Notes under the pieces: generated by a model
Told to the model about the DNA's origin: nothing
What the model saw: the letters and a program-made list of their open reading frames with translations, nothing else
Database searches by the model: none
Part shown: piece by piece, positions 1 to 32,000 of the stretch
Layout: each line of letters begins with the position of its first letter
Position numbering within the stretch: the stretch's first letter is position 1
Program-made: the position numbers and the translations under genes
Assembly (NCBI RefSeq): GCF_000018105.1
Contig: NC_009929.1
Span: forward strand, 30,001-62,000
Length of the DNA stretch: 32,000 nucleotides
Origin: Acaryochloris marina MBIC11017
GTDB lineage: Bacteria > Cyanobacteriota > Cyanobacteriia > Thermosynechococcales > Thermosynechococcaceae
Reading direction: 5' to 3'

Positions 1-2
1 GC

Positions 3-236
3 AATAACTGTGAATATGCCACGAACTGGCTGATTGAAACGGACGGTAAATACCATGTGGGCCTGAATTACAACGATTTTGCCTCTCTGGGTATCACCAT
101 GAACGACCTAGAGAAGGTGATTTTGCGGGAGGAAATCTACAGCCAGATCAACTCCGACAACAAGTATGAGCGGGTGGCAGGCGTTGCTAGCTACCTGGAA
201 GAAACCTCTATCGACAAACAAGGACTTAAGTCATGA
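3..236 (+). CDS. 3' end of an upstream gene (5' part lies outside the window); function not assignable
   Basis: Frame 3 is open from the window edge to TGA at 234-236. The stop overlaps the ATG of the next gene (ATGA at 233-236), which suggests translational coupling into the transfer operon. Confidence 0.45.
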   Translation, partial: NNCEYATNWLIETDGKYHVGLNYNDFASLGITMNDLEKVILREEIYSQINSDNKYERVAGVASYLEETSIDKQGLKS

Positions 237-1255
237 GAAACATCATTACTGGACTGACAGCTATCACCCTGATAGCAGCCTCTTCCCTCCCCACCCTCGC
301 CCAGAATGCTGCATCGGGAGAGAGTGATTACTGGCGCACAACCGATGTGGATTACAGCGTCTTTAAGAAGGATCAGCCCATCAACAATAAGGGGCTGTTT
401 GAGGTAGATAAGAAAACGGGTAAACAGACTCAACTGTCTAAGGACTTTCAGAAAGGGGTTGAAATCTACCAGCAGGCTAAGCCCGTGATCGATCTCGTGG
501 GTGGAATTTTTGGCTTGGGGGGTAGCTTGGGTTTTCTCAAGCACATTGACAACAACCTGGAGTATGGCGAGTGGCTATTTGGCAAGGTGCCCAGAGAGCA
601 GCAGGCGCAGGAGCAACAGGCGCAAGGCACAGAGGCCAACGGGGCACCGCTGGGAGATGTCTATGGGGTTGATGGCAAAGTTGACCCGACCAAGGCGCGA
701 GAGCAGGCATTATCGACGATTGAGGCCAATGCGGACATCAAGGCCGATTCTCCCTTTGGGGTGAGTCGCACCATGTACAAGCTCTTGGTGGGTGATCTGG
801 CGGTTACCCGTGCGGCCCGGAAAAACCTTGAGCTGATGTTTGGTGAAGCGGGTCAACAGTTTGCCAAGGAAGCACGAGAGTACTCAGCCAATGTGGTCAA
901 AACGTCAGGGCAGATGGTGGATCAGGCTCTTGAAGCGAAATCTACTCAAGATGTCAATAAAATCCGTGCCCAGATTGCGGCCAACGGACAGCTCCTCGAT
1001 CAGGTGCAGTTTGCCGAGCAGCAGCAAACCCGCTTCTCGGTGGATCGGGTCAATGATGCGGTCTTGACCCAGTTGGAGCTAAAGCAGCAGGAGAAGTGGG
1101 ACAAAGAGCAAGATGAAGCCTCAGCCGATATTGGCTTGGCTCAAGTCCGTCAGCTTACTTTCTCGATGCTGCATCCGAGTGGGTCCGAGTCAGGTCCAAG
1201 TAACCAAGCAGCCAAAGTTTCAGCTCAACAGAACCCTAGCTTTATTCGAAAATGA
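233..1255 (+). CDS. Secreted, Gln/Ala-rich helical protein; TrbJ/VirB5-like candidate by position only
   Basis: 340-aa ORF with an N-terminal signal peptide (MRNIITGLTAITLIAASSLPTLAQNA). ATGA overlaps occur at both ends. It sits directly upstream of a polytopic TrbL/VirB6-like gene, as in trbJ-trbL operons. Confidence 0.55.
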   Translation: MRNIITGLTAITLIAASSLPTLAQNAASGESDYWRTTDVDYSVFKKDQPINNKGLFEVDKKTGKQTQLSKDFQKGVEIYQQAKPVIDLVGGIFGLGGSLGFLKHIDNNLEYGEWLFGKVPREQQAQEQQAQGTEANGAPLGDVYGVDGKVDPTKAREQALSTIEANADIKADSPFGVSRTMYKLLVGDLAVTRAARKNLELMFGEAGQQFAKEAREYSANVVKTSGQMVDQALEAKSTQDVNKIRAQIAANGQLLDQVQFAEQQQTRFSVDRVNDAVLTQLELKQQEKWDKEQDEASADIGLAQVRQLTFSMLHPSGSESGPSNQAAKVSAQQNPSFIRK

Positions 1256-2325
1256 TGTTTTCTTTAGATGCAATCCTGATTGCTGGGATTAACTTTGATA
1301 GCCCTCAAGATATTATCAACAACACCAAAGAGATTTCAGCGGAGATTGATAAGGCTCTGTCAGTGCTGTGGGGCTTTTTGGGGTCGAAGTTGTTTATTGA
1401 AATATCCAATGTTGCGGCGATTATTGCAGCGTTAGGCGTGGGCTTCTGGGCCATCAAATGGATTAAGGAGGTTGCCAAATCGGACGAGTTCTTTTATCCA
1501 GACAAAATTCCGCAAATGGCCTTTGGCTTGATGTTAGCAGTCTTGTTGGGCGCACCAACCGAGCGGGGCAAGCTCTTGACGGATGTCTTGATTTCCTATG
1601 ACCGTTTTACAACAAATCTCTCCAATATTGTCCTAGTTGCCGCCCGACCCAACCCTGAAAAGGATCCCGTCGCCAGTGCTCAGGTTTCCCAGGCGGTTCG
1701 TGACCGAGCGGCTCAAGATGCCAAGAAGTGCGAGAAGTTGGGTCTATTAACCCAGGCTCGGTTTGATTGTGTAGATGAAGCCATTGAGCGAGTCTCCACC
1801 TCCTTAGAACCCTATAAGGAGGAGTGGGCATCGAAACTTCATCGTGAGCTGACTTCTGCACTGGGTCTCTTGAATGACCGTGCTATCGGTGAAGCCGCTA
1901 AAGAGAATATCAAAAGGGATTTCACTTTATTTGCCGGGGATGCGCTGAACAAGGTGTTGATTTTCGTTATGTTTGGCCTGACGGTTGCATTTTTGGTCCT
2001 ACTTAGGGTGGCAAAGCCGTTAATCTCCATTGTGTTTCCCCTCTATATCGGCTTGAGTTATGTGCCCAGCTCGAAACCGCCCGTGCTCTGGGCCATTGGC
2101 ATGTTGATTGACATCGTGCTCATTGAAATCATTTTCAAAATTTTCTTATCCATGATCGCTCAATTGGCCCTGACGCTCCCCTTGCAGATCGACACGTTGA
2201 CATTGGGTCTACTGATTGTTTTTGGTGGAATTCCATTCAGCATTATTCTAGGTCGGCGTTTGTCAGATGGTCTGACGGGGGCAGGGGTGAGTGCATTTCC
2301 TGGTTTAAGTCGGAGGTTCAGATGA
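1252..2325 (+). CDS. Polytopic inner-membrane protein, TrbL/VirB6-like T4SS component (candidate)
   Basis: 357-aa ORF with several long hydrophobic segments (e.g. AAIIAALGVGFWAI, VLIFVMFGLTVAFLVLL, LWAIGMLIDIVLIEIIFKIFLSMIA). Start and stop are coupled to the neighbouring genes by ATGA overlaps. Confidence 0.55.
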   Translation: MMFSLDAILIAGINFDSPQDIINNTKEISAEIDKALSVLWGFLGSKLFIEISNVAAIIAALGVGFWAIKWIKEVAKSDEFFYPDKIPQMAFGLMLAVLLGAPTERGKLLTDVLISYDRFTTNLSNIVLVAARPNPEKDPVASAQVSQAVRDRAAQDAKKCEKLGLLTQARFDCVDEAIERVSTSLEPYKEEWASKLHRELTSALGLLNDRAIGEAAKENIKRDFTLFAGDALNKVLIFVMFGLTVAFLVLLRVAKPLISIVFPLYIGLSYVPSSKPPVLWAIGMLIDIVLIEIIFKIFLSMIAQLALTLPLQIDTLTLGLLIVFGGIPFSIILGRRLSDGLTGAGVSAFPGLSRRFR

Positions 2326-3041
2326 AGGTTAATGTTTTTGATAAAGCTGTCGCTAGTCCTCGGCAGATCCGTCCCAAGGCTGTTTGGTTAGGAATTATCC
2401 TGATTATTCTGGCTACTGTAGCCCTATCCTATGGACTGATTAATTTACGAATATCGTCAGTGGAGGGCAGGCTCGATCAGCTAGCCAATCGCCCGATTGT
2501 GGTTCAGTTTGGCAAGAATGCAGAACTGGTTAAAGTTGAACCCGTTACCCCTTCTGAGAATGTTGAAGAATTTGTGCAAGAAGTTCTTCCCCCTATGTTC
2601 GCCTGGTCTAAGAAGGTTCTCCCTGAAGTCCATCCCACTGGTATTGATCCAGGTCGAGATACGAAGTATGGCAAGCTGCCAACCTTGATTTTCTACTACA
2701 CCAACGCTCTGGAAATTAGATACAGAAACGTTTTCAGGAAAAATATTGCCAATTACAAGCCTGACAAATTTGAGCAGGGTGAGGCAACGTTACTCAGGAT
2801 TGAGCGATTGGTGAAACCTCGCCAAACCGAGGAAGGGTGGGAGGTTGATGTGTACGCCGATCTAATCACCCTGGATGTCGATGACGTGGCTTACATGTCT
2901 GAACCATTCAACAGCACGATCCACATTAAAGAAATATTACCCCCCAAGCACAATGCATCATTTACCCCCATCGAGGAGGCATTCGTTGCCGTGCTTAAAC
3001 GAGGGCTGATCATCACACGAATTGCAAAGTTGGAGGCTTAA
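2322..3041 (+). CDS. Bitopic membrane protein, VirB8/TrbF-like candidate
   Basis: 239-aa ORF with a single N-terminal TM helix (AVWLGIILIILATVALSYGLI) followed by a soluble domain of about 190 aa. The assignment rests on its position in the operon only. Confidence 0.45.
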   Translation: MKVNVFDKAVASPRQIRPKAVWLGIILIILATVALSYGLINLRISSVEGRLDQLANRPIVVQFGKNAELVKVEPVTPSENVEEFVQEVLPPMFAWSKKVLPEVHPTGIDPGRDTKYGKLPTLIFYYTNALEIRYRNVFRKNIANYKPDKFEQGEATLLRIERLVKPRQTEEGWEVDVYADLITLDVDDVAYMSEPFNSTIHIKEILPPKHNASFTPIEEAFVAVLKRGLIITRIAKLEA

Positions 3042-3044
3042 GCG

Positions 3045-4484
3045 ATGTCCACCGCATTAAACAAATGGCAAGATCTGACGGGTGATGTCGATGATCCGTT
3101 GGATGAGATCGTTGAAGAAGCGGATGACGACAGCGATGAGGATTACAGCGTTGTCACCAAGCACACCCTGGCAACGAACCCCATGATTAAGTTGTGCATC
3201 TGGGGTGGTGGCATTTTGGTGGTCTTGCTGGGCATTTTTGGCATCTTCTTAGGTGTGACGGCTAATGGTGGCAATACCGCTAATAATCAACAGCAACAGC
3301 AACAGGCCGCAGTCCCACCGAACGCTCAGACAGGGCTATCCAAAAGTGACCAAAAGATTGTTGAGGATCTGTTGGAGCGAGAAACCTTTAATCGCCAGCA
3401 AAAGCGTCAGCAGGTTCTCAATGGGAAAAAGCAGCAGGGAAAACCAAAAGGGAATCAACGGCCTGCCTCCGTTTCACCGCAAAACACCGTATCTGCTCCA
3501 CGGGTCATCTATCGGGCAAGGCCCATACAACAGCGCTCTCATGCCTCTTATCAGCAGGATAGGAATAGACAGTTTTTGGTGCAACGTCCGGTTGCAGTTC
3601 AACCCATAGAGCAGCCGATTGATGATCCTAATGCTGGATTCTTTACTGCCCCTGTCGCTGCTTCTAGCTCCCCCGCTAGAACGGGCAAGCGCAAGCTGCT
3701 GAAGCTTTCCAAATCTGATGAATTTAAGTCGAATAAATCGCCAATAAAACGGTTTACTCCTCCGGTCCAGGTTGCTAGTACTGCTCAGACTATTCCCCAG
3801 CCCAGTAAACAGTTTGGAAATCTTTCTGGTAACCTCCAAAATCCATATATGAATCAGATTGTGGCAACGGCTAGCCAAGCGGTGATTCCTGTGGATACGG
3901 CCATTAGCGCTCAAGTGGTCAACCGAGTCTCATGGATACCAGAAAATCCAGGTTTAGCAAAGGGGAAGGTCGTGCGCTTAAAGCTTCAGGATGATCTGAA
4001 GGATGGCGCAGGGGATGTCGTTGCGAGTCGAGGCACCATTGCCCTTGGTATTGTCACCCAGGCCACAGAGCAAGGGTTGATTTCAGTGAATCTCACCAAG
4101 ATTGGATCTAAGTTTGTTCAGTCAGGAGCCGTTGAAATCCATCAAGACGGAGATCCGACGATGATTGCCAAACTGGAGACGAAGGGAGGGAATAACGGTT
4201 TTATCAAGACGGCTCTGGATATTGGTATTGGTGGGGTCCAGACCTGGGCAAGTAACCTCAATAATCCCACGAGTCAAACCGCGATCAGTAATGGTAATCA
4301 GACGTTCCTTTCCACGAACAACAACAATCGCAATAACACTGCTGCATTTGTGGAAGGGGCTACAGGGCGGATTGGGGAACGTCTTAGACAGTCTGTTAAT
4401 GGCCCAACGCAAACCAAAATTGGTGTGTTTCGGTTTGGCGGTAAAAAAGTACAGCTCTATTTCGTGCGAGAGGTGCGTCTGTGA
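3045..4484 (+). CDS. VirB10/TrbI-like T4SS protein (candidate)
   Basis: 479-aa ORF with VirB10-type architecture: acidic N-terminus, one TM helix (LCIWGGGILVVLLGIFGIFLGV), a long Gln/Pro-rich linker and a C-terminal beta-rich domain. Confidence 0.5.
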   Translation: MSTALNKWQDLTGDVDDPLDEIVEEADDDSDEDYSVVTKHTLATNPMIKLCIWGGGILVVLLGIFGIFLGVTANGGNTANNQQQQQQAAVPPNAQTGLSKSDQKIVEDLLERETFNRQQKRQQVLNGKKQQGKPKGNQRPASVSPQNTVSAPRVIYRARPIQQRSHASYQQDRNRQFLVQRPVAVQPIEQPIDDPNAGFFTAPVAASSSPARTGKRKLLKLSKSDEFKSNKSPIKRFTPPVQVASTAQTIPQPSKQFGNLSGNLQNPYMNQIVATASQAVIPVDTAISAQVVNRVSWIPENPGLAKGKVVRLKLQDDLKDGAGDVVASRGTIALGIVTQATEQGLISVNLTKIGSKFVQSGAVEIHQDGDPTMIAKLETKGGNNGFIKTALDIGIGGVQTWASNLNNPTSQTAISNGNQTFLSTNNNNRNNTAAFVEGATGRIGERLRQSVNGPTQTKIGVFRFGGKKVQLYFVREVRL

Positions 4485-4903
4485 ACCAATTGATAGTTGC
4501 GCTGTTATTCCTGGTGAGCTGGTCAACGGTCGCCTCAGCACAGCAAGTGAGAGAGTTGAACCTCAAAGGAACAACCAATATGCGGCCCATTGCCGTTGAT
4601 CCATCCGGGGTGATTGTCCACCTCAACAATGGCGACAAGATACAGGGTTTGAGTCTCCAGCCACCGAATCAAATTGAGCTGTATCCATTGGATGGTCAGC
4701 TCTGCTCTGGAGTGAAACAGTGCCAAGGTCAGGCTCCTTCCATGCTGCAATTGACGAGGGTTAAACCCAAAAATATTAAGGGGAAGATATCAAATTCTGA
4801 TGGCTCCTCGATGTTGGTGATTGTGACGAACTCTGGAGCCAAGCATGTTCTGTTTGTGGTGCCTACGAGTCGGGCCAAGTATCAAGTCGTCAATATTCAG
4901 TAA
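4481..4903 (+). CDS. Small secreted protein, last gene of the T4SS-like operon
   Basis: 140-aa ORF with a GTG start overlapping the upstream stop (GTGA). It has a signal peptide, MNQLIVALLFLVSWSTVASAQQ. Confidence 0.5.
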   Translation: MNQLIVALLFLVSWSTVASAQQVRELNLKGTTNMRPIAVDPSGVIVHLNNGDKIQGLSLQPPNQIELYPLDGQLCSGVKQCQGQAPSMLQLTRVKPKNIKGKISNSDGSSMLVIVTNSGAKHVLFVVPTSRAKYQVVNIQ

Positions 4904-5367
4904 TTTTTTGCAAATGAAGAAATAAAAAGTAAATAACTTATCCATAAAGAATAGAGAACATTAACTTGTTCTAAAGCCGATTAATCAAGATTATTGAGGT
5001 AAATATGATATAGTTCGCAAATACTAATAGTGCGATGGTTTTATTGCACCCGTATCCCGATCTAGCCTGAAATTTTAGGGTTCCTAGAAGGATATTCAAT
5101 GAAAAAACAGTTTTACAGTAATCTTTTACTTGATCTTTGGATTGCCGTTTGTGGTTACGATTACAGGATATTTTTACATTGAATTAAAGCATGTTGGGCC
5201 ACCGACTCTCGAACAATCACGGGTGCAGTATCCGACATGTGATCAGCGCCAGAGGTTCGTGACGGTCTGTGTGAAAGTAAGCAACTAGTTTAGGTGAATG
5301 GTGGCAGCGAAATAAAGCTGGAGTTGAGGACATTTTAGAAGATCAAGATAAGTGGGTACTTGCGTAA

Positions 5368-5823
5368 ATGACATATAGATATAAAGAAGATAAGCCAGAA
5401 AATTGGATTGATAGGGAGCATGAACTACCTGAAGATAATACTTTATGGAAGCAATATGAAATCTATATTGATATTTTTAAGTTCTATTTGGACACCACTT
5501 GGAAAGTAGTAACTTGGTTTTACGCAATTACTGGTGCAATTCTCGTCTATTATTTCGACCATGCAGATAACAATAATCCTTATCTTAGATATTCTTTAGT
5601 GCTACCAGCACTTTTGAGTATTGGATTCTTTATTATTTTTGGAAAAGGTGCTCAAAAAAATAAGAAACTTAATGAATGGCTTGATTATATTCGATCAGAA
5701 CTAGGTATTCCTGGTAGACCTCATACGGAAATACTTTTAATATTCTTAGAGCAAAGCAGGAACTTATTTGCTGCTGTCTTTTTAGGTTTAACAATTTTAT
5801 TTGTTTCTAGCTTCTTCTGGTAA
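5368..5823 (+). CDS. Hypothetical membrane protein (about 3 TM helices) in an AT-rich segment
   Basis: 151-aa ORF, visibly more AT-rich than the backbone. Hydrophobic helices are VVTWFYAITGAILVYYF, LVLPALLSIGFFIIF and LFAAVFLGLTILFVSSFFW. A terminator hairpin follows. Confidence 0.5.
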   Translation: MTYRYKEDKPENWIDREHELPEDNTLWKQYEIYIDIFKFYLDTTWKVVTWFYAITGAILVYYFDHADNNNPYLRYSLVLPALLSIGFFIIFGKGAQKNKKLNEWLDYIRSELGIPGRPHTEILLIFLEQSRNLFAAVFLGLTILFVSSFFW

Positions 5824-5873
5824 TCATGTTAGTATGCTACTTCGTTAGATTAATCGAGTTCAAAAGAATCTAT

Positions 5874-5900
5874 CTTGCAGTACTATTGCAAGCTTTTTTT
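5874..5900 (+). terminator. Rho-independent terminator candidate
   Basis: Stem CTTGCA (5874-5879) pairs with TGCAAG (5887-5892) across a 7-nt loop. A run of 7 T follows at 5894-5900, about 50 nt after the 5368-5823 ORF. Confidence 0.55.
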
Positions 5901-6396
5901 GGAAGCAGATGAGATCCTCATGTTGTATAGCTTTAACAATGTCTATCTTTATCTAAAATTGCTATGTAAGTGATGCTCTGTTTTAGATATTGATTGGACT
6001 TTTCTAATCTTTACTAGCATCAATTCCAGTCGTTTTTTCGTATTTGAGGGAGGTATATAGCTTCTGAGTATAATCAACCAAAAGTGTCCAATACATCGCT
6101 ATTTGCACAGATGTACAAAATTAGTGCTCAGCCTATAAAACGCTGAATCTATTGCTGTTAAGTAGTTTTCGGTAATTCTTTCTCTGATTTTCTATTCAAC
6201 AGATGTAAATAATTAGATGCATCGATGCCATTAATTTGGGTTGAGCAATGTACAGCATTATTTGCACACCTATCAACGCCAATTGTTAGATCCATGACTC
6301 CAGAACGGAATAACTGAATCTCAAATCAAGCTGAAGACTCGTGTAATTTCATGGCTTACCCCAGATAATTTAACGATATCTGCCATAAAAACAGCC

Positions 6397-6825
6397 ATGA
6401 CTGAATCTGTAACCCTAACAGCCACAGTAATTGCTAATCTTGCCTTTCAAGAATTCCTAAAAACCAGTGCTGGTGAAGCAGCAAAACAGTTCACTGCTGA
6501 TGCCCTTTCCTTGATGGGGAAACTCCGTCAGAAGATTTGGGATAGGCTACGCGGTAAACATGGCGCAGCAGAACAGGCATTAACCCAGGCAGAGACAGGT
6601 GATCAGAAAGCAATTGAAACTGTTGCTACTCTGCTAGATGTGGAAATGCTAGATGAAACTTTTGCTGGAGAACTACGACAGATAGCCCAAGAAATCAATA
6701 TTCATATCAGCAAGGACAACGACACCCAAGTTCAAAATAACTACGGTGGAACCAACTTCCAAAACAGTATTTCAGGTGGAGAAGTCTATCAAGGCGATAA
6801 CATCACCATCAATAAGACCATTTGA
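6397..6825 (+). CDS. N-terminal helical adaptor-like module (effector-associated-domain-like); upstream part of the interrupted NLR-like gene
   Basis: 142-aa ORF. Its first 100 or so residues are clearly homologous to the N-terminus of the 9569-10525 ORF (MTExxTLxAxVIANLAFQExLKxSAGE...FTADA...LRQKIWxRLRGK). It ends at a TGA (6823-6825) that is in frame with the NB-ARC ORF downstream. Confidence 0.7.
   Translation: MTESVTLTATVIANLAFQEFLKTSAGEAAKQFTADALSLMGKLRQKIWDRLRGKHGAAEQALTQAETGDQKAIETVATLLDVEMLDETFAGELRQIAQEINIHISKDNDTQVQNNYGGTNFQNSISGGEVYQGDNITINKTI
6823..6825 (+). other. Single in-frame TGA (context TGA-CTAG) separating the N-terminal module from the NB-ARC-TPR body
   Basis: ORFs 6397-6825 and 6994-9105 share frame 1. 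Codons 6826-6993 are open and encode the canonical pre-P-loop segment (...NLPRSGVKEFVGRNQKLQDLHEQLQNSQRIAITAIAG). That stretch contains no in-frame ATG, GTG or TTG. Confidence 0.8.
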
Positions 6826-6993
6826 CTAGAGTCGCCTGACCAGGACCGGGCAAAGTTAAATCCTCCTATTGGCATTCCCTCTAACCTTCCCCGAAGTGGG
6901 GTTAAGGAGTTTGTTGGTCGTAACCAAAAACTTCAAGACCTCCATGAGCAATTACAAAACAGCCAACGTATTGCAATTACAGCTATAGCTGGG

Positions 6994-9105
6994 ATGGGGG
7001 GCATTGGCAAAACAGAGCTGGCATTGCAATACGCCATAGCTCAATTAGAACAGGAGCAATACCCCGGAGGAATTTGTTGGCTAAGAGCCAGGGGCCAAGA
7101 GATAGCAACCCAGATAGTGACCTTTGCTCAGACTAAACTGGGTCTTACTTTCCCTGATGGATTAGATGAAAAAGGGCAGGTCGATTATTGTTGGGGACAT
7201 TGGCGAGAGGGAGATGTACTGGTTGTTCTCGATGATGTAACTGAGTTTGATGCAGTTGAACCCTATCTGCCTCCCTCAGATCCTAAGTTCAAAGTATTGC
7301 TGACAACTCGTTTGAACTTAGGCAGCTCTGTGCAGTCACTGTCCATTGAAGAACTAGATGAGGAGAGTGCATTGGCTCTACTTGAAACGCTAGTGGGACC
7401 AGACCGGATTCAATCACAATTGGAGGATGCTAAAACCTTATGTGGTTGGGTCGGTAACTTACCGTTAGGACTAGAGCTGTTGGGACGGTTTCTAGCGAGA
7501 AAATTAGACTGGTCCTTTGAAAAATTGATTGGGCGTCTTGAGTCCAAGAAATTAGCAGCGAAAGCTCTTATAACCAAAGAATCAGGAATGACGGCTCAGT
7601 TAGGGGTAGCTGCTGCATTGGAGTTAAGCTGGGTAGATCTAAGTGAGGCAGAACAAGAACTTGCCTGTTTATTAGGCGTGTTTGCAGTTGCTCCGATTCC
7701 TTGGCATCTGGTTGAAGAATGTCTATCTGATCGGGATAAAGACGATCTGGAGGACATTAGGGATGAAGGTTTAAGAGATAAAAATTTACTCAAACGAGTT
7801 GAAGAGAGAACCTACCAACTCCATCAAATTGTGAAGGAGTTCTTTCGGATTAAGTTGCAAGAATCTTCTGGTAATGGGGAGTCGCTGAAGCAGTCATTTT
7901 GTAAAGCAATGGTGGGAATTGCTCAGGGTATTGGAAACAATCCAACGATTGATGTAATTGCAGGGATGAGTGCCAGCATTCCCCATCTAGAGGAACTTGT
8001 CAGACAATGGATAGACATTCTGAGTGATGATGACTTAACCTGGCCCTATGTCGGCATCGGTCGATTTTATGAAGGGCAAGGGAACTATGGATTAGCTCTG
8101 CCTTTGTATCAAGAATGCCTGGAACAGACAAAAAAAAGATTCGACAGCGAACACCCCTCTGTCGCTCAAAGCCTCAATAACCTGGCATTACTCTACGACA
8201 ACCAAGGACGGTACACAGAAGCAGAACCCCTCTATGTCCAAGCCTTGGAGATGAGACAGAATCTCTTGGGTACCGAACACCCCGATGCCGCAACGAGCCT
8301 CAATAACCTGGCAGTACTCTACTACGACCAAGGGCGGTACACAGAAGCCGAACCGCTCTATTTGCAAGCCTTGGAGATGAGAAAGAAGCTCTTGGGCAGC
8401 GAACACCCCGGTGTCGCTCTTAGCCTCAATAACCTGGCAGCACTCTACACAAACCAAGGGCGGTACACAGAAGCCGAACCGCTCTATTTGCAAGCCTTGG
8501 AGATGAGAAAGAAGCTTTTGGGCAGCGAACACCCCGATGTCGCAACTAGCCTCAATAACCTGGCAGCACTCTACACAAACCAAGGGTGGTACACAGAAGC
8601 CGAACCCCTCTATTTGCAAGCCTTGGAGATGCAAAAGAAGCTCTTGGGCAGCGAACACCCCGATGTCGCTCAAAGCCTCAATAACCTGGCAGCACTCTAC
8701 GACAACCAAGGGCGGTACACAGAAGCCGAACCGCTCTATGTGCAAGCCTTGGAGATGAGAAAGAAGCTCTTGGGCAGCGAACACCCCGGTGTCGCTCTTA
8801 GCCTCAATAACCTGGCAGCACTCTACACAAACCAAGGGCGGTACACAGAAGCCGAACCGCTCTATGTGCAAGCCTTGGAGATGAGAAAGAAGCTCTTGGG
8901 CAGCGAACACCCCGATGTCGCTCAAAGCCTCAATAACCTGGCAGCACTCTACGACAACCAAGGGCGGTACAGCGAGGCAGAACCCCTCTATTTGCAAGCC
9001 TTGGAGATTTACCAGAAGCTCTTGGGCGATGAACACCCAAACACAGTTAAAGTTCAGAGTAATTTTGACGATTGCCGCCGAAGAATAAAGGAGTCGAATA
9101 CTTAG
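6994..9105 (+). CDS. NB-ARC (STAND) NTPase with C-terminal TPR array, NLR-like. The frame is open from 6826, and the listed ATG lies inside the P-loop.
   Basis: NB-ARC motifs are present: Walker A G-MGGIGKTE, Walker B VLVVLDDV, LLTTR, and a GLPL-type motif GNLPLGLELLG. Seven 42-aa TPR units of kinesin-light-chain type follow (SLNNLAxLYxxQGRYTEAEPLY). Confidence 0.85.
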   Translation: MGGIGKTELALQYAIAQLEQEQYPGGICWLRARGQEIATQIVTFAQTKLGLTFPDGLDEKGQVDYCWGHWREGDVLVVLDDVTEFDAVEPYLPPSDPKFKVLLTTRLNLGSSVQSLSIEELDEESALALLETLVGPDRIQSQLEDAKTLCGWVGNLPLGLELLGRFLARKLDWSFEKLIGRLESKKLAAKALITKESGMTAQLGVAAALELSWVDLSEAEQELACLLGVFAVAPIPWHLVEECLSDRDKDDLEDIRDEGLRDKNLLKRVEERTYQLHQIVKEFFRIKLQESSGNGESLKQSFCKAMVGIAQGIGNNPTIDVIAGMSASIPHLEELVRQWIDILSDDDLTWPYVGIGRFYEGQGNYGLALPLYQECLEQTKKRFDSEHPSVAQSLNNLALLYDNQGRYTEAEPLYVQALEMRQNLLGTEHPDAATSLNNLAVLYYDQGRYTEAEPLYLQALEMRKKLLGSEHPGVALSLNNLAALYTNQGRYTEAEPLYLQALEMRKKLLGSEHPDVATSLNNLAALYTNQGWYTEAEPLYLQALEMQKKLLGSEHPDVAQSLNNLAALYDNQGRYTEAEPLYVQALEMRKKLLGSEHPGVALSLNNLAALYTNQGRYTEAEPLYVQALEMRKKLLGSEHPDVAQSLNNLAALYDNQGRYSEAEPLYLQALEIYQKLLGDEHPNTVKVQSNFDDCRRRIKESNT
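8158..9039 (+). repeat. Seven tandem 126-bp (42-aa) near-identical TPR-coding repeats
   Basis: The 126-bp period is read directly from the sequence. Units 3 and 6 differ by a single residue at protein level. Differences cluster at the first 4 residues of each unit and at the LY-xx-Q positions. Confidence 0.9.
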
Positions 9106-9568
9106 CTATTTGTTGATTAATAGCTTTAGGTGTGCAGTAATTATGTATAATCGGCATTTTTAAATTTATTCAATTGCCAAAAATTGAAACCCAGTAAAAT
9201 CGTCAATCTGAGCACTAATTTTGTACATCTGTGCAAATAGCGATGTACTGTACAAAAAGCTTTCATGTCCATTATTTCTTTAAACGCACAAGAATGAGCG
9301 ATTTATAGAATTAGCTGCACAACTTTGAATCGCTACAAACTAAATTCAGAGGCTGATCTGCTGATTTATAGGCAATGATACTCAAGAAGTGGAATTAAAG
9401 TTTTAGCTGCACTTTTTCTGAGAAAAAAATAAATTCTTTAAGGAATTAGTTGCATTATTTCTTCCAATCAGTCGATTCTCTATTGGTCTGAATCTCAAAT
9501 TTCGTTGAAGGGTCGCGTAAATTTATAGCTTTGCCCAGATAATTTAACGATGTCTGCCAAAAAAAGCC

Positions 9569-10525
9569 ATGACTGAACCTATTACCTTGTCAGCCGCAGT
9601 AATCGCTAATCTTGCCTTTCAAGAAATCCTAAAATCTAGTGCAGGTGAGGTTACAAAAAAGTTCACTGCTGATGCAATAGCTAAGATGAGCGAGCTTCGT
9701 CAAAAGATTTGGGCCAGACTAAGGGGTAAGTCTCAAAAAGTTGATGATGCTTTAAAGAATACTGAGCAAGGAGATTCTTCAGCTCTATCAACTATTGCCA
9801 AGAATTTAGATGTAGTGATGGATGAGGACGCTGAGTTTGCATCTCAAGTTCAGGCCATAGCTCAAACTATCAATGCTGGCAAAATTCTTGACCAGAGCAA
9901 TATGACACAGAATCTTTCAGATAATGCCAAGGGTTGGCAGACCAAAGTGGAAGGGGGAGTGGCGTATATTGGAGAAATTCATCAGCAGTTTACTGGAGAT
10001 CCAATACTTAAATACGAGCCTCCAACCATCAATTCTATAAGAGGCTTTCATAACGGCATGCAGTCTTTGGTTTTGGAAGACATTGGAAATGTACCCGTTA
10101 CAATAACTAAGGAAAAACACGAAGGAATTAATGGTGAATGTGATTACACAATTGAATTTGAGATTTTTAATAAAAGTAGAGCGGATCTGAAAATAAAAGC
10201 CATACTTGTCGAAGTCTTGTCTGTAGAACCGATTGAATCGATCATTGACTACATACCCTTATGTGGGTTGGGTGAAGCTCGACTGTATTCTTGCCGAGTT
10301 GATGGACGACCAGGAATATATCGATCGAACTTGTTAGAAAGTACATTTAGTGGATATATATTTCTTCAGAGCGGTGAGCAAGAAACTATCCAAATTGCTA
10401 TTAATACCAAGGATGAAGGGAAATACACGCTACGTTCTTTATTGGAATTATCAAGTGTTGATGGACTGAAGACAATATCAGTTGGTGAGTTTAACAATGT
10501 ACGATTTCTCAAACTTTCGAGATAG
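9569..10525 (+). CDS. Protein with the same N-terminal adaptor-like module as 6397-6825, fused to an unrelated beta-rich C-terminal domain (candidate effector or partner)
   Basis: 318-aa ORF. The N-terminal 100 or so residues are homologous to the NLR N-terminal module. About 95 nt upstream are also conserved at roughly 80 percent (CCCAGATAATTTAACGATRTCTGCCA...GCCATGACTGAA). Confidence 0.7.
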   Translation: MTEPITLSAAVIANLAFQEILKSSAGEVTKKFTADAIAKMSELRQKIWARLRGKSQKVDDALKNTEQGDSSALSTIAKNLDVVMDEDAEFASQVQAIAQTINAGKILDQSNMTQNLSDNAKGWQTKVEGGVAYIGEIHQQFTGDPILKYEPPTINSIRGFHNGMQSLVLEDIGNVPVTITKEKHEGINGECDYTIEFEIFNKSRADLKIKAILVEVLSVEPIESIIDYIPLCGLGEARLYSCRVDGRPGIYRSNLLESTFSGYIFLQSGEQETIQIAINTKDEGKYTLRSLLELSSVDGLKTISVGEFNNVRFLKLSR

Positions 10526-10689
10526 GCTCGATCATGAGAATGCTTTAGCGACAAGAATAGAATAAAAACTATAGCGCGCAGGTGCATCAAAGTATCTGTG
10601 AAAAATGAAGGTCCAGTTTCACTACTTTCCAGTGCCCATGTGTTTCACAAATGTTCGTGTTCACATGCAAGTAGTTGTCCGCTTCTACT

Positions 10690-10860
10690 CGGACTTGTCT
10701 GAGTGTGGTGGTAAGGTCGCACCTTATGCCGGGAGCAATGTTCTTAAACTAGGCCACCGCGTCTAGTTTGAGAATACAGGATAAACCTGTCGTGGCAGCT
10801 ACTAAATTGCCCCCGAGCAAGGGGGAACCCTAGAATCTCAAGGCCAACTCAAATTCTGAT
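10690..10860 (+). ncRNA. Type V-K (Cas12k) tracrRNA-like sequence; boundaries approximate
   Basis: The region is non-coding and structured, with hairpins TAAGGT-CGC-ACCTTA (10712-10726), ACAGG-ATAAA-CCTGT (10776-10790) and CCCCC-GAGCAA-GGGGG (10810-10825). GTGGCAGCTACTAAATTGCCCCCGAGCAAGGGGGAACCCTAG resembles, from memory, the 3' part of published Cas12k tracrRNAs (...CACCCCCGATCAAGGGGGAACCCTCC). Two collinear antiparallel anti-repeat patches are visible. AACCCTA (10826-10832) pairs with TAGGG(G)TT in the repeat. CCAAC-TCAAAT (10844-10854) pairs with ATTTGA(GG)GTTGG in the repeat. Confidence 0.55.
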
Positions 10861-11027
10861 TTCTTTAGATTGACTTGGTGCATTCCTCAAAACCCTCTAT
10901 GATTAAAAACTTTGGTGATTAGCCTCTTATCTTTTTGGATGCTTCTTTGCCAAGGTGATTCAATATGATTGTGATCCGCGATTTAATTGCTCAAAGTCAT
11001 GCCAGGACTAGGCTAATTAGAAGGTGG

Positions 11028-11136
11028 GTTGCAATGACATTTGAGGGTTGGTAGGGGTTGAAAGTCAGATCGGCTCTAGGCCATCGTCTTTTTCAAAACG
11101 TTGCAATGACATTTGAGAGTTAGTTGGGGTTGAAAG
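11028..11136 (+). CRISPR. Mini CRISPR array: two 37-nt repeats separated by one 35-nt spacer
   Basis: R1 at 11028-11064 is GTTGCAATGACATTTGAGGGTTGGTAGGGGTTGAAAG. R2 at 11100-11136 is GTTGCAATGACATTTGAGAGTTAGTTGGGGTTGAAAG, with 3 mismatches to R1. The spacer lies at 11065-11099. The 37/35 geometry and the GGGGTTGAAAG 3' end are typical of V-K repeats. The array lies about 170 nt downstream of the tracrRNA-like region and 174 bp from the element's right tip. Confidence 0.55.
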
Positions 11137-11346
11137 AACGTCGGCTTCCCAAATTCTTTTGTAATCCAGTTTTCTAAAAGATTTTTGTGCATGTAAAACT
11201 TTAAAACTGGAGGTTTTTATTTTCTTTATCTGCTAACTATTGAAAAAACGCAAATTCGTAAATTTTGCAGCTAATTCCTTAAAGCTGTGCGTTTAAAGAA
11301 ATAATGGACATTTCAATTTTTTTTAGATCAACCAATTCTGATTCCT

Positions 11347-11364
11347 AAATTCTGGGTAAGTTTC
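11347..11364 (+). promoter_or_regulatory. Conserved operon-leader box, copy 1 (AAATTCTGGGTAAGTTTC)
   Basis: One of four copies of AATTCTGGGTAA(T/G)(G/T)TT, each 30-55 nt upstream of a backbone gene start (here 11387/11393). Confidence 0.5.
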
Positions 11365-11386
11365 AACAGACCATCACGCAACTCTG

Positions 11387-13999
11387 TTGATCATGCCTCG
11401 ATATCCCAGAAGAATACTCAGCCTACTCCCCGCTGCTGCACTGGCACTGCAATCGTTTCCCGCAGTGGCTCAGATCATCAACCAACAAACCCTAGAAGCA
11501 GCCAACCATAACACCCAAACCCAGGAAGAGGGAACGATACCCGGACTCTACTATGACCCATCTGGTGTTGTGGCTCCAACCTTTGCCAATAGTCAAGCCT
11601 CAGAGACAGCGGGGAGTATTCGCTTACCCGCAGGTTCCCAAGCTCCTTCATTCCTTAACGGTGCATGGCCCGCGAATGCCAGCTCAGATCAAGTTCTCAA
11701 GATCGGTCACCTGAAAGATCATCCGCAGTTTAAGCAGTTTACGGAATTGAATATCAATGAGGTCTTAAAAGCCAGTGGCAAAGACCCTTCAACCGTAACC
11801 CTGTCTGAGGTGCCAATCGCATCAACAATGACAGTGGGAGAGTATCTGCAAATTAATCCTGGTGCTGCTGAGCAGTCCTTAGAAGACGCTCCCGCAGTGG
11901 TGCAATCTGCATTTGGGTACTACGAGGATGAACCCCTACTGCACGAACCCATTGATCAAACAGACATTGTTTTTATAGAACAGAAAGCATCCAACCCAGA
12001 GATATCTGATATCCCCGCTGAAGATTTACTACAGGGAGACTGGGGTGAAGCCTTCACCCAAGAGGAACAGAGTCAGCTATCGAAGACCCTCAGCAAGGTT
12101 AATGAACGTCTGCGAAAACTACCCTTAAAACAGCTTATTCCTTTAGCTCAAGGGATTGTCAGTGGCGATTGGGATACAGTCAAAAAGCAGGCCAAAGATC
12201 TAGCAATCAAGGAAGGTTCTAAAGTTCTGATCAAAGAGCTGATGAAGAATCCCAAAATCGCCAAAGCTATCAAGGATTTACCCTTGGGAACCTTACCCCT
12301 AGATAAGCTGGGATTGGCTGATGCGCCAGGGGTGGGAGAGACAGCGATAAAGGATATCCCAGGTTCTGAAGATAAGACCCTTAATCAAGTCCCTGGTCTT
12401 AAAGATGTGCCTCTTGACCAGATTGATTTAGCGTTGGCGTTGAGCTTCACTCGACTGGATTTGCTGGGGCGAATTGACACGACTGATGCTGCCGCAGTGG
12501 TCGATAACATCGACTATGTGATCAGTGGTGGGACCAAAGACCAAATTCCAAAACCTGCACCCTGTAAAATCGATGGGAAAGATACCAAGAACTGTCGTCA
12601 CTTTGAGTTAGATAACGTTGATGGGGGTGGCGAACCCACGAAGTTATCAGGGCAAGCCTGGATTCAAGGGCCTGATCAGATGGTGCCCGGTGGGCAAGGC
12701 TGGTTGAGAATTATAGCCAATGGCAAGGAAGTCACGGGGATTAAGCCTTGGGTGGCAGGCAATGTCAAGCTGTACCTGGAAGACATGAGGGAAGGGTCAG
12801 GGGATGAGGTGGGATCTGCCCGGTTGTCCACGGCATGGCAGTTTGGCTATTCAGATCCAATTACTGGAAGTCATTACACCCCTCATTTCATCAGGATTCC
12901 AACCCCCTGGCGCATTAAAGAAGGTGGAATCATGTTGCTTCTAGCTCGATCTGGGGGCATTCCTGATGCAATCCGTAATCTCCAGCCCAGTCAACAGCAG
13001 TTTTGCAGGGAACCTACATTGGTTGCCTCAGCACAAACGAACAATGCCACCGATTCAAATCAGACGACTGGTGGTGCTGATGGCAGCTCACCCCCCCATA
13101 GTGAACAACATCATATAAATCAGTATTTGGCCCGCATTGCTTATGGTGAATCTACTGGAGGTACTGATATTGGGCCTCATCCCGATACTGGTGCATATGG
13201 TGAGTACCAGTTTATACAGAAGAGTCGAGATACGCTTTATACCAGGACGGGTATTGATGCTTGGTCTGAAAGTAAAGAAGAACGTGATCGTGCTGCATTA
13301 GCTTGGATTGATATTTATGGTCAGGAAGTCGGCCATGACATCATCAGCTATATTCGTTCAGGAAATTTTGAGGCTGCTGATTATTTGTTGGGGCGTAATC
13401 AGTTCACCAGTCTCCCTGGAGGAGCTGAAGATGTGAAGTGGAATGATCCAGTTGCCCTTGAAGTCTATGGTCCTAATGGCAATGCTCCAGTTACACCTAC
13501 AGGTGCAAGTGCATCTTCCGGGGTTCCATTCTGTCAACCAACCAATGGCTCAGCTACTTTTGCCCAAGGTCCAGCACCGGAAGCAGGGCAGGTAAATGCA
13601 AGTATTTATCAAGCTGCAAGACAAATGTATGGGTTTGATACTTCAAGCGGGCCTGAAGGAGGAAGTCAAGCATGTGCTTGGGCTGTTGATCATGTCCTGG
13701 CTAAGGCAGGTATCGAACCGATGCGTACAGATAATGTCTTAAACGTCTTGGATAAGATGAAATCAGGAAGAGGTACTAGAATTAATTCTGGACAAGCTCA
13801 ACCAGGGGACATTATTCTCTCGAAGGGGTATGACCATATTGGAATATGCATGACGGCTGGTTGCACTGAAGTACTATCAAACTCATCCAGTAAAGCTTCA
13901 TTCTCTTGGCGATCTGATGGAACTTTCGATGGATGGTATGATCGCTCACGTTTTTTACATGAGGCACCTACGGAAGAAATTTGGAGAATCCAACGATGA
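11387..13999 (+). CDS. Secreted bifunctional cell-wall hydrolase for transfer: lysozyme/SLT-like domain plus C-terminal NlpC/P60-CHAP-like cysteine peptidase
   Basis: 870-aa ORF (TTG at 11387; the ATG at 11393 is the more likely start). It has a signal peptide, LSLLPAAALALQSFPAVAQ. The motifs AYGESTGG...GAYGEYQF resemble glycoside-hydrolase motifs. The C-terminus has a Cys...His pair (SQACAWAV ... GYDHIGIC) typical of NlpC/P60-CHAP. Confidence 0.65.
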   Translation: MIMPRYPRRILSLLPAAALALQSFPAVAQIINQQTLEAANHNTQTQEEGTIPGLYYDPSGVVAPTFANSQASETAGSIRLPAGSQAPSFLNGAWPANASSDQVLKIGHLKDHPQFKQFTELNINEVLKASGKDPSTVTLSEVPIASTMTVGEYLQINPGAAEQSLEDAPAVVQSAFGYYEDEPLLHEPIDQTDIVFIEQKASNPEISDIPAEDLLQGDWGEAFTQEEQSQLSKTLSKVNERLRKLPLKQLIPLAQGIVSGDWDTVKKQAKDLAIKEGSKVLIKELMKNPKIAKAIKDLPLGTLPLDKLGLADAPGVGETAIKDIPGSEDKTLNQVPGLKDVPLDQIDLALALSFTRLDLLGRIDTTDAAAVVDNIDYVISGGTKDQIPKPAPCKIDGKDTKNCRHFELDNVDGGGEPTKLSGQAWIQGPDQMVPGGQGWLRIIANGKEVTGIKPWVAGNVKLYLEDMREGSGDEVGSARLSTAWQFGYSDPITGSHYTPHFIRIPTPWRIKEGGIMLLLARSGGIPDAIRNLQPSQQQFCREPTLVASAQTNNATDSNQTTGGADGSSPPHSEQHHINQYLARIAYGESTGGTDIGPHPDTGAYGEYQFIQKSRDTLYTRTGIDAWSESKEERDRAALAWIDIYGQEVGHDIISYIRSGNFEAADYLLGRNQFTSLPGGAEDVKWNDPVALEVYGPNGNAPVTPTGASASSGVPFCQPTNGSATFAQGPAPEAGQVNASIYQAARQMYGFDTSSGPEGGSQACAWAVDHVLAKAGIEPMRTDNVLNVLDKMKSGRGTRINSGQAQPGDIILSKGYDHIGICMTAGCTEVLSNSSSKASFSWRSDGTFDGWYDRSRFLHEAPTEEIWRIQR

Positions 14000-14349
14000 G
14001 AAAGTTATTATTTGTAACTGCGTTAACTGTCCTAACTATCTTTAGCGGTATTCAAACTGCTCTAGCTAATGAGGAACAGCAGATAGCTAATGCTCTTATT
14101 CAGTCACTCCCTAAACCTGCTGAAGTAGAAAAGGTTGTTGTTTCAGGTTCTTATGCCTTAGTTAAGTGGGTAGGTGGCCCTACTGGAGGTATGGCAACTT
14201 TGATCAACACCGATAACGGGTGGCAGGTGATGTCGCAAACTACTCGTGGCTGGCCGTCTATCGAAATCTTTGCTAAAGAACGTGGAATGACTATTGAAGA
14301 GGCAGAGGAATTACTTGACGCCTATGATCCTAGTTGGCGTCAGTGGTAA
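13996..14349 (+). CDS. Small secreted protein
   Basis: The ATG at 13996 overlaps the upstream stop (ATGA). It has a signal peptide, MRKLLFVTALTVLTIFSGIQTALA. The ORF track begins 5 codons earlier at a TTG. Confidence 0.55.
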   Translation: MRKLLFVTALTVLTIFSGIQTALANEEQQIANALIQSLPKPAEVEKVVVSGSYALVKWVGGPTGGMATLINTDNGWQVMSQTTRGWPSIEIFAKERGMTIEEAEELLDAYDPSWRQW

Positions 14350-14383
14350 CGATAAACTTACTAATTTACCTTCAACACTCTCT

Positions 14384-14399
14384 AATTCTGGGTAATGTT
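14384..14399 (+). promoter_or_regulatory. Conserved operon-leader box, copy 2 (AATTCTGGGTAATGTT)
   Basis: Exact 16-mer lying 23 nt upstream of the coupling-protein start codon. Confidence 0.5.
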
Positions 14400-14421
14400 C
14401 TGGTAGTTTCCCAAAACTGCC

Positions 14422-16203
14422 ATGAGTCACCATACTGAACAACCTATACAACCCCCTCAGCAACCTAGTCCCCAGATTGACTTTCAGGTGTATGTGCTGG
14501 GTGGTCTTTTCCTTGTCATCCTCGTCCTCGTCGCCATCACCAAAGGAGAAATAGGACACAAGAAGCAAAAGCTTGGAGATGCCCGCACGGCAAAAGATAA
14601 TGAGATGAGGAAGGCTCAACATCTCGCCTATGATGCTCTTGAGAAACGTGAGCGGAACAAGATTACGCTGTGGGCAGGGGAACCTAAAGGGCTGACGATT
14701 GATAACGAGAATCGTGAGATATTCATACCCCGCGATCTGAATTCCTGGATCTTCTCCTACCTTGAGGAGCATTTTCTAACCTTTGGTTCTAGTGGTTGCG
14801 GTAAGACCTTCTCCCTTATGGCCCCCCTGCAACGAGCCATGATTAAGTTAGGGTTACCCCTGTGTGTTTTCGATGCCAAAGGCCATGAAGAGACCGAGGA
14901 TCAGGCTTGCCCATCTTCAGAGATTGCGGGCTATGCCAGACTTCATGGCTACAAGGTGAAGATCATCGCTCCTGGCGATAAAGATTCTGATGTCTTTAAC
15001 ATCTTCGACATGATGGAGGCTAAGGATGATAGACCTGCCTACGAAGACAAAGATAACGCCTATGTGATTTCTGATGTTCTCAATGAGAACATGCAGATGA
15101 ACAATGCAGATTCAGGTGATCAGTTCTTCCCCTTGGCCTCGAAACAACTGATGCAGGCCATGTTTATGTGGGCCAAGATGCTTGATCCAGATGGGGATGA
15201 ATTAATCCTCGCCTACTATCTCCTCAAGCGGGTGGCTCAAGTTGGTGCGGCTGGGATTGCTGCCTTAGATCTTCCCCCTTATGTTCAAATTGCGTTTGAC
15301 CAATTTCTCGTCAGTGCGGGAAGTCCTGAGACAGCAGCCAGTATTGCGGGTACAGCTTTGATCTTGTTTGGGCGAATGATTACCCCAGCGACCACAGCAA
15401 CATTCTGTGGCAAGTCCACGGTGGATTTGAATGTCACTGGCAAGACACTGGTTATCTTCAGATTGAATCCCAAGATGAAAGCTGCTACGGGTCCAATGTT
15501 GGCAACCACTATTCAGTGTTTCCTTCTCTCGAACTGCTATACAGCTCGTAAACAACCCTTGGCCTTTTTCTTAGATGAGTTCCAGATGATCAAGATCTGT
15601 GAAATTCAAAAGATTCTGACCGTTGCTCGATCCAATGGTGTGAGCCTCCTCTTTGCCACACAGGGAATGAGCTTTATTGAAGAGACTTATGGTGAAAAGA
15701 GAGCCATTGGCATTGTGGAAGGGTGTAAAACCCAAGTCCTAGGCCAGCTCAACGGGAACAAAGTCGCTGAATACTACGGTAAGCAGTTGGGCAAATCAGA
15801 GGTTGTCACTCGCAGTAAATCAAAATCAACTGGGAAATCCTCGTCAACTTCTAGGAATGATAGTCCTCATGCCAAAGATTTAGTTTCAATGGGTGAATTA
15901 ATGGGATTGCCCCAAGGCTCCTTCTACGTGCTGAGTCGAGCGATTGGTAATAAGAGGCTGGCTCGTATTCCCATGAGACGGAACTTCGTTATTCCTAAGT
16001 GGGAAACGGATGATGCCAAGCGAGGGGTTAAAGAATGGTTCAAATATCGAAAGGTTGCCCGCAAGCGTAGCAAGGCCAAGTCGATGTCAAACGAGGAGAT
16101 GATCCGGTATCGAGAAATGTCCGTTGCGATATTGCCAGATCCTAAAGATGATGACGACGATGATGGAGGCGATACCTTAGCAAAGGGAATTTCATCACTG
16201 TGA
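14422..16203 (+). CDS. Type IV coupling protein (VirD4/TraG family)
   Basis: 593-aa ORF with an N-terminal TM helix (VYVLGGLFLVILVLVAI), Walker A FGSSGCGKTFS and Walker B FFLDEFQM. The C-terminal tail is basic and then acidic. Confidence 0.8.
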   Translation: MSHHTEQPIQPPQQPSPQIDFQVYVLGGLFLVILVLVAITKGEIGHKKQKLGDARTAKDNEMRKAQHLAYDALEKRERNKITLWAGEPKGLTIDNENREIFIPRDLNSWIFSYLEEHFLTFGSSGCGKTFSLMAPLQRAMIKLGLPLCVFDAKGHEETEDQACPSSEIAGYARLHGYKVKIIAPGDKDSDVFNIFDMMEAKDDRPAYEDKDNAYVISDVLNENMQMNNADSGDQFFPLASKQLMQAMFMWAKMLDPDGDELILAYYLLKRVAQVGAAGIAALDLPPYVQIAFDQFLVSAGSPETAASIAGTALILFGRMITPATTATFCGKSTVDLNVTGKTLVIFRLNPKMKAATGPMLATTIQCFLLSNCYTARKQPLAFFLDEFQMIKICEIQKILTVARSNGVSLLFATQGMSFIEETYGEKRAIGIVEGCKTQVLGQLNGNKVAEYYGKQLGKSEVVTRSKSKSTGKSSSTSRNDSPHAKDLVSMGELMGLPQGSFYVLSRAIGNKRLARIPMRRNFVIPKWETDDAKRGVKEWFKYRKVARKRSKAKSMSNEEMIRYREMSVAILPDPKDDDDDDGGDTLAKGISSL

Positions 16204-16218
16204 ATTCTGGGTAATGTT
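16203..16218 (+). promoter_or_regulatory. Conserved operon-leader box, copy 3 (AATTCTGGGTAATGTT)
   Basis: Exact 16-mer overlapping the last base of the T4CP stop codon, 28 nt upstream of the 16246 start. Confidence 0.5.
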
Positions 16219-16245
16219 CAAACATAGAATTCAAAATCTAAATCT

Positions 16246-16668
16246 ATGACTGAACCAACAGAATCACAATTACAGTTCACGGAATTACAATTACAAGCCC
16301 TTCAATCCCTTGGGCTGAGTACTCCAGACTTATACGCTCAATATCCCAACTCTCATCACAATGCCATTGAAACCATTGAGCAACGGGGTACTGAAGTATT
16401 GCCGAAAGATACTGTCATCAATGAAATGCAGATCTACTACGGTGATGTCGCCTATGTTGCGGCAGTGACCTATCGGGGTGGGAAGCTGGTCGGCTTTGAT
16501 CCCGTCGCCTACGCTCAACCTGCTGACAACGAATGTGTGAGCTATCGAATCAATGGTGTGTGGGCTTACATCCAGGTTGCAGGGCAAACCCTCCTAGACC
16601 TGATTGGAGAGATTGAGCTTCCACCGATGCCCACGGAGCAAGACCTTTTGGCATTGGTTGCAGCCTAA
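16246..16668 (+). CDS. Hypothetical protein
   Basis: 140-aa ORF on the same strand and in the same operon context as the coupling protein. No recognisable motif. Confidence 0.5.
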   Translation: MTEPTESQLQFTELQLQALQSLGLSTPDLYAQYPNSHHNAIETIEQRGTEVLPKDTVINEMQIYYGDVAYVAAVTYRGGKLVGFDPVAYAQPADNECVSYRINGVWAYIQVAGQTLLDLIGEIELPPMPTEQDLLALVAA

Positions 16669-16710
16669 ATCCTCATTTCTTTATTCAAAACATTGTGGAG
16701 ATAAATAATC

Positions 16711-16977
16711 ATGGCGGACGTTTTAGATAATGGTGGTAACGCCCAAGAAGGCCAACAGATCAACGAAACCTTGATCAACGGTACTGCCGAGCGGTTGCAG
16801 CAGCTCATTCAGCTTGCCTGGGCAATCCTACAAAAAGGTGATCAGTGGGCGCGTGGTTTGGAGTTGGGTAATAAGCAGCTACTCCCGGAAACTACGACCC
16901 TGAACGATCTGGATGCAGCCGAGAAAGCGGTACAAGATCCCAAAAATACAGCAGTGGAGGTGAATGCAGTTGAGTGA
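16711..16977 (+). CDS. Hypothetical small protein whose stop codon is supplied by the IS21 terminus
   Basis: 88-aa ORF preceded by GGAG (16697-16700). Its TGA (16975-16977) is the first 3 nt of the IS terminal repeat TGACAATTA. Reading across the IS, the frame would continue for 9 codons (FCPWRDHLR*) at 19516. Confidence 0.5.
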   Translation: MADVLDNGGNAQEGQQINETLINGTAERLQQLIQLAWAILQKGDQWARGLELGNKQLLPETTTLNDLDAAEKAVQDPKNTAVEVNAVE

Positions 16978-17145
16978 CAATTACGTAGACAGAGGTTGTC
17001 AATTGCATAGTCTTCTCTAGGAATCAGGATCTAGTTCAATCCAGAGATCACATCTGCAGAGAGAGCATCAGTCACTTTCGATTTTTTATATCCCCATACA
17101 GGAAAGACACTAGGGTTTGTACTCCTACGCAATTAGGAACCTCTA

Positions 17146-18877
17146 GTGCCAGCTCCTATTAAACCTCAACAGGTTCATCTTTATATGCAGACAAAACAAT
17201 CCGGCTCTTCTCAAGAAACAGCAGCTGCTAAAGCTGGCATTTCTACCCGCACAGCCCACCGCATTGATAGTGGTACTCATCGTCCCCAACGCGGCCGCCC
17301 TCATGACTGGAAAACCCGTGAAGATCCGCTGGATGGATTATGGGAATTAGAACTTGAGCCGATGTTAGAGCGTGAGCCTCGATTAGAAGCGACTACTCTA
17401 TTTGAGACCTTACAAGAGAACCATCCTGGGCAATATGATGACAAGATCAGAACCGTGCAACGCCGAACCGCTAAATGGAAGGCAGCTCATGGCAAGCCCA
17501 AAGAAGTGATGTTCAAAATTCAACATCATCCTGGGGAGATGGGACAGTCAGACTTCGCTCAGCTCAAAGGTTTCAGTGTGACGGTTCAGGGTGAAGCCTT
17601 TCACCATATCTTGTATCACTATCGACTGAGCTATAGCGGCTGGCAGTACGTGCAGGTGATTCAAGGCGGAGAAAGTTTTATCGGCTTATCCCAAGGGCTA
17701 CAAAATGCTCTAACCGCCTGTGGTGGCGTGCCCAAGATTCATCGTACCGATAGTCTGAGTGCGGCTTATCGCAATACTGGCGGCCGCAATCCCCAGCTGA
17801 CCCAGTTGTATTCGACTCTGTGTGACCATTACCGGATGCAGCCAACACGCAACAATCTGGGTGTCTCTCATGAGAATGGCGGAATAGAGGGGTCTCATGG
17901 CTATTTCAAACGACGCCTGTGCCAAGCCCTGTATCGTCGAGGCAGCTTTGACTTTGACTCGGTAGCTGAGTATCAGCAGTTCATCGAGCAAGTCATCGCC
18001 AAGCTGAATGCCAAGTGCCAAAAAAAGGTTTGCACTGGAGCTGCCCACCTTACAGCCCTTGCCCAGATACCGAACTCCTGATTATGAAGTGCGCAGTGCC
18101 AAAGTCAGCTGCAATAGCACGATTGCCGTCCGCTGTGTCCTTTACACAGTCCCCTCTCGCTTAATTGGCCACCGCTTGAAATTACACCTATACCATGACC
18201 GCCTTGTCGGTTTCTTAGGCACCACTCCCGTAGTGGAATTGGCGCGGGTCCATGTCCATGGCTCTGAGAAGAAAAGACGCGCTCGCAGCATCGATTACAA
18301 GCATGTGGCAGAAAGTCTCAGGAGAAAGCCAAACGCGTTTCTCTACTGCCAATGGCAATCAGAGCTACTGCCCAATCTTCAGTGGCATCAGCTGTGGGAA
18401 TCACTCAAAGCTAATTTTGAGCAGGACCAGGCCGCACGATTAATCACCGAAGCCCTCTATATCGCTGCAACTCAAGATCAAGAATCTCAGGTGGCTGACT
18501 ACCTACAAACTCAACTGGAACAGTCCACCCTGACCTTGAGCAGATTAAAACAAGCCTTTGAATTCAAGCTCTCGACTGAGCAATATCCTGACGTCACCTC
18601 ACAACAGCACGATTTATCTGACTATGATCAACTCCTCCACAGCAGACCCGGACAACCCATACCAGTTGCTGATGACAACCCTAAAACAGTTGCGGTTGAG
18701 GCATTTCCTCGACGAGTGGCAGAGCATCGAGCATCAAGCGACTCAGGAGAATTGGTCCTACGCCCAGTTTCTGTTGGCTTTAGCTCAAGGCGAAGCCAGC
18801 CGTCGGGAGCAGAATCGGATTTCACGCGCTCTAACCGAAGCGCAGCTGCCTTACGGAAAGTCCTGGACCAATTTTGA
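17146..18877 (+). pseudogene. istA: IS21 istA transposase, frameshifted at an A7 run
   Basis: ORF 17146-18081 (GTG start; HTH; DDE-type segments GQSDF, HRTDS, ENGGIEGSHGYFK) continues in the +1 frame as ORF 18008-18877 (...KKRFALELPTLQPLPRYR...). The switch maps to AAAAAAA at 18020-18026. The last 85 or so codons overlap istB and look like out-of-frame read-on. Confidence 0.7.
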
Positions 18878-19421
18878 GTTTGCCCATGTTCCCACCCTTA
18901 ATCCAGCTGCTCTCATGGAGTTTGCCCAAACGACTCACTGGCTAGAGTCCGGTAGCAACATTCTAATTTTTGGGCCGAGCGGAACAGGGAAAACACACGT
19001 CAGCTCTGCATTAGGAGCTTCTATTATTGAGTTGGGTAAGCGAGTAAAATTTGTCACAGCCACAACCCTGGTGCAACAACTACAGCTGGCCAAACTTCAA
19101 TTGGAATTGCAGAGTCTCTTGTCCAAACTTGACCGCTATGATCTGCTTATCATTGATGATCTCGGTTATGTCCAAAAGTCCGATGTTGAAACCTCGGTAC
19201 TGTTTGAGTTGATTGCTCACCGGTATGAGCGAAAGAGCCTACTCATCACGGCTAATCAACCTTTCAGTCAATGGGACAGCATCTTTCCTAACTCAATGAT
19301 GACCGTGGCTGCCATTGATCGCTTAATTCACCACGCCACCATTTTCGAGATGCAAGCAGAAAGCTTCCGCAAACAAGAAGCGGCCAAACACACAGCCAAG
19401 TCTCAAAAGACTGACAGCTGA
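18624..19421 (+). CDS. istB: IS21 IstB AAA+ helper ATPase
   Basis: Walker A is IFGPSGTGKTH and Walker B is LLIIDDLGY. The start is taken at the ATG at 18624 (MINSST...), next to the conserved IstA C-terminal DLSDYDQLL. The track ORF starts at 18558. Confidence 0.8.
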   Translation: MINSSTADPDNPYQLLMTTLKQLRLRHFLDEWQSIEHQATQENWSYAQFLLALAQGEASRREQNRISRALTEAQLPYGKSWTNFEFAHVPTLNPAALMEFAQTTHWLESGSNILIFGPSGTGKTHVSSALGASIIELGKRVKFVTATTLVQQLQLAKLQLELQSLLSKLDRYDLLIIDDLGYVQKSDVETSVLFELIAHRYERKSLLITANQPFSQWDSIFPNSMMTVAAIDRLIHHATIFEMQAESFRKQEAAKHTAKSQKTDS

Positions 19422-19449
19422 TCTCTAGTCAGAATAAAACCTCTGTACC

Positions 19450-19497
19450 CCACTATTAATAGAGTTGCTTACTTATAAGCAACTCTATTAATAGTGG
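19450..19497 (+). terminator. Perfect 22-bp-stem hairpin inside the IS right end
   Basis: CCACTATTAATAGAGTTGCTTA, then a 4-nt loop, then TAAGCAACTCTATTAATAGTGG, followed by CTTTATT. It lies 29 nt after the istB stop. Confidence 0.55.
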
Positions 19498-19639
19498 CTT
19501 TATTGATAATTGTCATTTTGTCCATGGCGCGATCACCTGAGGTAAAAACCATGATTTTCGATGGTCTCCGACCGCTCTTCGGGCATCTCAAGATGATATT
19601 GCAAAGATCTAAATCGACTCACGAGCCGCTATTAAAAGT

Positions 19640-21148
19640 ATGAAGTTAGAACCAAAAAGTTTGGCCTATCTAATTGACATTAAACAGAATGCTATCGAAT
19701 CCAAGGATCAGGGTGAAGTGGTTCGTGCAACCGTCGCTGATCCTTGGGATATTGAACCTGACCAAGTGGTTGATCAAGCCCTTGATAAATTAGAGCCACT
19801 AGAATCAGAAGCTATTGAAGTAGATGCAGTCGTAGTCGAACCTGAGCAACTACCCTCCCAAGCCCAATCGAATGAGCGCCCTCTCGTGAATGAGTTCATT
19901 GAGAAAGCAGGGGAGAATATCAAGCAGGGTGCAAATGACTTTGTTGCCCAAGCCAATGCGTTCCTTGCAGAGAACATTCAGGTGGAGTACCAGCCTATCC
20001 CTCAACAGGATGGCACTGTAGCTTTGGCTGTGGATACCCCTTCACTACTCACTCAGATGCAGTTAGCGGGTGGGGAATATGCTCAAGCAGCTAAAGAAAA
20101 AATGCAAAGTCTTGCACCACAGCAATATGAGCGGGTTTCCGAGGCAGTCAAAAACACCCAAGAGCGTGTGAAGAGTGCCTTAGAATCGGTGTCTGATACC
20201 GTGCAAGGAAGATTGAAGGAACCCTCATTAGGTCAACGTATTGGGGAGCTTGAGCACAGCGTAGGTCTACGGCTTGACAGCATGGGGCTAGGAATTGAGG
20301 ATCTATTCCAAAAAGTTTTTGATATTGAGCTAGATAAGCATGGGACTGAGTTTGCACTCACACGAGAGATTGGGGAGTTTAAGGTTGAAATCGAAGCATT
20401 GCGCTCTCAGGTTGGTGGACTAGAAGGCCAAATCTCGGCCATGCAGCAGCAACAAGTGAAATCCCAGGAGATGATTGCAGCACTGCAATCCCCCAAACCG
20501 CAGCTCAATAATCCTCGTCTCAGTCAATGGCAGTCTAACTTTGTATCCACCATGAAAGACCGATTCCAGGCAGTCAAACAGTACATTGGCGAGAAGATCA
20601 ATCAGGTCAAGGCTAAAGTGTCAGATTTGGTAGAGTCCTTCAAACACAAAATGGTTGAGCGTTTTCAGCCCATTGCTGACCGTCTAAGACCAGTTTATGA
20701 ACAGGCTCAAGATCTGAAGCAGAAAACAGGTGAGCAAATCAATCAAGTCAAGGCCACTGTTGGCGAGAAGGTCGATCACGCTAAACAGTTCGTGGGTGAG
20801 AAGGCGATGGACTGGCAGGCTCAAGCTCTAGCTGCCACTGCAACCTATGTACTCGCTCAGCAAGGCAAGCAAACCCCACAGGGCACCACCATCTATGAAG
20901 GGCAGCATTTTGACTTTCACAGGAACCAGGGTAACTCTTTGCTGATTGTCGATAAGGCAACTCAACAGCCTGTTTATAAAAATGGTGAGTTCAACCAGAA
21001 TGCCCCCAAGGATGTGAAGGACAAGCTTGTCAAAGCAGCTCAAACGACTCAAAAAGGGATAGAGCAAAAGCAAGCTCACAAACAAGCTAAGGAACAAGCA
21101 CAGACTCAGAAGCCAAAGCCAAAAGTGGCAGCAGCCGCTAGGCGCTAA
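19640..21148 (+). CDS. Coiled-coil-rich hypothetical protein with a Lys/Gln-rich tail
   Basis: 502-aa ORF with repeated helical segments (QVKAKVSDLVE..., QVKATVGEKVD...). Its 3' end overlaps the convergent relaxase stop by 11 bp. Confidence 0.55.
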   Translation: MKLEPKSLAYLIDIKQNAIESKDQGEVVRATVADPWDIEPDQVVDQALDKLEPLESEAIEVDAVVVEPEQLPSQAQSNERPLVNEFIEKAGENIKQGANDFVAQANAFLAENIQVEYQPIPQQDGTVALAVDTPSLLTQMQLAGGEYAQAAKEKMQSLAPQQYERVSEAVKNTQERVKSALESVSDTVQGRLKEPSLGQRIGELEHSVGLRLDSMGLGIEDLFQKVFDIELDKHGTEFALTREIGEFKVEIEALRSQVGGLEGQISAMQQQQVKSQEMIAALQSPKPQLNNPRLSQWQSNFVSTMKDRFQAVKQYIGEKINQVKAKVSDLVESFKHKMVERFQPIADRLRPVYEQAQDLKQKTGEQINQVKATVGEKVDHAKQFVGEKAMDWQAQALAATATYVLAQQGKQTPQGTTIYEGQHFDFHRNQGNSLLIVDKATQQPVYKNGEFNQNAPKDVKDKLVKAAQTTQKGIEQKQAHKQAKEQAQTQKPKPKVAAAARR

Positions 21149-24100
21149 GCTTCCTGTTCTTCTGCGCTCGTTGAATGGGCTTGACCTTAGCCTGTTTGAC
21201 GGTGGATTTAAACAACTTAATTACCCCTGGTCGGGCCGATACTCTCGTGAGTCGGCCCATTTTTGTCTGAAGGAGTATGCGACCCGTATCAGTGTCCCTC
21301 ACTGTCAGCCCACGCTTACCCGTAGCAATCAGCCATTTATCTACCCGGTACTGGTAGGTATGGCGGTACTTGGTGCCTTTTGTCTTGGCTAATTCTTCAA
21401 GGATGGGGACAACGGTAGTTGCTGCATTGCGTTTCTTGTCTTGGTGCTGGAGAGCAGCTTTCATCAGTTCTTCCCGGTTCAAATCTGGGTTTATGGCCTC
21501 GATGGTTTTATAGGCATCCTCCGTCGTTCCTCTGGTATACGCCTCAATAAAGATTTCCAGGTTCATCACCTTGCGGGGGAGTTCGCCATCGCGTCTAACC
21601 ACAAACTCATATAGCTTTTGATACTCATATTCGTAGTGCTTGGCAGTTGCTACTGCTAAAGGTTGAGCGGCATCGATGGCAAGCTCCAGCATTTCGGGGC
21701 TAGCTCCAACGATCAGATCATCAGCTCCCTTGTAGAGGCTACTCCACTTACTGAATTTAACCGTGCAGCCCTTGTCCTCTAACAGCATTCCCGTGCGAAC
21801 CATGTCACGCCTAACATTTGCCACGGTCGATGGTTTGGTGTCCTGGTCGTACATAAATGTAATCTCTCGACCTGGCACGGCAAAGATAGCGAGGTCAGGG
21901 TTTAACCTTCGCTCTGGCAATTTGATGCCCTCGTCATCCTTGGACCGATACCCGGCATTCACACCAGGCAGACCAATGACGACATGGCCTTGAGAGGTAA
22001 TGGATAGGGTTTTCTTGCCCCCCTCAGTAATCTTGATGGGGATTTGGGGATTGTCTCGAATTATTTTCCAAAAGTGATCGCCAGGTGCTGAAGTGGTGTC
22101 GTATTTCTTACAGATATATTCTTTGAACCAGTCTGGAACCTCAGTTAGGAAAATCCCTCTGCTTCTGCCCTGGGGATGCTCGTATTTCTGAAAGCGCTCT
22201 CTACTGCTGTCATAGCGGGGATGATCTGGTTTGAAGCTGCCCCAGGTGGAAAGTATTGGATCATCCAGGCTTTGGGCATCAACCCCTGCCCCGATCCAAA
22301 ACCCGCCGTCCCAGCAATGCTCTATCTTGGCTCTCAATTTCTGCTGTTGTTCGACCCAGACCTGACCTGCTCCAAGTTCTGCAATTTTGTCCTCTAGCAG
22401 ATACTCATAAACTGAATCACCCTTTAAGCTGTGGCAATTTAGCTCAATCAGATCCGGGTGAATCCCCGAGCCTTCAATTAGCTCCTCCCAGTGATGAGCC
22501 GCAATACCTGACTTGGGTGGCTCGGCCATTGCCGTTTGTGGTGTCCAGAATGCTGTGGGAGTGAATTCTGGTAGCTCTAGTTCCCTATCTAGCCCCAGCA
22601 ACTCTCTGGGATTGAGTTGAGCGGCTGAACACTGGACCTGACGACACATTCCTTCGTAGTTCTCAGTGAAGATATACAGCTCATGCTTTTGTCGGCTGAT
22701 GGCAACGTAGAAAGGTTCTCTTGATGAGGTGGGGTCAATCGTGCCACTGAAGATGACTCGATAGTAGGTCTGACCTTGGGCTGCGTGAGTGGTGGAGGTG
22801 ATTGAGTAATCCAGCTCCAAGGGTTTGGATGTGTCTATCCATTTCTTGTGATTGATTTGGATCCTGTGACCTTCGACGGCTGTCACCTTGAACTGATCGC
22901 CATTGTTGCCATGTAGATTGTTCCTCGTCCACCGCAACTGGTCCCCCACTGCGACATTGATTTTCTGAGCGGTAAAGACGGTTTTATTCTCCAGCTTGGC
23001 TGGGTCGAAACTGGAGTATTGCCCCCCTTGAGAGACGACACGGACGACCCCAGAGGCTTCATCAACGCCGACTACTTTGTAGAGCTTTCCTTTCTGGAGC
23101 CGACTAGAGAAATTCTCATTGGGAATGACATAATCGTCAGTTTTGTAATACCTCAGATGACGGGTCTGCTCTGTAGTTAACCGTTTGTCCACCAATTGCC
23201 GAAGCGCCTGGTCTTCCCCCTTAATTACACCTTCGGCACGTAGCCCTTCTCTAATCAGAATCGTGATTGCCTTTCTCTCTCGGTGGGTGCCCGTGACGAT
23301 TAGAGTCTGCTTGCGCTCCTTGGGTTTCAGGCTTAGATATTTCTCAGCGACTTGAGCGGCCCGAGTTCTGTGATCTGCGACCTCAGTGACGTGACCATAC
23401 TCATTGAGTAGCTTCAAGGCTTCCAAGGGCTTGCCAATGCTGACCAGCTCGACTGCCCGCCGCTGGACAATGCGCTTTTGTCTGAGGATTGTTTTGATGT
23501 GGTAGGTTTCAGCTCCTGCCTTCATCAGTGAACGCTGAGGTGACCCCGCATTGACAGAGCTGTTCTGGTTGATGTCCCCGACTAACAACACACGAGCATT
23601 AACCGCCTCAGCCCGCTTCAGGACTTCAAGCCCCTGCTCCGCTGATTTCATCCCCGCTTCATCAATGATCCACCATTGATTTGGGCTGGTGTCTAACTTG
23701 CGGGTGATTAAGCCAGAGACGGTGGTGGTTTCAATCCCTAACTCTTCGGCTAAAACCCCTGCTGCTTTAGTGGTGGGACTGTAGCCTTTAATCTGGATAT
23801 CCGGGTTGATGGCTTCGATGTGTTTTTGGAGTTCGCTGAGGGTCGTGGTCTTGCCCACTCCAGACAGGCCATGCCAAATGATCAACCGATTGCTGCTAGC
23901 GAGGGTGTTGCGGACTGCATTACGCTGATCTGCGTTCAGCATCTTATTGAACTCAATCTTACCCGTGGTGATGGGGGTGAATTTATGCTGACCAGCGGCC
24001 CAGAGCTGCCGTGTCTTTTCTTCCCTATCTAAAGCGTACTGAGTGGTATAGGTGTCATTCTTCGTGCGGATCAGTTGCGGGTGATTGGCAATCTCAGTCT

Positions 24101-25172
24101 GCAACTCTTCATAGGTGAAGGGCGGGCGCTGATCAAAGACCCATTGCTCAATTAGCTCATGGCAAAACTCAGCATTGCGCTCCTGTAGGTGGGCAATGGC
24201 ACTATCTACGTATTCACGGGTTAATTCAGGCCGATGGACCCAGGTGGATTTCTTAGCAGGCTTGGGAAGCGTGAACCCATTGATGATCAGTTCCTCAACC
24301 CATCCCTTCATCTTTTCAGGGATATTGGTGTTGTCTTCTTTTTTATTGCGGGTTCTCAGGACTGCATTCTGGCGGTTTTCCTGGGTATCTTCTAGACCGT
24401 ACTTCTTCAGATACCGCTCTACTTCCTGAGTTCTTTTCTTGAAATGCCAAACCGTTTCAGGGCTAAGTCCCTCAATGGTGCCATCAGGCCGCACGGTATA
24501 CCCCAGTTCCGCTAGACCCTTATCAATAAAGTGGCGGTAGATGGAGCCAAGAGACAGAGATTTAAATATCGCCTCATTCGATAGCGATTGCCATTTCCCG
24601 TTGATCTGGGTAGCATTCATCACCACGATATGGGTATGCAGCGCTGGGTCTGAATAGGTTTTGCCGTCAATGGTGACAGGCCGGGCAGTAGCGTGATTGA
24701 TGAAAGCCCCGATCAGGGAATTTGTATTGACCAAGGAGCGCTGCCCATTCCCATGTCTGACACGGGTTTGAGTATACCGGGACTGGAAGATATCGAAGAC
24801 TTTCTGCAAGGCTTGCTCATGCAGCTCGATAATCCTGCGGTCCCCACCGACCAAGGCGAGGATCGAGGCTTCTTTGCCAGGTCCAAAGGTGAGATCTATC
24901 CCTAACCGCTCTTGGCCGTTCGTGGGTTTCTTGCGTAGGCGTTTGCCTGTTTGAGGGTGGTGTCCATAGAACAGCTTCTTGAAGACCTTCTGATTGATGA
25001 CACCTTTGAGGTTCAGACTGTCTGCGCCGTTTCCATACCACTTGCAAGGCGATACTACTGGATCTTTGCCCGGTGCGTAGTACTCGTCCTCACTGTTCTT
25101 TAGTGCTTCGTCTTCTGTGTAGTACTCCTCAATCGCAGCATTGCCTTTGTTGATGAGCGTTGGCCTGAACAT
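21138..25172 (-). CDS. MOBF-family relaxase (TrwC/TraI-like) fused to a RecD-like helicase and a C-terminal Toprim (DUF3854-like) domain
   Basis: The N-terminus carries paired-Tyr motifs (EEYYTEDE...EDEYYAPGKD), ERLGIDLTFGPGK and the His triad NHATAR...DPALHTHIVVMN, which matches the TrwC pattern. The helicase has Walker A GLSGVGKTT and Walker B WWIIDEAGM. The C-terminus has Toprim-like ITEGGKKT and FMYDQD. Confidence 0.9.
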   Translation of the reverse strand: MFRPTLINKGNAAIEEYYTEDEALKNSEDEYYAPGKDPVVSPCKWYGNGADSLNLKGVINQKVFKKLFYGHHPQTGKRLRKKPTNGQERLGIDLTFGPGKEASILALVGGDRRIIELHEQALQKVFDIFQSRYTQTRVRHGNGQRSLVNTNSLIGAFINHATARPVTIDGKTYSDPALHTHIVVMNATQINGKWQSLSNEAIFKSLSLGSIYRHFIDKGLAELGYTVRPDGTIEGLSPETVWHFKKRTQEVERYLKKYGLEDTQENRQNAVLRTRNKKEDNTNIPEKMKGWVEELIINGFTLPKPAKKSTWVHRPELTREYVDSAIAHLQERNAEFCHELIEQWVFDQRPPFTYEELQTEIANHPQLIRTKNDTYTTQYALDREEKTRQLWAAGQHKFTPITTGKIEFNKMLNADQRNAVRNTLASSNRLIIWHGLSGVGKTTTLSELQKHIEAINPDIQIKGYSPTTKAAGVLAEELGIETTTVSGLITRKLDTSPNQWWIIDEAGMKSAEQGLEVLKRAEAVNARVLLVGDINQNSSVNAGSPQRSLMKAGAETYHIKTILRQKRIVQRRAVELVSIGKPLEALKLLNEYGHVTEVADHRTRAAQVAEKYLSLKPKERKQTLIVTGTHRERKAITILIREGLRAEGVIKGEDQALRQLVDKRLTTEQTRHLRYYKTDDYVIPNENFSSRLQKGKLYKVVGVDEASGVVRVVSQGGQYSSFDPAKLENKTVFTAQKINVAVGDQLRWTRNNLHGNNGDQFKVTAVEGHRIQINHKKWIDTSKPLELDYSITSTTHAAQGQTYYRVIFSGTIDPTSSREPFYVAISRQKHELYIFTENYEGMCRQVQCSAAQLNPRELLGLDRELELPEFTPTAFWTPQTAMAEPPKSGIAAHHWEELIEGSGIHPDLIELNCHSLKGDSVYEYLLEDKIAELGAGQVWVEQQQKLRAKIEHCWDGGFWIGAGVDAQSLDDPILSTWGSFKPDHPRYDSSRERFQKYEHPQGRSRGIFLTEVPDWFKEYICKKYDTTSAPGDHFWKIIRDNPQIPIKITEGGKKTLSITSQGHVVIGLPGVNAGYRSKDDEGIKLPERRLNPDLAIFAVPGREITFMYDQDTKPSTVANVRRDMVRTGMLLEDKGCTVKFSKWSSLYKGADDLIVGASPEMLELAIDAAQPLAVATAKHYEYEYQKLYEFVVRRDGELPRKVMNLEIFIEAYTRGTTEDAYKTIEAINPDLNREELMKAALQHQDKKRNAATTVVPILEELAKTKGTKYRHTYQYRVDKWLIATGKRGLTVRDTDTGRILLQTKMGRLTRVSARPGVIKLFKSTVKQAKVKPIQRAQKNRKLSA

Positions 25173-25174
25173 TT

Positions 25175-25522
25175 TTAATATCGTCTTTGAGTATCTATCG
25201 CTGCACCAAGCCTAAGCGGTAGTAAAAGTGATTTGACAAGTAACCTGCGTATTGGTCCAATTAGCATACAAACGGTCATTAGAAAGACGAAATCCCACTT
25301 AAGCAAGCCGATAGGTGAGTTGATGCCAGCGGGGATGGTTACACCAGGAATACCCGTCTCGATAGGTGGCACCTCGACTTGATATGGTTCACCTGGTCTA
25401 CAAACTGGCTCTTGACCAGGAAATGTTGGCTTGCATTCCAACTTGTATTTTGTTACGTATTGTTTTCCCATTTTCTTCGACCTCGTTGAAAGGTTCGTGT
25501 CGTTGTTGATCCACTTTTTCAA
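25175..25522 (-). CDS. Small protein immediately upstream of the relaxase (possible relaxosome or membrane accessory); start uncertain
   Basis: 115-aa ORF ending 2 nt before the relaxase ATG, with a hydrophobic C-terminal segment. No recognisable motif. Confidence 0.35.
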   Translation of the reverse strand: MKKWINNDTNLSTRSKKMGKQYVTKYKLECKPTFPGQEPVCRPGEPYQVEVPPIETGIPGVTIPAGINSPIGLLKWDFVFLMTVCMLIGPIRRLLVKSLLLPLRLGAAIDTQRRY

Positions 25523-25579
25523 AAAAGATCAACACTCCAACATTACCCCGAATTTTTGGTTTTCGGCCTTTTCTGAGAT

Positions 25580-25610
25580 GCCCAAAAAGGTGGGCGTAGT
25601 GCATATATTA
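25580..25610. promoter_or_regulatory. Candidate oriT nic region (MOBF-like)
   Basis: Short hairpin GCCCA-AAAAGG-TGGGC (25580-25595) followed by GTAGTGCATATAT. By eye, and from memory, this resembles the R388 arrangement (IR followed by GTGCGTATTGTCT/ATAG). It lies in the intergenic region upstream of the relaxase operon. Confidence 0.3.
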
Positions 25611-25740
25611 AAATTTTTTCCGACGATCCGCAGTTTTCATCCGCTGTAATCCACTCCTAGAATGCATTTGAGGGGTGTTTTTCCAGGATTTTTTGGAGTG
25701 AGCCAGAGGGTGTTTTTTAGGAACATATTTCCACATTAAT

Positions 25741-25840
25741 TGGCTATTATTTATCATTCTTTGGCTATTAAAAGTCATGTCTTGACTATGGCTGGCTATG
25801 GTTGGCTATGGTTGGCTATTTGTTGCCAAAAAAAGGCTAT
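25741..25840 (+). repeat. Iteron cluster: seven TGGCTAT-type repeats (parC-like centromere candidate)
   Basis: TGGCTAT occurs at 25741, 25762, 25793, 25803 and 25813, with variants TGACTAT at 25783 and AGGCTAT at 25834. The three central copies have 10-bp phasing. The cluster lies directly upstream of the ParM-like gene. Confidence 0.6.
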
Positions 25841-25862
25841 TGCAGTCGGCTCAACTTTTTTT

Positions 25863-25877
25863 ATTCTGGGTAATGTT
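25863..25877 (+). promoter_or_regulatory. Conserved operon-leader box, copy 4 (ATTCTGGGTAATGTT)
   Basis: The same box as at 14384 and 16203, 39 nt upstream of the ParM-like start. A GTGACG...CGTCAC inverted repeat follows. Confidence 0.5.
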
Positions 25878-25915
25878 GTGACGTGAAAGATTTTTGAAAC
25901 TTTTGGAGCGTCACA

Positions 25916-27049
25916 ATGAATTTTTCTCAGGGTGCAATATTGCATCTCAACATTGATACTGGGTCATCATCAACCCGTGGATTTTTCTTGGCTGACTTTG
26001 ATGGAGGAACCTATGAGGGATTTATCCATCAACCTCCTAACGTTGGCTTCTTGATGCAGAGCAACTATGAAAACGATAAGAGGAGAAGTACAACCAAAAC
26101 GTCACGGGTGACCTTCAGGCAGGGTAGTGATTGGGTCTTCCGCATTGTGGGCGAGATACCAGGCCATGCCGGGACGAAGACTGACCCAAACATGAGTAAG
26201 GCCGATCTGCTGGTCCCCAAGGTGCTTGCTTTCGTAGGTTTGGCCCTGGATCGAGTCCCAGAGCTATCCCCAGATCGGGTCAAGCTCGTCATCAACTTTA
26301 TGCTACCGATCAGTGAGTGGACTGAGTATGCAGACTTGGAGAGTGACCTCCTCTCATGTCTGCTGGGTGGGTTTGGGTACAACGGTCGCCATATTGATTT
26401 TGCAGCTGTAGATGCCAAGGGGTATATGGAGGGGGCAGGGATGGCAACGATACCCCCACCGGATATCACAGCTTATGTCGGAGTCTGCGGTCATAAGGAT
26501 GCCAACTTTATTGCCGTGGAGGATGGCCGACCACTGGCTTACCCGAAGTCCAAAACCTTTGAAGGGTTGGGGATGTCTTCGATAGTGAATTCAGTGATGC
26601 ACTTTACGGATGATGTGCAGGGGGCAAAAGCCGTCTTCCGGTTTCTGGCATTGATGGATAAACCCAACAAGCAGGACCAGGCCAGAAAAGAATTAGCCGC
26701 ACTCATCAAGCCCCACCGCTTAGAGCAGAAATTGACTCAGACAAGGGAAGGGTTCAACAAAAACTGGGGTGAGATTAAGCAACGTATTGATAGCGACCGG
26801 GGGATAAAGCAGGCCCAAGCGTTTTACTTGGTGGGTGGGAATGCCCCCATCTACAAAAGCCGATTCAAGGCCCTGTTTGGTAGTGCGTTTAAACCCCTCA
26901 ATGGGGCTATCAAGCAGCTATCGGATGAGTTTGAAGAGATTAATACCCAGTGGGCCTATAGAGCCATCGATGTTTGGATGTTGCATCTACACGTAACCGG
27001 GCGCACCTGGACACCCAAAGGAGTAAAAGAATATGTCGGAGCAAAGTAG
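25916..27049 (+). CDS. Actin-like segregation ATPase (ParM/StbA family candidate)
   Basis: 377-aa ORF with a phosphate-1-like motif LNIDTGSSSTRG and an adenosine-like motif YLVGGNAPIY. Iterons lie upstream and a small acidic-tailed protein is encoded downstream. Confidence 0.5.
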   Translation: MNFSQGAILHLNIDTGSSSTRGFFLADFDGGTYEGFIHQPPNVGFLMQSNYENDKRRSTTKTSRVTFRQGSDWVFRIVGEIPGHAGTKTDPNMSKADLLVPKVLAFVGLALDRVPELSPDRVKLVINFMLPISEWTEYADLESDLLSCLLGGFGYNGRHIDFAAVDAKGYMEGAGMATIPPPDITAYVGVCGHKDANFIAVEDGRPLAYPKSKTFEGLGMSSIVNSVMHFTDDVQGAKAVFRFLALMDKPNKQDQARKELAALIKPHRLEQKLTQTREGFNKNWGEIKQRIDSDRGIKQAQAFYLVGGNAPIYKSRFKALFGSAFKPLNGAIKQLSDEFEEINTQWAYRAIDVWMLHLHVTGRTWTPKGVKEYVGAK

Positions 27050-27401
27050 AACAAATATTAGGATTCGGCGGCAACCAATAGTAGGTTCCAGAGAAGCCCT
27101 TGTGATGAAATCTGCTAGAGCTTTTTACGGGGGGAAGTTCAGTGAAAAAGCTGGGCTGGTGTTAGTGGATGTATTTGAGCCGTTGCACATTGCTATGACC
27201 ACTGGTTCTGAGCAGGAAGTAAAAGATGCGATTGCCCACTCATTGGATGAAATACGAGGTTGGCACCGAGAAGCCCTGAACCAATGCCAAAAAAATGGGT
27301 ATGTTTCTGCTAGCCAGGTGGTGCAAGCAACAACCTCTGCTGATATGTCCCCTCAAAATTGTGACCCAGACGAAGATGAACCTGAATTGGAGTTTGACTA
27401 G
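27033..27401 (+). CDS. Small DNA-binding adaptor candidate (ParR-like) with an acidic C-terminal tail
   Basis: 122-aa ORF overlapping the ParM-like stop by 17 nt. It has a basic N-terminus and a C-terminus DPDEDEPELEFD. The call rests on position in the operon. Confidence 0.4.
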   Translation: MSEQSRTNIRIRRQPIVGSREALVMKSARAFYGGKFSEKAGLVLVDVFEPLHIAMTTGSEQEVKDAIAHSLDEIRGWHREALNQCQKNGYVSASQVVQATTSADMSPQNCDPDEDEPELEFD

Positions 27402-27404
27402 AAA

Positions 27405-27953
27405 ATGAGTAATCAAAGTTTTAGCAAGACCCTCAAGACCCTACAGATCAGCAAAGAAGACCTCATTGAACTTCGCGGTATCTGTGGGCTAGGAGAGATA
27501 GAGGAATTCTCTGAATCAGATATTGAGATGTTGAAGGAGGTGGTGCAGCACAAGCAAAGCGGAGCAATCACCTATACCGAAGCATGGCAGCAAATGCAGG
27601 CAGAGGTGGTGCCCGTTGAAGCTGAGCCAGTTGCTGAAAAATTAGATGGCACAGACCATATCTTGGAACGCGCCGAGAAAATCGCGGATGAGGATGGGGA
27701 ACGGGTACTACGGTCTCTGGATGGATATGGCGATGACTTGCAAACCGATGTTACGGGAGCTTACATGAATCGACTCAATCACCTCTTTCAAAATGCCCGT
27801 GTGCAGAAAGCAGTCGTGGAGGAACCAGACGAGTTAGCAAAAAAGCCTGGGCCGTTCACCTCCAGGCTAAGAGAGCGGCTAGCAGCTCAAGCCAAACAAA
27901 CAGCACTACCAGCTTCGACGACCTCATCTACCGAGACATCGCCCACCGAATGA
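27405..27953 (+). CDS. Hypothetical protein
   Basis: 182-aa ORF, tightly packed after the previous gene and overlapping the next gene's start (ATGA). Confidence 0.5.
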   Translation: MSNQSFSKTLKTLQISKEDLIELRGICGLGEIEEFSESDIEMLKEVVQHKQSGAITYTEAWQQMQAEVVPVEAEPVAEKLDGTDHILERAEKIADEDGERVLRSLDGYGDDLQTDVTGAYMNRLNHLFQNARVQKAVVEEPDELAKKPGPFTSRLRERLAAQAKQTALPASTTSSTETSPTE

Positions 27954-28237
27954 GAGCGATTGCCCAAGAAGAGGTATTTATCATCCAAGCCAGGGAGTTG
28001 AAGCTTCAGGGGCATGAGCGAACGATCAACAAAATTAACCGGGGTCTATCCCTGATGGCGAACTCGTCGGCAATCCTTGTCCTCTTGGTTGTGTTCCTAG
28101 CTGGCTCTGGCCTGATCGTGGGAGTGAACCTCCCCAAGTACGCCATCTGCGACAACCAACTCAATCCTTGCTGGTGGCTGCGGTTCGGGGGTTCGGAGCG
28201 CAAGGTGCTGACCAATGACAAGGCCGCAGGTTTGTGA
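27950..28237 (+). CDS. Small membrane protein
   Basis: 95-aa ORF with one TM helix (AILVLLVVFLAGSGLIVGV). A long palindrome follows. Confidence 0.45.
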   Translation: MRAIAQEEVFIIQARELKLQGHERTINKINRGLSLMANSSAILVLLVVFLAGSGLIVGVNLPKYAICDNQLNPCWWLRFGGSERKVLTNDKAAGL

Positions 28238-28242
28238 GTGTT

Positions 28243-28292
28243 TTGGTATTGGAGTTGCGGGATACAAATTGCGATCGCAACTCCAATACCAA
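28243..28292. terminator. 17-bp-arm palindrome containing HIP1 (GCGATCGC); terminator-like
   Basis: TTGGTATTGGAGTTGCG (28243-28259) pairs with CGCAACTCCAATACCAA (28276-28292). HIP1 lies at 28271-28278. The palindrome starts 6 nt after the 27950-28237 stop. Confidence 0.5.
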
Positions 28293-28729
28293 GCCCTGAT
28301 ATCACACCTAAAAAATACAGCTGTACATTGCATGGATAAATGACGCAGAGTAACAATTACTGTCGCAAGGTTATCAAGCTTGTATCCCTTCTCAGGCAAT
28401 TCTACTAGGCTTTAGAGACGTATTCCCGTTCCAGGGTGGGCTTGTATAGTTAGGTGTCATTTTTTTACTGCGTACTGTCTGTCTCTGCACAGCTATGTCT
28501 GGAATTCTCACAAACTTTTACCAGATTCAGCCACACACCAATCACAGATGAAATTACAGCAAATTCAGTAAAACTACACTCTGAATATTGATTGAGCTTC
28601 AATGATACTGGTAGGGAAGATAACGACCCCGTTCACCTGCCGCAGATAACCTCGAACTGCAACCGACAATCTTTCAACGGTCGGTGTGCAACGGGATTGT
28701 TATGCTAATGGTCTCAGGACAAATAAGGA

Positions 28730-28829
28730 TGAACCGCTGAGGACTCGAACCTCAATCACCCCCTTCGTCAAGGCACTACTCAGAATACACTGATGGAGGA
28801 GGGTGCTTTACCGATTAAGCTAGCAGCTC
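28730..28829 (-). tRNA. tRNA-like gene with canonical acceptor, D and T arms but a 35-nt anticodon loop (CU-CCA...ACG-AA); possibly a pseudo-tRNA or a tRNA-derived regulatory RNA
   Basis: Read on the minus strand. The acceptor stem GAGCTGC pairs with GCGGTTC (2 G-U pairs) and the discriminator is A. U8 and A9 are present. The D arm is GCTT-AATCGGTA-AAGC. The anticodon stem is CCCTC/GGGGG, the variable loop is TGAT, and the T arm is TGAGG-TTCGAGT-CCTCA. The loop between the anticodon stem halves is CTCCATCAGTGTATTCTGAGTAGTGCCTTGACGAA, which is 35 nt rather than 7. No CCA is encoded. Confidence 0.55.
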
Positions 28830-29651
28830 GGATTGAATCATCCGTATAATTGGACTGGACTCTAGTTTATCTAAGCCATAAAGTTTCCGCAAGAGTGTTT
28901 CAAGACAATTCTTTACTCGGTCTGGATTACACTTGAGTTGTTTTAGCTTCTGAAGCGATAACGGAGAGTTCTCAGATTGAATGATTTTGAATACAGTATC
29001 AGCAAGCTGGCGATCTGAAGGTCTACTAGCTTGACATAGCTTGAAAGCAAGCTGTTTGACAACACGAGTAAATAGAATAAAATCATCAAACGACATATCC
29101 GAATATTTATTCGGGGCATTTAATTTACCGTAACTGCTGTGCGCTTTAACTTCTTCTTGAAGATGCAAAACTTTGGAATCTATTTTTGATACATCAATGT
29201 CAACATGAACAAATCGATTTCGCACCATTCTATAGTGATCAAATAATTCAACTTCTAAAGAACCAACAAGTCTTTTTGCTGCTTGATAATCTTGACAAAT
29301 ATTCTTGAGAATGCTTTTGAGCAGATCATCTTTTTTCTCATATCGCCAATCCGTTGAGAGAGGATGCTCATCTCGAAAACCTTCTAAGAATTCTTCTGCC
29401 TGTGCATAAACACTAATAATATAGAGTTGTGAGATATGGCTCCTCAGAAAGGGCATCTCAGAATCATCCACTCTAATACTATGTTTGGCTGATAATTCCT
29501 GAATATACTGATGAGCGCTTGTTGCTCTTGAGGAATTCACAATGAACTCTCGGATAGAAAGCTCAGTACATTCAACTATTGCATCAGACTTCCCTAAAGT
29601 CTTTTTGAGGCGTAACGTACAAGGCAGTCGAAATGAAGTTGGATTTGACAC
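28815..29651 (-). CDS. HEPN-domain protein (predicted RNase; Abi-like or RiboL-PSP-like)
   Basis: 278-aa ORF, AT-rich relative to the backbone. It has the HEPN Rx4H motif in typical form, YRMVRNRFVH. Its last 4 codons and stop lie inside the tRNA-like gene. Confidence 0.65.
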   Translation of the reverse strand: MSNPTSFRLPCTLRLKKTLGKSDAIVECTELSIREFIVNSSRATSAHQYIQELSAKHSIRVDDSEMPFLRSHISQLYIISVYAQAEEFLEGFRDEHPLSTDWRYEKKDDLLKSILKNICQDYQAAKRLVGSLEVELFDHYRMVRNRFVHVDIDVSKIDSKVLHLQEEVKAHSSYGKLNAPNKYSDMSFDDFILFTRVVKQLAFKLCQASRPSDRQLADTVFKIIQSENSPLSLQKLKQLKCNPDRVKNCLETLLRKLYGLDKLESSPIIRMIQSELLA

Positions 29652-30167
29652 GAGTACTTTATGGCATGAATTTTCTGTACTACTATTCCTGAAATCAGCA
29701 TAACTATAGTTATACGACAGACTGACGCATAACTCCCCTATGCAGAATATTAGATGTCAAGTGTCGTCTAACACCCCTGATTTGGACAGAAAAGCGACAC
29801 GATGTCGTCTAACACTCCTATGTAAGACCCTATTACGTCAAGCTTTCAACAATAGCTCTTTGAATGCTGAGAATTTGTATGGGTGTTTTTGGACACTAAG
29901 TGTGCAAAACGGAAAATAGCTGTGCAATGTACATGTGTGTAGAAGTTGTTTATATTGCACAGCCCACACTCACTTGTTGTGTGTAATCCGCCCGCTAGGA
30001 CCGGAGCATCCAAGGTATTGCCAGTCATTTAAAGCTAGAAAAAACGAACAAGTTTTGTAACTCTGATGAGCTTTCAGTCGGTCTTTTGCGATCGCAACTA
30101 CGATACCAATCATCTGAAGAAATATTTGAGATTTATTTGTTCCGAGAGCTAAGAAATCTGGGGAGAG

Positions 30168-30503
30168 TTGTTACTAGAAGCACTGGAAAAGTTGCTCAAC
30201 GACTTAAATCAATCTAGAGGACAACTCATGAATCCATCTCAGACTTCAAACCTAGCCACAGAAAAAAAACCTCAAGGGATGAGACTGAGGGACAGATTGA
30301 TTTTATTTGGATTGCAAGAGGGTTACTACGACGTGTCTTCGCTGACCGCTTTCTATAACCTCAATCGTCCCAGCATGACGGCTCAGTATGGAGAGCAAAT
30401 TCCCGGAGAGCGGTATTGCTATCGAATCACTGAACTGGGGATTATCTGGTGCCAGATTTGGCGTTCGAAACCTCTGATACCCATCCCCAGAACTTACACC
30501 TGA
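30168..30503 (+). CDS. Hypothetical protein (start uncertain; TTG at 30168 or ATG at 30228)
   Basis: 111-aa ORF with no recognisable motif. Confidence 0.35.
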   Translation: MLLEALEKLLNDLNQSRGQLMNPSQTSNLATEKKPQGMRLRDRLILFGLQEGYYDVSSLTAFYNLNRPSMTAQYGEQIPGERYCYRITELGIIWCQIWRSKPLIPIPRTYT

Positions 30504-30526
30504 AACTACTTTATGGAGGTTATCTA

Positions 30527-30637
30527 ATGAAAGGCTGTCTGATAGTTCTTCTGATCCTGATTACCCCCTTACTGCTCCTCGCAGGCCCCATCGGTTGGGT
30601 CTTAGGGATTATCGCTTGGATTTTGCTCCTGAAGTGA
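30527..30637 (+). CDS. 36-aa hydrophobic peptide (MKGCLIVLLILITPLLLLAGPIGWVLGIIAWILLLK)
   Basis: The ATG is preceded by a strong Shine-Dalgarno, GGAGG, with its last G 8 nt upstream. The peptide is almost entirely one or two TM segments. The 62-aa track ORF (30449) shares the frame, but its start has no RBS. Confidence 0.45.
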   Translation: MKGCLIVLLILITPLLLLAGPIGWVLGIIAWILLLK

Positions 30638-30730
30638 GGTGCTAGATTTTTTAGTTTTGCACCAATTCCGACTTCACACCTGAAATCACCCCACTTTTCA
30701 GATTCCATCTGGAAACTGAACTCTTAAGCT

Positions 30731-30904
30731 ATGACCGACAACCCGCCAGAACCAACTGAGGTTAACCCTTCCGGGCAGACTGCTAGCCCCACAGAGAAGC
30801 GGGTTCTGGAGGCATTTGCAGGCATGATGCGGAGTTGCGATCGTATCCGCGATACCGTCCGAACGACCAGAGAGCGAGTAAATAAGGAAACGACAAATTT
30901 ATAG
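30731..30904 (+). CDS. 57-aa hypothetical protein
   Basis: An ATG-initiated ORF below the track's length cut-off (MTDNPPEPTEVNPSGQTASPTEKRVLEAFAGMMRSCDRIRDTVRTTRERVNKETTNL), translated by hand. Confidence 0.3.
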   Translation: MTDNPPEPTEVNPSGQTASPTEKRVLEAFAGMMRSCDRIRDTVRTTRERVNKETTNL

Positions 30905-31041
30905 ATTCTCTAAGGAATCTGTATTACCTAATCATTTCAGTCTCCGCGTGGAATCTGAGTTACCTAGCCCATAGAGTGCCAACTTACTAATTTTCAGAAT
31001 CCACAGAGATTCTGTATTACTTAACTGCTGGAGTAAAAACT

Positions 31042-32000
31042 ATGACTGCAACAAAAGACGAAACACTGACCATTGTTCCTGGCTGGAGCGAGGATAATTC
31101 GAGCGATACCCCAGACGCATTGAAGGCATTCCTAGACACCAAGCCGATTAATCGCAGTACCTATATCTCTGCCCCTGGATATTCGTTTGATTTGGAAGTC
31201 CATCACTGGGGTGATCGTTTTACGATTACAGCTCGAATGGGCGAGGATGCCTGGAACATTTACAGCTCCCACACTTTTGACTTCAGCGACCAGGAAAGCT
31301 CTACAGATAGTTGGTATCGATCAGATGATATTCAGATGACTCCACAGCATTACGAAGCTGTGACCAAGCTTATTGGCGATATTGGCATTGAAGGGCCAAC
31401 TATACCTACAGAGTTGAGCGGCTGGGTGAGTCAGGACCGAAGTGAGTCAAGGCATTTAAATTTTCGGTTCGAGGATAAAGGGAACAGGCATTACCTGGGA
31501 CTCGACCTGGTTAGGCATGGCGACCCAGATAAGATTGACAGACTGATTCGTGATCATCGTTTTGATGAGCTGGTTGCTCTGGCAACTGGTGAGACAAATG
31601 CCCACCTGAATTATCCCCACCATGCAAATTTAACCAATTTGAGTCCTCGACAGATTGAGGATTTCATTCTAGCTGAGGCTGCTTGCTTAGCCCCAGAGTA
31701 TGAGCTAGAGCCTCACCAGATGCAAAATATCCTCCAAGACATGTCAGCTTCAGTACTGAACTCTCGGGGATACAAGCCAGACTATGGGTATCAGATTGCA
31801 GCAGGTAATTCAGTCGAGCCTCGGACTAATGACTTCAGATCATCGGTTACGTGCAGGGGGGAGTGGGCACTGGAATTTAATTGGGAAGATGACTATCACT
31901 CGATGCCACTTGGTGGTGAACCGGGTGATACCTTCCAATCAGACGAGGATCGGGCCGCAGTCGTCACGGATTATGGGAACCTGGGCGCGATTGAGAAGAT
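31042..32000 (+). CDS. Hypothetical protein, 5' part (continues beyond the window)
   Basis: The ATG at 31042 is preceded by GGAG (31030-31033). Hand translation of frame 1 gives 319 codons open to the window end. The ORF is absent from the track only because it has no stop. Confidence 0.6.
   Translation, partial: MTATKDETLTIVPGWSEDNSSDTPDALKAFLDTKPINRSTYISAPGYSFDLEVHHWGDRFTITARMGEDAWNIYSSHTFDFSDQESSTDSWYRSDDIQMTPQHYEAVTKLIGDIGIEGPTIPTELSGWVSQDRSESRHLNFRFEDKGNRHYLGLDLVRHGDPDKIDRLIRDHRFDELVALATGETNAHLNYPHHANLTNLSPRQIEDFILAEAACLAPEYELEPHQMQNILQDMSASVLNSRGYKPDYGYQIAAGNSVEPRTNDFRSSVTCRGEWALEFNWEDDYHSMPLGGEPGDTFQSDEDRAAVVTDYGNLGAIEK

Follow-up and report, generated by a model that had tools for sequence, protein, structure and literature searches.

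Two adjoining mini transposons on an Acaryochloris conjugative plasmid, probable non-autonomous derivatives of type V-K CASTs

Anatomy of the two elements

The window, that is, the whole 32-kb stretch of DNA analysed here, holds two transposon-like elements, A and B, separated by a gap of 11 bp (9255-9265) in which a single C lies between the duplicated 5-mers. The two adjoin on an Acaryochloris conjugative plasmid. Their ends and protein-coding cargo, with the basis of each assignment where one applies, are as follows.

6085-9254, + strand: element A, probable non-autonomous V-K-CAST-type mini transposon, 3170 bp (terminal inverted repeats, LE and RE profile matches)
6080-6084 (left copy) and 9255-9259 (right copy), no strand: target-site duplication AAAAG of A (read directly)
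6085-6311, + strand: left-hand end of A, RE (tnsB side) in V-K naming (repeat families D5, D9, D10, I7, I8)
6312-6396, + strand: presumed cargo promoter and 5' UTR of A (repeat family D3)
6397-6825, + strand: 142-aa adaptor-domain ORF of A (homologue domain fusions)
6826-9105, + strand: NB-ARC (STAND) NTPase with TPR repeats in A (Pfam NB-ARC 4.6e-16, TPR_12 2.6e-132)
9089-9254, - strand: right-hand end of A, LE in V-K naming (alignment with CAST LEs)
9266-11310, + strand: element B, probable non-autonomous mini V-K CAST keeping a guide-RNA module, 2045 bp
9261-9265 (left copy) and 11311-11315 (right copy), no strand: target-site duplication TTTCA of B (read directly)
9266-9492, + strand: left-hand end of B, V-K RE (repeat families D5, I3, I4, I12)
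9569-10525, + strand: 318-aa ORF of B
11141-11310, - strand: right-hand end of B, V-K LE (tip identity with L006, LE profile, alignment)

The terminal repeats, duplications and 11-bp spacing reported in the initial annotation were reproduced on re-reading and recomputation. The arms of A (6085-6131 and 9208-9254) are identical at 45 of 47 positions and carry the tips TGTCCA and TGTACA, while those of B (9266-9290 and 11286-11310) agree at 25 of 25, both tips being TGTCCA. Since the two 5-bp duplications are intact and different, A and B arose by two independent insertion events, as had been proposed. The subterminal sites of TnsB type, described earlier as direct within an end and inverted between ends, were likewise recovered: AATTAGNTGC occurs perfectly four times in the window (about 0.24 expected by chance), always inside an element end and in the expected orientation, on the plus strand at 6211, 9309 and 9444 in the left ends and on the minus strand at 11267 in the right end of B. 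When the diverged copies found by the repeat finder are included, four sites are predicted per left end and three per right end. In A these putative sites number about four in the RE (the tip, 6107-6124, 6199-6222 and 6250-6268) and three in the LE (the tip at 9230-9254, 9215-9232 and about 9128-9143); in B they would lie at 9266-9290, 9300-9320, 9392-9412 and 9436-9460 in the RE and at 11286-11310 (the tip), 11260-11284 and 11187-11204 in the LE. The RE profile matched the left-hand ends of A (E=8.7e-38) and B (E=4.2e-67), and the LE profile matched the right-hand end of B (E=3.8e-45).

The region 6312-6396 is common to A, B and all B-like mini elements, with 82% identity to 9488-9565 and BLAST matches to L001 and L007. 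Homologues of the 142-aa ORF of A occur elsewhere as N-terminal fusions to NB-ARC/TPR, TIR, CHAT-TRADD-N-TIR and GUN4-like domains, and fusion of one domain to such varied partners is typical of the adaptor domains of conflict systems. The same domain makes up the N-terminal ~137 aa of the 318-aa ORF of B, of which the C-terminal ~180 aa are unique and without family match; on comparison this ORF proved unrelated to Cas12k. Judged by its domains, an adaptor combined with an NB-ARC/TPR NTPase, the gene set carried as cargo is of immune type, and among the PADLOC defence models it had no match beyond a generic TPR hit. With its NB-ARC P-loop NTPase, its TPR repeats and an adaptor domain found fused elsewhere to NB-ARC/TPR, TIR and CHAT-TRADD-N-TIR proteins, A resembles the bacterial NLR-like STAND NTPases, but differs from them in that a single in-frame TGA splits the adaptor from the NTPase, whose first in-frame ATG (6994) falls within the P-loop.

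A domain search found no transposase domain in any ORF of A or B, nor any Tns or Cas12k domain or remnant, and tblastn with Cas12k, TnsB, TnsC and TniQ of related loci gave no match in the window (all E > 0.1), which bears out the earlier statement that neither element encodes a transposase. Because neither the elements nor the window encode TnsB, TnsC, TniQ or Cas12k, A and B are non-autonomous and need a helper.

The guide-RNA module of element B and its chromosomal relatives

B is more than two ends around a cargo. Between its ORF and its LE lie a mini CRISPR array and, before it, a gene for a tracrRNA, which the initial annotation overlooked.

10534-10563, + strand: predicted tracrRNA promoter, ATGAGA-18-TAGAAT
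10566-10866, + strand: Cas12k-type tracrRNA gene (identity to cas12k-linked tracrRNAs)
11028-11064, + strand: CRISPR repeat 1, 37 nt, ending in GGGGTTGAAAG
11065-11099, + strand: spacer 1, 35 nt
11100-11136, + strand: CRISPR repeat 2 (repeat family D6, 92%)
11137-11152, + strand: anchor (homing) spacer AACGTCGGCTTCCCAA

Homology to cas12k-linked loci begins at the -35 element of the tracrRNA promoter (10539). The tracrRNA is 85.6% identical to the one that follows cas12k in A. marina S15 and 87% identical to that of L006, an Acaryochloris MAG locus, and contains the anti-repeat segments AACCC (10826-10830) and CCAACTCAAAT (10844-10854). All 70 of the 70 pairs of the consensus fold form in B, and 11 pairs covary across four loci. 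No protospacer for spacer 1 was found in the window, the related loci retrieved or PLSDB. The anchor AACGTCGGCTTCCCAA is the tRNA-Gly(CCC) anchor of the autonomous relatives, GAACGTCAGCTTCCCAA, shortened by its initial G and altered by a single A>G substitution. By these homologies B keeps the complete RNA module of its parent CAST, made up of tracrRNA promoter, tracrRNA, leader and an array of two repeats that closes with the anchor.

The V-K relatives found are chromosomal and adjoin tRNA-Gly. In L006 an ORF similar to ShCas12k (E=3.6e-46) is followed by the tracrRNA, a five-repeat array, the LE and tRNA-Gly(CCC); identity with B amounts to 83-87% for the tracrRNA, array and LE, and between the LE of L006 and the array-side end of B it is complete across the 25-nt tip and 83% across 283 nt. 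The chromosomal CAST of A. marina S15 (L008) stands in the same relationship to B. The last spacers of L006 and L008 match tRNA-Gly, with a GTA PAM and a distance of 65 nt from the LE tip. These features fit the published V-K layout, in which the LE lies beside a tRNA and an array of 37-nt repeats reads towards the LE with a 17-nt anchor spacer (PMC9938897). The right end of A aligns position by position with the same CAST LEs, as a more diverged homologue than that of B. Of the partners and copies that the initial annotation had suggested searching for, an autonomous one was found for B, the LE tip of which recurs in L006 together with cas12k, but none with ends identical to those of A; likewise B-like elements are dispersed, with intact ends and their own duplications in pREC3 (AAAAA) and contig L007 (ACGGG) and as decayed copies in four other Acaryochloris plasmid loci, but A-type ends occurred nowhere else searched. 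In the window's own host, represented by short Logan contigs only, no helper CAST was seen, and only on the strength of the common 25-nt tip and the consensus of the sites do we infer a match between the left-hand ends of A and B and a helper.

It is an even question whether the tracrRNA and array of B are an inert relic, in which case B would be a CAST in decay that lost its interior but by chance retained its two ends, and its RNAs would be silent or unable to load Cas12k productively. The array has decayed, and therefore the module may be such a relic: the repeats, which are identical in the arrays of autonomous relatives, differ from each other at 3 of 37 positions; without the first G of the anchor, the PAM position on tRNA-Gly reads TAG in place of GTA; and the A>G mismatch falls at position 7 of 16 (position 8 of the relatives' 17-nt anchor). 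Fossils are known elsewhere: L069 consists of a solitary repeat with anchor and LE next to tRNA-Gly, and in the S15 CAST tnsC is interrupted by an IS. Against this, the deletion endpoint spared the tracrRNA promoter exactly, every consensus base pair of the tracrRNA is retained at ~85% sequence identity, and repeat 1, as read from the sequence, pairs with the anti-repeat of B (ATTTGAG..GTTGG against CCAACTCAAAT); the A>G change might also suit a tRNA-Gly variant of another host.

The insertion site

11316-11377, - strand: LE-proximal flank of the pair, likely determinant of the hot spot

The B-like element of pREC3 lies 3 bp from the window site in the same orientation and has a different duplication on both sides, and is an insertion independent of those in the window. 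Because of this independent insertion the site is a real hot spot. The uninterrupted site, which the initial annotation had proposed to look for in related plasmids, was not found in any collection; pREC3, the only close relative locus, is also occupied. The target-proximal ends of A, B and the pREC3 element all face a perfectly conserved block, which starts at 11352, is identical to pREC3 for ~66 nt and runs past 11377 into the downstream gene, at distances of 41 nt (B), 44 nt (pREC3 element) and 47 nt (A). Read in the direction of the elements, the flank contains the GTN motifs GTC (11369-11371) and GTG (11375-11377), 58-70 nt from the ends of the three elements, the native homing distance being 65. 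Chance alone would fairly often place a GTN motif at a suitable distance.

The earlier proposal of one fixed anchor or guide for both insertions is strengthened, as regards a fixed determinant, by the third independent insertion in pREC3, but no matching spacer accompanies it. The suggested search for a protospacer ended similarly, with GTN motifs at 58-70 nt but no spacer: none of the eight known spacers of this Acaryochloris CAST family matched the conserved block or any PLSDB plasmid. A single guide or anchor may plausibly have directed both insertions, and the fixed determinant most likely lies on the LE-proximal (right) side and not on the left. With a determinant on the right, A would be the older insertion, B having landed afterwards in the space that separated A from the target.

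A serious competing explanation, though one that we regard as less probable, is that TnsB, TnsC and TniQ of a helper acted without a guide and that A, B and the pREC3 element came to lie beside an A/T-rich stretch in this way, so that the clustering reflects a local hot spot together with selection for harmless intergenic insertions. A precedent exists in ShCAST, where Cas12k-independent transposition into AT-rich DNA is frequent, and where TnsC filaments on A-rich tracts direct insertion downstream with the same L-R polarity and reproducible hot spots (PMC10370016). The flank accords with this in part: the 25 bp at the LE side are 76% AT (97.6th percentile of the window without A and B), and a T8 run at 11317-11324, A8 on the strand reading towards the LE, is one of only two A/T homopolymer runs of at least 8 nt in that sequence; the missing spacer match points the same way. 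However, pREC3 has no A-tract at the same site, the position expected for TnsC, 10-35 bp from the tip, is only 64-68% AT, and 49 windows of at least 84% AT in the sequence stand unoccupied. Three insertions of two end types within 7 bp are moreover tighter than 'semi-targeted', and the L007 insertion lies outside AT-rich DNA. A Cas12k guide against the conserved block, which lies upstream of a plasmid M23-peptidase gene, is slightly favoured over RNA-independent, TnsC-driven insertion.

Origin of the elements and comparison with known systems

The homology of ends, array and tracrRNA sharpens the earlier assignment to the Tn7 family: A and B, which inserted separately, are probably Acaryochloris type V-K CASTs that deletion has reduced to non-autonomous derivatives. 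Membership of another Tn7-like lineage (TnsD/TniQ-targeted, or a type I-B/I-D CAST) with a superficial V-K resemblance is very unlikely; cyanobacteria do host many Tn7-like families (PMC9881144) and A lacks an autonomous partner with identical ends, but the LE, array and tracrRNA of B are homologous to Cas12k-encoding loci and the LE of A aligns with the V-K set over 166 nt (LE profile E=1.2e-30). L010, a second V-K lineage in the MAG of L006, has clearly different ends, and the profile is therefore specific. Still less credible is one composite element, or recombination or duplication at an ancestral insertion, which the 79-82% identity of the cargo 5' regions of A and B and the nearly identical place of the pREC3 element could suggest, because an intact duplication of its own borders each element, the outer flanks are unlike each other (AAAAG and TTTCA) so that the pair was not inserted as one unit, the ends of A and B differ throughout on alignment, and the pREC3 duplication is unlike that of B on both sides simultaneously, which point mutation cannot yield.

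Like type V-K CASTs, the elements show TGT/ACA tips, a 5-bp duplication and asymmetric arrays of putative TnsB sites, four against three, resembling the five in the RE and three in the LE of ShCAST, which also makes a 5-bp duplication (PMC9527255). The likeness extends to repeats of 37 nt that have GTTGAAAG as their last letters, to the conserved motifs and folds of the tracrRNA, and to an array that runs towards the left end and includes an anchor spacer directed at a tRNA gene; the autonomous Acaryochloris relatives add the GTA PAM at 65 nt from that end. Unlike those CASTs, A and B lack cas12k, tnsB, tnsC and tniQ, measure 3.2 and 2.0 kb as against tens of kb, and reside on a conjugative plasmid and not beside a tRNA. 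In the Acaryochloris family the last repeat, which precedes the anchor spacer, is of full length and not a separate truncated one. The searchable open-access literature yielded no paper treating Acaryochloris and Cas12k together, and its text no description of natural non-autonomous CASTs. With two ends, cargo and proteins presumably supplied in trans, A and B resemble laboratory mini-CAST or mini-Tn7 donors and MITE-like derivatives, the latter also in their dispersed copies with own duplications (B, pREC3, L007). They differ from laboratory donors in being natural and in their kilobase-sized immune-type cargo, and B in carrying guide-RNA genes, which engineered systems place on the helper. 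CRISPR mini-arrays of viruses and mobile elements have one or two spacers, host-type repeats and no cas genes (PMC11656645); B is alike in this, and for any activity it must likewise depend on effectors that the cell produces from other genes. Unlike them, B supplies its own tracrRNA, its borrowed effector would be the transposition-guiding pseudonuclease Cas12k and not an interference complex, and its action would lead to insertion in place of the cleavage or exclusion of a competitor.

On this reading A and B keep of a V-K CAST only the cis-acting ends, to which the RNA module is added in B: an RE with about four TnsB sites on the left of the window and an LE with three on the right, with immune-type cargo probably transcribed inward from the RE, where a full CAST has tnsB-tnsC-tniQ. 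This cargo comprises an adaptor-domain ORF and then the NB-ARC/TPR NTPase in A, and in B the adaptor domain of A fused to a C-terminal domain without family match. Movement of both would require TnsB, TnsC and TniQ, with or without Cas12k, from a resident V-K CAST acting in trans. B keeps guide-RNA genes without any protein to use them or to transpose.

Ends of elements A and B and their type V-K relatives

The two adjacent mini transposons in the window, A and B, had been proposed to carry Tn7-like cis-acting ends, and on recomputation we obtained the same coordinates and counts. In element A (6085-9254) the 47-nt arms of the 5'-TGT...ACA-3' terminal inverted repeat match at 45 of 47 positions, and in element B (9266-11310) the 25-nt arms match at all 25; AAAAG lies on both sides of A and TTTCA on both sides of B as 5-bp target-site duplications, and the gap between the elements is 11 bp. 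Perfect matches to AATTAGNTGC number four in the 32-kb window (about 0.24 expected by chance), and 4/4 lie within element ends, where those of the left ends are direct repeats and that of the right end of B is inverted. When diverged copies are included, about four candidate TnsB sites are found per left-hand end and three per right-hand end of both elements, as predicted direct within an end and inverted between ends, and asymmetric in number (4 vs 3). TGT...ACA tips, 5-bp duplications and asymmetric transposase-site-like repeats are therefore all present.

The initial annotation had further stated that neither element encodes a transposase, which Pfam and tblastn searches bear out. No domain of a Tn7-type transposase, TnsC, TniQ or Cas12k was detected by Pfam in any ORF of the window, tblastn with the proteins of related loci gave no remnant of TnsB, TnsC or TniQ in the window (only E > 0.1), and tblastn with three Acaryochloris Cas12k proteins gave no remnant of cas12k there. 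The ORF of B is unrelated to Cas12k. Since the defining genes were tested for and are absent, A and B are not CASTs by membership. Homology to cas12k-linked loci supports a sharper form of the original core reading, in which both are likely V-K CAST derivatives.

Autonomous elements with matching ends, which the initial annotation suggested looking for, were sought, and V-K CASTs with a matching left end were seen only in other Acaryochloris genomes. In a scan of species-representative genomes the terminal 25-mer of B matched only two contigs, both from one Acaryochloris MAG, and no full-length element with both ends was recovered. On the Acaryochloris MAG contig L006 the order is an ORF matching ShCas12k (PDB, E=3.6e-46), a tracrRNA region with 87% identity to 10668-11027 of B, an array of five repeats with nearly the sequence of B's repeat, an end, and, 5 nt beyond it and pointing at the element, a tRNA-Gly(CCC) gene. 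The last 25 nt of this end are identical to the tip of B, and identity over 283 nt is 83%. The same arrangement was located, via its Cas12k protein, on the chromosome of A. marina S15 (L008). According to the published V-K architecture, a tRNA gene adjoins the left end, and the array reads towards this end; the repeats are 37 nt long and conserved at the 3' end, and the anchor spacer has 17 nt. The tracrRNA is encoded between cas12k and the array, and tnsB-tnsC-tniQ occupy the right end (Ziemann et al. 2023, PMC9938897); the layout of L006 and L008 is the same. We also considered the tnsB-side end as the V-K left end, with the target to the left of the elements, and rejected it, as both the native loci and PMC9938897 have the array-side end as left end (LE), facing the target. 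The left-hand ends of A and B in the window are thus V-K right ends (RE).

Profile searches place the ends of both elements in this family, with LE scores of E=1.2e-30 for A and E=3.8e-45 for B. The right-hand 166 nt of A align position for position with the LEs of L006, L008, B and the mini elements, with TGTACA, ...TGCACAG, ...AATTAG, ...TTTCAA and ...TGCACA as common landmarks, and its left-hand 227 nt match the B-like RE profile (E=8.7e-38). A second V-K lineage of the same MAG, at tRNA-Gly(UCC) (L010), has quite different ends with no match, which shows that the similarity is specific. A thus represents a second subtype of ends within the family of B. No other A-type copy was found, so that A is a single copy so far.

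The guide-RNA module of element B

Between its ORF and its right end B carries three RNA features overlooked by the initial annotation:

~10566-10866, tracrRNA region (~300 nt)
11028-11064 and 11100-11136, 37-nt CRISPR direct repeats ending GGGGTTGAAAG, with a 35-nt spacer between them
after repeat 2, spacer-like sequence (anchor)

The 37-nt-repeat array reading towards the left end and the tracrRNA with anti-repeat of V-K CASTs are thus present in B and not in A, which has no RNA module. Homology between L008 and B runs from 31 nt past the cas12k stop codon through tracrRNA, leader, array and end, and the tracrRNA of B has 85-87% identity to those following cas12k in L008 and L006. No Rfam family was found for it. 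In a four-locus alignment of B with the tracrRNAs that follow cas12k, the consensus fold comprises 70 pairs, and compensatory changes occur in 11; B forms 70/70 of the pairs, the fold being derived partly from B itself. A sigma-70-like promoter (ATGAGA-18-TAGAAT, 10534-10563) is predicted at the position of the relatives' promoter. The homology of B to the CAST loci begins at the -35 element of this promoter, which implies that the deletion removing cas12k spared exactly the RNA genes. Inspection of the sequence shows that repeat 1 offers GGGTT and ATTTGAG..GTTGG as pairing partners for the anti-repeat segments AACCC and CCAACTCAAAT; RNAduplex energies of repeat and anti-repeat were indistinguishable from those of shuffles.

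In L006 and L008 the spacer that follows the last repeat, GAACGTCAGCTTCCCAA, matches the tRNA-Gly behind a GTA motif, and this motif lies 65 nt from the element tip in both. The last spacer of B, AACGTCGGCTTCCCAA, is this anchor minus its first base and with one A>G change, which would shift the PAM register on the known tRNA-Gly; a tRNA-Gly is not present at the plasmid site of A and B. Furthermore, three positions distinguish the two repeats of B from each other, in contrast to the uniform arrays of the autonomous relatives. The repeat differences and the altered anchor are signs of decay. As they stand alongside a complete consensus fold and a predicted promoter, we consider the chances that the module may still function to be roughly evenly balanced.

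Some further observations concern these loci. In L008 the left end abuts a partial tRNA-Gly (protospacer and 5' half; 12958-13030), not a complete gene. A scan of metagenomes with the repeat gave 68 loci. Chance accounts for 67 of them (17-mer matches), and the remaining one is a CAST fossil beside tRNA-Gly(CCC) (L069, Ga0209185_1000034, 1936-2195), in which one full repeat, an anchor spacer bearing a 4-nt duplication and a left end with a ~44-nt insertion are left, without tracrRNA or cas12k. Two scans of viral collections gave nothing relevant. Two short-read Logan contigs with the ORF of B (L004, L005) break off at ~9301/9312, in TnsB site 2, and precisely at position 10652, within the tracrRNA. 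These breaks hint that both sequences have further copies in those genomes, such as in mini elements or a resident CAST.

The plasmid insertion site

The window is part of an Acaryochloris conjugative plasmid, with the following features:

14422-16203, TraG-type coupling protein
17146-19421, IS21-family insertion
21138-25172, minus strand, MOBF/TrwC relaxase
28730-28829, minus strand, tRNA-like gene (Rfam 46.9 bits; ARAGORN negative)

The closest records, likewise plasmids, come from A. marina and Acaryochloris sp. 'Moss Beach' and reach at most 90% identity; the backbone proteins of the window plasmid were found only on short Logan contigs. The istA-like part of the IS21 insertion seems to be split into two ORFs, 17146-18081 and 18008-18877, of which the second has a Mu-transposase C-terminal domain; istB (18558-19421) overlaps them. 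The anticodon region of the tRNA-like gene contains an insert of ~29 nt, and the ORF at 28815-29651 overlaps the gene with its 3' end. The gene was rejected as an attachment site, as no end-like sequence adjoins it and the GTTGAAAG ~50 nt downstream has the wrong orientation and is part of a hairpin.

Synteny between plasmid pREC3 and the window extends to both sides of A and B, and pREC3 has a B-like element inserted at nearly the same position. The target-site duplication of this element is AAAAA; it differs from the TTTCA of B on both sides at once, which implies that the element inserted independently of B. A, B and the pREC3 element are all oriented alike: each turns its V-K left end to the gene downstream, which belongs to the transfer region and encodes a peptidase of M23/VanY type. 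From the LE tip to the conserved block (CTGGGTAAGTTTCAACAGACCATCAC, 11352) the distance is 41 nt for B, 44 nt for pREC3 and 47 nt for A (B removed). From 11352 the block is identical for ~66 nt between the window plasmid and pREC3, and the DNA between block and elements is diverged. Counted on the strand that runs towards the elements, the distances from the tips of B, pREC3 and A are 64, 67 and 70 nt for GTG and 58, 61 and 64 nt for GTC, respectively, as compared with the native homing distance of 65 nt.

As this geometry of tips, block and GTN motifs fits one Cas12k guide, we propose tentatively, at somewhat less than even confidence, that insertion at the hot spot was directed by a single such guide. 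The scatter of the tips could come from indels in the intervening A/T-rich DNA; to find some GTN motif at such a distance is not unusual. Of the protospacer with GTN PAM anticipated by the initial annotation, the motifs were present 58-70 nt from the tips and the spacer match was not found: none of the eight known V-K family spacers matches the conserved block or any PLSDB plasmid. The two spacers of B and the seven non-anchor spacers of L006 and L008 gave no protospacer in the window, the fetched loci or PLSDB, the only matches being the tRNA-Gly anchors. The empty site CAACCAAAAGCTTTCAATTTT was not found, the flank being present only in pREC3, where it is occupied; more distant homologues of the M23/VanY-type gene were too diverged to give one.

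Alternatively, the hot spot may have been chosen by RNA-independent transposition, with TnsC acting on A/T-rich DNA, a possibility that we also place below even and slightly lower than the guided one. Such TnsC-driven transposition, with the same polarity, was shown for ShCAST (PMC10370016). The 25 bp beside the tips are 76% AT (97.6th percentile) and include an A8 run, one of two A/T runs of at least 8 nt in the window without A and B; but this run is absent from pREC3, richer A/T windows are unoccupied, and the insertion site of a related mini element on the MAG contig L007 is not AT-rich.

If the determinant lies on the right, A must be the earlier insertion, and B would have followed by landing between A and its target, in the manner of the tandem arrays that form at Tn7 attachment sites. 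The reverse order, with A inserted second and its target inside the right end of B, is conceivable, as a count from the sequence places a GTG within this end 63 nt from the tip of A.

The DNA to the left of the hot spot is unrelated between the two otherwise syntenic plasmids (window 5247-6079 vs pREC3 locus L001, 3001-4888): the window has an 8xMP-like membrane-protein ORF (5368-5823), and pREC3 a 381-aa ORF and repeats. Such a flank is expected if older insertions are pushed leftwards and decay; no remnants of ends were detected in these two segments. At 4600-4760, immediately before its B-like element, pREC3 has a pair of degenerate CRISPR-like repeats that end in ...CCCCTATTAGATTGAAAT; they belong to a segment without counterpart in the window. 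The right flank CAACCAATTCTGATTCC (11325-11355) resembles the tracrRNA 3' segment CAACTCAAATTCTGATTTC (10844-10863) on the same strand, probably by chance in A/T-rich sequence.

Hit three times within 7 bp, the hot spot is a natural test case for guided versus RNA-independent V-K transposition, a distinction of practical concern for genome engineering. Both its determinant and the working state of B's module are experimentally tractable.

Cargo, dispersal and proposed mobilisation in trans

Element A encodes a 142-aa ORF followed, after a single TGA and in the same frame, by an NB-ARC/TPR NTPase (Pfam: NB-ARC 4.6e-16, TPR_12 2.6e-132), which has the layout of NLR-like STAND NTPases, an NB-ARC NTPase module followed by repeats. 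The NTPase has no in-frame start codon before its P-loop (6823-6994). An exhaustive search gave homologues of the 142-aa ORF in 239 representative clusters; most are stand-alone proteins of ~140 aa, and some are N-terminal domains of NB-ARC/TPR (~960 aa), TIR, CHAT-TRADD-N-TIR and GUN4-like proteins. Adaptor domains of bacterial conflict systems typically show such a fusion pattern, and the two ORFs of A look like a split version of the fused form. Adaptor and NB-ARC ORFs are in the same frame in 5/6 related copies, for example in S15 plasmid 15 (L002, 6737-6786), pMB04 (L003, 3716-3804), L016 and L017, and not in pREC3; the single-stop arrangement could be a read-through or a recently split gene. 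The 318-aa ORF of B is the adaptor domain of A fused to a 180-aa C-terminal part without match, and its AlphaFold model (pLDDT 38) gave no usable fold. A conserved segment lies upstream of the cargo (6312-6396 in A, 9488-9565 in B), and together with the cargo genes it occupies the position of tnsB, in the orientation of tnsB.

B-like REs followed by an adaptor ORF and an NB-ARC/TPR gene occur on several Acaryochloris plasmids. Intact two-ended copies with their own duplications are present in pREC3 of A. marina MBIC10699 (AAAAA) and on L007 (ACGGG), and diverged or LE-less copies lie upstream of mobF in pMB04, pMB08 and S15 plasmid 10, as well as in S15 plasmid 15 and at the first pMB04 site. 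None of the B-like mini elements has a tracrRNA or array, and their homology to the LE of B starts at 11171, past the anchor. In S15 plasmid 15 and pMB04 a ~100-bp sequence (...GGGCATGTTCCGGGGGCTGGTGTTGAGTCGAAAATTGG...CCTCAGA; L002 5900-6001, L003 2880-2979) precedes the B-like RE and is repeated directly after the TPR gene, at the expected LE position (L002 9420-9520, L003 6260-6360), which suggests loss of the LE by recombination or another kind of element.

Thus B, the pREC3 element and the L007 element are dispersed copies with intact ends and individual duplications and without a transposase. Two protein searches for the TnsB of an autonomous relative gave nothing and a 129-aa fragment, respectively, and no Acaryochloris plasmid in PLSDB encodes such a TnsB; the fetched Acaryochloris CAST loci all stop short of the tnsB side. 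The autonomous relatives seen are chromosomal, and that of S15 is damaged, its tnsC being cut after 122 codons by an IS4-like transposase gene (L008, CP064923, 795-2539).

It is conceivable, though in our view unlikely, that B is a working guide-carrying satellite of CASTs. Such a 2-kb satellite would express its own tracrRNA and crRNAs, load them onto the Cas12k of a resident CAST and use the TnsB, TnsC and TniQ of that CAST to insert itself at targets specified by B, including homing to tRNA-Gly once the conjugative plasmid enters a new CAST-bearing host. If true, an RNA-guided transposon would here be parasitised by an element supplying only RNA. B resembles viral CRISPR mini-arrays that use host Cas proteins (PMC11656645), with the difference that the effector borrowed by B would be a transposition guide.

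In mechanism A and B are natural counterparts of laboratory mini-CAST donors, and B is new as a variant, a mini-CAST keeping only its RNA module. Full-text searches of open-access literature gave no description of natural non-autonomous CASTs and no paper that mentions Acaryochloris together with Cas12k, which, as open-access text only was covered, is weak evidence of novelty. For engineering, natural ends as small as ~230 bp and ~170 bp may be of use, as may the compact cassette of tracrRNA and array.

Natural CASTs have been described as self-contained elements, and many DNA transposons have non-autonomous parasites. A small, apparently mobile family riding on helpers would show that RNA-guided transposons have non-autonomous parasites of their own, and its guide-RNA-only member raises the question whether guide RNAs encoded by a donor can redirect the helper machinery. 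Furthermore, because of their immune-type NLR-like cargo and their location on conjugative plasmids, such elements could link chromosomal CASTs to the horizontal spread of defence genes.

Follow-up and report, generated by a model that had tools for sequence, protein, structure and literature searches.

Two small transposons lie side by side in the 32,000-nucleotide stretch of Acaryochloris marina MBIC11017 DNA analysed here (the window), and each carries a gene whose product begins with the same module. In one, an NB-ARC-TPR (NLR) reading frame follows; in the other, the module is fused to a beta-rich domain. The locus therefore raises the question of whether the two products form a sensor/effector pair, as the first-pass annotation had proposed, or whether each gene is complete in itself. 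The features are collected in Table 1.

Table 1. Features of the two elements, in window coordinates.
Feature	Position	Strand	Remarks
Target duplication of element 1, AAAAG	6080–6084 and 9255–9259	.	read from sequence
Left end of element 1	6085–6313	+	terminal inverted repeat 6085–6131 (TGTCCAATACATCGC...)
Conserved leader of Bell gene (presumed promoter and 5' UTR)	6314–6396	+	82% identical to 9488–9565
142-aa ORF, Bell and BASS9-like motif	6397–6825	+	ends with TGA 6823–6825
Candidate recoding signal	6823–6855	+	TGA, CTAGAGTC, 5-bp hairpin 6834–6838/6847–6851, AAAG
NB-ARC-TPR (NLR) reading frame	6826–9105	+	same frame as 6397–6825
TPR array	8014–9069	+	126-nt (42-aa) units, 79–90% mutually identical, 7 copies in register
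Right terminal inverted repeat of element 1	9208–9254	-	complementary to 6085–6131
Target duplication of element 2, TTTCA	9261–9265 and 11311–11315	.	read from sequence
Left end of element 2	9266–9487	+	terminal repeat 9266–9290 (TGTCCATTATTTCTTTAAACGCACA)
Leader of second Bell gene	9488–9568	+	
318-aa fusion protein	9569–10525	+	
Probable type V-K CRISPR-associated-transposon guide-module remnant	10560–11136	+	compared with the consensus in PMC12416283
Right end of element 2	11171–11310	-	terminal repeat 11286–11310

Each gene was found on a mini-transposon of its own, as had been suggested, bounded by terminal inverted repeats and 5-bp target duplications. Element 1 (6085–9254) has 47-nt arms that are 96% complementary, and the arms of element 2 (9266–11310) match perfectly (25/25). 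Sub-terminal repeats are present in both, as internal repeats in the left end of element 1 (6092–6109/6251–6268 and 6107–6124/6199–6216) and as AATTAGCTGCAC-like sites at 9309, 9401, and 9444 in that of element 2. Both are non-autonomous Tn7-like transposons, in agreement with the earlier description of the cargo. They were inserted one base apart into an Acaryochloris conjugative plasmid, upstream of a conserved plasmid gene, and the separate target duplications indicate that the insertions were independent. The common left arm that had marked them as siblings was not recovered: the two left ends share just a TGTCCA-TA tip and short motifs, and the left end of element 1 had no other copy among PLSDB plasmids. 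The stretch that the elements do share begins at the genes' own leader, whose reported conservation was reproduced (82% identity over about 80 nt, 6314–6391 against 9488–9565). Homology with other plasmids starts exactly at 6314, and the same leader stands ahead of five further Acaryochloris copies, making seven in total; its conservation was absent in other genera, and no consensus sigma-70 site was called in it. Judged by these alignments, the leader is part of the gene unit rather than of the transposon.

The N-terminal parts of the two products proved homologous, as claimed, with 49% identity over a 136-residue alignment (E = 3e-37), and the DNA is 79% identical between 6387–6557 and 9559–9729. 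From its sequence, the common module is identified as a Bell domain followed by the BASS9 amyloid-signalling motif (Dyrka et al., 2020). Residues 112–134 of the 9569 product match BASS9 strings that this study lists in Table S2, for example that of OYQ62169.1 (residues 110–132, MTQNNSDNAKGWQTKVEGGTAYI); the latter Bell protein is encoded by one of the loci compared here (L043) and is homologous to the 142-aa ORF. A Bell domain with an amyloid motif is predicted to form the executioner half of a bacterial Bell/NLR pair; such systems are known from filamentous bacteria and operate by homotypic interaction of their motifs, and the Bell domain itself is predicted to kill the cell by attacking the membrane (Dyrka et al., 2020). 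The first-pass annotation had regarded the module as adaptor-like and effector-associated, but a profile search yielded no match to the Pfam EAD models, and as Bell plus BASS9 it would be an effector with a signalling motif rather than a neutral adaptor. The profile databases searched hold no curated profile for the Bell domain, and a Foldseek search gave no structural confirmation of its fold (best E = 1.9).

In the 142-aa ORF the Bell domain covers residues 1 to approximately 107 and is helical with a hydrophobic N-terminal helix; the AF2 model has helices at residues 9–107 followed by a low-confidence tail. The motif at residues 111–138 (6727–6810) is a diverged, BASS9-like variant and a putative amyloid former. 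Among the 120 homologues listed (of 147), 118 are stand-alone proteins of 137–164 aa. In the 9569 product, the Bell domain (residues 1 to approximately 107) is followed by a canonical BASS9 motif, MTQNLSDNAKGWQTKVEGGVAYI, at residues 112–134 (9902–9970) and by a beta-sandwich domain at residues ~146–318 (10004–10522).

This C-terminal domain had been described as beta-rich, and its predicted structure is indeed all-beta (pLDDT 88). It resembles Ig-like, ApaG, PapD, and arrestin-like folds, and no effector signature was found in these structural likenesses. The domain represents a real family, with 51 distant relatives detected; it is invariably C-terminal and follows TIR (10/39), CHAT, trypsin, EAD11, or TM helices, and a stand-alone 182-aa homologue (P0122) could be aligned from residue 8 to 176. 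At the nucleotide level the 9569 gene is 91% identical to the Bell gene of plasmid pREC3 up to position 9981 and unrelated beyond, and the homologue search detected the Bell-beta-sandwich fusion in no strain other than MBIC11017. By these comparisons, the 9569 product is a strain-specific Bell-BASS9/beta-sandwich fusion and no conserved partner for the NLR. By analogy with the domain architectures of the relatives, it would most likely act alone, as an effector joined to a binding or sensor domain, and not as a partner of the element-1 NLR. Element 2 would then be a derivative of the classical two-gene Bell/NLR version in which the stop, the NLR N-terminus, and the entire NLR were swapped for an in-frame beta-sandwich and a stretch that looks like the guide-RNA end of a type V-K CRISPR-associated transposon.

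That the 9569 ORF is instead a functionless accidental chimera, left when recombination put foreign DNA in the place of the NLR in an element-2-type transposon, strikes us as doubtful though not far-fetched. The pREC3 homology that breaks off at 9981 returns at 11171, the replaced segment is low in G+C (0.38–0.40) and includes non-coding CRISPR-like material, and the uniqueness of the fusion to this strain also fits such an event. However, an entire Bell-BASS9 and a full-length copy of the domain (compare P0122) meet in frame at the junction, the domain folds confidently in the model, other effectors (TIR, CHAT, and trypsin) are combined with it in the same manner, and the promoter/leader was retained.

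The CRISPR-like material comprises a tracrRNA-like region with the stem-loop CCCCCGAGCAAGGGGG followed by AACCC (10810–10830) and two 37-nt repeats (11028–11064 and 11100–11136), ending in GGGTTGAAAG, that flank a 35-nt spacer. Compared with the published type V-K consensus (PMC12416283), this stretch is probably a remnant of the guide module of a type V-K CRISPR-associated transposon. Element 2 contains no cas12k or tns genes; the remnant gave no Rfam match, its spacer had no protospacer within the window, and no identical repeat was found in a CRISPR context elsewhere.

At the same site, pREC3 carries an element-2-type transposon with a Bell-BASS9 gene and then a separate BASS9-NLR gene, and its right end is 88–90% identical to that of element 2. 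The element-2-type left end also precedes Bell/NLR units on three further Acaryochloris plasmids, and it is present in a locus from a metagenome-assembled genome (L009), which has a complete 2.9-kb element-2-type copy. The unit of leader, Bell, and NLR thus stands behind an element-2-type left end in those three plasmids and behind a different one in element 1, which is evidence for the proposed shuffling of cargo modules.

We then turned to the element-1 gene. The NB-ARC and TPR domains expected downstream of 6397 were readily detected with Pfam (NB-ARC, 4.6e-16; TPR_12, 2.6e-132), but they are not fused to the N-terminal module as had been assumed, since the TGA ends the ORF after 142 aa. 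The first ATG, GTG, or TTG of the NLR frame is the Met (6994) within the P-loop GMGGIGKT (6991–7014), and no canonical start codon is present ahead of it in 6826–6990. The NLRs of two-gene systems carry an N-terminal motif, which the element-1 NLR lacks.

This arrangement was compared in 20 loci from many cyanobacterial genera in which the P-loop lies 51–56 codons past the Bell stop. In 20/20 the NLR occupied frame 0 and its frame stayed open from the stop onward, whereas 32 two-gene loci were distributed over frames 0/1/2 as 12/8/12. The stops of the frame-0 loci were TGA (16), TAG (3), and TAA (1), with C as the +4 base in 18 of the 20, although shared descent means that these counts overstate independence. 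The two-gene loci used TAG (17), TAA (10), and TGA (5), mostly with G or T at +4. Termination is leakiest at UGA and with C as the +4 base (PMC5289835). Pairwise identity reached 72% in the 30 nt past the stop, compared with 38–40% in the flanking windows, and this conservation extends to third codon positions. The island includes a 5-bp hairpin starting 8 nt downstream of the stop, in which 99% of the alignment cells are paired and three pairs show compensatory changes; its covariation score was 0.359 versus 0.143 for shuffled alignments (0/500 shuffles reached it), and RNAalifold predicted the identical stem. The single-sequence fold showed no gain in stability over shuffled sequence (z = 0.22), and an outer helix around the stop was 68% paired, without convincing covariation. 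A covariance model of the signal found 29 sites, every one at the end of an effector ORF. Two diverged plasmid copies keep the frame as well as the TGA with the CTAGAGTCG that comes after it; for the NLR, PGAP placed the start at an ATA in one and at a GTG inside FVGR in the other. The cassette also follows an alpha/beta-hydrolase gene with a motif (L003) and a different, BASS5-like Bell gene (L050), both with an in-frame NB-ARC downstream. A true fusion that lacks the stop exists (P0195), and the long polypeptide is therefore a viable architecture.

From these comparative sequence patterns we infer programmed stop-codon readthrough, with the short effector as one product and an effector-NLR fusion as a rare second one. 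A one-frame system of Bell and motif, leaky stop, and NLR, together with a 9569 product that acts alone, is in our estimation the best explanation of the whole and a reasonably probable one. Element 1 would be a compact unit of Bell plus motif, a leaky TGA-C, a hairpin 8 nt on, and a start-less NB-ARC-TPR. The majority of ribosomes would terminate and release the 142-aa executioner, and a minority would read through to make a Bell-motif-NB-ARC-TPR sensor of approximately 900 aa; in this way, one mRNA would yield effector and sensor at a ratio determined by the stop codon. Triggering of the TPR sensor would be followed by NB-ARC oligomerisation, and the motifs, now clustered, would nucleate an amyloid fold. 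The free 142-aa proteins would take up this fold by templating, and their Bell domains, once released, would kill the cell. If this is true, a short killer protein and a long, rarely made sensor are encoded by one gene. In bacteria, hairpin-stimulated readthrough is poorly documented for ordinary stop codons, and our literature search found no prior report of readthrough of this kind.

It is rather unlikely that element 1 holds two ordinary genes, with the NLR initiated at a non-canonical or an internal codon, or through termination-reinitiation, and the post-stop conservation reflecting an initiation or RNA-processing signal or a conserved NLR N-terminus. A Bell/NLR pair is usually encoded by two genes whose gap or overlap is very short, PGAP annotates relatives as two CDS, and many loci have a GGAG-like sequence (CTGGAG, AAGGAG) after the stop. 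Some loci also offer potential in-frame starts in the linker (GTG, TTG, or ATG 17–45 codons past the stop; in L007 a GTG directly after it). However, no start codon is positionally conserved, and no canonical one is reached before the P-loop in the window, L002, L004, or L010; CTA, which is no initiation codon, follows the stop in roughly half of the loci. Independent initiation would not need frame 0, yet it was universal among the 20 loci, and stop usage is shifted toward the leakiest signal. Moreover, a separately made NLR without an N-terminal motif could not signal to Bell.

The pairing of the element-1 STAND protein with the 9569 product through the shared module is considerably less likely still. 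The modules are clearly homologous, the genes lie 2.7 kb apart on the same strand, and Bell/BASS systems do use homotypic motif interaction (Dyrka et al., 2020); to this extent the earlier analogy with multicellular-type STAND/effector conflict systems coupled by a shared homotypic element stood. The choice of the 9569 product as effector or adaptor did not. Its motif and that of the 142-aa protein agree at about 6 of 23 positions (~26%), below the 43–56% identity of amyloid-motif pairs with experimentally validated cross-seeding, and its C-terminal beta-sandwich lacks an effector signature. The insertions were independent, either unit occurs without the other in related plasmids, and the expected co-occurrence of the two genes was not seen, the fusion having been detected in this strain alone and Bell/NLR units of related plasmids lacking it. 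A free Bell-motif protein is already supplied by element 1: its NLR has a natural partner in the 142-aa protein that its own ORF encodes, and the 9569 product is unneeded.

Finally, it is highly improbable that the stop is a decay mutation that left the NLR of element 1 a pseudogene and the small Bell protein alone functional. Clear decay is seen in several family members (L012, L019, L022, L025, L027, and L044), whose downstream frames break off after 16–198 codons, but the stop position is kept in more than 20 loci whose Bell proteins are 39–56% identical to that of element 1, intact downstream ORFs of 500–880 codons still score as NB-ARC and TPR, and the stop varies among TGA, TAG, and TAA and is never a sense codon.

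The products of the 6397 ORF (142 aa) and the 9569 ORF (318 aa) are homologous over their N-terminal regions, as the first-pass annotation had reported (49% identity over 136 residues, E 3e-37, for the products of 6397-6825 and 9569-10525), and the resemblance of their upstream leaders was also borne out (82% between 6314-6391 and 9488-9565). The shared module had been described as adaptor-like and left unnamed; we instead recognise in it the predicted executioner domain and amyloid-signalling motif of the known Bell/BASS9 system. Residues 112-134 of the 9569 product (MTQNLSDNAKGWQTKVEGGVAYI) follow the pattern of the BASS9 entries in Table S2 of Dyrka et al. (2020, bioRxiv 10.1101/2020.01.06.895854), for example MTQNNSDNAKGWQTKVEGGTAYI; the table pairs BASS9 with N-terminal strings of neighbouring NLRs, among them LIQINEGNAKGFQTLVTGGIANI. 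The tail of the 6397 protein is a diverged BASS9 variant, QVQNNYGGTNFQNSISGGEVYQ, whose NYGGTN(F/Y)Q core recurs at the N-terminus of an NLR in the protein collection (P0179). One of the fetched loci, L043, encodes OYQ62169.1 of Pseudanabaena sp. SR411, a Bell protein listed in Table S2 with its motif at 110-132 counted from M3, and this protein is 41% identical to the 142-aa ORF (tblastn, E 3e-25). Bell has been described as a helical domain of ~100 aa with a hydrophobic first helix, in a protein of ~120-140 aa (bioRxiv 10.1101/2020.01.06.895854). The AF2 model of the 6397 protein contains five helices (9-20, 34-51, 56-65, 70-83 and 87-107; pLDDT 74-86) and an unconfident tail, and the protein begins with TLTATVIANLAF, the hydrophobic N-terminal helix expected of Bell. 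The predicted helices together with the tail fit the published description. Based on the BASS9 tail match, the listed homologue at L043 and the helical model, we assign the module as an executioner domain joined to an amyloid motif, and it is very probably a Bell/BASS9 amyloid-signalling effector.

The 142-aa ORF has 147 relatives in the protein collection; 118 of the 120 listed stand alone and are 137-164 aa long. Every one of the 80 genomic loci retrieved with relatives of this ORF is cyanobacterial. Neither Pfam, NCBIfam nor PADLOC contained a model matching the shared module or the 9569 product. The Pfam EAD profiles found no match in either protein or in 42 family members, even at E <= 1, and an EAD-type coupling domain is not supported. 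A Foldseek search of the PDB with the Bell model gave a best E of 1.9; matches to Bcl-2-like folds and to NRG1 CC-R were not significant, and HeLo/MLKL/Bab-type structures gave no significant match. A copy of the motif on the NLR side was not found in the window, where the element-1 NLR frame opens LESPDQDRAK... and no NLR adjoins 9569, and a matching motif on the NLR side is present in the syntenic element of pREC3, a plasmid of A. marina MBIC10699 (LQINLGDSRGFQTLVEKGGIANVG).

The 6397 module and the NB-ARC-TPR region had been taken for a single ORF. This view required correction, as a TGA (6823-6825) ends the 6397 ORF and the NLR continues in the same frame (6826-9105), with clear matches to Pfam NB-ARC (4.6e-16) and TPR_12 (2.6e-132). 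The earliest ATG, GTG or TTG in the NLR frame encodes the Met within the P-loop GMGGIGKT (6994). Two diverged Acaryochloris plasmid copies (~76-79% nucleotide identity over the unit) keep the TGA, the next nine bases (CTAGAGTCG) and the frame relation of the NLR; the NCBI pipeline starts the NLR at an ATA in one of them and, in the other, at a GTG within FVGR. The window shares UGA CUAG with at least 12 related loci. Bacterial termination is least efficient at UGA and with C at position +4 (PMC5289835), and a recent preprint gives UGA-CUAG as a motif common to validated human readthrough genes (bioRxiv 10.64898/2026.07.14.738498).

The 30 nt that follow the stop form an island of conservation, with 72% pairwise identity vs 38-40% in the 30 nt preceding the stop and in the two 30-nt windows beyond the island, and third codon positions in the island are conserved as well (0.75 vs 0.45-0.54). 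Within it lies a hairpin with a 5-bp stem starting 8 nt past the stop (6834-6838 with 6847-6851) that is paired in 99% of cells. Compensatory changes were detected in three stem pairs, giving variants such as GTCCG/CGGAC, GTCGG/CCGAC and GCCTG/CGGGC, and pairing is kept despite amino-acid changes such as Arg to Pro. The stem covariation score of 0.359, compared with 0.143 after shuffling, was reached by none of 500 shuffles, and slid controls paired at 14-46%. RNAalifold predicted the same stem, and single-sequence folding of this short stem was unremarkable (z = 0.22). An outer helix pairing the stop codon with AAAGTTAAAT was paired in only 68% with little covariation and is not claimed. Recoding to selenocysteine (SECIS) would need UGA always and is excluded, since the same position is occupied by TAG at four loci (L024, L037, L048 and L067) and by TAA at another (L008). 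The only tRNA-like gene in the window is of the Arg(CCG) type with a 28-nt insert and is not a suppressor. A promoter scan of both leaders returned no sites above chance.

We compared 52 loci that contain a Bell ORF and a downstream P-loop ORF; they fall cleanly into two groups, 20 loci of class B and 32 of the two-gene class A. The P-loop lies 51-56 codons past the Bell stop in class B and 88-426 codons past it in class A. The class-B stop is TGA at 16 loci, TAG at three and TAA at one, followed by C at +4 in 18/20; class A has TAG (17), TAA (10) or TGA (5), followed by G (17), T (9), C (4) or A (2). Class-B hosts include Acaryochloris, Phormidesmis, Leptolyngbya, Pseudanabaena, Moorena and Myxacorys, among others, and their Bell proteins are just 39-56% identical to that of the window. 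Judged from these sequence comparisons, the stop in the 6397/NLR unit is conserved and not accidental, and programmed stop-codon readthrough between the Bell ORF and the NLR appears fairly probable. The main rival is that the NLR is initiated independently of the Bell ORF. Class-A NLRs have their own start, often with their own BASS9 motif, and their frame relative to the Bell ORF is distributed 12/8/12 over frames 0/1/2. In class B, by contrast, the NLR is in frame 0 at 20/20 loci and open from the stop, no NLR start codon is conserved in position, and an NLR made by independent initiation would carry no motif. Independent initiation is therefore unlikely. The NB-ARC and TPR domains downstream of the class-B stops are intact, and simple decay is a very unlikely origin of the stop.

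A covariance model consisting of the stop and the hairpin was run over the 712 kb of fetched loci; it recovered every training site and two new ones. At L003 (2813-5875, Acaryochloris sp. 'Moss Beach' pMB04), an alpha/beta-hydrolase gene (DUF676/Abhydrolase_6) with an amyloid-like tail is followed by TGA and the hairpin; the tail reads ...FNNEISGGEVYQGENITINKTT, the sequence after the stop LESSDWDRTK..., and a 714-aa NB-ARC-TPR follows in frame. At L050 (8781-10408, MAG Cyanobacteria bacterium P01_H01_bin.105), a different Bell-like protein of 127 aa ends in a BASS5-like tail (GKLAEKIGFVFQGG); TGA CTGGAGTCG and the hairpin come next, and then an NB-ARC in the same frame. The stop and hairpin are thus a cassette that is portable between effector modules and not restricted to Bell effectors. 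A classical two-gene Bell-BASS9/NLR pair lies directly upstream at the L050 locus. A 274-aa partial protein from a short metagenome contig (P0195) joins a Bell-like domain, BASS9 (FQTKVEGGTAYIG) and NB-ARC in one polypeptide, with neither a stop nor the LESS..RTK linker. From its sequence this protein appears to be an independent 'all-in-one' solution with a diverged Bell-like domain.

From the anatomy, conservation, frame statistics and covariation observed here, we infer the steps of translation and signalling as follows. Most ribosomes would stop at the UGA and yield the 142-aa protein of Bell domain and motif. A fraction would read through, helped by the C at +4 and by the hairpin at the mRNA entrance, producing a Bell-motif-NB-ARC-TPR protein of ~900 aa. 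This product would take its motif from the Bell ORF, in the same place relative to NB-ARC as the motif that a classical NLR has of its own; in the pREC3 NLR (...GFQTLVEKGGIANVG...NNLPRSGVKEFVGR) the motif is located just upstream of NB-ARC. Ligand binding would lead to oligomerisation, the clustered motifs would nucleate an amyloid fold, and the excess short protein would be converted, upon which its Bell domain would attack the membrane. The same mechanism has been proposed for Bell/BASS (bioRxiv 10.1101/2020.01.06.895854) and demonstrated for the analogous Bab/Agp (bioRxiv 10.1101/2024.11.07.622273) and HET-S/NWD2. We consider it probable, from sequence, that a short executioner and a rare readthrough sensor are made from one ORF. 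The wider proposal is evenly balanced in our judgement: that a portable cassette of a leaky stop (usually UGA-C) and a hairpin 8 nt on lets cyanobacterial NLR genes yield an abundant free executioner and a rare executioner-tail-NB-ARC-TPR sensor that nucleates it, and that this cassette has been recombined behind at least three effector modules (two Bell types and an alpha/beta-hydrolase) and travels on mini Tn7/CAST-like elements.

The first-pass observation is largely upheld; its interpretation was of the right kind, with the particulars mistaken. The system is a member of a known family, that of Bell/BASS9-NLR amyloid signalling, and the window shares with the pairs of Dyrka et al. (2020, bioRxiv 10.1101/2020.01.06.895854) the helical N-domain of ~100 aa with a hydrophobic first helix, the 23-aa C-terminal motif, the association with NB-ARC-TPR and the cyanobacterial host. 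It differs in that the element-1 NLR has neither start nor motif and continues the Bell frame beyond a leaky stop and hairpin that are conserved, and in that element 2 has a fused beta-sandwich domain in place of the NLR. As in fungal HET-S/NWD2, 'all-in-one' HeLo-NLR proteins and E. coli Bab/Agp, a sensor would nucleate an amyloid that is templated onto a pore-forming executioner. Single-polypeptide effector-NOD-repeat proteins exist among the fungal HET-S/NWD2-type and 'all-in-one' systems, and in the E. coli Bab/Agp abortive-infection system a non-NLR partner can bear the motif (bioRxiv 10.1101/2024.11.07.622273). All of these use two genes or one fused gene, whereas here one ORF would give both forms, and no sequence or fold match of the window proteins to HET-S/NWD2, HeLo-NLR or Bab/Agp was obtained. 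The effector-associated domains of STAND NTPases (Kaur, Burroughs, Iyer and Aravind, 2020) likewise provide a common homotypic module that joins the NTPase to effectors, and EAD11 is found on one relative of the 9569 C-domain; unlike these, the window module is the effector itself with an amyloid motif.

Examples of programmed readthrough include the UGA of the phage Qbeta coat/A1 gene and the retroviral gag-pol UAG with its downstream structure. The arrangement in the window resembles these signals, and the human UGA-CUAG signal, in having a leaky stop, a conserved RNA structure ~8 nt on and a functional in-frame extension; it differs in belonging to an immune gene of a bacterial cell, in using a short hairpin and not a pseudoknot, and in being a prediction from sequence. 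Viruses and eukaryotes provide well-known cases of programmed readthrough, which has rarely been documented in bacterial cellular genes. Readthrough of Bell/NLR genes is not mentioned in the literature searched, and the terms "readthrough" and "stop codon" are absent from Dyrka et al. (2020). The conserved stop and hairpin that join effector and sensor in one frame, recurring behind three effector types, appear to be new. If the reading is true, no immune receptor of a prokaryote would previously have been described with programmed stop-codon readthrough, and NLR systems would have a third architecture in addition to the 'two-gene' and 'all-in-one' forms. For amyloid signalling by NLRs the sensor must be sub-stoichiometric and the executioner in excess, a ratio that a leaky stop in one ORF would fix genetically; such encoding would also explain why these NLRs have neither a start nor a motif. 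The candidate signal is conserved, defined by its sequence and ~30 nt long, and so lends itself to a direct reporter test. Annotation pipelines currently call two products at such loci, a 'hypothetical protein' and a 'tetratricopeptide repeat protein', and the ATA or GTG starts that they assign are arbitrary.

At the site of element 2, pREC3 has one element-2-type transposon with a classical Bell/NLR pair. Its Bell-BASS9 gene encodes 145 aa and is 91% identical at the nucleotide level to window 9255-9981, and its second gene is a separate BASS9-NB-ARC-TPR, with 84% identity to element 1 over the NB-ARC-TPR part. Homology between the window and pREC3 breaks at 9981 (codon 138) and restarts at 11171, such that 1.2 kb in the window, made up of an in-frame domain of ~175 aa and non-coding sequence, replaces the stop codon and the entire NLR. 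The 9569 product had been put forward as the partner of the element-1 NLR, coupled to it through the common module. It is not a conserved partner of that NLR: the fusion is strain-specific; the 6397 and 9569 motifs agree at ~6/23 positions, compared with 43-56% in cross-seeding pairs; and the expected co-occurrence is contradicted by related plasmids that have one unit without the other. A word-indexed search with the 9569 C-domain returned only the 9569 protein itself, and an exhaustive HMMER search found 51 distant relatives. In these the domain is always C-terminal, preceded by TIR (10/39), CHAT, trypsin, EAD11, HEAT repeats or transmembrane helices, and one relative is stand-alone (182 aa). 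The domain is modelled as a beta-sandwich (pLDDT 88) that resembles ApaG, PapD/ASH, TRAP and arrestin-type Ig-like folds. By analogy with the domain architectures of these relatives, we read the 9569 product as a putative self-contained effector, with Bell as effector and a binding or sensor domain. That the fusion is instead an inert chimera is doubtful.

Both elements have TGT...ACA tips, 5-bp target duplications and several sub-terminal repeats at each end, with end sequences TGTCCATTATTTC... and TGTCCAATACATCGC..., and the two insertions are separated by one base. No tnsB, tnsC, tniQ or cas12k ORF is present in either element, and since neither encodes a transposase both must be mobilised in trans. 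The termini, duplications, sub-terminal repeats, recurrent site and defence cargo are those of the Tn7-like and type V-K CAST elements of cyanobacteria, from which elements 1 and 2 differ in lacking these genes and in having no tRNA gene where they are inserted. Three other Acaryochloris plasmids also have a left end of the element-2 type upstream of their Bell/NLR units, a MAG locus (L009) contains a complete copy of 2.9 kb including both ends, and the classical two-gene Bell/NLR form lies in the same transposon type in pREC3 and L009; no other copy of the element-1-type left end was found in PLSDB. The unit common to all copies starts exactly at the leader (window 6313/6314). The 'common left arm' ascribed to the two elements is accordingly the gene's own leader and coding region, and the finding of the same leader and Bell/NLR cargo behind different transposon ends gives real support to the modular shuffling that had been suggested. 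We compared the insertion (window 6075-6084, 9260-9265 and 11316-11400) with the fetched locus L086 (4660-4693 and 8484-8570). In the window and in pREC3, the insertion points of the element-2-type transposons differ by a few bases and adjoin a common CAAAAGCTTT, both ~75-100 bp upstream of the same conserved 870-aa gene, which suggests a preferred attachment site for this type. Bell/NLR-type cargo on mini Tn7-like elements appears to be a further new detail: in Acaryochloris plasmids this cargo moves on small non-autonomous elements, one with a module resembling CAST guide RNA.

Features of the two elements and their plasmid surroundings (window positions)
Feature	Position	Details
Element 1	6085-9254	~3.2 kb; 47-nt terminal inverted repeats, 96% complementary; AAAAG on both flanks
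Element 2	9266-11310	~2.0 kb; perfect 25-nt terminal repeats; TTTCA on both flanks
Whole CRISPR-like region	10560-11136	in 2-kb element without cas12k or tns genes
tracrRNA-like stem-loop, then AACCC	10810-10830	~200 nt upstream of repeats; resembles second anti-repeat consensus AACCCnCCC (PMC12416283)
Two 37-nt direct repeats	11028-11064, 11100-11136	92% identical; 35-nt spacer; 150 bp inside right end
TraG/TrwB-type coupling protein	14422-16203	
IS21-family element	17146-19421	IstB intact 18558-19421; transposase in two ORFs, 17146-18081 and 18008-18877
TrwC relaxase	21138-25172	
tRNA-like gene	28730-28829 (-)	46.9 bits Rfam

Element 2 further resembles type V-K CAST in having two repeats with the V-K 3' end beside its right end: the final 10 nt of these repeats (GGGTTGAAAG) are identical to the 3' consensus published for type V-K CAST (PMC12416283). 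No protospacer for the element-2 spacers was matched within the window, no Rfam family matched the CRISPR-like region, and the tracr-like stem string retrieved nothing in a literature search. A metagenome scan with the last 19 nt of the repeat gave four matches, and the three inspected (L087-L089) lie inside long-ORF spans with no sign of a CRISPR array. From its sequence the segment is a probable CAST-derived guide module, and element 2 may be a guide-RNA-bearing non-autonomous CAST derivative. Elsewhere in the window, the tRNA-like gene is missed by default ARAGORN and, with introns allowed, is called as tRNA-Arg(CCG) with its 28-nt insert in the anticodon loop; ~35 nt downstream of it lies GTTGCACACCGACCGTTGAAAG, which is like a truncated V-K repeat.

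The window is part of a conjugative plasmid, and its plasmid matches are all to Acaryochloris. The IS21-type element accounts for the only Mu-transposase/IstB matches in the window; its transposase appears split into two ORFs and so possibly frameshifted. The TPR part of the NLR (8014-9069) is an array of 126-nt units, 79-90% mutually identical, which fits the highly conserved internal repeats reported for fungal and bacterial NLRs and produces a spurious 282-aa ORF on the opposite strand (8188-9036). Near the start of the window, 233-4903 contains five tightly packed overlapping ORFs of 340, 357, 239, 479 and 140 aa, which had no match in Pfam, NCBIfam or PADLOC. Of these ORFs, at least the last three are also conserved in pREC3, where they lie immediately upstream of the region with the same transposon insertion.

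Follow-up and report, generated by a model that had tools for sequence, protein, structure and literature searches.

Type V-K CAST ends and guide-RNA genes in a 2-kb Acaryochloris transposon without the CAST protein genes: stripped-down hitchhiker or recent relic

CASTs have been studied intensively as tools for genome insertion, and their natural spread and decay are poorly known. Type V-K CASTs typically insert beside a protospacer matching an on-board guide, usually a tRNA gene, at 60-66 bp from its PAM. The CRISPR repeats of these systems are approximately 37 nt long, end in GGGTTGAAAG, and are separated by spacers of approximately 35-36 nt (Hsieh and Peters 2021; Ziemann 2025). The V-K tracrRNA carries an anti-repeat motif of the AACCCnCCC type (Ziemann 2025), and in the truncated att guides the match to the tRNA ends after approximately 17 nt (Hsieh and Peters 2021). 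Of 282 cas12k genes, 130 were seen to lack a nearby tnsBCQ operon, which was read as inactivation and decay (Hsieh and Peters 2021, bioRxiv 10.1101/2021.02.06.429022). Partly deleted Tn7-like elements of cyanobacteria occur in multiple identical copies, for which mobilisation in trans has been proposed (Chacon Machado and Peters 2025, PMC11837452). In viruses, CRISPR mini-arrays or solitary repeat units exploit the Cas proteins of the host (reviewed in PMC11656645).

The stretch of 32,000 nucleotides analysed here, referred to as the window, is part of plasmid pREB4 of Acaryochloris marina MBIC11017. It contains a Tn7-like element of 2,045 bp (element B; window positions 9266-11310). That type V-K CAST ends and complete guide-RNA genes are united in this 2-kb transposon, with the CAST protein genes absent, is well supported; it is a type V-K transposon either stripped down to a hitchhiker or recently left as a relic. 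Full-text literature searches did not return any paper describing a guide module without protein genes in such a transposon, in agreement with an earlier note on this DNA, according to which the arrangement was not known to have been described.

Ends and gene content of element B

Element B is bordered by two copies of TTTCA (9261-9265 and 11311-11315), read directly as a 5-bp target-site duplication (TSD). Its 25-bp terminal inverted repeats (TIRs) are perfect: TGTCCATTATTTCTTTAAACGCACA at 9266-9290 (plus strand) is identical at 25/25 positions to the reverse complement of 11286-11310. In V-K CAST nomenclature, the former, array-distal TIR is equivalent to the RE and the latter, array-proximal one (minus strand) to the LE. 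Three subterminal repeats of the type AATTAGCTGCA(C), at 9300-9320, 9392-9412 and 9436-9460 on the plus strand, are putative TnsB-binding sites, and the motif resembles the GACATTAATTCTTTAAA sites in the ends of the V-K CAST of Gloeothece PCC 7822. The array-proximal subterminal repeats (11187-11204 and 11260-11284, minus strand) pair as inverted repeats with those of the opposite end. The last 60 nt on the array side are identical to the V-K LE of Gloeothece PCC 7822 at 37/60 positions (z = 3.2; 3/1000 shuffles). The TGT termini, the multiple subterminal putative TnsB sites and the 5-bp TSD are those of a V-K element, and the intact TIRs and TSD, together with the absence of a transposase gene, are those of a non-autonomous transposon. 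With the TIRs complementary at every position and TTTCA repeated directly outside them, the Tn7-type ends that the earlier note had placed at 9266-11310 are confirmed. An arrangement in which the array adjoins the RE was rejected, since the distances in canonical loci and the published V-K loci put the target-proximal LE beside the array. No tRNA gene was found beside either end of element B.

As the earlier note had concluded, the 32-kb window does not contain an ORF resembling cas12k, tnsB, tnsC or tniQ, and this was found with the ORFs, with six-frame matches and with Pfam and NCBIfam alike. In tblastn searches of the window, the best E value was 0.09 for 21 Cas12k proteins, with no cas12k upstream of the tracrRNA, and likewise 0.09 for TnsB, TnsC and TniQ of the Gloeothece CAST. 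In the search for these genes, the Pfam and NCBIfam scan of the window returned only the istA/istB genes of an IS21 element at 17146-19421; a Mu-transposase_C match among these ORFs was rejected as TnsB as they belong to that IS21 element.

The position held by cas12k in canonical loci is occupied by ORF318 (ABW32544.1/WP_012167821.1; 9569-10525, plus strand), the stop codon of which lies approximately 45 nt ahead of the tracrRNA start. Residues 1-138 are homologous to the product of the small partner gene of NB-ARC/TPR cassettes, and the genes for these N-terminal homologues adjoin NB-ARC/TPR genes. No homologue of residues 139-318 was found, and ORF318 did not match any Pfam or NCBIfam family. 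Judged by these similarities, ORF318 is probably a chimeric cargo ORF. Its identification as a remnant of Cas12k was rejected because similarity to Cas12k is lacking and the homologues cover the N-terminal part only.

The tracrRNA homologue and the mini CRISPR array

A homologue of the type V-K tracrRNA of approximately 290 nt is located at 10566-10860 (plus strand; the 3' boundary is approximate), as indicated by covariance models, the hairpin, and identity to ShCAST. The two covariance models, R1 and R2, were built from segments of canonical tracrRNAs, leaving out the hairpin. The top match of model R2 is the 5' module at 10561-10627 (17.5 bits, E of approximately 0.018) and that of model R1 the middle module at 10630-10809 (13.9 bits, E of approximately 0.013), both on the plus strand. 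Each of these scores is weak when taken singly (E of approximately 0.01-0.02); both matches are the best of their model in the whole window on either strand, and they are collinear, abut each other, and lie just 5' of the hairpin. The second-best match of model R1 (28239-28328) was rejected as a tracrRNA, its score being explained by a 15-bp HIP1 hairpin.

The conserved hairpin itself (10810-10825, plus strand) forms part of the sequence CCCCC-GAGCAA-GGGGG-AACCCT, which was found at 10810-10831 as the earlier note had described. It is followed on the same strand by the anti-repeat AACCCTA (10826-10832), which pairs with 11052-11059, and by a second anti-repeat, CCAACTCAAAT (10844-10854), which pairs with 11039-11051; the two collinear, antiparallel patches linking the RNA to the repeats had also been recognised before and were retrieved at the same positions. 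The anti-repeat reads AACCCUAG and agrees with the AACCCnCCC-type motif beside the conserved hairpin. When a 21-nt hairpin pattern with one N was run over 185,579 species genomes, 38 loci were obtained, 35 of them cyanobacterial and the ShCAST host among them. At those with enough sequence, a Cas12k-sized ORF usually ends approximately 223 nt upstream of the hairpin and 37-nt repeats ending in GTTGAAAG usually start approximately 255 nt downstream of it; the latter distance is +247 in the window. Around the hairpin, 30/34 positions are identical to the ShCAST tracrRNA. Together with the hairpin scan and the two covariance models, this substantiates the likeness to Cas12k sgRNA scaffolds that the earlier note had pointed out.

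The RNA is strongly structured, with an MFE of -99.4 kcal/mol (z = -4.19; 0/200 shuffles equally stable), and through extra sequence it is approximately 50-70 nt longer than canonical V-K tracrRNAs. A consensus scan revealed a promoter-like site just 5' of it (ATGAGA, an 18-nt spacer and TAGAAT; 10534-10563, plus strand). The sequence (T)AGAAT is also present approximately 5-8 nt ahead of AATAGCGCC in many canonical V-K loci, as a conserved -10 box. The earlier note had let the tracrRNA-like gene begin at 10690; the start lies near 10566 instead, and the 5' third and the -10 box had been missed. An Rfam scan of the region did not yield a family match, because Rfam has no V-K tracrRNA model. 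A lineage-specific hairpin scan of metagenomes returned only a Scytonema-type V2-like locus and no tracrRNA like that of the window, the lineage of which is represented by a single sequence. In Logan data, two independent assemblies break at the same position, 10652, within the 5' region of the tracrRNA.

The array downstream consists of two 37-nt repeats and a 35-nt spacer on the plus strand, as had been reported. Repeat R1 (GTTGCAATGACATTTGAGGGTTGGTAGGGGTTGAAAG; 11028-11064) has the 5' end GTTGCAAT and the 3' end GGGTTGAAAG of canonical V-K repeats, spacer 1 covers 11065-11099, and the terminal repeat R2 (11100-11136) carries three substitutions relative to R1, its last 11 nt being identical. 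The repeats are thus identical at 34/37 positions (92%), unlike those of canonical V-K arrays, which are near-identical; they are spaced at 72 nt and both end in GGGGTTGAAAG. Repeat length, the GGGTTGAAAG end and spacer length are all as in V-K systems. The caveat that the array might be a tandem duplication, raised since TCGGCT occurs in both post-repeat segments, did not hold: in global alignment the likeness of the spacers is at chance level (p of approximately 0.3), and for this reason the array is not a simple tandem duplication. No protospacer of spacer 1 was found in the window or in Acaryochloris plasmid loci, and comparison with PLSDB and phages gave chance-level matches only.

The segment after R2, listed for comparison in the earlier note, resembles a tRNA gene, a likeness which that note had missed. 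The candidate homing guide AACGTCGGCTTCCCAA(A) at 11137-11153 (plus strand; guide 2) corresponds to a segment of the D-arm and anticodon arm of tRNA-Gly(CCC). At 17/18 positions, AG followed directly by AACGTCGGCTTCCCAA agrees with proteobacterial tRNA-Gly(CCC) genes, found on Burkholderia pM7012 and a Roseomonas plasmid. The stretch predicted for the host tRNA is GAACGTCGGCTTCCCAA, and the likeness to the proteobacterial genes ends after approximately 17 nt (16-18 nt after R2). The GTA PAM at the tRNA-Gly sequence is offset by 1 base unless the last G of the repeat is the first base of the guide. From the end of R2 to the terminus of the element there are 174 nt, compared to 176 nt in ShCAST; among the canonical V-K loci examined, most have their homing (att) guide unit at a distance of 149-180 nt from the end. 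By sequence and position, guide 2 has the look of a tRNA-homing guide as is typical of V-K CASTs. No match to either guide was found in the present flanks of element B or anywhere in the window, and internal 17-mers of the element did not match either flank above chance, which leaves no self-targeting guide. As neither guide matches the flanks, the present insertion was not directed by the guides of element B itself. Taken as a whole, the comparison supports the view that the RNA module is truly homologous to the tracrRNA and CRISPR repeats of type V-K (Cas12k) systems.

Sibling elements and the origin of the gene-less form

Element B has two siblings; the earlier note had recognised neither the tandem one nor the repeated use of a single insertion site. 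Element A (6085-9254, plus strand), a gene-less Tn7-like element of 3,170 bp, is in tandem with element B in the same orientation and carries ORF142 and an NB-ARC/TPR gene (Pfam) as cargo. It has a 47-nt inverted repeat (95.7%) and a TSD of AAAAG (6080-6084 and 9255-9259), and its right end is identical to that of element B at 95/150 positions (z = 7.6). The second sibling, on pREC3 of strain MBIC10699, is a tns-less element with the same end-to-ORF junction (end, approximately 300 nt, small ORF); it is located in the homologous intergenic region with a 3-bp offset from element B and a TSD of AAAAA, and 6/25 positions of its terminus are substituted. Element A was inserted 6 bp to the other side of the element B insertion. 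All three insertions fall within approximately 10 bp of one plasmid site, each with a different TSD, and those of element A (AAAAG) and the pREC3 element (AAAAA) are independent insertions of the gene-less form. Neither of these two contains a tracrRNA or an array. Among further plasmids, only pREC3 was found to have the same insertion site; an exact copy of element B was not found elsewhere, and exact-protein look-ups for other copies or for sequence beyond the window gave short Logan contigs only.

A conserved block beyond the array-proximal end (11349-11400), upstream of a gene for 870 amino acids, is near-identical in the window and pREC3. On its minus strand are two GTN motifs (11369-11371 and 11375-11377), at 58-70 bp from the points of all three insertions, with TGTTGAAACTTACCCAG and ATGGTCTGTTGAAACTT as candidate protospacer sequences, and is the putative target recognised in the three clustered insertions. 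Insertion of siblings near one site with differing TSDs argues for site-directed mobilisation in trans. As the same tns-less junction occurs with another TSD and a 3-bp offset, the gene-less form seems to be older than at least two insertions, and the rightmost position of element B in the tandem pair suggests that it arrived most recently.

With a homologous and collinear module, intact ends and TSD, all four genes absent from the 32 kb, and siblings at its site, element B is probably a non-autonomous element that arose by deletion from a type V-K CAST, kept its guide module and was moved in trans. The earlier note had proposed such a guide-only derivative; its module homology, Tn7-type ends and absence of genes stand, its start of the tracrRNA does not. 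On this explanation, element B would have lost cas12k, tnsB, tnsC and tniQ, with the chimeric cargo ORF in their place, and would have kept both Tn7-like ends and, unchanged in order and spacing, the whole guide module: promoter, tracrRNA of approximately 290 nt, leader, repeat-spacer unit, terminal repeat, guide of the tRNA-Gly(CCC) type, 174 nt, and the LE-type end. V-K-type TnsB, TnsC and TniQ, possibly with Cas12k, would have moved the gene-less form in trans, recognising the conserved block upstream of the conjugation-region gene on Acaryochloris plasmids and inserting approximately 58-70 bp from it with the LE-type end proximal. The conserved promoter may still drive transcription of the tracrRNA and crRNAs, which would load a compatible Cas12k, if one is present, guide 2 leading to a site beside tRNA-Gly(CCC) and guide 1 to another target.

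A helper was sought in accessible Acaryochloris data, a set without the MBIC11017 chromosome. Searching PLSDB, which includes plasmids of other strains, by tblastn with ShCas12k and Gloeothece TnsB did not give an Acaryochloris match, and among the Acaryochloris plasmids in PLSDB there was none that bore an autonomous element with matching ends. Cas12k or V-K-type TnsB of Acaryochloris were not named among the best 120 matches of either of two large protein searches, the hairpin scan of the 185,579 species genomes did not detect an Acaryochloris locus, and no Acaryochloris V-K CAST is reported in the literature and supplements searched.

This outcome would also fit an inert fossil, in which a full-length V-K CAST was inserted, its tnsBCQ and cas12k were deleted or replaced in situ, and an immobile element with a decaying, non-functional tracrRNA and array remained. 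Perfect TIRs and an intact TSD are left by an internal deletion as well, and the ends therefore do not exclude such an in-situ event. The chimeric ORF318 suggests that sequences were joined by recombination or deletion at approximately 9981, and the 3/37 differences between R1 and R2, the extra insertions in the tracrRNA, the spacers without targets and the degenerate pREC3 terminus all have the appearance of decay. Set against this are the recurrence of the tns-less junction in pREC3, which puts the gene-less form before the insertions, the rightmost and presumably newest position of element B, and the good state of its 25-bp TIRs, -10 box and RNA fold; the fossil is a possible, though less probable, explanation. 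Doubtful is the proposal that element B is an active satellite, the tracrRNA and crRNAs of which load the Cas12k of a co-resident CAST and steer its transposase to targets of the satellite's own, or compete with its guides. The complete and collinear RNA module with its conserved promoter and homing-type guide agrees with it, as do the signs that gene-less siblings transposed in trans to a preferred site and the precedent of mobile elements whose mini-arrays make use of the Cas proteins of a host (PMC11656645); a weak hint is that the breaks at 10652 in the Logan assemblies would fit another genomic copy. The missing helper and the tracrRNA lineage seen only once speak against it, and so does the insertion site, which matches neither guide. 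That element A and the pREC3 element used the same site without tracrRNA or array implies that on-board guides were not needed for mobilisation or for the choice of this site. No less doubtful is a protein-less mini-CAST satellite, with its own tracrRNA, one free guide and a tRNA-homing guide, that hijacks Cas12k-TnsBC-TniQ of a helper, both moving itself and imposing its own targets.

Two further readings are far less probable. In the first, there is no CRISPR module: a plain tandem duplication would account for the 72-nt periodicity, and the structure upstream would be a non-coding RNA of another kind or a chance hairpin. There are indeed only two repeats, both followed by segments with TCGGCT, and a duplex-energy shuffle test of the tracrRNA:repeat pairing was not significant (z = -0.06); that test is powerless, however, as the ShCAST positive control itself gave z = -0.4. 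With spacers alike at chance level only, repeats conserved as they are, and hairpin, flanks, 5' module, repeat ends and length and all spacings fitting Cas12k loci, the reading is effectively refuted and very improbable. Equally improbable is that an array-targeting Tn7-like transposon entered a pre-existing array, which would then be target and not cargo. Such cyanobacterial elements are known, and partly degraded ones may move in trans (PMC11837452), but this reading is contradicted by the boundaries of element B, which enclose the tracrRNA and both repeats within the TIRs and TSD, with no repeats outside; that family, moreover, has tnsAB-tnsC-tnsD and no cargo, and those genes are absent here.

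A compact natural element with nothing but ends and guide RNAs would show that the guide module is able to last, and perhaps to move about, without the proteins. If active, element B would be the first non-autonomous CAST to carry guides, a natural design with all RNA on the donor and an example of CAST parasitism; if it is a true satellite, RNA-guided transposons have hyperparasites that compete through guide RNAs; even as a mere relic, it records cleanly how a CAST is reduced. The traces of V-K CASTs are extended to Acaryochloris and to a longer, divergent tracrRNA, from which the essential parts of the scaffold can be seen, and the recurrent insertion site on conjugative plasmids bears on the horizontal spread of V-K elements.

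Element B among known systems

The closest systems are the V-K CASTs ShCAST, AcCAST and AnCAST. Element B shares with them the 5' module AUAGCGC...CUGUGAAAAAUGA.GGU of the tracrRNA, the closing helix, the CCCCCGANCAAGGGGG hairpin and the AACCC anti-repeat, the 37-nt repeats ending in GGGTTGAAAG with spacers of approximately 35 nt, the tRNA-like terminal guide at the same distance from the LE, the Tn7-like ends with a 5-bp TSD, and a cyanobacterial host. It differs in its length of 2 kb without cas12k, tnsB, tnsC and tniQ, in its location upstream of a plasmid conjugation-region gene instead of at a tRNA attachment site, in its divergent and longer tracrRNA, and in the full-length 37-nt repeat of the terminal guide, which is a truncated repeat of approximately 13 nt in those systems. 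Degraded V-K CASTs have likewise lost part of their genes and kept ends, array and att guide; these, however, retain cas12k and tRNA attachment sites, whereas element B is compact, lacks cas12k, has perfect ends, and has siblings that show repeated insertion.

The partly deleted Tn7-like elements are, like element B, non-autonomous and located on plasmids of cyanobacteria, with intact ends that permit trans-complementation. Theirs is a TnsAB/TnsC/TnsD system that inserts into arrays and has no guides, while element B has the guide module inside. Viral mini-arrays resemble it in being one or two guides on a cas-less mobile element that needs effectors in trans; they serve in interference or in competition with host defence and have no tracrRNA, whereas the RNAs of element B belong to a transposition system. 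The laboratory mini-CAST donors, in which pDonor carries LE, cargo and RE and a helper plasmid supplies the sgRNA and proteins, also have two ends and no transposition genes. Element B is their natural counterpart, with the difference that the donor, rather than the helper, carries the guide RNA genes.

The guide-RNA module and ends of element B

The window is part of plasmid pREB4 (226,680 bp) of Acaryochloris marina MBIC11017. Its surroundings are a conjugative-plasmid backbone; Pfam and NCBIfam place a TraG-type coupling protein at 14422-16203, an IS21-family element at 17146-19421 and a TrwC/MobF relaxase at 21138-25172 (minus strand). In the IS21 element, istA is apparently split into two ORFs that overlap (17146-18081 and 18008-18877); istB comes next.

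The Tn7-type ends proposed earlier for element B (9266-11310) stand: the termini 9266-9290 and 11286-11310 are complementary at 25/25 positions, TTTCA is present on either side and subterminal repeats of the AATTAGCTGCA type occur in both ends. The array-side terminal 60 nt share 37 identities with the left end (LE) of the V-K CAST of Gloeothece PCC 7822 (z = 3.2) as well as the motifs TAATTC(T/C)TTAAA and TAATG(T/G)ACA, which ties the ends to the V-K family. The hairpin CCCCC-GAGCAA-GGGGG-AACCCT (10810-10831, read from the sequence), two 37-nt CRISPR repeats at 11028-11064 and 11100-11136 (34/37 identical, 72-nt period) and both complementary patches are present as described in the earlier note. 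The simple tandem duplication raised there as a caveat is excluded, since the spacers resemble each other only at the level of shuffled sequences (p about 0.3). The repeats match the V-K family in length, 5' GTTGCAAT and 3' GGGTTGAAAG, in agreement with the published 37-bp repeats, ~36-bp spacers and AACCCnCCC anti-repeat (Ziemann 2025; Hsieh and Peters 2021).

Scanning one genome for each of 185,579 species with the hairpin pattern CCCCCGANCAAGGGGGAACCC gave 38 loci, 35 of them cyanobacterial, including that of the ShCAST host Scytonema hofmanni UTEX 2349; two non-cyanobacterial loci without repeats were rejected as chance matches. Where enough sequence was available, the hairpin is preceded at a distance of about 223 nt by the end of a 590-650-aa ORF, ShCas12k itself being one of these. 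Most loci have their first repeat end (GTTGAAAG) at +253 to +257 and then a ~72-nt period; in the window, repeat ends lie at +247 and +319.

Several other V-K loci deserve mention. A contig labelled as a Rhizobium sp. Q54 MAG (L039, CALRKB020000020.1) has a tRNA-Asp gene besides a 635-aa Cas12k ORF, a canonical tracrRNA and an array of nine repeats; it is probably a cyanobacterial sequence misassigned in binning. Nostoc carneum NIES-2107 carries two V-K loci: L031 is intact, and in L004 unrelated sequence takes the place of the tracrRNA 5' half. Fragmented cas12k lies beside intact tracrRNA and arrays in L008, L024, L028 and L034. Two loci (L035, L047) combine the same hairpin and an array of at least seven repeats with a wholly different upstream RNA sequence and a Cas12k ORF ending about 555 nt upstream; they probably represent the V-K_V2 tracrRNA type of Ziemann et al. 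2025.

Around the hairpin, the window and ShCAST are identical at 30/34 positions. Because the hairpin had served as bait, covariance models of the middle and 5' segments of canonical tracrRNAs were built with it left out. The top match of the middle model in the whole window (filters off) is 10630-10809 (13.9 bits, E about 0.013), with its 3' limit exactly at the hairpin. That of the 5' model is 10561-10627 (17.5 bits, E about 0.018), an alignment covering AUAGCG-CGCAG, the P1 helix and CUGUGAAAAAUGAAGGU, the last of which is 16/17 identical in a Coleofasciculus tracrRNA. Each score is weak by itself; the two matches, abutting and collinear right before the hairpin, are not a product of chance. 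The second-best middle-model match was rejected, as its source is a perfect 15-bp hairpin with the cyanobacterial HIP1 palindrome GCGATCGC at its centre (28245-28292, minus strand). A -10 box (TAGAAT, 10558-10563) is also found ~5-8 nt ahead of the same 5' motif in many canonical loci, and the 295-nt region folds at -99.4 kcal/mol (z = -4.19; ShCAST, z = -2.4). Together with the repeats, these features show that the tracrRNA gene extends over about 10566-10860. The V-K tracrRNA-like gene of the earlier note is thus upheld by homology, with its start moved from 10690 to ~10566. It exceeds canonical V-K tracrRNAs in length by about 50-70 nt, and its middle third is divergent.

Missing protein genes and the search for a helper

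The reported lack of Cas12k, TnsB, TnsC and TniQ ORFs in the 32 kb was borne out by tblastn with 21 Cas12k proteins and with TnsB, TnsC and TniQ of the Gloeothece PCC 7822 V-K CAST, and by Pfam and NCBIfam domain searches, all negative. The place where cas12k would be is occupied by ORF318 (9569-10525, plus strand; ABW32544.1/WP_012167821.1). Homologues cover only its first 138 residues, which correspond to the small partner of NB-ARC/TPR cassettes, and homology of element B to its sibling on plasmid pREC3 of strain MBIC10699 ends within it, at 9981; ORF318 is therefore probably a chimera made at a deletion or recombination junction. In most of the 35 cyanobacterial loci cas12k is intact or pseudogenised, the exceptions being one tracrRNA interrupted by an IS and a few loci truncated where the stretch or contig ends, so that its complete absence beside an intact tracrRNA is unusual.

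A V-K CAST was also sought in relatives of the host. The hairpin scan contained no Acaryochloris loci, matches to Cas12k or TnsB on Acaryochloris plasmids in PLSDB did not exceed about 28% identity, and no Acaryochloris protein was named among the best 120 matches of each of two protein searches. In the literature searched, no paper connected Acaryochloris with Cas12k or with Tn7-like elements. Two independent Logan assemblies with ORF318 (L044, L045) both stop exactly at 10652; their starts, at 9301 or 9312, fall within the transposon end. This pattern suggests further occurrences of these sequences in those genomes. The stop may reflect a k-mer branch at 10623-10652, in the tracrRNA 5' region, and hence another copy, a weak hint to the contrary.

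Orientation and the second guide

Canonical loci run from tracrRNA through the array to a last GTTGAAAG unit, then usually ~150-180 nt to the terminus and ~47 nt to a tRNA gene on the opposite strand, the sequence of which is the last guide; this makes the array-proximal end the one that published work calls the target-proximal LE. From the end of the second repeat to the terminus at 11310 there are 174 nt, against 176 nt in ShCAST. The last two bases of that repeat and the following sequence (AG plus AACGTCGGCTTCCCAA) match the D-arm and anticodon arm of tRNA-Gly(CCC) genes from two unrelated plasmids, both called as such by ARAGORN, at 17/18 positions. The likeness stops after ~17 nt, near where the tRNA match of V-K att guides likewise ends (Hsieh and Peters 2021). 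This second guide (11137 onward) looks like a candidate homing guide for tRNA-Gly(CCC), with the caveats that the repeat before it is full-length, that of V-K att guides being truncated, and that a GTA PAM is in register only when the terminal G of the repeat counts as the first guide base. For neither guide was a protospacer found in the window, the flanks of element B or related plasmids, nor any for spacer 1 (11065-11099) in PLSDB or phage records.

Elsewhere in the window, a tRNA-like gene (28730-28829, minus strand; Rfam 46.9 bits) has a 32-nt insert in its anticodon loop and no ARAGORN call. At 28671-28692 (minus strand), 38 nt downstream of it, lies GTTGCACACCGACCGTTGAAAG, with a V-K-repeat-like start (GTTGCA) and end (GTTGAAAG), yet only 22 nt long and wrongly oriented for a V-K attachment site; chance may explain it, or it may be a remnant.

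Sibling elements and probable movement in trans

Element A (6085-9254), gene-less as to transposition, lies in tandem 6 bp left of element B. It has a 47-nt TIR and the TSD AAAAG, its ends are homologous to those of B in the same orientation (95/150, z = 7.6), and its cargo is a small ORF (6397-6825) and an NB-ARC/TPR (NLR-like) gene (6994-9105, by Pfam/NCBIfam). The pREC3 element shares with B the array-distal end and the end-to-small-ORF junction (91% over 9255-9981) and the last 140 nt of the array-proximal end; inside, it has an NB-ARC/TPR gene and neither tracrRNA nor array. With a TSD of AAAAA, it occupies a position 3 bp away from that of B in the homologous intergenic region. Cassettes of a small ORF (about 142 aa) and an NB-ARC/TPR gene recur on Acaryochloris and metagenomic plasmids (L001, i.e. 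pREC3, 12001-15784; L002, L041-L043, L046, L048, L049), some inside B-type ends and others without recognisable ends, and are probably conflict or defence cargo.

The reading of element B as a guide-RNA-only, non-autonomous derivative is well supported by sequence: it is a V-K CAST reduced to its ends and an intact, collinear RNA module. As supposed earlier, no published description of a guide-only CAST element was found in the literature searched. A helper Cas12k could possibly use the RNAs of element B for homing to tRNA-Gly(CCC), or be redirected by them. The main rival, with which the negative helper and protospacer searches would sit comfortably, is that element B is an inert, recently reduced relic. 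Given a tns-less junction common to elements with different TSDs, the gene-less form was most likely mobilised in trans, and the siblings make movement to a preferred plasmid site a reasonable inference. Since the guide-less A and pREC3 elements use the same site, on-board guides are not required for movement.

Distinct TSDs and positions indicate three independent insertions in the same orientation, clustered in about 10 bp immediately upstream of a block (11349-11400) nearly identical in both plasmids. Element B, rightmost, nearest the presumed target and with perfect ends, fits as the latest arrival. The three insertion points are 58-70 bp away from minus-strand GTN motifs in the block, a distance within the range of V-K CASTs; their scatter over several bp would fit RNA-guided insertion better than the precision of TnsD-type targeting.
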